Shown: positions 1-64,000 of the stretch, piece after piece
How positions within the stretch are numbered: position 1 is the first letter of the stretch
Layout: each line of letters begins with the position of its first letter
DNA from: Sphaerodactylus townsendi
Lineage: Eukaryota
Reading direction: 5' to 3'
DNA length: 64,000 bases
Assembly: GCF_021028975.2 (NCBI RefSeq)
Contig: NC_059439.1
Location: 22,506,001-22,570,000, forward strand
The notes under the pieces: model-generated
What the model was told of the DNA's origin: nothing
Database searches by the model: none
Seen by the model: only the letters and a program-made list of their open reading frames with translations
Translations under genes and position numbers: made by a program

Positions 1-231
1 AAAGAAAACACTTGGAGCCGCAAATAATTTTTGACATTTAAAATAAAGATAACACTGTATATATTGGGCCTTTTTACCTTTTACTCCACTCATTCTGAGA
101 AGCGCATGGATGCACCCGGCCTTTTGCCTGCAGGGCGGGCAAGGATGAAGCCGGCGGCTCGGCTTGTGGAGCTGCAGTGCAAGGGCAGAAGAGCCGCATG
201 CGGCTCTCGAGCCGCAGGTTCCCTACCTCTA

Positions 232-471
232 GGTTAGAGTGTCAGACTAGGATGTGAGAGAATCAGCTTTGAATCTTTACTCCACCACTGAAGCTCACTG
301 GGTAATCTTGGGCCAGTCACATACTTTGAGCCTAAAATACCTCACAGCATTCTTGTGAGAATTCTAAGCCATTGTGGGTTCCTTTGAAAGAAAAGTGGGG
401 TATAAAGGAAGTGAATGAATGAATGAATGAATGAATGAATGAATGAATGAATGAATGAATGAATGAATGAA
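232..471 (+). mobile_element. Degenerate tRNA-derived SINE with (GAAT)n tail
   Basis: B-box-like TTTGAATC and SINE body; about 15 GAAT units at 413-471 versus about 5 in the paralog near 26263-26283. Confidence 0.6.
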
Positions 472-2144
472 TAGTTTCCAAACATTCTGAATTGCTTTGC
501 CTTGAGAAAGATTCAAGGTGAAGAATGCACTTGGAGTAAAGTGAGGGGTCATTCATGACTACTTGGGACAAAAATGAGATGTGTAAACTCTGGAGGGCTG
601 AAAGATACCCTTTTAGAGAGGGTGGTACATTTTGGAAATCTCTTTCCCATAGGAACTTGCACCAGGATTTTCAGAAGTCTCAAGCATTTGATCACACTGA
701 GGTTTCTCTCCTCCCAAATTAGCTGACATTCATCTGCTCTCAACAGCTCACTTCTGGATTTGTTTGTGTGTGTTTTGCATCCCCTTCTGATTAAAATGTG
801 TGTGTAAAGTGTCATCAAGTCTCAGCTGACTTGTAGCGACCCCCCTCCGGGTTTCAAGGTAAAAGACATTCAGAGGTGGTTTGTCGTGGCCTGCCTCCAT
901 GGGGGCTGAGAGAGTTCTGAGAGAACTATAACTGATCCAAAGTCACCCATGTGGAATAAATGGAGATTGAATCCAGTTCTCCAGATTAGAGTTTGCCACT
1001 CTTAACAGCTACACCACATTGGTTACCTGGATCCAAGAACCACAAGTTTATGCAAATATGAAGTGCAGATGTGCTGGTACACATATGTGTATGTGCACAT
1101 GTGTGTATGTGTGGCATGTATGAGCATCTGTTGTCTCTGTCACGGTGAAGAGAAATCTAACAAAGCTGTCTGTGCTGCCTTTCTTCCTAATAGAGACCTG
1201 AAGCCGCTTACAACGTTTTCCTCTCCTCCATTTTATCCTCACAACGGTCTTATAAGGTAAGTTTATTGGAGAGCGTTTGCTCTCTTTGCCAGCAATAGGG
1301 GCCTCCTTCCTGTCCTTCCTGAAGCACCTGGGGAAACGGTGAGCCTGTTCCCATATGGGATTGCAGTGTTCGAGACCAACAAGAGTTTCAGGGTATAAGC
1401 TTTCAAAAGCCAAAACTCCCTCAGGGAGCTTATACCCAAAAATTCTTGTTACTTTCTACAGTGCTTCTGGATTCAGATCTAACTGGGCTCAAATCTAATT
1501 GTTCTACTGAAGACTAGCATGGCTACCCTGTGAATCAGAGTGAGTTTTGCATGTGTATGCCTACATCCGTCTGTAGGAAAGGGGCAATGCGTGTTCTCTT
1601 TAAAAATTAAACTGAGGACCAGGAGCTGGATGAGTAATTCAAGTTTGGGGTTAAAACAAAGTTCTTAAGTTGTTTGAACATACTGGCATACTGAGGAAGT
1701 TGCACGAAAAACGTTCCATACGCGCGAGACGTTTCTATATAGAACCTACAGAATTGATACATGGACTATATGGAACTGAAGTTTTGTTTCTGAACAAAGA
1801 ATTGAATGGACTAAGTGTTTATTTATGTTTAGTTATAAGAGTTGGAAGACTTATGCTGTATTTTTAAGAACTTTGTCAGAGAAATAAGGAAATGTAAATA
1901 CAAATAGAAGTGTTAAGTTGTTAAATTATATATAAGATTAATATATAAGATTAGACACAGCCAGAATTACTGAACATACATATCAAGAAAGATATGTACG
2001 CTGTTTGGAGTTTCAATGTGTGTTCACTGTAACTTGCAAATCCTCAGATCTATGCTTCTCCAAGTTCAATTAAACGTTCTTCTTGAGTCAGAATTTTAAT
2101 ATTTATCTTTCTGTTTTCTTCCAGAGTTTTTAATAGCTAAAAAA

Positions 2145-3104
2145 ATGGCTAAGGAAACCTCCATCTCAGAGTTCCTGCTCCTTGAATTCTCTGTGGTACG
2201 GGAACATCAGATCCTTCACTTCTTTTTATTTCTGGCATTGTACCTAGCCACAGTCACAGGGAATCTCCTCATCATCTCTGCAGTGGCTTTTGACCGCCGT
2301 TTGCACACTCCTATGTACTTCTTTCTCGTGAATTTGACCTTGCAGGACATTGGCTCAGTTTCAGTCATTATCCCCAAATCCATGTTCAATTTCCTCTTGA
2401 ATACCAGAGACATTTCTTATTCTGGATGTGTAGTTCAAGTTTTCTTTTTGGTGTTCTTTGTGGGGTCTGATGTTTTTCTCCTCACTGTTATGGCATATGA
2501 CCGGTATGTTGCCATTTGCAATCCCTTACAATATGAAGCAGTGATGAACAGACAAGCTTGTACCCAAATGGTTGCCAGTGTATGGATCACTGGCCTTCTT
2601 CATGGTGCACTGCACACAGGTGGCACTTTTGCTGCAACTTTCTGCTCCAATGTTGTTAATCAGTTCTACTGTGAAATCCCACATTTGCTTAAGATCTCAT
2701 GTGGTAGCTCATATGTCATTGAAGTTGGTGCTCTTGCAGTCAGTGTGATTGTACAGTTTGGTTGTTTTGTCTTCATCATTGTTACATATGTGCTGATCTT
2801 TTCTACTGTGCTGAGAATGCCCTCTATTCAGGGAAGGCAAAAGGCCTTTTCCACTTGCCTACCACATCTCATTGTTTTCTCTACATTTATAGTCACTGGG
2901 TGGTTTGCTTACCTGAGGCCTCCCTCTCAAACACCGTCTGATCTAGATTTGGCATTAACTGTGGTCTATACTTTTGTCCCACCCATGATGAATCCCATTA
3001 TTTATAGCATGAGGAACAAGGATATCAAGGTTGCCCTGTCAAAACTATTTGTTGGGCTGGACTCAGCTGAGAAAATCTTGCCTGGTTTTTGTGTGTCTGT
3101 CTGA
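2145..3104 (+). CDS. Olfactory receptor, class II, family-14-like, intact 319 aa (copy A1)
   Basis: Single-exon ORF with OR motifs [40 protein letters not shown] polypyrimidine tract and CAG acceptor (2122-2124) lie just upstream of the ATG. Confidence 0.96.
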   Translation: MAKETSISEFLLLEFSVVREHQILHFFLFLALYLATVTGNLLIISAVAFDRRLHTPMYFFLVNLTLQDIGSVSVIIPKSMFNFLLNTRDISYSGCVVQVFFLVFFVGSDVFLLTVMAYDRYVAICNPLQYEAVMNRQACTQMVASVWITGLLHGALHTGGTFAATFCSNVVNQFYCEIPHLLKISCGSSYVIEVGALAVSVIVQFGCFVFIIVTYVLIFSTVLRMPSIQGRQKAFSTCLPHLIVFSTFIVTGWFAYLRPPSQTPSDLDLALTVVYTFVPPMMNPIIYSMRNKDIKVALSKLFVGLDSAEKILPGFCVSV

Positions 3105-4125
3105 ATGTTGTGTCTGTTCAGTTACTCTCTTTTACACGGGGGACAGATATTTCAGTTGGGCCTACAGTTGAGGTAGAAACAAAATCTGGTTCTCTTACTT
3201 TAGACACCAGTACACATTCCAGTGCAGGGAATCAAGGATATAGGTACGGGGGGGGGAGTTCTCGGGTTCAGACCCCCCCATTGCATGTCCAAAGCTCCAC
3301 CCCCCGTCTGTGGGTTTTTGTATTTTTAAAGTGTTTTTTTATTTTGGCCTGCAGGGGGTGAGGTTTTTAGGCTAGTGGCACCAAAATTTCAGGCTATTGT
3401 CAGGTGACACTCCTGATGATACCAGCCAGGTTTGGTGAAGTTTGGTTCAGGGGGTCCAAAGTTATGGACCCCCAAAGGGGTGCCCCATTCCCCATTGTTT
3501 CCAATGGGAACTAACAGGAGATGGGTTTACCTATTTGAGGGTCCATATCTGTGCACCCCTGAATCAAACTTCACTAAACCTAGGTGGTATCATCAGGATA
3601 GTCTGCTGCTGATACCACCCCGGTTTTGTCCAGGGGGTACAAAGTTATGGACTCCCAAAGCAGATGCCTCCATCACCCATTGTTTCCAATGGAAGCTAAT
3701 AGGAGATGGGAGCTACACCTTTGAGAGTCCATAATTTTGGACCCCATGAACCAAACTTCACCAAACCTGGGTGGTATCTAGAGTTGGCAGATCGGATCCG
3801 GCCGAACTGCAGTTTGGCCCGAGATCCGCTAGTTCGGAGTGTTTTAGACCGGCAAAGGTCCGATCCTGCTCCCTTGAACTATGCTCGATCCGAACGCCAG
3901 TGGTTCGGATCGGGCCCTTCCCCCACCGGGCCCTTCCCCCACCCGAGCGGCGGCTCTTCCGAGCCAGCCGGGGAAAAACTTTAAAGCGGCAGGCGGCTGC
4001 ACCCTCCCCAGACGCTTCCTTCCATACGGAAGGATTTCCAGGGGGGGGACAAACAACCACCCACCCACCCCCTCCGGCAGCGGCGGCGGCGCGCCTCCCA
4101 CCCACCACCCCAGCCGAAACTGCTC

Positions 4126-4562
4126 CCTTCCAAGCCCCTGATCTGCACGCACACACAAGTTGTGTGCGTGCGCGGGGATCGGAGCTTGGAAGCCCCAGGG
4201 GCGACTTTGGGGGAAGGGGAGGGGCTGGCTAGCGGGGCTAGGGAGGGTTGATGGGGGCTCAAGCCCCCAATCACCCTCCCTCGGCACCCTTGCCAGCCCT
4301 GCAGCCTTCAAGCCCCTGATCTGCACGCACACACAAGTTGTGTGCGTGCGCGGATGGGGCTTGGAGGCTGCAGGGGCGACTTTGGGGAAGGGGAGGGGCT
4401 GGCTAGCGGGGCGAGGGAGGGTTGATGGGGGCTCAAGCCCCCAATCACCCTCCCTCGGCACCCTTGCCAGCCCTGCAGCCTTCAAGCCCCTGATCTGCAC
4501 GCACACACAATTGTGTGCGTGCGCGCGGATCGGGGCTTGGAGGCTGCAGGGGCGACTTTGGG
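4126..4562. repeat. GC-rich minisatellite, 174-178 bp unit, about 2.4 copies
   Basis: ATCTGCACGCACACACAA recurs at 4141, 4319 and 4493; each unit contains internal inverted repeats. Confidence 0.85.
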
Positions 4563-4941
4563 GTTAGGGGAGGGGCACACAAGTGTAAGCACCCCCCACA
4601 CACACAAGTGTAAGCACCCACCCACCCATGCCACCCTTCCCACCCAGTTTCCCAACCAATCCCCAGTAAAAAAGATACCCCACTTACCCACTGTCCAGAA
4701 GATTTCTCCATGTACTGCTGAAAGAAAATGCAGGAAGTTAAAGTGCTGCAAAAGTATTGTAAAAAAATTAATACACAATCAAAGACACCCCCCCCCCAGT
4801 TTCTAACCAACTTTGCCCCAAGAATCTCCCTCAACCTCCCTTGTTTGCATTGCCCCCCCCCCAGAAGAGCAGATGGGATAAAGAAGACCTGTATTGCATT
4901 ATTATTTTTTGCTTGGACTCCCCTGCCTTGGATAATGGGTG

Positions 4942-5297
4942 GGGGAAGAATTAGGCCAAATAAAAGGAAACACTTCTTCACTCAACCTGTGATTGGTGTT
5001 TGGAATATGCTGCCACATGAGATGATGATGGCATTGGCCACTCTCCTGGATAGCTTTAAAAGGGGTTGGACAGATTTATGGAGGAGAAGTCGATCTATGG
5101 CTACCAATCTTCTTGATCCTCCTTGATATGAGATTGCAAATGCCTTAGCAGACCAGCAGCAGAAGGCCATTGCTTTCACAGTCTGCCTGTGAGCTCCCAA
5201 AGGCACCTGGTGAGCCACTGTGAGTAACAGAGTGCTGGACTAGTTACGAACATAAGAACATAAGAACTAGCCTACTGGATCAGACCAGAGTCCATCA
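4942..5297 (+). mobile_element. CR1 LINE 3' fragment with locally inverted tail
   Basis: Matches the end of ORF2 (RIRPNKRKHFFTQ) and 3' UTR of the CR1 at 57368-60268; the last ~50 nt (5248-5297) are inverted. Confidence 0.85.
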
Positions 5298-5610
5298 GAC
5301 TGAGTCCCTACAGACACCTTAAAAGTTGGTGGAATGGAGAGAGTTCTGTGATTAGGCCAAGGAATGTTGAAATCAGAAATTTTGAAATCTGTGTTGCACT
5401 GTGATATTTTCAGTATAAGTGGTTTTCCAAATTGTTGCTTCCTTTGTGCTGGCTCCTGCAGTATTGATGTGGTGACTGCGTGGCATCATGCTTGGTAGCA
5501 GAGTCAGTTGTGTCCCCGGCTTGAAGTGTATTGCACAGTGGCTTCATTTTAAGAGGTGGAGGTTTGTAGGGTTTTCCGGGCTGTGTGGCCGTGGTCTGAT
5601 AGATCTTGTT

Positions 5611-5651
5611 CCTAACATTTTGCCTGCATCTGTGGCTGGCATCTTCAGAGG
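5611..5651 (-). ncRNA. Penelope-type minimal hammerhead motif, core mutated (GAAA>AAAA)
   Basis: - strand CCT CTGAAGA TGCCAGCCACAGATGCAGGC AAAA TGTT AGG, inside a PLE terminal fragment (~5570-5690). Confidence 0.6.
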
Positions 5652-5981
5652 TGTATCACAGAGAGAAGTCTATTACACAGTGTCCAGTGATTGAGCAGGC
5701 TTCATGTGTAGGAGCAATGGTGAGACACAGTAAGCCCCTCCAAGTTCTATGGTGGGAAAAATTATTTTTTCCCCACCATAAATTTCAATGGGGCTTGCAG
5801 TTATGCCCAGCTGCCTCAGTGCTGGAGATATTATTGAGGGCTCTTGCGTGTGTCTTGCTCTGGGTGGGGGCACTTATTTTCTGTAGGGCTGCTGGTGTGA
5901 GTCTCCTGAAAGGAACCAGCCAGCTTGGCTAAAGTTTACGTGGGAGGGGCAAATGCTGTGGGCATCCATTGGAATGTGAAC

Positions 5982-6162
5982 CTGATGCCTTAGCAGACCA
6001 GGTGCTCAGGAGCAGCAGCAGCAGCAGAAGGCCGTTGCTTTCACATTCTGCATGTGAGCTCCCAAAGGCACCTGGTGGGCCACTGCGAGTAGCAGAGTGC
6101 TGGACTAGATGGACTCTGGTCTGATCCAGCAGGCTAGTTCTTATGTTCTTATGTTCTTATGT
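5982..6162 (+). mobile_element. CR1 3' UTR fragment with (TTCTTATG)n tail
   Basis: 3' UTR homologous to the long CR1, ending GTTCTTATGTTCTTATGTTCTTATG. Confidence 0.85.
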
Positions 6163-8176
6163 ACACAGTTTCAATGGGAGTCAATGGGTGATAAAGGACC
6201 ACCTGTTAGAGGGTCCATAACTTGGGCCCCCCTGAACCAAACTGCACCAAACATGGGGTGCATGATCATAATAGTGTCTTGAAGACACCCTAATAGTTTG
6301 GTGATTATATCTTTAAAAATGCGCCCCCTGCAGGCACCCCAGGAATTCCCCCATTGAAAGCAATTGAAAAAATTCAATGCAAACCACAGAATCTTGGGCA
6401 AACATCCTGGGGTGCCTGCAGGGGGCGTATTTTTAAAGGTATCGGCATGGAAATTGCAGGGTATCTTTGGAATACTGTTCTGATCATTCATCCCAAGTTT
6501 GGTGCATTTTGGTTTAGGGGGGCCCAAGTTATGGACTCTCAAAGATAGCCCCTACATTCCATTGGCTCCCATTGAAAACAATGGAATATAGGGGCTATCT
6601 TTGAGGATCCATAACTTGGGCCCCCCTGAATCAAACTGCACCAAACCTGGAATGAATGATCAGAACAGTATTCCAAAGATACCCTGCAATTTTCAAGCCG
6701 ATAACTTTAAAAATGCGCCCCATGCAGGCCAAAACAGGGAAAAACAGCAAAAAAATAAAAACGAACCCAAGAATCTCGGAAATTCGGGTGTATCCGAGCC
6801 TGGCAGGCTCGGATAGGGGGGGATCCGACCCCATACATCCGAACTGGACCCGAATCCGAACCGGGGCTGAATTTTTTTCCCATTTACCAACCCTAGTGGT
6901 ATCATCAGGAGTATCCCAAAGATATCCCAAAGATACCCTGAAAGTTTGGTGCTGCTAGCTTAACAATTGTACCCCTGACAGCAGGCACCCCCCAATTTTT
7001 TCCAGATTCTCTTTTTAAATCCACCCCATTCAGCATGGATTTAAAGGGAGAATCTGAGGTCCCCAGTTAAAACATTGAAAGTAATGTTGTTTAAGGGTGG
7101 GGATAATCCACCCCAAAACAGCATCACTTTCAATATTGTTTTATCTGGGGACCTCAGATTCTCCCTTTAAGGTGGATTTAAAAGGAGAATCTGGGCTCCC
7201 TAATTTAAACACTATTGAAAGTGATGCTGTTTGGGGGTGGATTCCAGCATCACAGCAGTCGCCCATGGTGTGTGTGTGCGTGCGCGCGCAAACCTCAAAT
7301 TTTGCACTGAGCTCCATTTTCCCTAGCTTCTGCCTGGAGGGGAGAGAGAAGGGACTGCCAGCTGCCAGCTGGGAGCCCAGCTGGTGGGGGAGGCGGGGTG
7401 GGTGGGTTACGGGAGTCTGCCATCCCCTTGCCTCGGATAACTGCTTTTATAAGCACTTAGGCTGGGGGTGAGGCTTGGGGAGGCATGTCCATGCACACAG
7501 AGGCAGGTGGGGGCGTGGCCTCGCCCCCGAACACCCCCCCACAAAAAATCTATACCTACGTCACTGCAGGGAATGTTAGAATATTTAGCTGCTATATCTT
7601 CTTTCTGCCAAACTTCCATGTAAACAGATAAATCAGTGGTAAACTCTGAATTCTGTAGGAAATGGAAAAGGCTGTATTATAGGACAACTTACATATTTTT
7701 AAGGAATTTTGTTCCTCATCAAAAAGCTGCACATCTCCATGAGTTGTCAAATTAAATGCTCCATGCCAGGGAAGTTGACTTAAAACATAATTACCAATAA
7801 AGCAGGGTGTATTTGGGCTCCTTTTTTCTCTAATTTGTTCTTAAATTATTTTGCTCCATTTCTTTCTAAAGTTGATGGACATAGTTCTGGACTAGGCTCA
7901 GTCCATACACCCTTACTCCTTTATGGTGATGATGCAGTTTTGCTGTCCTGAACACAAGTGGGCTTAAAACATTTGCTGAATTGTTGTGTTGAATATTGTT
8001 TGATAAATACATTGGAACAAAATTTTGAGAAATCAAAAGTCCTTGTCTTCACTGAAACTTGGAAATTTCACAATTGAAGAATGAATGGTAAAGCATAGAG
8101 CAGGTTAAGAAGTTTAAATACCTAGGTATCTATTTTCAGTGTAATGCATTTTGGATCCTTCACCATAGATAAGCCA

Positions 8177-8353
8177 GTTATCTGTGGTGGAATGCTTATC
8201 TACCTGAGACCTATACCCCATCCCTCTCCACACATCAACTTGGCATTTGCTGTCATATATTCTGTACTTCCACGCATGATGAACCCTGTAATTTACAGCA
8301 TGAGAAACAAGGAGATAAAGCTTGCAATGTGCAAACTTTTACACTTGAAGTAG
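8177..8353 (+). pseudogene. Orphan 3' fragment of an olfactory receptor (end of TM6, TM7, C-tail)
   Basis: Translates VICGGMLIYLRP...VIYSVLPRMMNPVIYSMRNKEIK...stop. It begins exactly where homology to the A2 duplicate ends (8176); no 5' part is present. Confidence 0.85.
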
Positions 8354-8688
8354 TTTGGTCAGAATACTTTTTTTTAGTTTATCCTGTAAAAACATAATCA
8401 ATATGCTTTTTAGTGAGGGTTAGCAATGAAAAATAAGTAGAATCATGGTGGATTAAGCCTGGTGGATTAGACCTGGTCATTTAGCCCAGCATCCTGTCTC
8501 ATAGAAGACAAAAATGGTGACCCTGGAGAACCAATAAACAGGGCCTTTTTAAAAGAATCCCCATAAATCAAGTTGTTTCTTTCTCAGACTGAGACCTGCT
8601 ATTAGAAGAAAATTTTAATGCAGTAACGGAGTCAACCTTGGATAGAGGCATGAAAAGAAAAAGAATAAATCCTTCAGTAAAACACTTA

Positions 8689-9112
8689 GGCCGTTTCCGC
8701 TGCAGTGAAGCAGTGAAGGTCGGCGTTAGTGCCCGACCAGGCGCTAGGACCGTCCATGGGCGAGTCCTGAAACTTAACCGGGCAGTGGCGCCGCGGAGTG
8801 CCGGTGCCCGGCTGACCCAGCTTGTCCCTGGGCCTCCAGCGGTGCAGGGCAGGGGGGCGTGTCCCCAGGCCTCGGTGATGCTCCAGAGGCCCAGGGACAA
8901 GATAAGTGCCATGTGGGGGAGGCGGCGTGAAGCCGCTGCCGTTCGCTCGGCAGCGGCTTCCGCGGCGATCAACTCCCAAGCGCTTCCCAGCATCTGCCGG
9001 CTTCAGGCGGTGAGCCGCGAGGGCAGCGCGGCTACGCTGCAGCTGCGCCCCCTGTGCGAATGGCAGCCTGGAGACGGCGTTTTTACCGTCTCCAGGCTAT
9101 CATTTTACGGCC
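8689..9112. mobile_element. GC-rich PIF/Harbinger-like non-autonomous element
   Basis: TTA|GGCCGT...ACGGCC|TTA (3-bp TSD); internal similarity to the elements at 18350, 48556 and 56517. Confidence 0.7.
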
Positions 9113-9326
9113 TTAGTTTTCTCTCCCCCCCCAACCCCTTTATCCCTTTTTCAGTTAATAGATATTTGGAGGATACATTATCAGTCTGAGAAAGATACTT
9201 AGTATTCACAAGTTCACAATACCTTTCCCAGGATGATTTAGTTTTGATCTCAACATTATTGGCAAATGAGATAAGTGATATAAAATAAATAGTGTTATTT
9301 ATGCAGACCATGTCTCAATTTACTTA

Positions 9327-9467
9327 GGCCCCTTCCACACACGCAAAATAATGCATTTTCAAACCACTTTCACAACTGTTTGCAAGTGGATTTTGCCATT
9401 CCGCACAGCTTCAAAGAGCTCTGAAAGCAGTTTGAAAGTGCATTATTCTGCATGTGCGGAATGAGCT
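9327..9467. mobile_element. ~140-bp Harbinger-like MITE family (also 32580-32720, 44460-44600, 46544-46685, 57133-57273, degraded ~52445-52593)
   Basis: TIRs GG(C/T)nnTTCCGCACA / TGTGCGGAAnnnGCC with 3-bp TSDs (TTA at 32577/32721, GAA at 44457/44601, TCT at 57130/57274). Confidence 0.8.
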
Positions 9468-9972
9468 TTAGTTATAGTCAAAACTTTTTTTTAAAAAAAA
9501 AGTCATGGCATTTAAATGGAGTATTAAGGAATAATCTTAAAATTAAGAAGAACTTGGTAAAAACATGGTGTTTTTCTTTACACTCACTCCAGCAGATGGG
9601 CCAGACACTCAAGCGCCAGTCATCCCTCAGCCCCTCCGCAGCAAAAGCTGGATGTTCTGGCTGCAGTGGATCTGTGCTGGCATCCAGAATGGACATCAGC
9701 AGGGGGAAGGGGGCTGGATCATTCCTGGGGGTGAAGACTATGTTAGTTGACTTCTACTCTGGGTTTGTGGCCCATTGTGCTGCAGTCCCAGTCCTTTTGG
9801 GTGGTGTAAATCCATTAGTCCCATGAAGAGCTTTCCAGTTGCAGGGAGGATTTTTGCTTTTTTTTTCTCCTTTCCTGCACCTCCAGCTTCTGCGTTGCTC
9901 TGTAAGCTGGAAAAGAACAAACTTATGCAAATTGACCTATACTCCCTCCATTTTAAAATAAATCATTTAGAT

Positions 9973-10160
9973 CAGTGGTTCTCAACCTGGCGGTCGGGAC
10001 CCCTTTGGGGGGGTCGAACAACCCTTTCACAGGGGCCGCCTAAGACTCTCTGCATCAGTGTTCTTCATCTGTAAAATGGATAAATGTTACGGTTGAGGGT
10101 CACCACAACATGAGGAACTGTATTAAAGGGTTGCGGCATTAGGAAGGTTGAGAACCACTG
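9973..10160. mobile_element. SPIN (Space Invader) hAT non-autonomous MITE
   Basis: TIRs CAGTGGTTCTCAACCT / AGGTTGAGAACCACTG; 8-bp TSD ATTTAGAT; internal GACCCCTTTGGGG...TTTCACAGGGG and CACCACAACATGAGGAACTGTATTAAAGGG match the SPIN/URR1 consensus as I recall it. Confidence 0.85.
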
Positions 10161-10199
10161 ATTTAGATGATGATTTTTTTAAAAAAAAATTGGGATGAA

Positions 10200-10800
10200 G
10201 AAAGTAAATTACCAGCATTAATGGTTAGGAAAAAAGAATCAGTTATTGGGAAAAATAAAGGATGGATCAATTGCATCAATTAACAGCTTCATTTTTAAAA
10301 GGTTTTTACTGAGTATTATCAGCAATCATATAAGGCTTGTGCTCCAGATATAGATAGAATTAAAAATTTCCTAAGTAAACTTAAAATACTTAAATTGGCT
10401 AAGGAACAGAAAAGGTTAATGGATGAAAAAATAAATTTCCATGAAATGATTATAGTAAATCAAAACCTCAAATCAAATAAAGCAGTTGGATCTGATTGTC
10501 TTATGCTGGTGTTTCTTTAACCCCTTGTGTTTAATAAAATTACCCACCAATAACATATTTGAATTGGGATGTTTACGTGAAACATGGATAAAAAGTAAAA
10601 TTATGGCTATTCTTAAACCTCTACAAGCCCCTAACATTACTAGTTCCTACAGGCCTATTAGTTTGCTAAATTTAGATTGCAAAATTGTAGCATCTATATT
10701 AACCAATTGGATGAAATGTATAATTGATTGGTATATACCATCTGAGCAGACTGGTTTCACACCAGCACACCGTATAACAACAAGCATAAAAATTTGAAAG
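10200..10800 (+). mobile_element. Degenerate L1/Tx1-like LINE ORF2 fragment
   Basis: SYRPISLLNLDCKIVASIL...IPSEQTGF, the N-terminal RT region; truncated by the start of block B1. Confidence 0.75.
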
Positions 10801-11100
10801 ACATACAATAATATTCCTGCATTCCTGCATTCCACAATAAAAAGGCAAGTTCAAATATTAGTGGGTAAAATTAGAACTTTATTCATGACAGACCAGTCAT
10901 AGCAGTGTCACTTCACAGCTTCTTAAGTGTGGGGTACTGTAATTAATGGTAGTCAAGTAGTCAAATCTTCAGATTAACTAGTTTATCAGACACAAACTTC
11001 AGCCCGCTCTTTTATGTTGGTGATTTCTCTGATCCTTCTCCATAAGCCAGTATGAAGCAGCGTACAAAGTAAAACAGGACATGAAGATAGACCCCATCAT

Positions 11101-13855
11101 TTTTATTTTATTTATTTATTTATTTATGTTTCAAATTTCTATCCCGCCCCGTCCCCGAAGGGCTCTGGGCGGCGCACAACATATAATGGATACAATAATA
11201 AAATATCATAAATAAACTAAAACTTATAAAAGCAGTGAAACTAACTACACATTAACATTTAAAATGTGAAATGAGTAAAAGCACAAGTATAGGTATAGGT
11301 GGCGCCCGATACCTAATATCAAATACTTCCCCCTAGAGATAAAAGGCATCCGACCCCAATTTAAAACCTACCCCCATGGGGGGGATGGCAGGACCCCTCA
11401 ATATGGGGAGCCTGATGTAACTGGCCTAGGGGCAGGGCAGTAAGGGGGCACCATGTCAGCAGCTGGACACTCCAAAGGCCCGGTGGAACAACACAGTCTT
11501 ACAGGCCCTGCGGAACTCACCCAGGTCCCACAGGGTGGACAGCTGGAGGAAGGGTGTTCCCACCAGGCGGAGGCCAGTGCCGTAAAGGTCCTGGCCAGCG
11601 TGGAGGCCAACCCATCATAGAAGGGCGAGGGCCACCAGTAAAAGTTGGCCTCTGCAGAAGCGCAGAGGCCGAGTTGGGACATATGGGGTGATCACGGTCG
11701 AGATACGAGGGTCCCAGGCAGCGCAAAGAAGCCTTAAAGGTCAAAACCCACACCTTGAAGATGATTGAAGATTGACCCGGGGAGCCAATGCAGCTGTCGC
11801 AACACAGGCTGGATGTGTTCTCTGAAGAGCCTCCTGTGAGCAGGCGTGCTGCATGTTGGACCAATTTTAACTTCGAATCAAGCGCGGGAAAGGCTGGCGT
11901 ACAGCGAGTTACAATAGTCCAGCCTGGAGGTGACCGTTGCATGGATCACAGTGGCCAGATCCGCCTGGGAGAGGAAGGGAGCCAACCGCCAGGCCTGGCG
12001 AAGATGGAAAAATGCAGTCCGGGTTGTATGGGCCACCTGGGTCTCCGGTAGAGAGCGAATCAGGTGGACCCCCAGACTGAACAGAGAGTCGTGGCAATGA
12101 GACCCCCCCTCCCACGGCGGCTGGAAATCCCCTAACCTCACCCCTGCGGTCCTAGCCAGAGGATCTCCATCTTCGATGGATTCAGTTGCAACCTGCTCTG
12201 CTGCAACCAACCAGCTACCGCCTCCAAACAATGCTGGAGAGCGCGGGGCAACATCCCCTCCATCAACAGAATGGGCTGAGTGTCATCAGCATATTTATGA
12301 CAGATCAGCCCAAAGCTCCGCACCAACTGGGCAAGGGGTCGCATATAAATGTTAAATAATGGCGGGGATAGCGGCTCCCTGCGGTGCTCGCACTGAAGCG
12401 GGCACCTCGGGAGGCTTCATCCCGCACCACACTTGCTGACTCCGGTCGGAGAAAGCGAGGCAATCCACTGAAGGACAGTGCCCCGTACGGAGCGGCCAGG
12501 CCCGGTCAAGGTTATGATCGACCATATCAAGCGCTCGCGGTAAAGATCTAACAAAACCAGCAGCGCCCGATCCACGCTAGTCGAGTTGCATCGCGGGCGT
12601 GTCTGTGATGGCGATGAAGCGGTCTCCGTCCATGCCCAGCACGGAAGCGGACTGGAAGAGTGCCGAAGCGATCGTCATCCAGGAAACCCTGAAGCTGCTC
12701 CAACACCACTCTCTCAATTACCTTCCCCAGAAGCGAAGATTAGAGCCGAGGCATTGGTGGCCAGATCACCTGGATCTAGCGATGGTCTTTTCAAGAGTGG
12801 AAGTAGGACCACTGCCTCCTTCAACCCATCCGGAAAGACCCTTGCTCAAAGGCCATTGATGATGTTCAACAGATGGGAATTGGTAGCTCCGCGGCAAGCT
12901 TTATAAGCCAGGAGGGGCCGCGGATCCAGAAGGACAGGTAGTAGGTCTAACAGCAGCCAAGGCCCTGTCCTTGGCCCGGCTTCGAGCAGGGAGAACTGGG
13001 CCAAACTTGGGCCGAAGGCGGCAAAGAGAGCCTCCAGTTCACTAATTGTAGATAGCGTGGCGGGAAGGTCCAGTGATAGCGTGACTTTATCTGCAAAAAA
13101 GCTCATGAATGCCTCACAGCTAATAGCCAATGCGATGATTTGTAGACCCCTTCCGAAGGAGGTCAAGGAGCCGAAGATTATCTGAGGAAAATAATTAATT
13201 GCGCCGAGGCGGGGAGCTAGCAAGGCGCAGAGAGGAGGAGAAGAAAGCCTCTTAGCTCCTTAGATTTACTTCTATCTCATAGGCGCTTCATAAGCGTCCT
13301 ATAAGATGTTGGCACTTAGCGAAAGCCTCCGTCCGCGAGATTTCCGCCACACTTTCGCTTCTGATGCGTCTAAAATTAAGCATCCGTTTCATATGAAACA
13401 GCTCACCGGTATACCAAGGGAGCCTGCCGAACAGAGAGGCGAAAGGGCGCGGGAGCTGTAATCCTCGATGGCATCGGAGAGCTGAAGGAGTTCCAGTCCT
13501 CCACCTGCTCATCGAGAGGTGTGCCGGCCGGGTTCAGGGGTCCCGCGAGCATATCTTAGGAAACCAATGTCGGATCCCATAAGTTCTCAGCGGTAGACAT
13601 ATAATCAACCCTGCGCTTAGAGCGGGTTTGAAATTAGCAGAGGGCCATCAGAAGACCTTCAAAGCGTGTCATGGTCCAGACTTCATGGCATTCTCATCCG
13701 TGAAGGATATGACCATATTAACCCCCAAACCAAAGACCAAATCCAGCGTGTGAAAAGCCGGCCTCATGAGGTGTGGGCCAGAACTTTACCAAAGGAGAGG
13801 CCTAGATGCATGCATAGGATGACACACCAGGTCCGCTTGGCCGAAATACCTGTAA
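11101..13855 (-). mobile_element. L2-clade LINE, 5'-truncated, indel-rich
   Basis: (TAAA)n tail at 11101-11127; ORF fragments HKYADDTQ, LQLNPSKMEILW, TVIHATVTSRLDYCNSLY; absent from paralog B2. Confidence 0.85.
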
Positions 13856-14200
13856 TCATGGTTGAAACAAGGAATGAAAATAGTAAAAAGTCACCATACA
13901 AATCTCAGCAAGAGCATAAAATTGTATAGCATCTTAAAAGGAGTATCCTAGAATAGCTTTCAGGCTACAAGCAAACTGTAAAAAAGCAAGAATTTAGAAG
14001 AATCAACCCCTTGACAGAAAACAAAATTGATCTGGCACCTAATAAACAGTAAAATAGGTGCTCTCACCCCTTTGCAGACTTTGGCATGACCTGGCACATT
14101 TGACAAATCTCCAGGAATTACTAGAAACAATGCTTGCTGGGATTGTATAGATGTGTGCAACAGCCAAGGGCTTTTCTAGGTTCTTTTGTTTTTTTTTCTT

Positions 14201-15212
14201 TTACTGTGGACCTACAAAGAGAGGTTTTCTTAACTTTTTGATATTTTGCACACACTGCTTCATGAATATCCTTGTTTCTGAGGCTAAGTAAATTAGGTGG
14301 ATTCAGGACTGGGGGTAAAAGCAGCATATAAAAAAACAGCAGAGCAGGTCGACGGCAATTGGGAGAGGAGAGGGGCTTTGGGCGGGCCTCATGTATGAAA
14401 ACCAGCTGTGAGAATGAAATAAGGAAAACTTGCATCAAATTAGGGGGGAATGCAAGTAGAGAGGAGCTTTTGTATCTTTCGCTCCCTGAACTGATGGAAT
14501 TCCTTTCAGCATGGCTGAGAAGATGTAGCCATAGGAAACAAAGATGAACACAAAGGCAAGAAGGGAATCACAATTAATCCAAGAACAAATATCAGGACTT
14601 GATTAAGCTTCTGCTTATCCGTTGCAAAGAGATCTTTTTTGTAGCTGAGGGATATCACAAGAAAAAACTGCTCAATAATATTGGACCACACAGAAGTTTA
14701 AAACTAAATGTAATACTAGTTTCTGCTAAAAGCATGGGATCCAGCACTGCTGGTCCAGGAAGCAGCTGCCAGGTGAGAGCAGGTTTCCCAGTTCATGATT
14801 AACATATACTGTAGAGGATGGCAAATTGCTACATAGCGGTCATAAGCCATGATGGTAAAAGCAGAGCTAGCTCAGCACCAGCAAAAGTTATCACTAAGAA
14901 AATCTGTGCAGCACACCCATAGAAAGGTGAGATCAGCTTGCTGTTTGTTAAAGGAGGCAACCATGGATTTGGGAACAGTGGGTGGAAATAAAGCATATAA
15001 TATCTGAAGAAGGATAGAAGTTCACTTAGAAAAAAAAAGTACATAGGGATGTGAAGCTGGTGACTGAGGAACACCAGTGTGATTATGAGAACATTCCCAG
15101 AGAGGGCTATGACATATATGGACAGAAATATCACAAAATGCAATATCTGTCCATTGGGGTCCTCAGAAAAACCCTTCAGAAGGAACTCCATAACTGTGGA
15201 TTGGTTTGACAT
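14201..15212 (-). pseudogene. Olfactory receptor family-14-like, frameshifted as assembled (copy B1); possibly intact in reality
   Basis: Starts MSNQSTVMEFLLKGFSEDPNGQILHF like 19149-20093, then carries many small indels (1012 bp vs 945 bp). Homologous stop at 14201-14203. Confidence 0.8.
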
Positions 15213-17000
15213 TTTGTTTGAAAATATTCTGTGAAAAGAAAGAAAGTCATTAATGGAAAAAACATTGTTTTGTAAAACATTGTTGTCCACTTAAACTGCT
15301 GGTGGTCAAGTCACAATCAGTTTATGGCAACCCTATAAGGTTTTCAAACCAAGAGACAAAAAGAGGTGGTTTGCCATTGCCTGTCTTTGCATAGCTTTTG
15401 TGGATTTCCTTGGTAGTCTCCCAACCAAATACTAACCGTTTTTTCCTTATTTATTCTCACAGCTGATTTCTTTTGAGATCTAATGAGATCAGATTAGCTT
15501 GGGCAATCCATGTCAGGGTTTTACATTATGCTGCACTGAATAATAATCAGTGTAATCCAGTGCAAATTTATATCCAAATTTACTGAAGTCAAAGTCAAAG
15601 GGCTTCGAACAATATAATTCTAACCAACATCCCTTTCAGACTGACTCTTTAAACTGTTTTGGCTTCTGGAAAGAAAAGGATTTTTAAAAGATTTCAAACT
15701 TTTTATCTATTTTTTTTAAATCCCTCTTAGATGTATATCCAATATGGTGAGGAAATTTGGGAGGTAACAATGTGTGTCAGTGAAGCTGACAGCAATATTG
15801 AACTGAAGGAGTTCAGACTCTGTCAAAAGGCTAAACTCCTAGCATTGTTATTCAAGATGGAATGGTCATAGCTGAGACACCAGACTCCCATGCATGTACC
15901 CCTTGAGGAACCAATGGCCACACCAGCAGAAGAGAACTGTTCCAATTGTGATTGGCCATGAAATCTTTGATGGGTAGCTACTGAGCAGCAGAAGTAGTGG
16001 AAGGTGAAACTGGTGTTAATTCTTTTGTAGAGAACTGCAGTTGTACTTTGGCTAACTCTGGCTAGTACTGAACAGAAGGTGGCAACGGTAAACTACTTCT
16101 GATAATCCCTTACTTAAAAAACCTGTGATGTTTAATTTTTGTCTTGAGAAACCAAAGCAGAGTTAAGGAGTCCTTTATGAAAGGAATGTAAGATTTCAAT
16201 TAATGTTTAACCATAGCATACATTATACTGTCATTTAATATTGTAATACATCTATCATAATGTATTTCTTAGTCATATCTACTTCCCTCAGCATTAAGAA
16301 GAGTACAGAAATCAGACAGCACTGCTATTTCCTGTTTCTTTTACTAAAGAAGGCTGATGCTTGGGAAGAGAAATGAAAAAATTTAAATTATATTTTTATC
16401 TTTAACAGAGTAACATGAACAACAGCAGACACAACATGACTGTGATGTTTTTCTTGAATATGATAACAAAGAAAAAAAACCTTATCTAATTTCTGTAGGA
16501 AAATTAATGTTTTTTTAAATGCTATTGTTACATTATACTTATGCTTTTGCCCAAGGTATACAGTGTCATGTTTGAAAGTCACAAAAACACTGTTTTGAAC
16601 CCAACTTTTGAACTAGATAGACTCATTGATCCATTTTAAAATATCTCCCAACATTTTTATTTTCCTCAGTTAAAATCTTTCCATGAATCATAATCTTTCT
16701 ATGATCTCAAATGACTGACCGAGGGAAAGAAAGTGTTTACCTGTTCCTGTGTTTTCACTTGTTCCTGGAAGTAAGGAGATGGGACCACACGAGAGAGATT
16801 TAGCCATGCAAATACTTATATGTGATGCAAGGGCTGACTCTGTAGAACTATATATTATATCTCAGGAGTTGATACAGTAGAACTGATTAACACTGTTGCT
16901 TTTCAACTCTCTGAAGGTTTATCAAAAGCAGGACTTTGCTGTTCAGAATGTTGGAGATAGCATAGTAGAGTCATCAGGTAATGGCCTGAATGCCTTGTTC

Positions 17001-17017
17001 TGATTAGCCCTGAGGGA
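17001..17017. promoter_or_regulatory. Candidate homeodomain + O/E (EBF) composite site, OR B1 promoter; paralog at 22285-22301
   Basis: TGATTA-G-CCCTGAGGGA (B1) and TGATTA-G-TCTTCAGGGA (B2), about 220-260 bp upstream (- strand) of conserved CAG|GTA donors at 16740 and 22063. Confidence 0.45.
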
Positions 17018-18349
17018 GTCAGATTTATACCTTATTGATTATGGATGAGCACAGGGGGTAACAATAGACCTGCTGGATGTTTCTCTAAGGACATGCTGCA
17101 TGCAAGCTGGATGGCCAGCATTTTCTTCTTCTTCTTACTCTACAAGCCCCAGATTGCTAAAACAGCATCCTGCAGTCCTGAGCAACCTCACTGATACCTA
17201 CTGCTCTGATGGGAAAACCTGATGACATTTCTGTGAATGGCAGATATGGGCTCAGTCAATCACAATCTCCCATACTAGCCAAGGCAATCAGATGTCATGC
17301 AGCCTTCTTTTATGTCATAAACTTTCCTGGAATTGCAGCACTACTAACCAGAATATAGGAAGAAAAGACTTGCCAGCAATGCAACTCCGCAGGGCTAGTG
17401 GCTCAGGGCATATGAACAATCACCTGCTGATTCCAAAAATCAATTCTCTGTGGCTGTTTCCTAAGACTACTTGGACATTGGAAGCAGCTGGGAAGGCACA
17501 GAGCTCAATGTTAGACTATGAGCCCAGCATTCAAATCTGTGGCTTGGCATTTTTTGGACTCAGGTTCAAAAGATCCAAAAAACCTGGAAGAAGTTTTTTT
17601 TTTTAAAAAAAAAAAAGAAAAAGTGGGAGGCTGGTTTCTTTTGGCTTCTTTTGGAAATTTCCAGGTTTTTTAAACCTAAACCTGAAAAATACTGAAAAAA
17701 AAATGGTGCACACCCATAGTATCTAGTCTAGGGGTAATTACATCACCTCCATACTTCTCCCCAAAATAAAAAAAGTGTTCTCCAATCATTCACAGAGAAC
17801 ATACTTAGCTTTCTTGACTGCCATACCAGGCGCAGAGCACCTATTTTTACTCCCAGTTGTTTCAGATCTTTCCCTATTACAGGAATCAAATCTTGATTTT
17901 TCTGTGGCACCAGGAATGGCTATAGATTGTTTAAAGAGAAAAAACCCCCTGAAAGTAGGATTCATTCCATGATTTTTCTATACGTACAATCAATTCATAT
18001 GAAAACGGATTTCTAATGTAGTATTTAATGTACAGCAAGTCTATGTTCATTAATCTATCATTCCTGCATTCCACTATAAAAAGGCAAGTTGAAATAATGG
18101 GTTAAATTAGCACTTTATTAATGACTGACTAGTCATAGCAATGCCACTTCACAGCTTCTTCAGTGTGGGGTACTGTAATTAATAGTAGTCAAATAGGCTA
18201 CCAGCCTTCAGATTAACTAGCTCACCAGATAAACACTTCAGCCCTCTTTATGTTGTTGATTTCTCTGCTGCTTCTCCATGCAGCCAGTATGAAGCAGCAT
18301 ACAAAGTAAAACACAACATGAACATAGAGTCTGTAAAGGTTGAAACAAG

Positions 18350-18822
18350 GGCTCTTTCCACACGAACCATAAACAGCGCCCTGGGGACAGCAAAAACGCT
18401 GTCCCCAGGGAGCCGTTCACACGGGGGGCACAGCTTCTGAGCAGCCGTTTCCCCACCTCGCTTCCCCAGCAAGGTTTTGGGAAAACGGCAGCTTCCAGTT
18501 GCTGCCATGCGAATGGCAGCGGCTGGAAGGCGCCATCCCTCCCCCCTTTCCCCATCGCGGCCATCTGTTTCTGCGGCCATCTGCCGCGTCGCCAAGGCCT
18601 GGGGACACGACCCCCTGCCCTGCGACTCCGGAGCAGTCTAGCAGGGCAGGGGTGTCAGCCTTGGTGACTACGCCGGATGGCTGCAGAGATAATTAAGTCG
18701 GTGGAAGCGTTTGGGCAGCGTGGCACTGTCGTCCCGGTAGTTTCAGGAACCGTTCATGCGAACGGTCCCAGGGGGGTTGGGTCAGAGTCATGTACCCCCA
18801 TCGTGGCCGTGCAGAAATGGCC
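18350..18822. mobile_element. GC-rich Harbinger-like non-autonomous element
   Basis: 3-bp TSD AAG; ends GGCTCTTTCCACACG / CGTGCAGAAATGGCC; empty site GTTGAAAC-AAG-GAATG at 13861-13876. Confidence 0.85.
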
Positions 18823-19148
18823 AAGGAATGAAAATAGTAAAAAGTCAGCATACAAATCTCAGCAAGAGCATAAAATTGTATAGCATCTTAAAAGGAGTAT
18901 CCTAGAATAGCTTTCAGGCTACAAGCAAACTGTAAAAAAGCAAGAATTTAGAAGAATCAACCCCTTTGACAGAAAAAAAATGTTTTGATCTGGCACTTAA
19001 TAAACAGTAAAATAGGTGCTCCCTCCCCTTTGCAGACTTTGTCATGACCTGGCACATTTGAATAATCTCCAGGAATTTACCAAAACAATGCTTGCTGTGT
19101 GTATAGATGTGTGTGAGAATCAGTGCTTTTCAGTTCCTTTGTTTTTCT

Positions 19149-20093
19149 TTACCATGGACCTACAAGAAAGTTTTTAACTTTTTTTGATATTTTGCACACT
19201 GCTTCTTGGATATCCTTGTTTCTGAGACTATAAATGATTGGATTCAAGACTGGGGGTAAAACAGCATACAAAATAGCAGAGAGCAGGTCGACAGTGGGAG
19301 AGGAGAGGGCTTTGGGCCTCATGTATGAAAACCCAGCTGTGAGAATAAATAAGGAAAACACTGTCAAGTGGGGAATGCAAGTAGAGAAGGCTTTGTATCT
19401 GCCCTGAACTGATGGAATCTTCAGCACGGCTGAGAAGATGTAGCCATAGGAAGCAAAGATGAACACAAAGCAGAAGGCATCTACAGTGAGTGAAATAACA
19501 AGGATCAGGACTCGATTTGCTTCTGTATCCGTGCAAGAGATCTTTTGTAGCTGAGGGATATCACAGAAAAACTGCTCAATAATATTGGACCCACAGAAGT
19601 TTAAACTAAATGTAATACTAGTTTCTACTACAGCATGGATCACACTGCTGGTCCAGGAAGCAGCTGCCAGGTGAGAGCAGGTTTCCCAGTTCATGATTAA
19701 CATATACTGTAGAGGATGGCAAATTGCTACATAGCGGTCATAAGCCATGATGGTAAGCAGAGCTAGCTCACCACCTGCAAAAGTCATCACTAAGAAAATC
19801 TGGGCAACACACCCATAGAAAGAGATCAGCTTGCTGTTTGATAAGGAGGCGGCCATGGATTTGGGAACAGTGGTGGAAATAAAGCATATATCTGAGAATG
19901 ATAAGTTCAGCAGAAAAAAGTACATAGGGGTGTGAAGCTGCTGATTGAACAACACCAGTGTGATTATGAGAGCATTCCCAGACAGGGCTATGACATAAAT
20001 TGACAGAAATATCACAAAATGCAGTATCTGTCCATTGGGGTCCTCAGAAAAACCCTTCAGAAGGAACTCCATAACTGTGGATTGGTTTGACAT
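19149..20093 (-). CDS. Olfactory receptor, class II, family-14-like, intact 314 aa (copy B2)
   Basis: Motifs [44 protein letters not shown]; N-Q-S sequon at the N-terminus; acceptor TTCTTTTCACAG ending at 20113 on the - strand. Confidence 0.97.
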   Translation of the reverse strand: MSNQSTVMEFLLKGFSEDPNGQILHFVIFLSIYVIALSGNALIITLVLFNQQLHTPMYFFLLNLSFSDICFISTTVPKSMAASLSNSKLISFYGCVAQIFLVMTFAGGELALLTIMAYDRYVAICHPLQYMLIMNWETCSHLAAASWTSSVIHAVVETSITFSLNFCGSNIIEQFFCDIPQLQKISCTDTEANRVLILVISLTVDAFCFVFIFASYGYIFSAVLKIPSVQGRYKAFSTCIPHLTVFSLFILTAGFSYMRPKALSSPTVDLLSAILYAVLPPVLNPIIYSLRNKDIQEAVCKISKKVKNFLVGPW

Positions 20094-20233
20094 TTGGTTT
20101 GCTTGAAATATTCTGTGAAAAGAAGGAAAGTCATTAATGGAGGAAATGTTTGAAGAAACATAGTAATCTACTTAAACTATTGATGGTCAAGACACAATCA
20201 GTTTCTGGCAACCATATAAGGTTTTCAAACCAA

Positions 20234-20373
20234 GGCTGATTCCGCATGGGCCAAAAACAGCAGTGTGAAAACAGTGTGAAAACAGTATAAACCCTTTTAC
20301 ACTGTTTTAAACCCTTTTACATTATTTTCACCCCGTTTTCACACTGCTGTTTTTGGCCCATGCGGAATCAGAC
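20234..20373. mobile_element. Palindromic Harbinger-like MITE (second copy 53325-53464, TAA TSD)
   Basis: GGCTGATTCCGCATGGGCCAAAAACAGCAGTGTGAAA and its reverse complement; absent at the B1 site (~15350). Confidence 0.8.
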
Positions 20374-21164
20374 ATAGAGACAAAAAGAGGTGGTTTGTCA
20401 TTGTCTTTGCATATTGTCTTTGCATACTCATTGTGGATTTCCTTGGTAGTCTCCCAACCAAATACTAACCAGTATTTTCCTTATTTATTCTAACAGCTGA
20501 TTACTTTTGAGATCCAATGAGATCAGATTAACTTGGACAATTCATGTCAGTGGGTTACACTATTATATGCTGATCAATATTCAGGGTAATGTAGTCCAAT
20601 GCAAAGTTACACTCAAATTTACTGAAGTCAAAGGGCTTAGAACAATATAATTCTGACCAACATCCCTTTCAGACTAGCTCTATAAATTGTTTTGGCTTAT
20701 GGAAGAAAATGAATTTTAAAAATATTTCTAAAGATATTTTTTATAGAAAAAACCTCTTAGATGTACACCTAACATGGTGATGGAGTTTGTGAGGTAAGGG
20801 TATGTGTCAGTGAAGCTGAGATCTATACTGTGAAGGAGTTCAGACTCTGTCAAAAGGCTAAACTCCTATCAGAGTTACTCAAGATGGGGTGGTCACAGCT
20901 AAGACGACAGAGTAAAATGCATGTACCCCCTTTAGGAAGAAATGGCCATATCAGCAGAAGAAAACGAACAATTCAAATTGTGATGGAGACCAAGAAATCC
21001 TTGAAGGGTAGCTACTGAGCAGCAGAAGCAGTGGAAGGTGAAACTGGTGGAGATTCTTTTACAGAGAATGGCAGTGACACTTTGGGTAACTCTGGTTAGT
21101 ACGATACAGAAGGTGGCAATGGTAAACTACTTCTGATCATCTCTTGCCAGGAAAAAGAAGTATA

Positions 21165-21447
21165 AGAAGAAGAAGAGTTTGGATTTGTATCCCATCTTTT
21201 TTCTCCTGTAAGGAGACTCATGGTGGCTTAAAAACTCCTCCCCACAACAGTCACCTTATGAGGAAGGTGGGCCTGAGAGAGTTCTGAATAACTGTGACTA
21301 ACCCAAGGTCATCCAACAGGAATGTAGGAGTGTGGAAATACATCTTGTTCACCAGAGAAGCCTCTTCCTCTCAGGTGTAGGAGTGGGGAATCAAACTGAT
21401 TCTCCAGATTAGAATCCACCTGCTCTTAATCACAATGCCATGTTGGC
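21165..21447 (-). mobile_element. tRNA-derived SINE (Squam3-like); further copies 22398-22646 (+), 42752-42948 (-), 46792-47072 (-)
   Basis: (CTT)n tail, A/B-box head, homology to the young copy at 62339-62836. Confidence 0.75.
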
Positions 21448-22984
21448 TTTCATCTGGAACCAATGATGTTTCATTTTTGTCTTTGGAAACTATAGCAGAT
21501 TTAAGGAGCACTTATTAAAGGAAAGCAAGATTCCAATGATTGTTTAAACACAGCATGCATTATACTATAGTTTTAATATTGTAATTTATCTATAATAGTG
21601 TATTAGTTTGCCACATCTACTTCTCGCAGCATCAAGAAGAATACAGAAATCAAACTGAACTAATATTTCCTGTTTCTTTGACTAAAGAAGGTTGATCCTT
21701 GGAAGAAAGGAAAGAATCTTCATCTTTAACAGAGTATGATGAACAACAACATACAAAATATGGCTGTTATGTTTTTCTTGAAGATGACAACAAAGAAAAA
21801 AACCCTAATCTATTATCTGCAGGATAATTATTTTTTTAAAAAATGTTACGGTTACTTTATTATTATGCTTTTTATTCAAGATATGCACTGTCATGTTTGA
21901 AAGTCACAAAAACACTGTTTTGAACCAAACATTTGAATGGACAGACTCATTGATCCTTTTTTTTAAAAAAAAATCCTCCCAATGTTTTATTTCTGTTAAA
22001 TCTACCATAAATCATCATGTTGCTATGATCAAATGACTGGAGGAAAAAAGTTTTTACATGTACCTGTTGTTGTTTTTTCATTTGTTCCTAGAAATAAGGA
22101 GATGGAAACACATCAGACAAATTTAGCCATGCAAATTCTGAAAAGTGATGTAAGGGCTGAGTCTGTCGAACTATGTATTATATCTCAGGAGCAGATACAG
22201 AAGAACTAATTAACACTGTTGCTTTTCAACTCTCTAAAGATTTATCAGAATGGGGACCTTACTGTTCAGAGATTGGAAATGTTCTGATTAGTCTTCAGGG
22301 AACCAGATTTATACCTCACTGATGGTTGATGAGCATAGTCATAACAATAAAGTTGCTGGATGTTTCTCTATGGACATGCTGCATGCAAGGTAGATGACCC
22401 ATGTGGTGTAATAGTTAAGAGTAGGTGGATTCTAATCTGGAGAACAGGTTGAATTCCCCACTCCTCCACCTGAATGGCAAAGTCTTATCTGGTGAACCAG
22501 ATGTTCCTGGTGAAACAGGAACACTCTCAGCTCCACCTACCTTACAAGGAGTCTGTTGTGGGGAGAGGAAGGGAAAGGAGCCATGAGTCTACTTACAGGA
22601 GAGAAAAGTGGGGTATACATCAAAACCCGTATTCTTATTATTATTCTACAAGCCCCAGATTGCTAAGTAAGCATCCTGACATCCTGAGCAACCTCACTGA
22701 CACCTACTGCTTCAATAGGAAAACCTGATGACATTTCTGTGAATGGCAGATATCCATATTGGCCAAGGTCATCAGATGTCATGCAGCCTTCCATTACGTC
22801 ATAAGCCTCTGTGGAATTGCAGCACTATTAACGTGAAGACAGGAAGGGAAGACTTGCCAGCAATGCAACTTCACAGAGCTAGTGGCTTGGGGCATATGGA
22901 CACTCACAAGGCACTAGGGCTTCCAACCATCAGGTGGTTAATAAAAATCTTCTGGAATTCCACATTATCTCTATTCCCCTAGAG

Positions 22985-23132
22985 CAGGGGTAGGGAACCT
23001 GCGGCTCTCCAGATGTTCAGGAACTACAATTCCCATCAGCCTCTGTCAGCATGGCCAATTGGCCATGCTGGTAGGGGCTGATGGGAATTGTAGTTCCTGA
23101 ACATCTGGAGAGCCGCAGGTTCCCTACCCCTG
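22985..23132. mobile_element. Palindromic hAT MITE (relatives 24836-24981, 40076-40213, half copy 63186-63268)
   Basis: Near-perfect 148-bp hairpin CAGGGGTAGGGAACCT...AGGTTCCCTACCCCTG; 8-bp TSD CCCTAGAG. Confidence 0.88.
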
Positions 23133-24323
23133 CCCTAGAGGAATATAGAGAGTAACTATATGGGATTATACAATACGGAACTCCCTCTTCTCCTGAAGTC
23201 TTATCATTTCCAGACTCCCGCCCAAATATTTTGAGGAATTTCCCAAATTTGAGTCAGCAACTCTACCAATCAGTGGCTCAGGAATACTTATATGGCTGGC
23301 AAGTAGCTCTTGGCATATGATCCATCTTCCAGTCTCCAGGAATGTTTCCACCAGGATCTGGCAACTGTACCCTGACATTCCTCACAAGTGACCAGCCTCA
23401 CATACCTCACAAGTAGTCTGTTATGGGGAATGGAGGGGAAGGCAGCCCTGTACTCAGTCATTTCCAGTGACTTCACTTTCCCTCCATCAGTTACCCTCTG
23501 CAATGTGGGTTACACTGTTTTCTATTATGTTTAACATTCTTGTCCCAGCTCTGGGAAGTTTGGGGCATTGGACCAGATTTATTGTGGAGGAAGGTCATGC
23601 CTGCCTGCTTATCTACCCCATTTTGGGGACTCCATTAAGGGTTTGGGAAGTGGAGCCATGCAGTGGCATGCCCAACTCAGGGACTGCCACTTTGCTCAAC
23701 TTCCAGAGGCCCTTAGCTATGTGGTACTTCTGGGCTCACCATGCCACATTCAGCCCTAGGAAGCATGCTTTGGAGGTGTCCATCATTCAACAGGAAAGTT
23801 GCCTGATGCCTGGATCCACGCCATATGTCATGCCAATACTCCAATGGATATAATTAATAAAGCTCTGGATGATTGATGTCTTCCGGGATCTCTTCCTTCC
23901 CCTGTTCCTCCTCCCCCCCTCCTCTCCCACCCTTAGGATCTCAACTAATTTCAGACTGCTGATATGTTGAGACCAAATTTCCAAACACTAAACCAATAGT
24001 AATTATTCACCTCCCGAATAACAATGTTTTTACCTGTCACTACAATTGGACTGTTAATTACTTCAAAAAGGGCCAGAAGGCATTTATAAAATGCCACTTT
24101 GGGCTGAGAACAGAAGGCATATCAGAAGTCAATGAGAAATCTACAAAGAAAAATCCGTAAGACATATAGATACAAAACTTACTAAATAAACTTATCATAT
24201 AGATACATATTAATGTAATTTAACTGTAAAACAGTGAGGAATCTGCTCTCATTTGGACAGATTCCATTTGTTGTCATCTGGTAACATAGTTATTAAGTTC
24301 AGAGTATTTAAGGACCTTTTATA

Positions 24324-24452
24324 NNNNNNNNNNNNNNNNNNNNNNNNNNNNNNNNNNNNNNNNNNNNNNNNNNNNNNNNNNNNNNNNNNNNNNNNNNNNN
24401 NNNNNNNNNNNNNNNNNNNNNNNNNNNNNNNNNNNNNNNNNNNNNNNNNNNN
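24324..24452. other. Assembly gap
   Basis: Run of N. Confidence 0.99.
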
Positions 24453-24835
24453 TCAATTAGATGAGCATGCAGTAGAGAATGTGTGTATGGAAGATGACAG
24501 TATTTGGTTGAGAAATACGAGAACGTCTTGTTAACATTCACCTATACATGAAAGCAGGATCCTTCTCCCCCCGCATGCATCTTTGATGTGACTGTCTATA
24601 GTCATTTTCAATAATTGGAATACGTGAACATAGTGCAATTCAAGGACGGAAGACCCAAGTAAATTCAAGTGAGCAGAATGCACTAACACTGAGAGTATAG
24701 TGGTAAGCATCTTATCTTTCAATTGGGCATCATAATAATGCTTCATTTTTACATAGACTTGTACATGTTATAGTATTGGTTTTATGTAGACTCTGTTGCT
24801 ATGCTTTAACATTTTTAAATGGTTTTGGAATAGCC

Positions 24836-24981
24836 CAGTGGTGGCGAACCTTTGGCACTCCAGATGTTATGGACTACAATTCCCATCATCCCCTGCCAGC
24901 ATGGCCAACTGGCCATGCTGACAGGGGCTGATGGGAATTGTAGTCCACAACATCTGGAGTGCCAAAGGTTCGCCACCACGG
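24836..24981. mobile_element. Palindromic hAT MITE
   Basis: TIR CAGTGGTGGCGAACCTTTGGCAC; TSD GAATAGCC / GAATAGAC. Confidence 0.8.
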
Positions 24982-26079
24982 GAATAGACTGAAGTTTGGA
25001 ATAGTGTGAAGAATCTACACTAACTTGATTTATATTAGTTAGTGTTCTATCAGTTCTATCAGCAAACATATTCAGCTGCTTGGTTGGATTTGTACAAAGT
25101 GTTTGCTGGTGAAAGAGGGAGAATCAACCATGAGCCTGGCCTTGGTTGGAGTGGGCAGGATATTAAGTCAAAATAAAAATAAAGAGCCCTTTGCATCACC
25201 CAGATGCTATGATAGAGAGTGTCAGACTCATGTGGATGATAGCTATCCAGTGCTGGAAGCCCACTGTGTAGGAGATCAGCGGTCAATCAGAACGGCTGGT
25301 AGAATTCATCCTAAGGAAATGAAATCAAATCACTCTGCTTTACTCAAGTCCTGGGAAGTAATGAACATTAGTTCTTTTCCTATCCGATGCTTTAAACTGA
25401 ATGTTTGCTTTCATTATGCAATTAGATGTATGGGATAATTTATTTTTTATCCACATTTTAATCAAATTATTTTATAACATGTTATACATTTATAATGATT
25501 TAACAAAATTGTGGTTTTAATGTTTGAAAAAGGTAGACACACACACACACACACCTATACTACCAAATTGTTTTTTGGCTGTATAATGCAATTTTTATTT
25601 CAGTGTTCTCTCGTTTTTTGGTTTAATTTTAATGTAATGTCCATTGCATGTATTACACTGGTATTCATTTCTTTTCTTTGTTTTTTTGTTTTAATTCTGT
25701 GCTTCACTCTGAGCTTCAATGAAAAAGGTGAAATATAAATCAAGTAAATTTAGAAATAAATTGTCTATGTTTGCTCACTCAAATTGTCAATAATACCGGT
25801 GGCAAGACCAATTCAAATGGGTTGTTTTTATTTCTGACAACAAGCTGGTTCCTGTAAGTAATTCTTTCTATCTATAGTAGCTTTCATGTTGTTTTATACA
25901 TCTGCATTTGCAGCAAGCCTTTCTATTGCATTCCTCATTTAAGAAATTTCCTCTCCCCCCCATTAAGTTTTCCTGAGGTCCCCCTGCTCGAGTGAATTTT
26001 TATATTATTTACTAAACAAATTGGTGAATTAAATGAATACTTTGCCTCTATTAGCTATCTAATAATTGTAAAATGCAGG

Positions 26080-29000
26080 GGTTAGAGTGTCAGACTAGGA
26101 TGTGGGAGAATCAGCTTTAAATCTTTACTCCACCATTGAAGCTCATTGGGTAATCTTGGGCCAGTCACATACTTTGAGCCTAAAATACCTCACAACATTC
26201 TTGTGAGAATTGTAAGCCATTGTGGGTTCCTTTGAAAGAAAAGTGGGGTATAAAGGAAGTAAATGAATGAATGAATGAATGAACAGTTTCCAAACATTCT
26301 GAATTGCTTTGCCTTGAGAAAGATTCAAGGTGAAGAATGCACTTGGAGTAAAGTGAGGGGTCATTCATGAGTACTTGAGACAAAAATGAGATGTGTAAAC
26401 TTTGGAGAGCTGTAAGATACCCTTTTAGAAATCTCTTCCCCATAGGTACTTGCTCCAGGATTTTCAGAATTCTCAAGCATTTGAGCACACTGATGTTTCT
26501 CTCCTCCCAAATTAGCTGACATCCATCTGCTCTTAACAGCTCACTTCTGGATTTGTTTGTGTGTGTTTTCTCTCCCCTTTTGATTGAAATGTATGTGTAA
26601 AGTGTCATCAAGTCTCAGCTGACTTGTAGCGCCCCCCCCCCCCAGGTTTTCAAGGCAAAAGACATTCAGAGGCAGTTTGCCATGCCCTGCCTCCATGAGG
26701 GCTGAGAGAGTTCTAAGAGAACTGTAAAAGACCAAAAGTTCTCCAGATTAGAGTTTTCCACTCTTAACAGCTACACCACATTAGCTCCCTAGATCCAAGG
26801 ACCACAAGTTTATGAAAATATGCAGTGCCGGTACTAGTACACGTATGTGCACATGTGTGTGTGTGTGGCATGTATGAGCATCTGTTGTCTCCATCACAGT
26901 GAAGAGAAATCTAACAAAGCTGTCTGTGCTGCCCTTCTTCCTAATAGAGACCTGAAGCCGCTTACAACGTTTTCCTCTCCTCCATTTTATCCTCACAACG
27001 GTCTTATAAGGTAAGTTTATTGGAGAATGTTTGATCTCTTTGCCAGCAATAGGGGCCTCCTTCCTGCCCTTCCTGAAGCACCTGTGGAAACGGTGAGCCT
27101 GTTCCCATATGGGATTGCAATGCTCGAGACCAACAAGAGTTTCAGGGTATAAGCTTTCAAAAGCCAAAACTCCCTCAGGGAGCTTATATCCTAAAATTCT
27201 TGCTACTTTCTATGGTGCTTCTGGATTCAAATCTAACTGGGCTCAAATCTAATTGTTCTACTGAAGACCAGCATGGCTCCCTTCTGAAACGGAGTGAGTT
27301 TTGCATGTGTATGCCTACATCCATCTGTAGGAAAGGGGCAATACGTGTTCTCTTTAAAAATTAAACTGAGGACCAGGAACTGGATGAGTAATTCAAGTTT
27401 AGGGTTAAAATCACAAAGTCTGCTCTATATTTATTGAACTTAATGTGAGAATTACTGAACATACATATCAAAAAAGATATGTATGCTGTTCAGAGTTTCA
27501 ATGTGTGTTCACTGTAACTTGCAAATCCTCAGATCTATGCTTCTCTAAGTTCAATTAAATGTTCTTCTTGAGTCAGAATTTTAACATTTATCTTTCTGTT
27601 TTCTTCCAGAGTTTTTAATAGCTAAAAAAATGGCTAACGAAACATCCATCTCAGAGTTCCTGCTCCTTGAATTCTCTGTGGTACGGGAACATCAGATCCT
27701 TCACTTCTTTTTATTTCTGGCATTGTACCTAGCCACAGTCACAGGGAATCTCCTCATCATCTCTGCAGTGGCTTTTGACTGTCATTTGCACACTCCTATG
27801 TACTTCTTTCTCATGAATTTGGCCTTGCAGGACCTTGGCTCAGTTTCAGTCATTATCCCCAAATCCATGTTCAATTCCCTCTTGAATACCAGAGACATTT
27901 CTTATTCTGGATGTGTCGTTCAAGTTTTCTTTTTTGTGTTCTTTGTGGGGTCTGATTTTTTTCTCCTCACTGTTATGGCATATGACCGGTATGTTGCCAT
28001 TTGCAATCCCTTACAATATGAAGCAGTGATGAACAGGCAAGCTTGTACCCAAATGGTTGTCAGTGTATGGATCACGGGCCTTCTTTATGGTGCACTGCAC
28101 ACAGGTGGCACTTTTGCTGCAACTTTCTGCTCCAATGTTGTCAATCAGTTCTACTGTGAAATCCCACAGTTGCTTAAGATCTCATGTGGTGGCTCAAATG
28201 TCATTGAAGTTGGTGCTCTTGCAGTCAGTGTGATCGTAGAGTTTGGTTGTTTTGTCTTCATCATTGTTACATATGTGCTGATCTTTTCTACGGTGCTGAG
28301 AATGCCCTCTATCCAGGGGAGGCAAAAGGCCTTTTCCACTTGCCTACCACATCTCATTGTTTTCTCTACATTTATAGTCACTGGGTGGTTTGCTTACCTG
28401 AGGCCTCCCTCTCAAACACCGTCTGACCTGGATTTGGCATTAACTGTGGTCTATACTTTTGTCCCACCCATGATGAATCCCATTATTTATAGCATGAGGA
28501 ACAAGGATATCAAGGTTGCCCTGTCAAAACTATTTGTTGGGTTGGACTCAGCTGAGAAAATCTTGCCTAGTTTTTGTGTGTCTGTCTGAATGTTGTGTCT
28601 GTTCGGTTACTCTCTTTTACATGGGGGACAGATATTTCAGTTGGGCCTACAGTTGAGGTAGAAACAAAATCTGGTTCTCTTACTTTAGACACCAGTAAAT
28701 ATTCCAGTGCCAGGAATGTTAGAATATTTAGCTGCTATATCTTCTTTCTGCCAAACTTCCATGTAAACATTCCTGAGATAAATCAGTGGTAAACTCTGAA
28801 TTCTGTATGAAATGGAAAAGGCTGTATTATAGAACAACTTATATATATTTTTCAAGGAATTTTGTTCCTCATCAAAAAGCTACACATCTCCATGAGTTGT
28901 CAAATTAAATGCTCCATGGCAGGGAAGTTGACTTAAAAGATAATTACCAATAAAGCAGGGTATATTTTGGCTCCTTTTTTCCTCTAATTTGTTTTTAAAA

Positions 29001-29414
29001 GATTTTGCTCCATTTCTTTCTAAAGTTGATGGACATAGTTCTGGACTAGGTAGTAAACGAAGTAGTAAACAAAGTAGTAAAACAAGGAGTCCAAATTCAG
29101 TTTAAAATATTTATATAAATTTGGTTTCAAAAGCATATATCCATATACCCTTACTCCTTTATAGTGATGATGCAGTTTTGCTGTCCTGAACACAAGTGGA
29201 CTTAAAACATCTGCTGAATTGTTGTGTTGAGTATTGTTTGATAAATACATTGGAACTAAATTTTGAGAAATCAAAAGTCCTCGTCTTCGCTAAAACTTGG
29301 AAATTTCACAATTGAAGAATGAATGGTAAAGCATAGAGCAGGTTAAGCAGTTTAAATACCTAGGTATCTATTTTCAGTGTAATGCATTTTGGATCCTTCA
29401 CCATAGATAAGCCA
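26080..29414 (+). repeat. Segmental duplication block A2
   Basis: Matches 232-8176 across the SINE, (GAAT)n, the OR gene and the downstream LINE remnant. Confidence 0.9.
27630..28589 (+). CDS. Olfactory receptor, class II, family-14-like, intact 319 aa (copy A2)
   Basis: Same motifs as 2145-3104, with 16 amino-acid differences; retains the N-E-T sequon; acceptor CAG at 27607-27609. Confidence 0.97.
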   Translation: MANETSISEFLLLEFSVVREHQILHFFLFLALYLATVTGNLLIISAVAFDCHLHTPMYFFLMNLALQDLGSVSVIIPKSMFNSLLNTRDISYSGCVVQVFFFVFFVGSDFFLLTVMAYDRYVAICNPLQYEAVMNRQACTQMVVSVWITGLLYGALHTGGTFAATFCSNVVNQFYCEIPQLLKISCGGSNVIEVGALAVSVIVEFGCFVFIIVTYVLIFSTVLRMPSIQGRQKAFSTCLPHLIVFSTFIVTGWFAYLRPPSQTPSDLDLALTVVYTFVPPMMNPIIYSMRNKDIKVALSKLFVGLDSAEKILPSFCVSV

Positions 29415-30760
29415 TAGGCATGGCCAATACTAGCTTGGCCACTACACGGTTTTTCTTCAACAAAGGTAATCAATATATGCCTGCTGCTCTAAAAGTGTCT
29501 GATGCTAAGCTAGGCACATAATTGTTATACGGCATCCTGCTATGGACTGGAGTTGCTGATTTTACAGTGAAATGCATTCAATCAAAATATTTTGTGAAAA
29601 ATTCTGGGGGTGCTGGGATGTATCCCATATGATGCATTATGCTTGGAAACTGGCCAGAGTTTATTGAACTATAAGGTGTGACTCAGAACAGTCAAATACT
29701 GGCTGCGAATATACTGTAATCTTGATCTCAGCCTTATTTTTCAAATACTTTCTGAATCTAATTAGTCTTAATTGAAAAATAATAGATCCCTTGGTTTATC
29801 CATGGATTTGCTATATATGCTTTTGGCATCTGAGGCTTATAAAAAATAAAATGTAGACTTTTGCAGATAGAAGCACAGAAAATAGCACAGTCACTAATGC
29901 CTGTTTTCCTTTTTGATTGGGGATTCCATTTTAAATAGGTAAAATCACCACTTGTCTTTACCACCTCCATGTTACCTAGCTTAACAGGGGTACAAAATTA
30001 TATTTGAGTAGCTATGGGGAAATTACTCAGCTTGGCAATGCGAGAGGTATGCTAGGAGGGGATATTTTAGACTATGTATACGGGGAAGGATGGCATGGAG
30101 CATTCCGCAGAGTAAAACAAGGAGTCCAAATTCAGTTTAAAATATTTATATAAATTTGGTTTCAAAAGCATACATACAGCAAGGTATTGAGGCACATACA
30201 TACAAGTTCCTAAGATATAAAAAGGTGAGAAAAATAGGTTGGGTGATAGAGAGGGAATTGGGAAGCAGCAGGGTGATACTTTGCCTAACGATCTTAAGGC
30301 AGCAAACGAAGTAGTAGAAGGCAGAGATTCTATGCCAGCACAGAAACCCAGTAGAAGACGATATATCGTGTCTCACACCAACAGGACCAAGGGAGGTTCA
30401 CGTTAGCAATGAGCAATGGGTTTCAGTTGAGCAAAACTTTTATAGGGTAGATTGCTATTTTGGCGGGAAAAAGAGACCCTTAGAATTAAGTTTTGATTCC
30501 CACATCTGTGCTGGGTTTGCAGGGCTGAGCTAATCAATCAGCTCATCTATTGTGCTACGTCCCGGGACAATAGGGCCAATTGCTTTGTAAATTAACTCTG
30601 GAAGTTCTGGAAGGCTTCATGCAAACTAGCTCTGTAGAGCTGTGCTCAGGTTATTCAGATTTAGCTGAGACATCAGATTAGGGATAGGACTGATAACTTT
30701 TCACTATGTATTATGTCGTGTGTTTGTATGCCAATAAAGGATGAATGCGTGGATGGATGA
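28740..30760 (+). mobile_element. Old degenerate non-LTR retrotransposon 3' portion (clade uncertain)
   Basis: EQVKQFKYLGIYFQ RT thumb-like motif near 29335-29380; ends CCAATAAAGG followed by (GAAT/GGAT)n. Boundaries approximate. Confidence 0.5.
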
Positions 30761-31432
30761 GTTACTTTCACAACAATGGGAGGCTTTAATTGTCATAACC
30801 TTCCTGTTTGCCCTTCTGCAGACATCCAGTTGGCTATTATAGGAAGCAGAATAGTACACTAGATGGACCATTGATCTAATCTAGCAGGACACTTCTCATG
30901 TCCATTTCATAATGCTGATCACTGGCATACTTATTTGTTCTTTTCTGAGATCTTTTGCCAGAAGCTGAGACCAACATGTTGTTCTCCTTGCTTCTGCTCT
31001 ACACACTGCCACAGTATTCATCAAAATCCACTGGGGAATTAATTGTGAACCCTGTCATTATATAAACCCCTTGATCAGTTGTTCCTCTTTTCATTGCCTA
31101 CATGGATTTCAGAGAACATTAGAAGTGTGCAACTGATAAACAAGTTTCAAAAACTATATATGTGCCAATATATATAGCTGTCTCTATATAAAAGACCTCA
31201 AAACTGTTAAGCTGTGACCTGAAGGTCTGTGAGTAGACAGGGTTGTGATAGGCCAGCTTTTGGCAGCTTCCCTCTTTCTATTTTATAAGCCAGAATTCAA
31301 GCCAGTTTATTGGAACAATCAAGGTTTTCTATATTATCTGAGATAGTTGTCTGTTAGGATCACAATAGCTAAGAATGAGTTAGAGAGATCAACAAATGAT
31401 TCAGGGTGAGGATTATAGGATTTTCCTTCAGG

Positions 31433-31653
31433 ATGGCAACCTTATTTTTGTGGCTGCTGCTGCTGGGGGTGATTCCAGCTCAACGGAAGACACAGGCAAA
31501 CATGTGTCGCATGAGTGATCCACTCTTTACTCCACATGAATATTATCAGATTGGTGACCTTATAGTCGGTGGAATGACTTCTCAGCTTTCCATTTATTTT
31601 GAAGCCTTATCCTTTGTAGAACATCCTAAGACTAAGTTGATTTTGGAACCAAT
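31433..31653 (+). CDS. V2R gene 1 exon 1 (signal peptide)
   Basis: [13 protein letters not shown]...[13 protein letters not shown]; donor GTAAGG at 31654; 221 bp. Confidence 0.88.
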
Positions 31654-34600
31654 GTAAGGACACATCATAATGTACTGTCGTTGTCGAAGGGTGTAACAGA
31701 CTTCCCTCTGTGACACACCTCTGAAGATGCCAGCCACAGATGCAGGCGAAACGTTAGGCACAAGATCCACCAGCCCACGGCCACACAGCCCGGAAAACCC
31801 ACCACAACCAACACATCATAACCATTGCAAATGGATAATACAAGTATTGCTTTGTAGCCATACCACGCAAATTTATATTGATTGAACCCATCATTACTTT
31901 CACAACATTTTCTGGGTGTTTTTTTTTTTTGCTAATTAATAGCTTTTTTGCTTTGGGGTGCCAAATAATCAGTATTGTCAGAATATGCAATGATGTCAAC
32001 TGACATCAGTCTTAATGGTATGGGGTTTTCAAGGCAAGAGACATTCAGAGGTGATTTGCCATGACCAGAAACCCTGTCATGATGCTGTCATTTCTTGGAA
32101 GTCTTACAGTTCGACTTCGCTTCTGAGATCTAACAAGATGAGGCTAGCTTAGGCTGTTTGTATCATTTGTATAATTAATGGATGAATTGATAGCAACAGT
32201 GGAAAATCCAAAAAGCAATTGAGGGGGGGAATCGAGAAATATAAAAAAAGAGAAAGGGAATTTTCCCCTCATCTTGTTTTGATGCCAAACATTGTAGCCA
32301 CCATATCATATTATACAAGAATGTGTTGTTTTTTCATTAATTTGCTTAATGTGCTATATTATATTATAGAATACTTTGTAGTTTTTCTTAATTTGCTTTT
32401 GTGTTCATTACAATTTCAGCTAGTATTCTATATTGCACCATGGTTTTTGCTCCTTCTTTTCTAATTTATCTGCTTTTTCTTTTCTTTTCTCCTCTCAACT
32501 TGGTTTATTTTTTTTAAAAAAAATAGTAGCATTAGGACTTTTTTTTTCATTTTCCTCTACGCCAATTCAATTTCTCTTAGGCTCATTCCGCACATGCAGA
32601 ATAATGCACTTTCAAACTGCTTTCAGTGCTCTTTGAAGCTGTGCGGAATAGCAAAATCCACTAGCAAACAGTTGTGAAAGTGGCTTGAAAACACATTATT
32701 TTGCGTGTGCGGAAGGTACCTTACTTTATTAATTCACTGGTATCTTTTCATTTGCTGAGATTTATATGCTTTGATGTAACATGTAGATGGATAGGAACTA
32801 GACCAGCAGTTTTCCTTATATCATTCTCTTACCTTGGATTTTTGTCAATGATGAAAGTTAGTTGTGTTCAGGACGCATTGTTTTGCTGTGTATTTGCTGT
32901 TGCTTTTTATATATCTTTCTAGAGATGGCAAATAATACATTCAGCTGGAGCCAGACTATTTCTCTGCTGGTACGTTGGGCTGGAGCCAGACTATTTTTCT
33001 GCTGGTGAAAAAGGGTGGAGGGAATCCACTTCAGTCACCCCAAAAAAATGTTTTGCTGAGATTGTGGCACCTGTTTGAATGAAAGGCATGTAATAGGGGC
33101 TATGCTAAGGATATAACACAAGCTTGACCTAAAATCTGGCAGTATCCAAGCTGTTACTATTATGCAAAGTTTTCCCCAAAACACTTTAAATGAGCATGCC
33201 TTAATTTACCACAAAGCAGTTTTGGTAAAGGTTCATGAGAAGAAATAAACAAACAATGGAGTTGTATTCCTTGATGTTTATGTGAACTATTGTAAAATTT
33301 GAAATTGCTTCCTGCAATTTCATTTGTTTTGAAAATAGGCATATCACTGAGCTATTGATAATATGGTAAACATGTCTTGAATCTAATGCTCTCATTTTTT
33401 CAATACAAACTTAGAAGGTATTTAAGAAATTTTGAGATGTAACTTTTGTTGTAGTGCAACACCGAAGAACTACCAACATGTCCTTGCCCTGGCATACGCT
33501 GTGAAGGAGATTAATGACAACCCCAAGATTTTACCCAATAACAGCCTTGGTTTCCACATCTATGACAGCTACTTCAATGCCAAGTTGACCTCTCAGAATA
33601 CCTTGAACTTCTTCTGCACCTCGAAAAGGATTATCCCTAACTACAGTTGTAACAACCAGAAGAATTTAATGGCTGTCATTGGAGGCCTTGATTCTGAAAC
33701 CTCTCTCCACATAGACAACATCATTAGAATATACAAAATCCCACAGGTAAGAGTGTGTATAAATAACTCACAATCAGGACATTTCTGCTTATACTTACCC
33801 TGTAGTCTATAGAGACATTTTTCAGAGGAAATACTCAAAACAGAAGCTTCCATAGTTTATTTTTCCTAGTATGTAGCAATATCATTAAACATTACTTTAT
33901 TAATAATCAGTACCACACCCCTCAGATGTTTTTGTAAACCATGTGCTTTTCTGAAGTTTGTAGAAAGATCTGTCTGATCTGTTCATGGCTCTAATCTTCA
34001 GATTTAAGTATCCACAGATAGTGACAGATTGAGAATTAGGCATGTTGATAAATTATGATTATGTTTGAATATTGACATGGACATATGCTTAAATATCTCC
34101 TGTTCAGCTGGAACAATTTGTTTGATTTTTGCTTAGGTTACCTATAGTTTCTTTGTCCCATTGACAGATGAAAAAAACCACTTTCCTTCCATCTACCAGA
34201 TGGTCCCCAATGAAGCCAACCAGTACAAGGGGATTCTCCAACTACTTCTCCATTTCCAGTGGACATGGATTGGGATTGTTGCATTGAGTGGTGATAAAGG
34301 AGAAAGATTTGTGCAGATCTTGACACCATTGTTGTCCCAGAATGGCATCTGTCCTGCCTTCATCCATTGGCTACCAACCTTGACTTCCACTGAAGACATG
34401 ACTGATGTGTTTTACATATCAAGACCAAGAGAGTATTTGACTCTTTTTCTAACCAAAATGGAAGTCAATGTCTTTACCATAATGGCAGATACATATACAA
34501 TGTTTGTTTTAAAATGGTTTCTATATTTGACACAAATGGAAGATATGCCAGCAATAGTCACGGGTAAGGTATGGATTTTGACTGCAGAGTGGGATTTCTC

Positions 34601-37600
34601 CTTTCAAGCACTGGACAGGCTTTTGGATATTAAAGTATTTCATGGTGCTTTGTCCTTTAGCGTTAAGACCAATAAAATAGCTGGGTTCCAAAATTTCATT
34701 CGCACTATAAATTCCAACTGGCCTGAACAAGATGACTTTATCAGGATCTTCTGGGAGCCAGCATTTAACTGTTTATTGTCAGATTCCAAACCGGATGGAG
34801 GCACAGACAAATGCACTGGGCAGGAGAAACTTGAGAACCTCCCAACTCCTTTTTTTGAGATGACCATGACTGCCCAGAGCTACAGCATCTACAATGCTGT
34901 CCTTACTATAGCACAAGCGCTGCATAGCATGTACTCAGTGAAACAAAAATACACTTTAACATTTGTGGGAGGAGACACAAAGAAGTCCTTCAGTTCACAA
35001 CCTTGGCAGGTAATATTTTGCATCTATAGCAATGCAGCAATAATATCTAGCAGGTTAATAAAGACACAAATCTAACCCTGCTTATGCCCATTTTAAAGCA
35101 TTTAATGCAATTCATACCATTGATTTAACTTCTGACTCTTGGTGGCAATTGGAAAAGTCCAAATCCCTTTGTTATTATGGTGCCACACTTTTGACTTTCC
35201 CCTGTGTAATGTGAATGATGACAACTAATTGAACTGACAAGTATTTCACAGGAACATCATCCAAACAGAAGAATTAATCCATATTTCTACAGCACAGGTC
35301 ATAACATTTCAAATTTCTGTGCAAATAGTTGTACAACATTTGCAGTTCAGGGAGGGCTGTATGATTTGATATGTGTGGATCCTGCATGTGTGAGACTTCA
35401 TTATCTTGATTCATCCCTGCTAGGCAAGATCAAATTTTGCTTATACCCACAGGCAAGCATCATCTAAAATGTTCATTTGCCTCTTCCCATCCAGCTTCAT
35501 GCTTTCCTGAGAAGCATCTCATTTAACAACAGTGCTGGGGACCACATTTACTTTAATGAGAAAGGTGAACTAGAAACTGGATTTGACATTATCAACTGGA
35601 TTACTTTCCCAAACCAAAGTTTTCAAAAAGTGAAAGTAGGAGGGATGGCTTCTGAGACTTCACCTGGCACAGAGTTCACCATTAACAAGGAACTCATCAC
35701 ATGGCACAGGGCATTTAANNNNNNNNNNNNNNNNNNNNNNNNNNNNNNNNNNNNNNNNNNNNNNNNNNNNNNNNNNNNNNNNNNNNNNNNNNNNNNNNNN
35801 NNNNNNNNNNNNNNNNNNNNNNNNNNNNNNNNNNNNNNNNNNNNNNNNNNNNNNNNNNNNNNNNNNNNNNNNNNNNNNNNNNNNNNNNNNNNNNNNNNNN
35901 NNNNNNNNNNNNNNNNNNNNNNNNNNNNNNNNNNNNNNNNNNNNNNNNNNNNNNNNNNNNNNNNNNNNNNNNNNNNNNNNNNNNNNNNNNNNNNNNNNNN
36001 NNNNNNNNNNNNNNNNNNNNNNNNNNNNNNNNNNNNNNNNNNNNNNNNNNNNNNNNNNNNNNNNNNNNNNNNNNNNNNNNNNNNGAAAGTACTACTCCCT
36101 TGATAATCTCTTCCATGCTGCTGGGTAAAGTTCTATGGCATAGTGTTACTCTGTTCATGACCTGAGTTAGATCCTGATGGAAGTTGAGTTCAGTGTTGAC
36201 TCAGCCTTCCATCCTTTTGCTCCTTGCTGTTCATTGGCCATACTCATTTTGGTAAAATGAGTATCCAGCTTGCTGAGGCTAAAGTGAAGCTGACTGGTAC
36301 AGACAATGACAAGCCACCCAATAAACATATACCTGACTTCTCTATTTAATTCCACAATAGTGTTTGTGTATTCGATACATCAATGTTTAGAGATGGCAAA
36401 GGGCTGGATGTGAACAAATAGACTGGAACTGAATTCAGACAAGGTGAAAGACTTGTTGACTGAATGTAGACCTGAATCTACAATTAAATTTACATCATGT
36501 TACCCTTCAATCAAAATGAATGAGGGTCTGATCATATTCCTGCATTCTGCCATTTCCAGTCAAAATTATATTGATTGCATGTGACAGAGGAAATCAAAGG
36601 AAAATTAAATAAATATGTTATTGTCTCCTTATGAAGGTTCAGCCACTTTCAGTGTGTAATGACAACTGCCATTCAGGTTACAGTAGAAGAAAGAAGGAAG
36701 AGATGTTCTGTTGCTATGATTGTGCTCCATGCCCAGAAGGAAAGATTTCAGACAAGATAGGTAGGATATACACAAACATACAGAAGGAAAGTGGTGAATA
36801 TTTAAGTAAATAACATGGGCTCTGTTGTGTCTACGCCCATGGGATCTTCTTGGGTGACATCTGAGATTAGAGTGGTTTACTGCAAGAGAAAGGTTCCATG
36901 TCCAATTGTCATTAGGAAACACTCTATGTGGCCCTTGGAAGCTTCTGTTGCTTTTAAATCACAAATGGATCTTAATGATGTATGCAGAGCAGCTACGTGG
37001 TCCACTTCTTTGACTTTTATTTGACTGTAGACATCAATGCCAGGGCTGAGATGCCGTGGACCAAGCTATATTGCAATCTGTGGTTCACTTGCATACCACA
37101 TTTTACTCCAGAGCATACAAGCTTGCCATTATCCCATGTGGGACTACACAGAGGCCACAACAATGAAAAACATCGTTGCTTACTATAACTGTTTGTTCAT
37201 GTAGTGATCAGACACATGTCCCTACCACCTTCCCTTCGGTGTCATATAGTGAAAGTGGTAGCTCCTCCCGGTGGTGAAGGAAGATCTGGAGAGACAGAGT
37301 GCACCACCACTCCTCCCTAGCCACATGACTTGGGCAGGGAAAGTTGTTGTCTCAGGCCTGTGACTCAGGAATCCTCAATCTAAAATGCTGTCAAAACTGT
37401 GCTGTAGCTGGACTGCGCAAGCACAGTCCCACATGTGCCTGCACAGAGGACCACTAGATGAACATACAATTATGGTAAGCAATGCTATTTATTCCACTGA
37501 GGACACTAAATTTCTCCAAGGCATTCCAATACAAATCACTAGTGATTCTCAGCAAATTTGATTTCTCTACCATCATTGCTGGTAGGGTATTTTGATGATT

Positions 37601-38582
37601 GTCATTTTACTTGCACAGGATAAGACATGTGATGGTATATGGCATGATTCACTGAGTTGGTTTTTTTCCCTTCTTCTCAGACATGGATGATTGTGTTGAA
37701 TGCCCAGAAGATGAGTATCCAAACAAGGATCAAAATCAATGTGTTCCTAAGATTCTGAACTTCCTGTCCTATGATGAGTCTTTAGGGATCACTTTAGCTC
37801 TTCTATCTTTCTCTTTTTCTCTGATCACAGCCCTTGTGCTTGGAATTTTCATTAAGCACAGGAACACCCCCATTGTCAAAGCAAACAATCGAGATCTAAC
37901 CTATGGTCTACTCATCTCCCTCATGATTTGCTTCCTTTGCTCCTTGCTGTTCATTGGCCAGCCTCATACAGGGACGTGCCTTCTACGCCAAACATCTTTT
38001 GGCATCATCTTTTCAGTAGCTATTTCTTCTCTGTTGGCAAAAACTGTCACTGTGGTTCTAGTTTTCATGGCCAATAAACCAGGAAGTCAGATAATGAAAT
38101 GGGTGGGAAAACTGCTGGCATATTCAATTGTTCTTTCTTGCTCTGTTATTCAAGTGGTAATTTGTATTCTGTGGCTCTACATAGCGCCTCCATTCCCCAG
38201 AATGGATACAAAGTCCATGAATGAAGAAATTGTACTGGAATGTAATGAAGGGTCTGCTGTAATGTTTTACTGTGTTTTGGGCTACATGGGATTCTTGGCT
38301 AGTGTAACTTTTACTGTGGCTTTCTTTGCTCGCAAGTTGCCCAACACATTTAATGAAATCAAGTTAATCACTTTCAGCATGATGGTGTTTTGCAGTGTTT
38401 GGTCATCCTTTGTTCCAGCTTACCTGAGTGCGAAAGGAAAACATATAGTAGCTGTGGAGATCTTCTCTATCTTAGCTTCCAGTGCTGGATTACTTGTTTG
38501 TATCTTTCCTCCCAAACTCTACATAATTATTCTACGACCTGAGTTGAATAGCAAGGATCAGCTGCTATTGAGAAATAAGTAG
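31433..38582 (+). CDS. Vomeronasal type-2 receptor (V2R, class C GPCR) gene 1, six exons, about 879 aa
   Basis: Exons 31433-31653, 33455-33746, 34137-35009, 35495-~35722 (donor inside N gap, inferred from the 228-bp paralog exon), 36637-36760, 37681-38582. Visible GT-AG sites keep frame. Signal peptide, Venus-flytrap domain ([17 protein letters not shown]), Cys-rich [12 protein letters not shown], 7TM ([18 protein letters not shown]). Confidence 0.93.
31671..31810 (+). mobile_element. 140-bp Penelope-like element terminal cassette in V2R1 intron 1
   Basis: Flanked by the 11-bp direct repeat ACACATCATAA (31660-31670, 31811-31821); homologous to the PLE tail at 40300-40403. Confidence 0.8.
31718..31758 (+). 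ncRNA. Minimal type I hammerhead ribozyme motif (Penelope-type), intact core
   Basis: CCT CTGAAGA T GCCAGC CACAGAT GCAGGC GAAA CG TT AGG: helix I CCT/AGG, core CUGAnGA...GAAA...UH, palindromic AACGTT in place of helix III. Confidence 0.75.
33455..33746 (+). CDS. V2R gene 1 exon 2
   Basis: [20 protein letters not shown]...YKIPQ; 292 bp with AG/GT boundaries. Confidence 0.93.
34137..35009 (+). CDS. V2R gene 1 exon 3
   Basis: VTYSF...[11 protein letters not shown]...QPWQ; 873 bp with AG/GT boundaries. Confidence 0.93.
35495..35722 (+). CDS. V2R gene 1 exon 4 (last 4 nt inferred inside gap)
   Basis: [16 protein letters not shown]...TWHRAFN; runs into the N gap at 35719. Confidence 0.88.
35719..36084. 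other. Assembly gap covering the V2R1 exon 4 donor
   Basis: Run of N. Confidence 0.99.
36637..36760 (+). CDS. V2R gene 1 exon 5 (cysteine-rich domain)
   Basis: [15 protein letters not shown]...[18 protein letters not shown]; 124 bp with AG/GT boundaries. Confidence 0.92.
37681..38582 (+). CDS. V2R gene 1 exon 6 (7TM domain)
   Basis: [11 protein letters not shown]...[15 protein letters not shown]...stop; acceptor TTCTTCTCAG ends at 37680. Confidence 0.95.
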
Positions 38583-39854
38583 AACCTACAGCATTTGGCA
38601 TTCACACAATTATTGTCTGGAATGATTAAAGGGAACTGAAAGTTAATGTAAGAAAGGAATAAAACATACCAAAGTGCATATTGCAACACCATAACAAGAA
38701 CACAGACACAGTCCAAATCAAGAACAGAAGTAGCAACATACCCAGGGATGTGAGATTTAACTTGAAGATATGCAGAATTTTTAAAAAAGCATGATAAGAG
38801 TCAACCAAAAACAAAGAACAGGAAGCAATGTCATCTCCTTAACCTAACTTTTAAAGAACAGTAGTAAACTAGGCCTGTGTAGGCTTAGCCTAAGTCCTCA
38901 GCCTCTCCACATACCCCCACCCGCCCAAACACACCAAGAAGCAAAACTAGCATTTTAAGAATCCCATCCACTGCAGGAAACAATAAAAAATTTAAAACTG
39001 CAGGTTTTTTGGGAAAAAAATTAAACTAGGTTAGCGAAAGCCTAGAACTTTGGGTCTACTTCCTCAGCTCCATCCCCAACACCAAACACTAGCAGAAATA
39101 AGAAAAACAATAGCAACAAAATAAGAAAAAGTTAATTTTTTTAAAAAAGTAAAACTTGGTTAATCAAACCCTTCAGTGTCTTCTCCAGGCAGGTCTCCTC
39201 TGCAGGGCTGGTATACTGGTATCTTACAAAGGTAGGTTGTCCAGAAGCCAGATAGAGGGAGGACACATTCAAGGGAAATCCTAAACTACCTCAGTCTGGA
39301 ACAGAATGGACTGGCTAGGAACGAGGACTGAAATTTATACTTTTGGGTCAACTAGGCAGGCACCCAAAATCCAGGAATTTGAACATCCCAAGGAATATTG
39401 ATTCTAATTGGCCAAGGAATAGTGTTGGCAGTTATGCTCGCACTTCATTGGTCACTGTCAGTTTTTTCCATGCTTCTGTCCCTAAAGGTACAAACTCTGC
39501 AAAGACCTATCTAGTTGGGCCCCTGCTGAAATGCATGGCAATCATTGACTGGGAATCTCAGAGCTCTGTATTTGTTACCCTGGAAACACCAGGGTGCAGC
39601 ACGAGGGAAGGGGAGAAAGTGTGAAGCCAGCTTCAGCAACATTGCTGGGTTTTAAGCAGCCGACTCCCCTCCCAGACCTCATCAGAAAGCCCAACAGACA
39701 CCAAGCAATTGGTAAGTAAGGTGAAGGAGGGATTCTCGGGAGGGAGGGGAGATTCTCTGGTTTGAAAAAAAAATAAGCCACTTTAAAGGGATTCTAAGCA
39801 GTTAGCCATCATGGAAGCCTGAAGGCTCCTTTATATTTCAAACAGCCCAAATCT

Positions 39855-40404
39855 GATAAGATGAATGATAACCTGGGCACAGAATATTATTTTAAAACAC
39901 AAATTCTGGATCACTCTGACAACCACTATGTCAGACTACACAGAAAAGCCATTGAAATCTGCAAGCACATGGACAATTTCAACAGAAGGGAAGAAACCAT
40001 AAAAATGAACAAAATTTGGCCACCAATACTGGAAAACACTAGAATCAAGACAGTGACTAATGACACCACCCAGACCAGGGGTCTTCAAACTATGGCCCTC
40101 CAGATGTTCATGGACTACAATTCCCATCAGCCCTGCCACTTGACCATGCTGGCAGGGGCTGATGGGAATTGTAGTCCATGAACATCTGGAGGGCCATAGT
40201 TTGAAGACCCCTGACCCAGACAAAGGATGTCTCCAGGTGGCAAATGGTTCTTTCTCCCAGCCTGGACATTCCACAGGTATATATACTCCACTTTTTACTA
40301 CAGTCAGATCCTCTGAAGATGCCAGCCACAGATGCAGGTGAAATGTCAGGAGAAAATGCTACTAGAACCCATCCATACAGCCCGGAAACCACACAACACC
40401 CCAG
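39855..40404 (+). mobile_element. Penelope-like element 3' end (C-terminus after GIY-YIG plus terminal repeat), interrupted by hAT MITE 40076-40213
   Basis: ILDHSDNHYVRLHRKAIEICKHMDNFNRREE; MITE with 8-bp TSD ACCCAGAC; hammerhead motif at 40310-40350. Confidence 0.8.
40310..40350 (+). ncRNA. Minimal hammerhead motif (Penelope-type), CpG-decayed but core retained
   Basis: CCT CTGAAGA TGCCAGCCACAGATGCAGGT GAAA TG TC AGG. Confidence 0.68.
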
Positions 40405-41253
40405 CTGAATGACATTTAACTTATTGGATTTTCTAAGTATTCGGCTCGGGTTTTTTGACGTGGTTTTTATTCACAGATGAATAAACCCCCTAAAAATCTG
40501 AATCAGGCTTTTTCAGGTTTTTTACTGATTCAGCTGTACCATATCACCTAGCCTAGTTGATACCAAGAAGTTTCATCTTCTAACTAAAGGCTCTTGTAGA
40601 AAGAGCCTTCTGTAAACAGAGGAAGGCTTGTCACCATGGAAGGGAGAGATAGGATCAAACTCATTCTGTCAAACATGCTCCAAATTCCAGTCAATACATT
40701 CAAACATGTTCCTCTGAAGGTGTTACAAGTACTGTTTAACCCAGTCACTATAAAAGTCTGTCAGTTAAACTTTTACAATAGTGTTAAGTAATATGAATTT
40801 TTCTTAGCGATCTACTTTTCTAATATGCATAAGAAGAATATTTTTTCCTCACAGCGTTGGGCAGACAGACATTTTTTTCCTCTCCTCACATCATTTTTTT
40901 CCACAAGATGCCACATGTTGCTCTGTGGCTTGGAGAAAATATTGTGAACACTGCAATTATCTAAATTCCCTATGATTAATCACCTTGCCAAAGCCACATG
41001 ACTTTTCAGAGGCCAGTGCCACAATCAATGAACTCATTTCCAAAGATTACTTAAAGACCTAAAAACTGTAAAGTTCTGCCCCAAAAGTCCCTGGACAGAT
41101 ACAGCTGTGATGATCTGGCTTTAAAACAATGTATCAGAAGAGTCAAGAATTCTTCAAGTCTTGGTGTTGTAACTGGGTTGGTGGTGATAGACTATCAGAT
41201 GCTAAATTAAAAAAGGAATAACTTTCCTTTGAATACTAGGACTTGCTTTCAAG

Positions 41254-41474
41254 ATGATGCTATTTCTGATGTTGATTATCTTACTTTTACTGCTTCAAAT
41301 CAAATGTGAGGTGTCTACACATATGTGCAGTGTGAGTGATCCCCCCCAGACCCCACATGAATATTATCAGACAGGCAATGTCACCATTGGTGGGATGACA
41401 TCTCAGCTTTTTGCCTTTGTTGAATCTTTATTGTTTGAAAGCCACCCCAAGTCAAGCCGGATTAATGAAAATGT
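41254..41474 (+). CDS. V2R gene 2 exon 1 (signal peptide)
   Basis: [15 protein letters not shown]...[13 protein letters not shown]; donor GTAAGG at 41475; 221 bp. Confidence 0.88.
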
Positions 41475-44400
41475 GTAAGGAGACATTTTATTTATTCCCT
41501 AATGTTCAGTGGGAAAGGCTATAGCCAATAAATGTTGACCATATGAATACTGAATTGTAGACGTCTGTTTAGTGCATATATCTGGGCATTGGGCATTGCT
41601 ACAGAAGCAGACCAGCAATATTGCTAAGAGTGCTTTTATCATTTGGTCTGCAGAATGATTCCTCTTTTGAAATTGAGTGACCTATCTGCAATGATCCATG
41701 TTTCTGGTCCAGACAGGATACTAAGTGCTATCTTTCTTGTCATACATTTATTTCATTTTAAATCCCTTCAACTGTAGGTTGGTAGGATGACAAATAAAAT
41801 GAAAATTAATGCAATAAAATAACAAATACTAAGATCATTTAAAGCATATGCAAAACATCTGGAGAGAGATATATATATCATCTAGTGAAAGTTCCAGTTC
41901 AAACTGGATGACAGAGATAAGTCTTGATATATATATATCAGAAGTAATTCTGTCCCACAGTTCCTCTGGGTTATTCATATATATATATATATATTAATAA
42001 CCCAGAGGAACTGTGGGACAGAATTACTTCTGATATAGTTTTCAATAGGGTCCCTGAATAATACTTAAATAAGTTATCATCTAGTGAAAGTTCCAGTTCA
42101 TACTGGATGACAGAGATAAGTCTTGCCTCATTAGGTGCATTATTCAATTTGGGGGTTCTGATAAATATTATTTTATCCACGTATTCATAGCATATTTTCA
42201 TGGGATTGTAAAGAGCATAGTTTATTTTCTAATACAATTACTGTGTAACATTGTCCATCCCTGAAACATCTCTGAAACTTCAATTAGTTTAAAATTCAGA
42301 GGCTTATTAACTATATGACATTATTTCCCCACTATTCATATTACATGTGTTTTGAAGGCTTACAGTGTGGGACTTGTGATACATGATGGATTGCCTTTCT
42401 CAGTATATGCTCATGCAATGCTTCTCCTAGTATATTCTGTGGCTGTAGGGAAGAGACAGTGACTACTGCAGCCTGTTCCAGACCATTTTCTATGATTGGT
42501 CCAAACTTTGAAGCGCATAGCCATTTTAAATTAGAACAGCTCCTTTGCTGAAGTGAGTCTTTGACTGGACATTATTAATTTTGACATTTTTGCCTTTGGT
42601 TGGATTATTTTCTCTTATGTATTAATTTACTTATTTTTGTGATTTTTATTTTGTTTGTATGCTTTGTGGACAGTTTATATTTTATTTTGGGAGAAACAGA
42701 ATAAATATTTTAACTATTAGATAAATGGATATCAAAATGTTTTCTATTTTTGAAGAAGAAGAAAAGTTTGGATTTATGCCCCACCTTCCTCTCCTGTACG
42801 GAGACTCAAGGTGGCCTACAAGCTCCTTTCCCTTCCTCTCCCCACAACAGACACCTTGTGAGGTAGGTGGGGCTGAGAGCTTCCAAAGAACTATGACTTG
42901 CCCAAGGTCACCCAGTAGGAATGTAAGAGTGTGGAAACACATCTGGTTTGTGGTGAAGACACCTTTTGTTATATTCTTTTAAATGCTGTAGCTGCAAAGG
43001 AACAAAATATGTCAGAGGAAGAGATCATTCATTCAGGGGCAACATTAAACCTGTAGCTTTTTTTCAAAACCACAGAAAATGTAGATTGGCATAGCATAGT
43101 TGTTTGCCCCCCCCCTTTTTTTGGTTCTACAACATAGTAGAGCAAGAAACTTTAAAAAAATACTGCAGACTTAGTACTTGCTATGTGATTCTGTAAGAGC
43201 TGTGCACCATCATTGACAAAGATGATCAAGTGCGATGGAATGTTTATGAATAGTCTATGGTTCAAAGTGGACAGCTCAATACAGAGCCCCTAACACTGCT
43301 GCAACAATTCCCCAGTGGTGTGGGGAAGCCAACAACAAACAAACAACAAACAAACAGACAAAACAAAAAGCCTTCCCGCTGCTGAAAAACCTTGGGCATA
43401 TGCCACCCAGGAGGTTGGTGTAACATAATATTTATCTTCTTGTGTCCATTTCCCCAGTGGAAATTATTTCTTTAATCTTGAGATAAGATGTAATTTTGGG
43501 AAAATTTAAGGCCTAACACAAGTTTGAAGTCCTAAATTACAGTACTCACTAATTTCAACCATTCAACATTCTCACCCATCCATTTTCACTACACCATTCC
43601 AGTGGAGACACAAACTTAATAAGAGGTAGAAATGGACCCCCAAAACGCAGTGTAGTTACAGACCCGCCTGAGTGAAAGGCGGGTTATATGAACCCATCTT
43701 CGCCTTGAGTCATTTCCATGGCTGGCTGCCCCATATACAGCCTTCACATGGAAGCACGCCTTTACGTGGAAGCACAGGGTTTAAAAACAGCTGTCTGCAG
43801 GAAACCTAATTATCATTTAAGAGTCAGGAGAAATTTTGTTCATCTCTGCAATTACTCACTAACATCTCTGCAGTTAAAGAACCCAGAGACTTCAGGTAAT
43901 TTTTAGTTAAATTTTATTTTCAAATGTACACCATTTTATGCCTCAGGTCAACTTTTTAAATTTTTAGCGCAACACCAAAGAACTACCAGCATCTTCTCGC
44001 CTTGGTGTTTGCTGTGAAGGAGGTCAATGATAACCCCAAGCTTTTGCCAAACATCAGCCTCGGGTTCCACATCCATGACAGCTATGTCGATGGAAAGTTG
44101 ACTTACCTAAACACTTTGAACTTCCTCAGTCCCTTGGAAAGGCTGATCCCCAACTACAGTTGTGGCATCCATAAGAATCTGTTTGCTGTCATTGGAGGAC
44201 TTGATTCTGAAACATCTTTTTTTATAGACAACATATTAAGCAACTACAAGATTCCACAGGTAGGATCCCTTTTTTTGTGGAGGTGGCTGTTTAAATATTT
44301 CATATTTCACTTGCTTTTCTGAACAACTTCTTTCCCATTAAAGCAGCTTGATATTTGTAACATGGAGGAGATGCTGGTGATGGGAAGGGAATGCTGAAGT

Positions 44401-47400
44401 TCTGGTGACAGTTCTGGTGTCTGCCTTAAAGGTTTTATCACTTTACGGCCAAATTTGAAGGCCGTTTCCGCACACGCAAAATAATGCGTTTTCAAACCAC
44501 TTTCACAACTGTTTGCAAGTGGATTTTGCTATTCCGCACAGCTTCAAAGAGCACTGAAAGCAGTTTGAAAGTGCATTATTCTGCATGTGCGGAATGAGCC
44601 GAAGTAAAGGCATCTGCAGTTCTGACTCAGGGATGTCATTAGGATTTTAAAGCCTGACAAGGGACATTTGAAAATGCCTCAAAGGACTGTTCCTGTTTGG
44701 TCTTCAGCATGGCGGAATTAAATGTTTTTGTTTCCCATCCCCACATCTTTTCAAATGTCAACACAGCTGGGGCTCATGGCTATTGCAACACTTGAAAAAG
44801 CAGGGCAGGGGGAGAAGAGCCCCTGACCCTTCGAAATCATCAAACCAGACAAGATTGAGCTTTCATGGCATTTTAAAATCACCTATGTTAGGCTTCAAAT
44901 TGGTGGTAGCAGACCGTTCTGCACAGCAAAATAAAAGTGAGTGAAAGGCGGGTTATATGAACCCATCTTCGCCTTGAGTCATTTCCATGGCTGGCTGCCC
45001 CATATACAGCCTTCACATGGAAGCACGCCTTTACGTGGAAGCACAGGGTTTTTTGGGGGTCCCTGCCTCCCTCTGAAGCGCAGCTTTGAAGGCAGATATG
45101 ACTGACCTCCAGGGCCATGAAATGGCCCTTTGTCCCTGTGTGGCTCAGCTGATGGGAGCCAGGGACTGCAAATCTCTTGTTGGTTTGCAGCCACCTACTG
45201 CGCCTCAAAGTCATGGCTGTTCACTTGGCTATGGCTAGGAGGTGCGTTAAAACAAAAGAATAGCACATAATGTGATTTTTAAGAAACCTGGGTTGTGGGG
45301 CGAACACATAGTGGATACACTTCAGGATCTGGATCCAGGAGAAGTCCCCCCCTCAACCTGGGGTTTTTCGGGTGTTATCCCATTTTAATTGGCCCATGCA
45401 GAAAGGGCCTAAGTCAGTGGTGGTGAACCTATGGCACGGGTGCCAGAGGTGGCACTCAGAGCCCTCTCGATGGGCATGCACAAACAGAGTGCCCCCCCAC
45501 ATCTAGGCTAACCTGGGCCGCTGGGCTCGATTATTAGCATTAAACCTAAGACCAAGTTTTGGGGAAGCAGTGCAGATAACCCTGTTAAGCGCTGTTAAAC
45601 CCCATTGATTTTCATGTGAAGAACTAAAGCACGATCCTTTACCTGGGAGTAAGCTCAGATGCTGGCAATGGGGCTTGCTTCTGAGTAAACCCTCCTAGAG
45701 TCGTGATTCACCTGTTGGGAAAGTTGCAAGGTTGCTTCAAAGGAAAGCCAACGACTACCACCAAGCTTACTCCTGAGTAATGCATGCCTTGGAGCCACCC
45801 ATTTTTTTCTAAACTAAAACCTCAGTATTCAGGTTCAATTGCCATGTTGGCACTTTGTGATAAATAAGTGGGTTTTGAATTGCAATTTGGGCACTTGGTC
45901 TTGAAAATGTTCGCCATCACTGGCCTAAGTGGGACCTGGGAATATTGTCACATCATGGTGGAATCTTAGTTAAGAGCTTGGGAGTTTTGTTCAACTTAAT
46001 TGTTTTTTTTTAAAAAAAAGCAGGTAAATCAGGTAGCAAAAGATGCCTTTATTCATATTGAATAGAAAACTAAGTTAGCCGTGTTACTTAAGCTAAAGTA
46101 AGCTCAAGACTAGACTAATGTGGGACTGCCCTTGATGAAACAAAAAATCCTATTTACAGGGTTGGAACATTGTACACATATTGCCGCAAGCTTAAGAGCA
46201 TTGCAGTGGCTGACTATTTGCTTCCAGATTGATTTGAGCATACTGGTATAAAGCTTGAAATATTACCTTGGACTCTCTAATCTATGTGACATAAGAACAT
46301 AAGAACAAGCCAGCTGGATCAGACCAAAGTCCATCTAGTCCAGCTCTCTGCTACTCGCAGTGGCCCACCAGGTGCCTTTGGGAGCTCACATGCAGGATGT
46401 GAACGCAATGGCCTTCTGCGGCTGTTGCTCCCGATCACCTGGTCTGTTAAGGCATTTGCAATCTCAGATCAAAGAGGATACATGTATGTGGTTGCTTGAC
46501 AGGTCTGATAGCCAGCTAGGAATTAGAAGCTGCTCCTTCACTTGGGCTCGTTCCGCACATGCAGAATAATGCACTTTCAAACTGCTTTCAGTGCTCCTTG
46601 AAACTGTGCGGAATGGCAAAATCCACTTGCAAACAGTTGTGAAAGTGGTTTGAAAACACATTATTTTGCGTGTGCGGAAGGGGCCTTAGAATGTTAAAAT
46701 TGTTTTGGTTCAGGCTTTTTTTACTGGTATAGCTGCCTATCCTACTAGTGGGGACTGGAATTATTCCAGAATTACAAGCAGATGTGTGAATGAAGAATAA
46801 GAGTTTGGAGTTATATCACACCTTCCCTGTATAGAGACTCAAGGTGACTTACAAACGCTTTTCCCTTCCTCTCCCCACAACAGACACCTTGTGATGGAGG
46901 TGGGCATAGAGAGTTCTGAACAAACTGTGACTAGCCCAAGGTCCCCCAGCAGGAATGTAGGACTGGGAAGACAAATCTGCTCTACCAGATAAGAGTCCAC
47001 CGCTCATGTGAAGGTGTGGGGAATCAAACCTGGTTCTTCAAATTAGAGTCCATTTGCTCTTAACCACTACACTGTTAATTTATGACAAAGATAATTCCCC
47101 TGTAGAAAATGGCAGCTTTGGAGGCAGAGGCGTCGCAAGGGGGAAAAACACCAGGTGCACTGGAGCATTCTCTGCCCCTGTCCCGCCCCAGAACACCCCC
47201 ATTCCACCACGGAACACCCCTGAAATGCCCTTGCCACACCCACACAAGGGCTCGCGCCTGGTGCGTCATGCCCCTCCCTGTCCCCTTGGAGCTACGCCTC
47301 TGCTTTGAGGATAGTTTCAGAGGGTAGCCATTTGGAGGATAGTTTTAGAGGATAGTTTCAGAGGGTTGGTCTAAAGTAGAACAGCTAAATTTCAGTACAG

Positions 47401-50400
47401 TAGCAGTTTAGAGGCCAACAAAACTTTTAGATATGCCATAGTACCTGATGAAGGGATCTTTGATTCTCAAGAGTTTATCACTCCAATATCTTTTTGGTCT
47501 CTAAGGTGCTACTGGACTCCAATCTAGCTTTGGAAGAAGAACCCTGTGGTACACCATAGTATTGAAAAGAAATGGAAGTCCTACTGACAGGTACTGTCCC
47601 TAAATCTTTAGAAATTTCCCAAGACTGAGTTATAAAATCTACTAATTAGAAATTGTTGTTTTATGAAACACTTTTTTCTGAGAAAAGTCCAAACCCTGCA
47701 AAAATTCCAGAAATTCTATAAAGTACAGCCATTTCAGTATGCCTTTTTTTGTAAATCTGAGGATGCAATCTGGTGATTGGTGCTTTGAATGGACAGGACA
47801 GAACTTTCTAAAAACTGAAAAGCCCATTTTGCAGAAAAATCTGAAAATCAGATGAACATATTGAGGGTTTAGAAAAACCCAACATGATAAAAGGAGTACC
47901 TGCTGCTTTAAGAAACAGAAGCCTCAGTGACTTTTGCTTGGCAAACCCAACATTCTTGGCTCAGTGTTAGTCAGTAAATGGCAGAGGCAGAAGCACAGCC
48001 ATTTCCATATTTCCATGGCTGCTTTAGCCTTTGAGGGAGGACTCATTGGGACAGGCCTGACAGGAACCACCAGGTTACTTGCTACTATCTGACTTTTATC
48101 ACCCACTTAGGCATGGCTGTTTACTACTGTTCAACAGCAGCCACCCTATAAAGACCAGTATGGTTCAGCAGTTACAGCTTCATACTGGGATCAAATGCAA
48201 ATCACTGATGACATAGGGCCAGTCACATCCTTTCAGCCTAACTTACTTCACCTGACTGTGGTGAAGATAAAAAGGAGAAGAGGATATTGTCAAGCTCCTG
48301 GTGATAGGTTTAGATCTTTTGAGACTATAGCTGATCTCTGGGTGAAAGAGATCCATTCCCCTGGGGGAAAATGTCTGCTTTGAAAGGTGGGCTCTATGGC
48401 ATTATATGTCACTGAAGTCTCTCACCACCCAAAATACCAGTGTTCTTAGACTCCACCCTAAAAATTTCCCAGGACTTTCCTGACTTAGAGCTGGCCACCC
48501 TAGGAGATAATTATGTAAGCTGCCATTTCATCACTGTGGAGAAAGAAAGAAAGCATGGCCCTTTCCGCATGGGCCAAATACAGTGCCCTGGGGATGGAAA
48601 AAACACCGTCCCCAGGGAGCTGTTTGCATGGGGGGGGGCCGCAGCTGCTTTGCAGCCGCACTGCCCTCGCTCCTCCCCAGTGGCGCGAAGCCGCTGTTTC
48701 AAAACCTTGCTCCTCGAGCGAGGTTTTTGGGAAACAGTGGCTTCCAACCACTGCCGTGCGAATGGCAGCGGCTGGAAGGCGCCATCCCTCCCCCCTTTCC
48801 CAATCGACTTGCCTTCCCTGCAACTGTCTGGTGCATCGCCGAGGCCTGGGGACATGTCCCCTGCTCTGTGACTCCGGAGCGGTCGCGCAGGGCAGGGGGC
48901 GTGTCCCCTGGCCTTCGGCAACACGCTGGATGGTCGCAGGGAAGGTAAGTCGATCGGGCGATGGTGCAGCCGACCCAATCCCCAGTGTGGCNNNNNNNNN
49001 NNNNNNNNNNNNNNNNNNNNNNNNNNNNNNNNNNNNNNNNNNNNNNNNNNNNNNNNNNNNNNNNNNNNNNNNNNNNNNNNNNNNNNNNNNNNNNNNNNNN
49101 NNNNNNNNNNNNNNNNNNNNNNNNNNNNNNNNNNNNNNNNNNNNNNNNNNNNNNNNNNNNNNNNNNNNNNNNNNNTGAAAATAAATAACTGGGTTTTTAT
49201 GTATTCATCTAACAGGTCAACTTATTTCATTGGTTCTCTTTTATTTTTACTTAAGGTTACTAATGATGAATCACATGACTTTCCTCCATATGCTTAATAT
49301 ACTGATTCATTCAGTTTACCTGTATATTGACATAATTTCCTATACTCTCATAGCTGATTTCAGTTATAAATTGTGCCTCTCATTATAAAGCTTTATGATT
49401 AGGAAAGGTTTGACTGTGGAAAAGGTTATAGATTCATAAGCATTGCTTATCTGTTGTAAACATCTACTCGATTTTTCATAGGTCTCCTACTCCATTTCTG
49501 CAATGATGATGAATTATGAAAACTGGTTTCCTTCCATCTACCAAATGATCCCCAAAGCAGAACATCAGTACCAAGGGATTGTCCATCTACTTCTCTATTT
49601 CCAGTGGACGTGGGTTGGGATCATTGCAGTGGATGGTGATCAAGGAGCCAGATTTCTTCAGATGTTGATACCTCTGCTGTCCCAGAATGGCATCTGTTCC
49701 GCCTTCATTGATAAGATACACAAACTAGATTCCACTGATGCTTTGACAGACTTTTTCTTCATGTCATGGTTCCAGAATAACTTAAACCTTTCTGTAGCAA
49801 AGGCAAAAGCCAAGGTAGTTGTCATAAATGCAGATGCTCGTACAGTGGTGTTGTTGAACTGGATTCTACATAGTCCTGCAGTGGAAAATGCAATAGAGAC
49901 TACCATGGGTAAGGTATGGATTATGACAGCCCAGTGGGATTTCTCCTCACAGACTTTTTTAAGGACTTTCAATGTTAGAACCTTCCATGGTGCTTTATCC
50001 ATTGCAGCTAAGTCCAACGATGTATTGGGGTTCCAAGATTTCATTTGCAATGTAAGTTCCCATTGGCCAGAAGGAGATGGTTTTATCAGAACTTTCTGGC
50101 AGCAGGCATTTAACTGTTTCCTGTCAGATTCCAAAGAAGATGAAGCTAATCCATACAGGTGCACTGGGAAGGAGAAGGTGGAAAGTCTTCCAGGTCCTTT
50201 CTTTGAAATGAGCATGACTGCCCAAAGTTATTGCATTTACAATGCTGTTCACGCTGTAGCACGTGCTCTCGATGCCATGCATGCAGCTAGGCAGAAACGT
50301 GAGATGATGGTGAGGAAAGGAAAAAATGTGGAACTATTTCATCCCCAACCTTGGCAAGTAAGATATTGTATCTATCATAATGATGTTCAGACAGTTAATA

Positions 50401-53400
50401 AATAATTTCTGACTTTGTCTGTGTCCATACTTTGACAGAAGTTAGAAGCAGGGGACCGATCAGGACTTGCAGAGACATCTCATTTCTTTTTGCTTGTTTT
50501 CCCACTTTCTCTTCTCTGAGAAGTGCTGCGAAATCTATCCTTTCCTTGCATTCTTTTCTCTTTTCCATTCAATGACCCCCTCCACTTTTATTTGCCTTCT
50601 GTTCTACTTTGCTTCCTTCCTGACCTTTTTCAGCCTCTATTTGTCTCATCGGGAGAGCCTCCCAAAGCCACAAAGCAAGCTTGGTGTTGTTATCGTAAAA
50701 TGTGCCCCCTACAGGCAGAAAATGGCAAAACCACCAAAAAACCACCATTTTTTTTTTCGTTTGGGAGGGTGGGTGGGTTGGGTTGTGATAATTTTAAAGG
50801 CAGAAAAACCCAAATCTGAATTTAAATGTGTGTTTTTTCTAAAAAATTGTTCAATCTTAGCCTCTACTTATGAAAATTATAGATGACTTGTGTGGCACCA
50901 GTTGCTGGGCTTGACCTAGTTGCTCAGTGGGCAAGCTACAAGGATTTGTGAGGGGTACCTCATTTTACTCTCAATCCTGTCCCCCAAATTATTACTCCGT
51001 TCCCTCCTAGGGATGTGCAGCAGGAAAAAAAAACCTTTTCTTTATCCAGATAATGGAAATGAAGAATATCAGTATTCTGGTACGAAATTCAGATCATTTA
51101 AAGGGGCTGTCTGATAATTTTCAGCTCTATTATTTCTTATGGAAAAGCTTTCCAAGGAGCTGAGTTTATTTAAGAAAAGTACTGGCATGAAACTTGCCAG
51201 GGAGCTTCTGAGAACCCCAAAATGTCAAGTTTATTTCAATGGACCCTGAACAATGTTACCCAGTGGTCCTCCATTGTTTCCCACAAAAATGCACCAAAAA
51301 AGGTAAAAACCAAGAATCTCCTCAGAGGAATGGTACTGCAAGCTACTTAAGCCCAATCAATGTAAAACCTGGGCATTTCAATCAATGTAAAATGTGAGTT
51401 CCTCAACCTATGTAAAACTCTTGAATCCCAATATAAAAGCCAAGAATCCAAAAAAACAAAACAAAACAAAACATCCATCCTGAGGACCTGACCCAAACCA
51501 GCCCCAGCAAGGAATGAAAAGCAACAAAAAACACTTTAAACTGACAGAATTCTGCCTGAAGCACCCTGACAAGTAAATACCCAGGCTAAAACATGAGGTG
51601 GGAGGGGGCAGTCCTGGGAGCCCAAAAAGGTCAGCTCTTTATATTCTCTGTTAATCCGGAATATTGCTGGGATTTTTGGACTCATTTTTTTCACTATCCC
51701 AGAAATCCCTAGATATATCTGGAAATTATGATATGGCATTTTCACATGTATTTTCACACTGAGAACATCTGAATGCACAACCCTAAAATCCCACCTCCTG
51801 ATTACCAGATCCTCACTTTTCCATGCTTTCTTTTTCTCCTGCTTACCCACCCAACCAACTACTTCAACACTCTGACCATCATGCCACACTAAACATATTC
51901 ATATTTTAACAGATGCAATATATACTGAAAAATCTTATCTGTTGTTCAGTGATACTGGGTAAATTCAGCAGACATTTTAAGTTTGTGTTATAATGTTACC
52001 ACTAGCATCAATAATTACCTTGTTATCAAAATGTGTCTAGTCTTCTGTTTGAAGCTTGCCTATTTAGTGACTGTTATATACATACTTACAAGAGTTCAGA
52101 TTATTTTTTAGTTTCAGTTTTCGTATATGATTTGAACTGTATTTATTTTGTATATTTGTTTCAAACCAATTGACCCTCGTGACCTGTTCATGCTTTGGGA
52201 TTCTTTTTTTCTCCTTTCAACCATTTTTGTTTTTGGGGTTGGCTGTCATATCTACTTCATCCTTGTTTCCAGCAACTCAAAATATCCAAACATGAATCAG
52301 GGAAATGGATAGATTGATTTCTAGTATGTACTCATATTATACCTTTTTAATATACAGTTGATGTTATGCTATAATATAAGCAAATGAAATGCTGATTTTA
52401 TGCAGAGAACTGATTTAGAAACAATGCATGTATTTTATAGGAAACAGTATAATAATGCACTTTCAATACACTTTCAATGAACTTTGCAGTTGGATTTTAC
52501 TGTGTGGAATACAAAATTTCCTTGCAAACAATTGTGGAAGTGAATTGTGAAAGTGGATTGAAAATCCATTATTCTGCATATGTGGAAGGGGCCTGTGTAA
52601 GAAAAACAATAACAAGAGTTACAAAATCAGTGGTGAACTGAAATACATTTTTATGGATTGAAGAAATGTAGAAGGATGTTAACGCTTCATTAACCCTCCT
52701 GTTGACCAAACTGCACAAGCAATTGCAGAGGAAGCTTACTTGAGTTCCCTGTTTCAGTCAATTGGCTGTATCCAATCTGCAGATGACCACAAATGGGTTA
52801 TCAGTTCCCGCCACCACCTAATCTTTGAAACTAATGTTTTTAAGAGTAATTCTCATGATTCTTTTTTAGCCAACGACTCCCAGAAATCCAACGATCTTTT
52901 AACATTTTTCTTTTGGGGAATGTCGTGTCTGTTTCAAATCAATTCTGTTCGGATCACAAAAAAAAAGCAAAAAGAGGAAGATTGGGAAGGGAGGTCCAAC
53001 ACAATTTCAGAATTTCATAAAGCAAATGCTTGGAGGCAGCTTGGGTTTTCCTAGTGTTTCTATCCACCAGCTAGAGAGCCCTGTGGTTTGTAACACCCCC
53101 CCTCCCCAGGAAAGCCCAATCCAGTTAGGGATGGATTTATAAAACACACAGAGTACAATCATGCTGTGTAACATAAAACTACAAAGAGAAAGCTAAGAGA
53201 AATTAAACAGAAATTCATTTTTTGAAAGAGAAAAAAAGATAATCAGAGAAATCTACATAAAAAGTGCATTTTAGAAAAAGAAATTCCATCCCCATAACAA
53301 TTATATTTGTAGCCTAAAAACTAAGGCTGATTCCGCATGGGCCAAAAACAGCAGTGTGAAAACAGTGTGAAAATGGTGTAAAAGGGTTTAAAACGGTGTA

Positions 53401-56400
53401 AAAGGGTTTATACTGTTTTCACACCGTTTTCACACCGCTGTTTTTGGCCTGTGCGAAATCAGCCTAACTCTTCTCTACAAAAGCAAATATCTTGGCTGAA
53501 ATGAGGATTTATTGAAAAAAGGCAAAACATGGGATAGTCTGAAATTCAAGAACATATCTATTAACTTTATGACAATGAATAGTCTCATAACATCAATTAA
53601 GTCTCATGAAAAGAAGCATCTAAAATAGCTAGAGACCAGTGCTGGAAATGTTTTTCTGAAAGAGCAAAACTATATTTGTTCCCTTTTTTCTTCTTCTCCG
53701 GTCAGCCATTTTGTCTTTTTCTATACAGCTTCATCCTTTTCTTCGAAGTGTCTCATTTAATAACAGTGCTGGGGATTCGATCCATTTTAATGAGAAAGGT
53801 GAACTGGAAAGTGGATTTGACATAATCAACTGGGTGACTTTCCCAAACCAAAGCATTGTAAGAGTGAAAGTAGGGAGGGTGGATCCACAAGCTTCACTAG
53901 GCCAACAATTTATCATCAATGAGGAATTCATCACATGGCACATGGCATTTAATCAGGTGGGATTGAATTGTAGGAATGATAGTTCTGAAACATAATTTTA
54001 GAATTATTTGAGTATTGACCTGACTAATCTCACCCATGCAACATTGTTTTTTGTTACCTAGTATAATTTTCAGCGTGCTCAAATTGTATGTGCAGAAGGC
54101 TGATATTAAAGAAGCGGACCAGACTTACCTGGGCCGCCATTGCCACTAGGGGAAGGGCGCCACGTTGCCTTCCTTCCCCTCTTCCACCAGGCTGCCGTGT
54201 CACTGGGCCACCCTGCACAGACTCCGGGCGGCGCAGCCCATTGGCTGTGGGGTGGGGCTGGCCAGGATGCAGGGTTCTGATGCCAGACCCCGTCGCCGCC
54301 CATCGCTGTTAAAAGCCAGGGCAGGCCTCGTGCAGGCCCTCTTTGCCTGGCTGCCATCCAATCGACCCACCCACCCTCCCTGTATTTTCTGTTGGGTTTT
54401 TCTAGTTGTTAAATTGTATCGTTTGTGGTTTGCGCATGGGGGACTGATTCTTGGCCAGGTTAGCTGCCTGCTAACCATTTTGGGAACCTCCTTACGAGGT
54501 TTGGGGTGGAGCAAGCCAGGACTCTTAACGCCCAGGCGTGGGCTGAGCTGGCTTGCGCCCCACAGTAATTGGGGGAAATTTTCAGGCAGCGGTTCACCAC
54601 CCATCTGATATTTCCCCCTCATTGCTGCCAGGTATCAGTTCGTGTTTCATTTCCTCAAACAGGTGGGTTTGAGGAATCCCGGGTTGGGGGACAGCCTTCT
54701 GGGCTGCCCAACACAGGGATCACACCCCATGCTGTGCCTTACTCTTGCTATTCTGTCAAGCCAATAAATTCATGGCAATGGCCATTTTATTCCACAAATA
54801 AAGTGTTTGTCTTTTGTTTAACTGCTATCTTGTATGGTTCCCGGGTTGCATACAGCAAGCTATCTCTCCCTCTGGTGGCAAAATGTATCAGATTCTGTTG
54901 TCACATCCTCTAAGTGATTACACCCTATTGTAGCCAAGGGTTGGATCAAGACACAAGAGGAACAGGACTTTGTTACCACTCCTGCCCTCCTGAAGTCTGA
55001 AATGTTCCCAGAATAGAGTACCAGGGGTCAGGACTGGGGACAGTATGAAGGGTAGATTGGAGGACTATGGTAGGAGTTGGTAATTGGTGAGCCATTTGTG
55101 GAAAACTACCACTGAATCCAGTCTTAAATCCTTAGTTATTCATATATTCCATTCTCCTCCTCCTTGTAAATTATTCTTTGCATAAGTAAGTAATAATACT
55201 GGTAGAGGAAATATTCAGGACACAATTAGCAGCTCTTGTAACAGAGGCCTCTTCCCTTGCTATCATGTTAATTCTATTCAAAACTCTGGGGGTCATGTGT
55301 AGAACAGCCAATGAGAAGAAAATGGAATACGTATATTTTCTTTTTTTCTATTGACAGGTGCAGCCTATCTCTGTATGTAATGACTACTGCCATCCGGGTT
55401 ACAGAAGAAAGATGAAGGAGGGGGAGCCATTTTGTTGCTATGCTTGTGGGAACTGTCCAGAAGGAAAGATTTCAGACAAGAAGGGTTCGAAAAAAATATT
55501 CCATGCCATGAAATATTTCAAGAGCATGTAACATATCTTTGGCTGTGGCTGTTTCAACATTTTTATTATTTAAAATTACATGATTTAATGATTGGAGAAC
55601 ATTAATTTGGAGTAGTGGAGGTACAATAGACTATTGGCCACTTATTTCTCACACTCATATTTCACCATTCCTCCAAGGAGCTCAGTATGGCATGCAGGGT
55701 GATGTCATCTCAGTTGTCCCCACAATGAGAGAGAATAGTCCAAAGCTAGCTACATGGCCAAGAGCTCAAGATGAGATCTTTCAGGTCCAATAATGTATCC
55801 ACTACATTACACTGGCTCCCATAACTCTACCTCAGATATTTATTTATTTATTTATGGGTTTTATATATCGCCCAACCCCCGGAGGGCTCTGGGCGGTGCA
55901 CAACATAATTACATCTTACAACCCATACAAAACATTAAATTAGAATTAAAACACAGATCACCATGATTGCAATAATTCTTCCTTGTTACAGTTTCACTAT
56001 GCAATCACAATACTGATTCTATCAACAGAGCAAGGTCTTGTCACAATGAAGCAGACATACATTTGCGATAGGATTGCTGTATCGAGAAAGAAGTGTCCCA
56101 TTTTGTCACATGTGAAAATTAGTGATGCCTTTTCACAGCTTATGAGACCCTGGTTCTATTGAGAGCTCTGCAACAGAGAGGCCCATGCAAGACATCCCCC
56201 CCCCAATCCTTAGTTATTCATATACTCCATTCTTTTCCTCCTTGTAAATTGTCATTATTGTAAATTGTAAAATGTCATTATTCGGGATCTGCTTTTTGGC
56301 TTATATCACTGTCATTTTGTTTTCAGGGGGAAAAAACCCTCTAAAAATGCACACCCCTATCAGTACTGTAGCTCAGTAGATTTTGGCAACTGTACAGAAC

Positions 56401-59400
56401 CTAGCAATTCTACCTTAGTTTATCTTTCAACGTCTGGAAGAAAAAGGGAGATACACTGCTTATCTCATCTTTCCAGGATATTTTGGAGGGTAGGTGTCAA
56501 AAATACATTATTGTCAGTCCGTTTCCGCACGGCCTTTTTATGGTGCCCTGGGAATGGTAAAAACGCCGTTCCCAGGGAGCCATTCGCACAGGCGGTGTTG
56601 CTGCTAAGCAGCAGCGCACCACCTGGCGTCCCCTCCCCAGGAGGCGTCAGGCGCCCTGAAAAAAAACCGCTTTAAAGGGTTGTTTTCGCAACAGCATGTT
56701 CGGCGGTGCTAACTGCTGCAGCGGGAACCATGTTCCTTCCATGACTCACCGTGTCCCGTCGATGCGGCCTGCTGGCTGGCCGAAGCCCATACGCTGTCCT
56801 CCGACCCTTGGAGGTGGGAGGGCGAAGCAGGCAACCAGCTGCTGGCAACGAGGGAACCTGATCCAGACGGAAAGAGACAGAAAGCGGCTCCATGCGGGAG
56901 CCGCCTGCGAATCCGCCGGCCTCTCCTGGGAATTAAGCCACTTGCGATGTCGCGTCTGCCGAGCGACCTTATCGCCTGCATGACAGAATTCTTTGCGGCG
57001 TGGAGGCACGCCGGCGGCCGTCGCGGAAGCGGCCTCAGGTGAAGGGGAAGTGCAGCCCATGTCTAGCCATTTTAATTTCCTCAGTAGCTCAAAGGCATAA
57101 ATACTCCTGAAGTGGCATGTCATGGTATCTCTGGCCCATTCTGCACATGCAGAATAATGCACTTTCAAACTGCTTCCAGTGCTCTTTGAAGCTGTGCAGA
57201 ATAGCAAAATCCACTTGCAAACAGTTGTGAAAGTGGTTTGAAAATGCATTAATTTGTGTGTGTGGAAAGGGCCTCTCATCTAATGGAAGAATGTTTAGAT
57301 GAGCCAGAGCGAAAAATGTTTCATAAGTTCTAGAACTAATGAATTAGCTGGACAGTTTTAAAACATTTAAGAACATAAGAACATAAGAACAAGCCAGCTG
57401 GATCAGACCAGAGTCCATCTAGTCCAGCTCTCTGCTACTCGCAGTGGCCCACCAGGTGCCTTTGGGAGCTCACATGTAGGATGTGAACGCAATGGCCTTC
57501 TGTGGCTGTTGCTCCCGATCACCTGGTCTGTTAAGGCATTTGCAATCTCAGATCAAGGAGGATCAAGATTGGTAGCCATAAATCGACTTCTCCTCTATAA
57601 ATCTGTCCAAGCCCCTTTTAAAGCTATCCAGGTTAGTGGCCATCACCACCTCCTGTGGCAGCATATTCCAAACACCAATCACACGTTGCATGAAGAAGTG
57701 TTTCCTTTTATTAGTCCTAATTCTTCCCCCCAGCATTTTCAATGAATGCCCCCTGGTTCTAGTATTGTGAGAAAGAGAGAAAAATTTCTCTCTGTCAGCA
57801 TTTTCTACCCCATGCATCATTTTGTAGACTTCAATCATATCCCCCCTCAGCCGCCTCCTCTCCAAACTAAAGAGTCCCAAACGCTGCAGCCTCTCCTCAT
57901 AGGGAAGGTGCTCCAGTCCCTCAATCATCCTCGTTGCCCTTCTCTGCACTTTTTCTATCTCCTCAATATCCTTTTTTGAGATGCGGCGACCAGAACTGGA
58001 CACAGTACTCCAAGTGCGGTTGCACCACTGCTTTATATAAGGGCATGACAATCTTTGCAGTTTTATTATCAATTCCTTTTCTAATGATCCCCAGTGTAGA
58101 GTTTGCCTTTTTTACAGCTGCCATGCATTGAGTTGACATTCCCATGGAACTATCAACTAAGACACCTAAATCCCTTTCCTGGTCTGTGACTGATAGCACT
58201 GACCCTGGCGCAGTATGTGAAGTTTGGATTTTGCCCCTATGTGCATCACTTTACATTTTGCTACATTGAACTGCATTTGCCATTTCTGAGCCCACTCACC
58301 TAATTTATCAAGGTCCGCTTGGAGCTCTTCGCAATCCTTTGTGGTTCTCACCACCCTACATAATTTAGTATCATCTGCAAACTTGGCCACCACGCTACCC
58401 ACCCCTACTTCCAGGTCATTTATGAATAGGTTAAAGAGCACTGGTCCCAAAACGGATCCTTGGGGGACACCACTCCCGACATCTCTCCATTGTGAGAACT
58501 TCCCATTTACACCCACTCTTGGTTTCCTGTTTCTCAACCAGTTTTTAATCCATAGGAGGACTTCCCCTCTTATTCCTTCATTGCTGAGTTTTCTCAACAG
58601 TCTCTGGTGAGGAACTTTGTCAAAAGCCTTTTGGAAATCCAAGTAGACAATGTCCACTGGTTCACCCCTGTCCACATGCCTGTTTACACCCTCAAAGAAC
58701 TCTAGTAAGTTTGTAAGACAGGATTTGCCTGCAAAAGCCACGCTGACTCTTTCTCAGCAGGTCTTGCTTTTCTACATGTTTTATAATTTTATATTAAATG
58801 ATAGATTCTACTAATTTACCAGGAACAGATGTCAAACTGACTGGGTTGTAATTTCCTGGGTCCCCCCTAGATCCTTTCTTAAAGATTGGTGTGACATTGG
58901 CCATCTTCCAGTCTTCAGGGATGGAGGCTGATTTCAGGGATAAGTTGCATATTAAAGTGAGAAGATCAGCAATTTCATGCTTGAGCTCTTTAAGAACTCT
59001 TGGGTGAATGCAATCTGGGCCAGGGGATTTGGTAACATTTAGTTTATCAATGGCTGCCAGAACTTCTTCCTTGTCTACCACTATCTTCGCTAGTTCCTCG
59101 GATTCGCCTCCTAAGACGCTTGGTTCAGGTGCAGGAATGTTCCTCACCTCCTCTTGGGTGAAGACAGATGCAAAGAATTCATTCAGCTTCTCTGCAATCT
59201 CCCTGCCATCTTTTAGCACACCCTTTGTTCCTTTGTCATCTAACGGGCCTACCACTTCCCTTGCTGGCTTCCTGCTTTTGATGTACTTGAAGAACTGTTT
59301 GTTGCTGGTCTTGATGTTCAAGGCCATGCGTTCCTCATAATCCTTTTTTGCCTCCCTTACAGCTAACTTGCTTCTCTTTTGCCACCATTTGTGTTCCCTC

Positions 59401-61514
59401 TCATATTCGTCATCAGCCAAACTGGACTTCCATTTTTCTAAAAGACATTTTCTTTTTTCTGATAATTTCCTCAACCTCTCTTGTTAACCATGGTGGCTTT
59501 CTTTTGGACTGGGTGCTGCCTTTTCTAACCTGTGGAACACATTCCAGCTGAGCTTTTATTACTGTGTTTTTAAATAACCTCCAAGCATCCTGGACAGTTT
59601 TGACTCTCTTGATTTTCCCTTTCAGCTTCCTGTGCACTATCCCCCTCATCTTTGAGAAATTTCCCTTTCTGAAGGCGAATGTAGCTACATTAGTAGTTGC
59701 CACTTGTTCGCATGCTGAGATACTGAATCTGACAGCATTGTGGTCGCTGTTCCCTATAGGCTCAACAACACTGACTTCCTGCACCAGGTCCTGGGTCCCA
59801 CATAGAATTAGATCTAGGATCACCTCTCCCCTGGTTGGTTCCACAACCATCTGCTCTAAGCCACAGTCATTTAGCATATCCAGGAATGCTCTCTCCTTAC
59901 TATGACCTGAACATGCATTTTTCCAGTTTATATGGGGATAGTTAAAATCACCCATTACCACTACATTTTTGTTTTTTTGTTGGCCTCTCTAATTTCTTTT
60001 TCCATCTCAGAATCCTCTTGTGCACTTTGGTCAGGGGGACGATAATATATTCCTAATATTAAACTGTCCTTCACACCTGGTATTGATATCCACAGTGATT
60101 CTGTAGGGGAACCAGCTTTCCTTGCATTGTCTATTTTATGTGATACTATGCTCTCTTTGATGTAAAGGGCAACTCCACCCCCAATGCGCCCTGTCCTATC
60201 CTTCCTATAGAGCCTGTAGCCTGGTATAACAGCATCCCACTGGTTCTCCTCATTCCACCATGTCTCTGGGTGCTGTGTGGTTTCCGGGCTGTATGGCCAT
60301 GTTCTAGCAGCATTCTCTCCTGACGTTTCGCCTGCATCTGTGGCTGGCATCTTCAGAGTTTTAGAACACCTTTGTTTCATTCATGAAGTGACGATATTTT
60401 GTAGCAGAACTTGAATGCTGTTGAAGTTCACTGTCCCAAATCCTTTGCTTGATTTCAGACCTAGCTTTGCAATACCCTGAAACTAAAATTGCAGTTGGCA
60501 TACCAACAGGTTTGACTTTGGCTGGCCTGTATTGAAAGAGGAGAAAATAATACTTGACATATTTTAATTCTTATATTATATAATTAAAATCAAATGTTTC
60601 CTTTTTTTTCAGATATGGATGACTGTGTCAAATGCCCAGATAACGAGTACCCAAACAAGAACCAAGATCATTGTCTTCTTAAGGTTCTAAACTTCCTGTC
60701 TTATGGTGAGCCTTTAGGGATTGCTTTAGCTGTTTTGGCTGTGTCTTTTTCTCTGACCACAGCTTTGGTTCTTGGACTCTTCATCAAATACCAGAATACT
60801 CTGATTGTCAAAGCCAACAATCGAGACCTCACATACTGTCTACTCATCTCCCTTTTCTTCTGCTTCCTCTGCTCCTTGCTTTTCATTGGCCAGCCTCGGA
60901 CTCCAACCTGCCTTCTACGACAAACATCTTTCAGCATCATCTTCTCAGTGGCTGTTTCTTCCTTATTGGCCAAAACCATTACTGTGGTTCTGGCGTTTAT
61001 GGCCAGTAAGCCTGGAAGCCAAATAAGAAAATGGGTGGGGAAAAAACTAGCATGTGCAGTTGTGGTTCTCTGTTCCACGATTCAAATTGGAGGTTGCTGT
61101 GTGTGGCTCTACGTAGCTCCTCCGTTCCCAGACTTGGACCCATATTCTATAACTACTGAAATGGTAGCTCAGTGTAATGAAGGCTCAGTCATTATGTTCT
61201 ACTGTGTCCTGGGCTACATGGGATTCTTGGCTACTGTCACATTTATTATGGCTTTCTTTGCTCGCAAGCTGCCCAACACATTCAATGAAGCCAAGTTCAT
61301 CACTTTCAGCATGTTGGTGTTTTGCAGTGTTTGGGTGTCCTTTGTGCCAACGTATCTGAGTACGAAGGGAAAGGATATGGTAGCTGTGGAAATCTTTGCA
61401 ATCTTGTCTTCCAGTGCTGGTTTATTGTTTTGTGTCTTTTACCCAAAATGCTATATTATTATTCTGAGGCCTGAGCTGAACAGTAAGAGCTACCTATCCA
61501 TAAAAAATAAGTAA
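41254..61514 (+). CDS. Vomeronasal type-2 receptor (V2R) gene 2, six exons, about 881 aa
   Basis: Exons 41254-41474, 43968-44259, 49482-50357, 53729-53956, 55358-55484, 60613-61514. All GT-AG with the same phases as gene 1; total 2646 nt in frame. Confidence 0.93.
43968..44259 (+). CDS. V2R gene 2 exon 2
   Basis: [20 protein letters not shown]...YKIPQ; 292 bp. Confidence 0.93.
45415..45922. mobile_element. hAT-Charlie non-autonomous element, OC1/OposCharlie1-like ends
   Basis: 8-bp TSD GCCTAAGT; TIRs CAGTGGTGGTGAACCT / ATGTTCGCCATCACTG. Confidence 0.8.
46289..46480 (-). mobile_element. CR1 3' UTR fragment
   Basis: CATAAGAACATAAGAAC tail; near-identical to 57373-57560. Confidence 0.85.
47125..47302. 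mobile_element. Small hAT-like MITE
   Basis: TIRs CAGAGGCGTCGC / GCTACGCCTCTG; imperfect TSD TTTGGAGG / CTTTGAGG. Confidence 0.6.
48556..48991. mobile_element. GC-rich Harbinger-like element truncated by gap
   Basis: Starts GGCCCTTTCCGCATG; homologous to 18350-18822. Confidence 0.75.
48992..49175. other. Assembly gap
   Basis: Run of N. Confidence 0.99.
49482..50357 (+). CDS. V2R gene 2 exon 3
   Basis: VSYSISA...FPSIYQMIP...QPWQ; donor GTAAGA; 876 bp. Confidence 0.93.
53729..53956 (+). CDS. V2R gene 2 exon 4
   Basis: [16 protein letters not shown]...TWHMAFNQ; 228 bp. Confidence 0.93.
55358..55484 (+). CDS. V2R gene 2 exon 5 (cysteine-rich domain; missed by ORF track)
   Basis: [42 protein letters not shown]; acceptor TTGACAG, weak donor GTTCGA; 127 bp. 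Confidence 0.9.
55837..55950 (-). mobile_element. L2 3'-end fragment
   Basis: (TAAA)n tail and GGGCTCTGGGCGG motif shared with 11101-11180. Confidence 0.65.
56517..57034. mobile_element. GC-rich Harbinger-like non-autonomous element
   Basis: TCA|GTCCGTTTCCGC...GCGGAAGCGGCC|TCA, 3-bp TSD. Confidence 0.75.
57368..60268 (-). mobile_element. CR1 LINE, 5'-truncated in the endonuclease, ORF2 broken by frameshifts, antisense in V2R2 intron 5
   Basis: APE motifs ETWW, GGGVALY, GIYYRPP, MGDFN, SDHN; RT motifs [26 protein letters not shown]; (TTCTTATG)n tail. Confidence 0.95.
60319..60358 (-). ncRNA. Minimal hammerhead motif (Penelope-type) in a PLE fragment 60269-60358 abutting the CR1 5' end
   Basis: - strand CT CTGAAGA TGCCAGCCACAGATGCAGGC GAAA CG TC AGG; core intact, helix I shortened. 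Confidence 0.68.
60613..61514 (+). CDS. V2R gene 2 exon 6 (7TM domain)
   Basis: [11 protein letters not shown]...[18 protein letters not shown]...[13 protein letters not shown]...stop. Confidence 0.95.
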
Positions 61515-62338
61515 ATATTTTAAGAATTCCAAATGGCATATTTCTGCATCAAATCTACATTAACTACTTTCCAGCATAATTCTGAACTAATGGCTCCACC
61601 CTCACTTGTTTGCTCCACTCTAAAACCACATAATCTCCTGTGCTTGTCACATTTAGTGCTACTTTTAATATTGAAGGTGTCGATAAACTTCCTGTCAAAA
61701 ACACTCCAGCAGCACTGGATGAAGCCAAAGCAGAAGTGATCATCATTTATTGGAGAGCCATAGACAAAATTAGATTTCTAACCAATGCCATACCCCACCA
61801 TATCCCTGTGGGGATGCAAAGTGGCTTACACCATTCTCCTATCCACCATTTCATCTTCAGGACACTATGTGAGGAAGCAAGGGTTGAGCAGATGTTATTG
61901 GTCAAAGTTCACTCAGCAAGCTTCTGTGGCTGAGGGGGGATTTCACCTAAATCTCCTAGATTCAAGTCAAACACAAGCAATACTACACCACATTGGCTGT
62001 GATAGGGTTAGGGAATATTTTGCTTTGTAAAAGAGGGAATATTTTCCTCCTTCCATATCTGTGCTACTTTTCTCCACAATGAGGATCCAAAGCAACATAC
62101 AGCATTCTCCCATAAGTCAGGGAAGGTAATAAATCCTGTTGTTTTGTCATGGAGCAGATTTGTTCCCCCTTCCTGGTAGTCTAGTCTGGACTGTTAGTGC
62201 TTCTACAGTGATGTATGGTGTAAATTGAAAAAAAAAAGGAAAGGAAAGCAGCATGATATAGTCCAATTCCATCAGATCGCAGAAAATTAAGCAGGGTCAG
62301 TAATTGGATAAGAGACCACCAAGGAAGACTCTGCAGAG

Positions 62339-63031
62339 GAAGAAGAAGAGTTTGGATTTATATCCCCCCTTTCTCTCCTGAAGAGACTCAAAGGGGCTTA
62401 CAATCTCCTTGCCCTTCCCCCTCACAACAAAGAAGAAGAAGAAGAAGAGTTTGGATTTATATCCCCCCTTTCTCTCCTGAAGAGACTCAAAGGGGCTTAC
62501 AATCTCCTTGCCCTTCCCCCTCACAACAAAGAAGAAGAAGAAGAAGAGTTTGGATTTATATCCCCCCTTTCTCTCCTGCAGGAGACTCAAAGGGGCTTAC
62601 AATCTCCTTGCCCTTCCCCCTTCACAACAAACACCCTGTGAGGTGGGTGGGGCTGAGAGAGCTCCGAGAAGCTGTGACTAGCCCAAGGTCACCCAGCTGG
62701 CATGTGTGGGAGTGTACAGGCTAATCTGAATTCCCCAGATAAGCCTCCACAGCTCAGGCGGCAGAGCTGGGAATCAAACCCGGTTCCTCCAGATTAGATA
62801 CACGAGCTCTTAACCTCTTACGCCACTGCTGCTCCTTTGAGGTAGGTGGGGCTGAGAGAGCTCCGAGAAGCTGTGACTAGCCCAGGGTCACCCAGCTGGC
62901 ATGTGTGGGAGTGCCCAGGCTAATCTGAATTTCCCAGATAAGCCTTCACAACTCAAGCGGCAGAGCTGGGAATCAAACCCGGTTCCTCCAGATCAGAGTG
63001 CCCCTGCTCTTAGCCACTACACCTCTGCTGC
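62339..63031 (-). mobile_element. Young tRNA-derived SINE (Squam3-like) 62339-62836 with triplicated 99-bp 3' end, plus a tandem partial copy 62838-63031
   Basis: - strand A box TGGCGTAAGAGG, B box GGTTTGATTCC, (CTT)n tail; GAGTTTGGATTT recurs at 62348, 62447 and 62546. Confidence 0.85.
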
Positions 63032-64000
63032 TTAAATACAGGAAGGCAATGGCAAATCACCTCTGTTTCTCACTTGCATTGAAAACCCCTTGCTGGAGTT
63101 GTCATAAGTTGGCTGCAACATTATGGCACTTTACACAGATACATTAAAGAAAATCCCAAAAGTGCTGATCTATTACATCATACACCAGGGGTAGGGAACC
63201 TGCGGCTCTCCGGATGTTCAGGAACTACAATTCCCATCAGCCCCTACCAGCATGGCCAATTGGCCATGAACAATTTAAATACAGCATGTCATTAGATTTT
63301 ATTTTTGGCCAAAATAAGCATTTTAACAGGAGGGAATTTTGTTTTTCAATTTTGCCCTCTCAGTCCTTTTAAAGACATCACACAAGTAAATTGCATACCC
63401 AAAATTAATCAAACAAAACTTCACATAAAGGCAATGAGACTTTCCAGAAGACTTTCCAAAAGGCAATGAGACTTTCCCAAAGGAGGCCATGCCCTCCTGC
63501 CCTGCAGATGAGAGCAACAGAAACCTAAGTCTTTTTTTTTACAAGCACAAACACATTTTGGAGAAAAGCAAGGAATTACAATTCGTCTTCTTCAGGATCT
63601 TCTCTCTCTGTGTACATCAAACCTTGCTTACCCCAACTAAACAGACAACTTTTCTTTCCATTGGAAATAACAGGAAGGTTGTCCCAATAACCTGGACAAC
63701 AGTGTTCTAATTCCCTTCATGCTACGCACTGCAGCTCCCATGATTATCTTGAATCACAGTGTGAGTGCAGCAGTATCTGGTGGTTGGGAACTATGGTAAA
63801 ATGTTTGTTTCAGCAACGATCACCCCATCCCTGACTAAACTACTTTAACTCGCTCTGTGAAGGGCTACCCTTAAGGGCTACCCTGGAGACTTTAGCTTGT
63901 CTGAAATGCAGCTGCACAGGTCCTTATGAGAACAACATCAGTTGCACTGGTTACAGGTTCAAGGTTTTGGTACTAACCTTTATAGCTCTAAATGATCTGG

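What the first reader, a model, noticed from the sequence alone, without database searches (positions are those of the whole stretch)
31660..31821. Intact-core hammerhead ribozyme cassette inserted sense 17 nt into intron 1 of a V2R gene
Seen: a 140-bp insert (31671-31810) flanked by the 11-bp direct repeat ACACATCATAA, starting 17 nt after the exon 1 donor. It carries CCT-CTGAAGA-T-GCCAGC-CACAGAT-GCAGGC-GAAA-CG-TT-AGG on the transcribed strand, and the paralogous V2R2 intron lacks it. Known: Penelope-like elements encode minimal type I hammerheads whose palindromic helix III (here AACGTT) usually needs dimerisation to cleave. Inference: the V2R1 pre-mRNA could be cut next to the 5' splice site, perhaps only in trans with another PLE transcript, which would damp this one receptor. 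A lone copy with a 3-bp helix I may well be inert.
Basis: partly seen in the sequence, partly recalled or inferred. Interest (0 to 1): 0.7.

Follow-up and report, generated by a model that had tools for sequence, protein, structure and literature searches.

The report
Penelope retrotransposon stub in V2R intron
This insert is a short leftover of a very common lizard jumping gene; its self-cutting RNA motif stands in thousands of identical copies across the genome, and this copy likely does not cut the pheromone-receptor message it sits in, so it is an ordinary passenger.

Summary
In detail: a 140-bp insert with an 11-bp target duplication, 17 nt into V2R intron 1, carrying a sense minimal hammerhead core (cut site after 31755). 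It is the truncated end of a Poseidon-type Penelope-like element (PLE): 36 nt of pseudo-LTR, the first 84 nt of the ORF, and a 20-nt inverted tail piece. The 41-nt motif has 2,791 exact copies; the GUC sister form has 9,340.

A regulatory role is not supported. Across 98 V2R genes, intronic copies are 23 sense (7 intact) and 22 antisense (5 intact), p=0.74. Another V2R has a copy 12 nt into an intron. V2R1's readable exons are open, and the insert is shared with two related organisms. The Anolis homologue cuts only with element protein, whose inferred binding region spans the first 172 ORF nt; this copy has 84. Its 6-nt palindrome is predicted to pair the cleavage base. No RNA data or cleavage assay was available. 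The scan has reported such stubs before, in this and other genomes. Verdict: ordinary, probably inert passenger.

The parts
31433..31653 (+). V2R1 exon 1 coding part (signal peptide, start of the extracellular domain)
   Evidence: Open frame; spliced in silico to exons 2-3 it gives a continuous ORF
31654..31659 (+). Intron 1 splice donor (GTAAGG), untouched by the insertion
   Evidence: Same donor type in many V2R paralogs; best match to the donor consensus in 31640-31900
31660..31670 (+). Left copy of the 11-bp target-site duplication
   Evidence: the contig of distant organism E aligns up to 31670 and no further
31671..31690 (-). Inverted, partly duplicated piece of the element's 3' tail (ORF positions about +105 to +118)
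   Evidence: Its reverse complement matches the tail seen in other copies; 13 nt of this region are deleted in organism B
31691..31726 (+). Last 36 nt of the pseudo-LTR upstream of the element's start codon
   Evidence: Shared with the best genomic copies
31718..31758 (+). Minimal type I hammerhead motif, GUU triplet, predicted cut after 31755
   Evidence: 2,791 exact genomic copies
31727..31810 (+). First 28 codons of the PLE ORF, ending at the element's inner 3' end point (+84)
   Evidence: Translation resembles the N-terminus of the Anolis RT/endonuclease protein P0003 (compared by eye)
31811..31821 (+). Right copy of the target-site duplication
33455..33746 (+). V2R1 exon 2; intron 1 is 1,801 nt and the predicted cut lies 1,699 nt before this exon
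   Evidence: ANF_receptor hit
34137..35009 (+). V2R1 exon 3, open
35495..35716 (+). V2R1 exon 4, readable part open (its end is not readable in the window)
36637..36760 (+). V2R1 exon 5 (cysteine-rich), open
37681..38582 (+). V2R1 exon 6 (7TM), open
   Evidence: 7tm_3 hit, E 7e-81
5549..5678 (-). Another GUU-subfamily copy, core broken, outside the V2R genes
40310..40401 (+). GUC-subfamily copy between the two V2R genes, helix II and palindrome broken
60267..60358 (-). GUC-subfamily copy, antisense in V2R2 intron 5

Best explanation
The insert is a truncated end piece of a high-copy Poseidon-type Penelope-like retrotransposon, and its hammerhead motif is likely a silent passenger that is spliced out with intron 1 without cutting the V2R1 pre-mRNA. 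Shown: the family identity and copy number, the target duplication, the 3' end at +84 of the element ORF, the inverted tail piece, open host exons, and presence of the left junction in related organisms. Inferred: the element's endonuclease cut the A/T-rich intron start; its RT copied an uncleaved element RNA from the inner start site (+84) back to near the RNA's 5' end; a short second piece primed from the tail was laid down inverted; repair left the 11-bp duplication. The core is intact because the copy is young (2 of 120 letters off the subfamily majority) and partly overlaps the element's own reading frame. Cutting would need a second hammerhead or the element's protein within roughly the half minute Pol II needs to reach exon 2 (mammalian rate) plus splicing time; the copy is alone in its transcript and lacks ORF nt 85-172.
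For: Copy number: 2,791 exact GUU and 9,340 exact GUC 41-mers, 0 in reversed controls. PLE link: copy L003 is preceded by an ORF end 77% identical to an Anolis 836-aa RT protein, whose N-terminus resembles the insert's 28 codons. Layout typical of PLEs: among 29 other best copies, 18 end at +84 and 11 at +118, and 13 carry an inverted 5' piece, matching the two RT start sites and tail in PMC11167929 and PMC8557442. No orientation or intactness bias in 98 V2R genes: sense 7 intact of 23, antisense 5 of 22, p=0.74. Five V2R genes carry an intact sense copy, two of them carry two, and those two have open exons 1-3 and 6. An antisense copy starts 12 nt into another V2R intron. 56 of 63 sampled 3' pieces run across the cut site, 3 end within 3 nt of it. 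Literature: a single min-HHR showed no cleavage and dimers low cleavage (PMC4209133); the Anolis HHR shows none without protein, and no RNA-seq reads ended at its cut site; slow intronic ribozymes did not affect splicing (Fong 2009 as cited in PMC10919898). Folding: in the 168-nt context helix I probability is 0.001; the 6-bp duplex pairing A14 with U17 is -5.5 against -3.1 kcal/mol for the catalytic 4-bp form.
Against: No cleavage assay and no RNA data. The core is fully intact; only 17 of 86 sampled copies are. The insert has persisted at least since organisms A, B and C split. The first sample showed more intact cores among sense copies (7 of 14 against 7 of 45, p=0.014, post hoc), though the new sample gave 0 of 9. 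The C at 31759 lets helix I extend in a 66-nt fragment (helix I probability 0.34). GUU is a cleavable triplet (PMC3138052). The Anolis hammerhead does cut with protein. The folding model scores all family copies low, so it discriminates poorly. The orientation test has only 45 intronic copies, many in back-to-back pairs, so it would miss a mild bias.
Confidence: 0.88

Rival explanations
1. The hammerhead cuts occasionally, in trans with another element transcript or with help from PLE protein, and lowers V2R1 mRNA.
For: Intact core on the transcribed strand; thousands of potential partner copies; a cut 102 nt into the intron would have the whole intron's transcription time to act; protein-assisted cleavage exists in Anolis; CPEB3 shows that an intronic ribozyme can tune its host mRNA.
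Against: A 4-bp intermolecular helix between separate nuclear transcripts is weak (-3.1 kcal/mol), and the 6-bp mispair is favoured. The copy lacks ORF nt 85-172. No depletion or enrichment of intact sense copies. Even tandem dimers were slow in vitro.
Confidence: 0.05
2. The insert has no ribozyme activity but weakens or delays use of the neighbouring 5' splice site through RNA structure, slightly changing V2R1 output.
For: It begins 17 nt from the donor and forms stable hairpins; some predicted folds pair the first intron letters.
Against: The donor sequence is unchanged and no better donor lies in the insert; the insert's folding energy is no better than shuffles (z=0.09); the gene stays open and the insert is retained in relatives.
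Confidence: 0.06
3. The insert is a member of an independent retrozyme or SINE-like ribozyme family rather than a PLE stub.
For: Short, non-coding in place, and a tandem array of 109-bp units of the same subfamily exists elsewhere (L160).
Against: It is a monomer; it is collinear with the pLTR of a copy that continues into PLE ORF; its ends and inverted piece are PLE insertion marks.
Confidence: 0.01

Closest known systems
PAc, Poseidon element of Anolis carolinensis (Frangieh et al. 2024, PMC11167929)
   Same: ORF start codon at the start of stem II; cut site 26 nt (PAc) or 29 nt (here) into the ORF; two 3' end points separated by a 30-40-nt tail; A/T-rich target; 77% protein identity of a linked copy to an Anolis RT protein that is likely PAc (identity to PAc itself not shown).
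   Different: Here only a 140-bp stub with 84 ORF nt. The subfamily has a GUU triplet; the Anolis protein has Ser at that codon, as the GUC subfamily does (inferred from protein; the paper's figure was not seen).
Minimal type I hammerheads in pLTRs of metazoan PLEs (Cervera and de la Pena 2014, PMC4209133)
   Same: Extra base between positions 9 and 10.1, G10.1-C11.1 pair, palindromic 15.2-16.2, short helix I, thousands of dispersed single motifs per genome.
   Different: Helix I is 3 bp here against 4-5 bp described for Schistosoma; this lizard subfamily was not among the sequences I saw in the text.
Insertion unit of endonuclease-bearing PLEs (Craig et al. 2021, PMC8557442)
   Same: 5' truncation, inverted 5' piece, tail at one end only.
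   Different: The inverted piece is only 20 nt, so no long hairpin locks the motif.
Intronic ribozymes of host genes: CPEB3 HDV-like; RECK and C10orf118 hammerheads (PMC10919898, PMC10761166)
   Same: A ribozyme motif on the sense strand of an intron.
   Different: Those are conserved, active as single motifs (CPEB3 half-life 2-3 min; RECK HHR silences a reporter); this is a young repeat copy with no monomeric helix III.
Animal non-LTR retrozymes (bioRxiv 10.64898/2026.07.22.740005)
   Same: PLE-derived type I hammerhead repeats; 42-44% of Xenopus copies overlap introns.
   Different: Retrozymes are defined by tandem units; this copy is a monomer with PLE insertion marks.

Membership tests
Penelope/Poseidon PLE fragment | Sequence continues into an RT plus C-terminal GIY-YIG ORF in longer copies | tested here: met
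   L003/L159 ORF pieces 77% and 68% identical to the C-terminal part of the RT protein P0003; the GIY-YIG label comes from the motif and position, and from PF01541 on one homologue (P0016), not from a Pfam hit on L003 (one search gave none)
Penelope/Poseidon PLE fragment | Start codon overlapping hammerhead stem II | tested here: met
   ATG at 31727; 28 codons resemble the P0003 N-terminus
Penelope/Poseidon PLE fragment | Two 3' end points with a 30-40-nt tail; frequent inverted 5' piece | tested here: met
   18 of 29 other copies end at +84, 11 at +118; 13 of 29 have an inverted piece
Penelope/Poseidon PLE fragment | Placement in the Poseidon clade by RT phylogeny | not tested
   No tree built; assignment rests on protein identity to the Anolis element
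Minimal type I hammerhead (min-HHR) | Core CUGANGA and GAAA, NUH triplet, G10.1-C11.1 pair, extra base at 9/10.1 | tested here: met
   Sequence, scored
Minimal type I hammerhead (min-HHR) | Palindromic 15-16 positions able to form helix III in a dimer | tested here: met
   ACGU duplex forms, but a 6-bp register that pairs U17 is predicted 2.4 kcal/mol more stable
Minimal type I hammerhead (min-HHR) | Self-cleavage as dimer or with protein | not testable with these tools
   Needs an in vitro assay
Canonical type I hammerhead (Rfam) | Match to Rfam hammerhead models; stable helix III; loop I-II contacts | tested here: not met
   No hammerhead hit at E<=10; no monomeric helix III in any fold
Functional intronic host ribozyme (CPEB3, RECK type) | Conserved at the orthologous site beyond neutral expectation | tested here: inconclusive
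   Left junction present in organisms B and C, likely absent in E; contigs break inside the repeat, so the orthologous cores could not be read
Functional intronic host ribozyme (CPEB3, RECK type) | Active as a single motif on the time scale of splicing | not testable with these tools
   Predicted unlikely (literature)
Non-LTR retrozyme | At least two tandem units each with a hammerhead | tested here: not met
   Single unit; only sense copy within V2R1

The most novel reading that the evidence does not exclude
Penelope stubs seed V2R introns with latent hammerheads that cut only when element protein or a second copy is present, so retrotransposon activity in vomeronasal neurons would selectively damp particular receptors. 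V2R1 would be one target; the two V2R genes that carry two intact sense copies around a single exon could cut in cis as a double hammerhead and release that exon.
Probability: 0.04. Interest if true: 0.7.

Novelty: new member of a known kind. Interest (0 to 1): 0.12.

Why it matters
As it stands it matters little: it is one of thousands of Penelope stubs, and it is usable as a lineage marker (present in organisms A-C, likely absent in E). The count across 98 V2R genes gives a baseline showing that intact sense hammerheads in introns are tolerated. If cleavage in a host intron were shown, it would be a case of a transposon-borne minimal hammerhead tuning a host gene, and would bear on the open question of what these motifs do in vivo.

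Tried and rejected
Rfam scan: no hammerhead hit. Pfam on the two L003 ORF pieces: 0 families; identity came from homologues. Protein atlas was not available. Search for a close V2R1 paralog with an empty site: only V2R2 at 76%, so not informative. Sequencing runs: no RNA holder listed, which says nothing on expression. Reading the orthologous cores in organisms B and C failed because contigs break in the repeat. The joint across the insert in organism E was not displayed (table cut). Uncovered stretches in runs X4 and X6 were not interpreted. An apparent excess of intact sense copies (p=0.014) did not repeat in 600 kb of new sequence (0 of 9) and intactness tracks copy age (p=0.007): rejected. 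My automatic 'intact gene' flag (16 of 53) was too strict because of alignment overhang at exon 4 and was not used as a count. The idea that this copy is a spliced retrocopy (lead from e1-8621127) was set aside: the letters 5' of 31691 are inverted tail, not an upstream exon. Lunse et al. (PLE hammerheads cleave as dimers) and Fong et al. 2009 are not held and are cited second-hand. The PAc supplements gave no hit for the motif, so its RNA sequence was not seen. A search for 'vomeronasal', 'V2R', 'ribozyme' listed one paper on mouse lncRNAs, not read.

Full report
Observation. Identical 11-bp repeats at 31660-31670 and 31811-31821 flank a 140-bp insert. The exon 1 donor is at 31654, so the insert begins at intron position +18. 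The hammerhead motif spans 31718-31758 on the gene's strand, with a 3-bp helix I and a GUU triplet whose cut would follow 31755. The core pattern has 3 window matches against 0.07 expected. Rfam finds no hammerhead here, as expected for minimal motifs, which were found with custom descriptors (PMC4209133, parts 1-2 of 4 read).

Host gene. Six exons of a family C GPCR lie at 31433-38582 (ANF_receptor and 7tm_3 hits). Exons 1-3 splice to a continuous frame; exon 5, exon 6 and the readable part of exon 4 are open. The V2R name rests on this exon layout, the Pfam hits and the large clustered family (150 of 253 candidates scored), and is partly recalled knowledge. V2R2 is too distant to serve as an empty site.

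What the insert is. It belongs to a very large repeat family. The exact 41-nt motif occurs 1,392 + 1,399 = 2,791 times, and the form with C at position 17 occurs 4,647 + 4,693 = 9,340 times, with 0 in reversed controls. The two forms mark two subfamilies with different downstream sequence. One close copy, L003, is preceded by the end of an ORF whose pieces are 77% and 68% identical to an 836-aa Anolis reverse-transcriptase protein. That protein's N-terminus resembles the 28 codons that start at 31727 inside the hammerhead (by eye). This is the arrangement reported for Poseidon of Anolis: the ORF begins at stem II, reverse transcription starts at two internal sites, and the stretch between them is the 30-40-nt tail (PMC11167929, parts 1-2 of 4 read). 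Of 29 other best-matching copies, 18 end at +84 and 11 at +118, and 13 have an inverted 5' piece, the layout described for endonuclease-bearing PLEs (PMC8557442, passages). The window copy is a +84 copy whose first 20 nt are an inverted scrap of the tail. It differs from the majority of those copies at 2 of 120 positions; the C at 31759 is shared by 4 of 29.

Age. Contigs of a second sample of organism A and of organisms B and C run from exon 1 into the insert (X2 to 31717, X4 to 31713 with a 13-nt deletion, X5 to 31732; a low-depth contig of D to 31720). I infer an empty site in E; the joint itself was not displayed. The orthologous cores could not be read.

Is the position or state special? 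I annotated 98 V2R genes in 1.864 Mb of fetched cluster sequence plus the window (chosen for V2R density, about 0.1% of the genome). There are 86 motif copies, one per 22 kb. 45 are intronic, in 27 genes: 23 sense (7 intact) and 22 antisense (5 intact), p=0.74; 5 of 41 intergenic copies are intact. The first 1.264 Mb suggested more intact cores among sense copies (7 of 14 against 7 of 45, p=0.014, post hoc and including the focal copy). The next 0.6 Mb gave 0 of 9, and intact copies are simply younger (downstream divergence 0.041 against 0.087, p=0.007). Copies are not independent, as many are back-to-back pairs, so a mild bias could be missed. Five genes have an intact sense copy and two have two. 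The chance that one of about 20 intronic insertions lands within 20 nt of a donor is about 0.22, and an antisense copy does begin 12 nt into intron 2 of another V2R.

Would it cut? Not tested directly. In the literature a single min-HHR showed no cleavage and dimers low cleavage. [quoted passage not shown] The Anolis motif cut only when element protein was added, the minimal RNA for protein activity needed the first 172 ORF nt, and no RNA-seq reads ended at the cut site. This copy has 84 ORF nt. In my sample 56 of 63 3' pieces run at least 10 nt across the cut site, 3 end within 3 nt of it and 4 are unclear (first 1.264 Mb only), so inserted copies came mostly from uncleaved RNA; this is not a rate measurement. 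GUU is listed among cleavable triplets (PMC3138052, passages); that it is slower than GUC is recalled. The cut site is 1,699 nt before exon 2, about 25-30 s at the mammalian Pol II rate quoted in PMC10919898, which also cites Fong 2009 for slow intronic ribozymes having no effect on splicing (passages).

Comparison and verdict. It is a member of the Penelope/Poseidon stub class and of the min-HHR class by sequence. It fails the canonical hammerhead and retrozyme tests. It is not shown to work like the CPEB3 or RECK intronic ribozymes (PMC10761166, passages). Intronic PLE-derived hammerhead repeats are in print as common: 42-44% of Xenopus retrozyme copies overlap introns, with relative depletion from genes (bioRxiv 10.64898/2026.07.22.740005, part 1 of 5 and passages; its supplements are closed). 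My searches listed no paper on a ribozyme in a V2R gene; the library lacks most subscription journals. Earlier scan notes describe the same kind of stub many times, 22 notes in this genome; these are unchecked and not used as support. Verdict: a real, ordinary, probably inert retrotransposon stub.

Noticed in passing
G000:C15 about 24,060,986-24,073,146 (+), copies at 24,069,499 and 24,071,412: A V2R gene with open exons carries two intact sense GUC hammerheads 1.9 kb apart on either side of exon 4. A better candidate for in-cis dimer cleavage than the focal copy; the second copy is preceded by its own inverted twin.
   Followed up: partly
G000:C11 about 11,132,811-11,145,475 (-), copies at 11,133,849 and 11,136,239: A V2R gene with two intact sense GUU hammerheads flanking exon 5; one motif ends 142 nt before exon 6.
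   Followed up: partly
L160:980-1700 (G000:C1:4,702,501 onward): Head-to-tail array of 109-bp pLTR units of the GUU subfamily, at least five motif copies, retrozyme-like.
   Followed up: no
genome-wide: A whole young subfamily has U instead of C at the cleavage position (2,791 exact copies against 9,340). The change also turns Ser to Leu in the element ORF and creates a 6-nt palindrome predicted to lock the dimer; it could be an attenuated ribozyme lineage.
   Followed up: partly
G000:C7 about 113,062,800-113,062,920: Antisense GUC-subfamily stub with a 10-bp duplication that starts at intron position +3 of a V2R exon 2 donor.
   Followed up: partly
window 32576-32719 and 32963-32997: A second repeat and a short duplication in V2R1 intron 1 are skipped by contigs of organisms B and C, so they are younger than the Penelope stub.
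   Followed up: no
window 31564 (run X6): One sample of organism C has an 18-nt in-frame duplication in V2R1 exon 1 not seen in sample X5.
   Followed up: no
L003, L007, L021, L022, about 45-80 nt upstream of the element start codon: 5' ends of many GUU copies cluster about 36-48 nt upstream of the start codon, some 30 nt after a TATA-like stretch, suggesting the element's transcription start.
   Followed up: no
window 13868-17423 and 18822-22907; 232-3232 and 26080-28717: Local segmental duplications, including an olfactory-receptor-like ORF on the minus strand at 19152-20171 with a broken paralog near 14124-15290 (named by recalled motifs).
   Followed up: no
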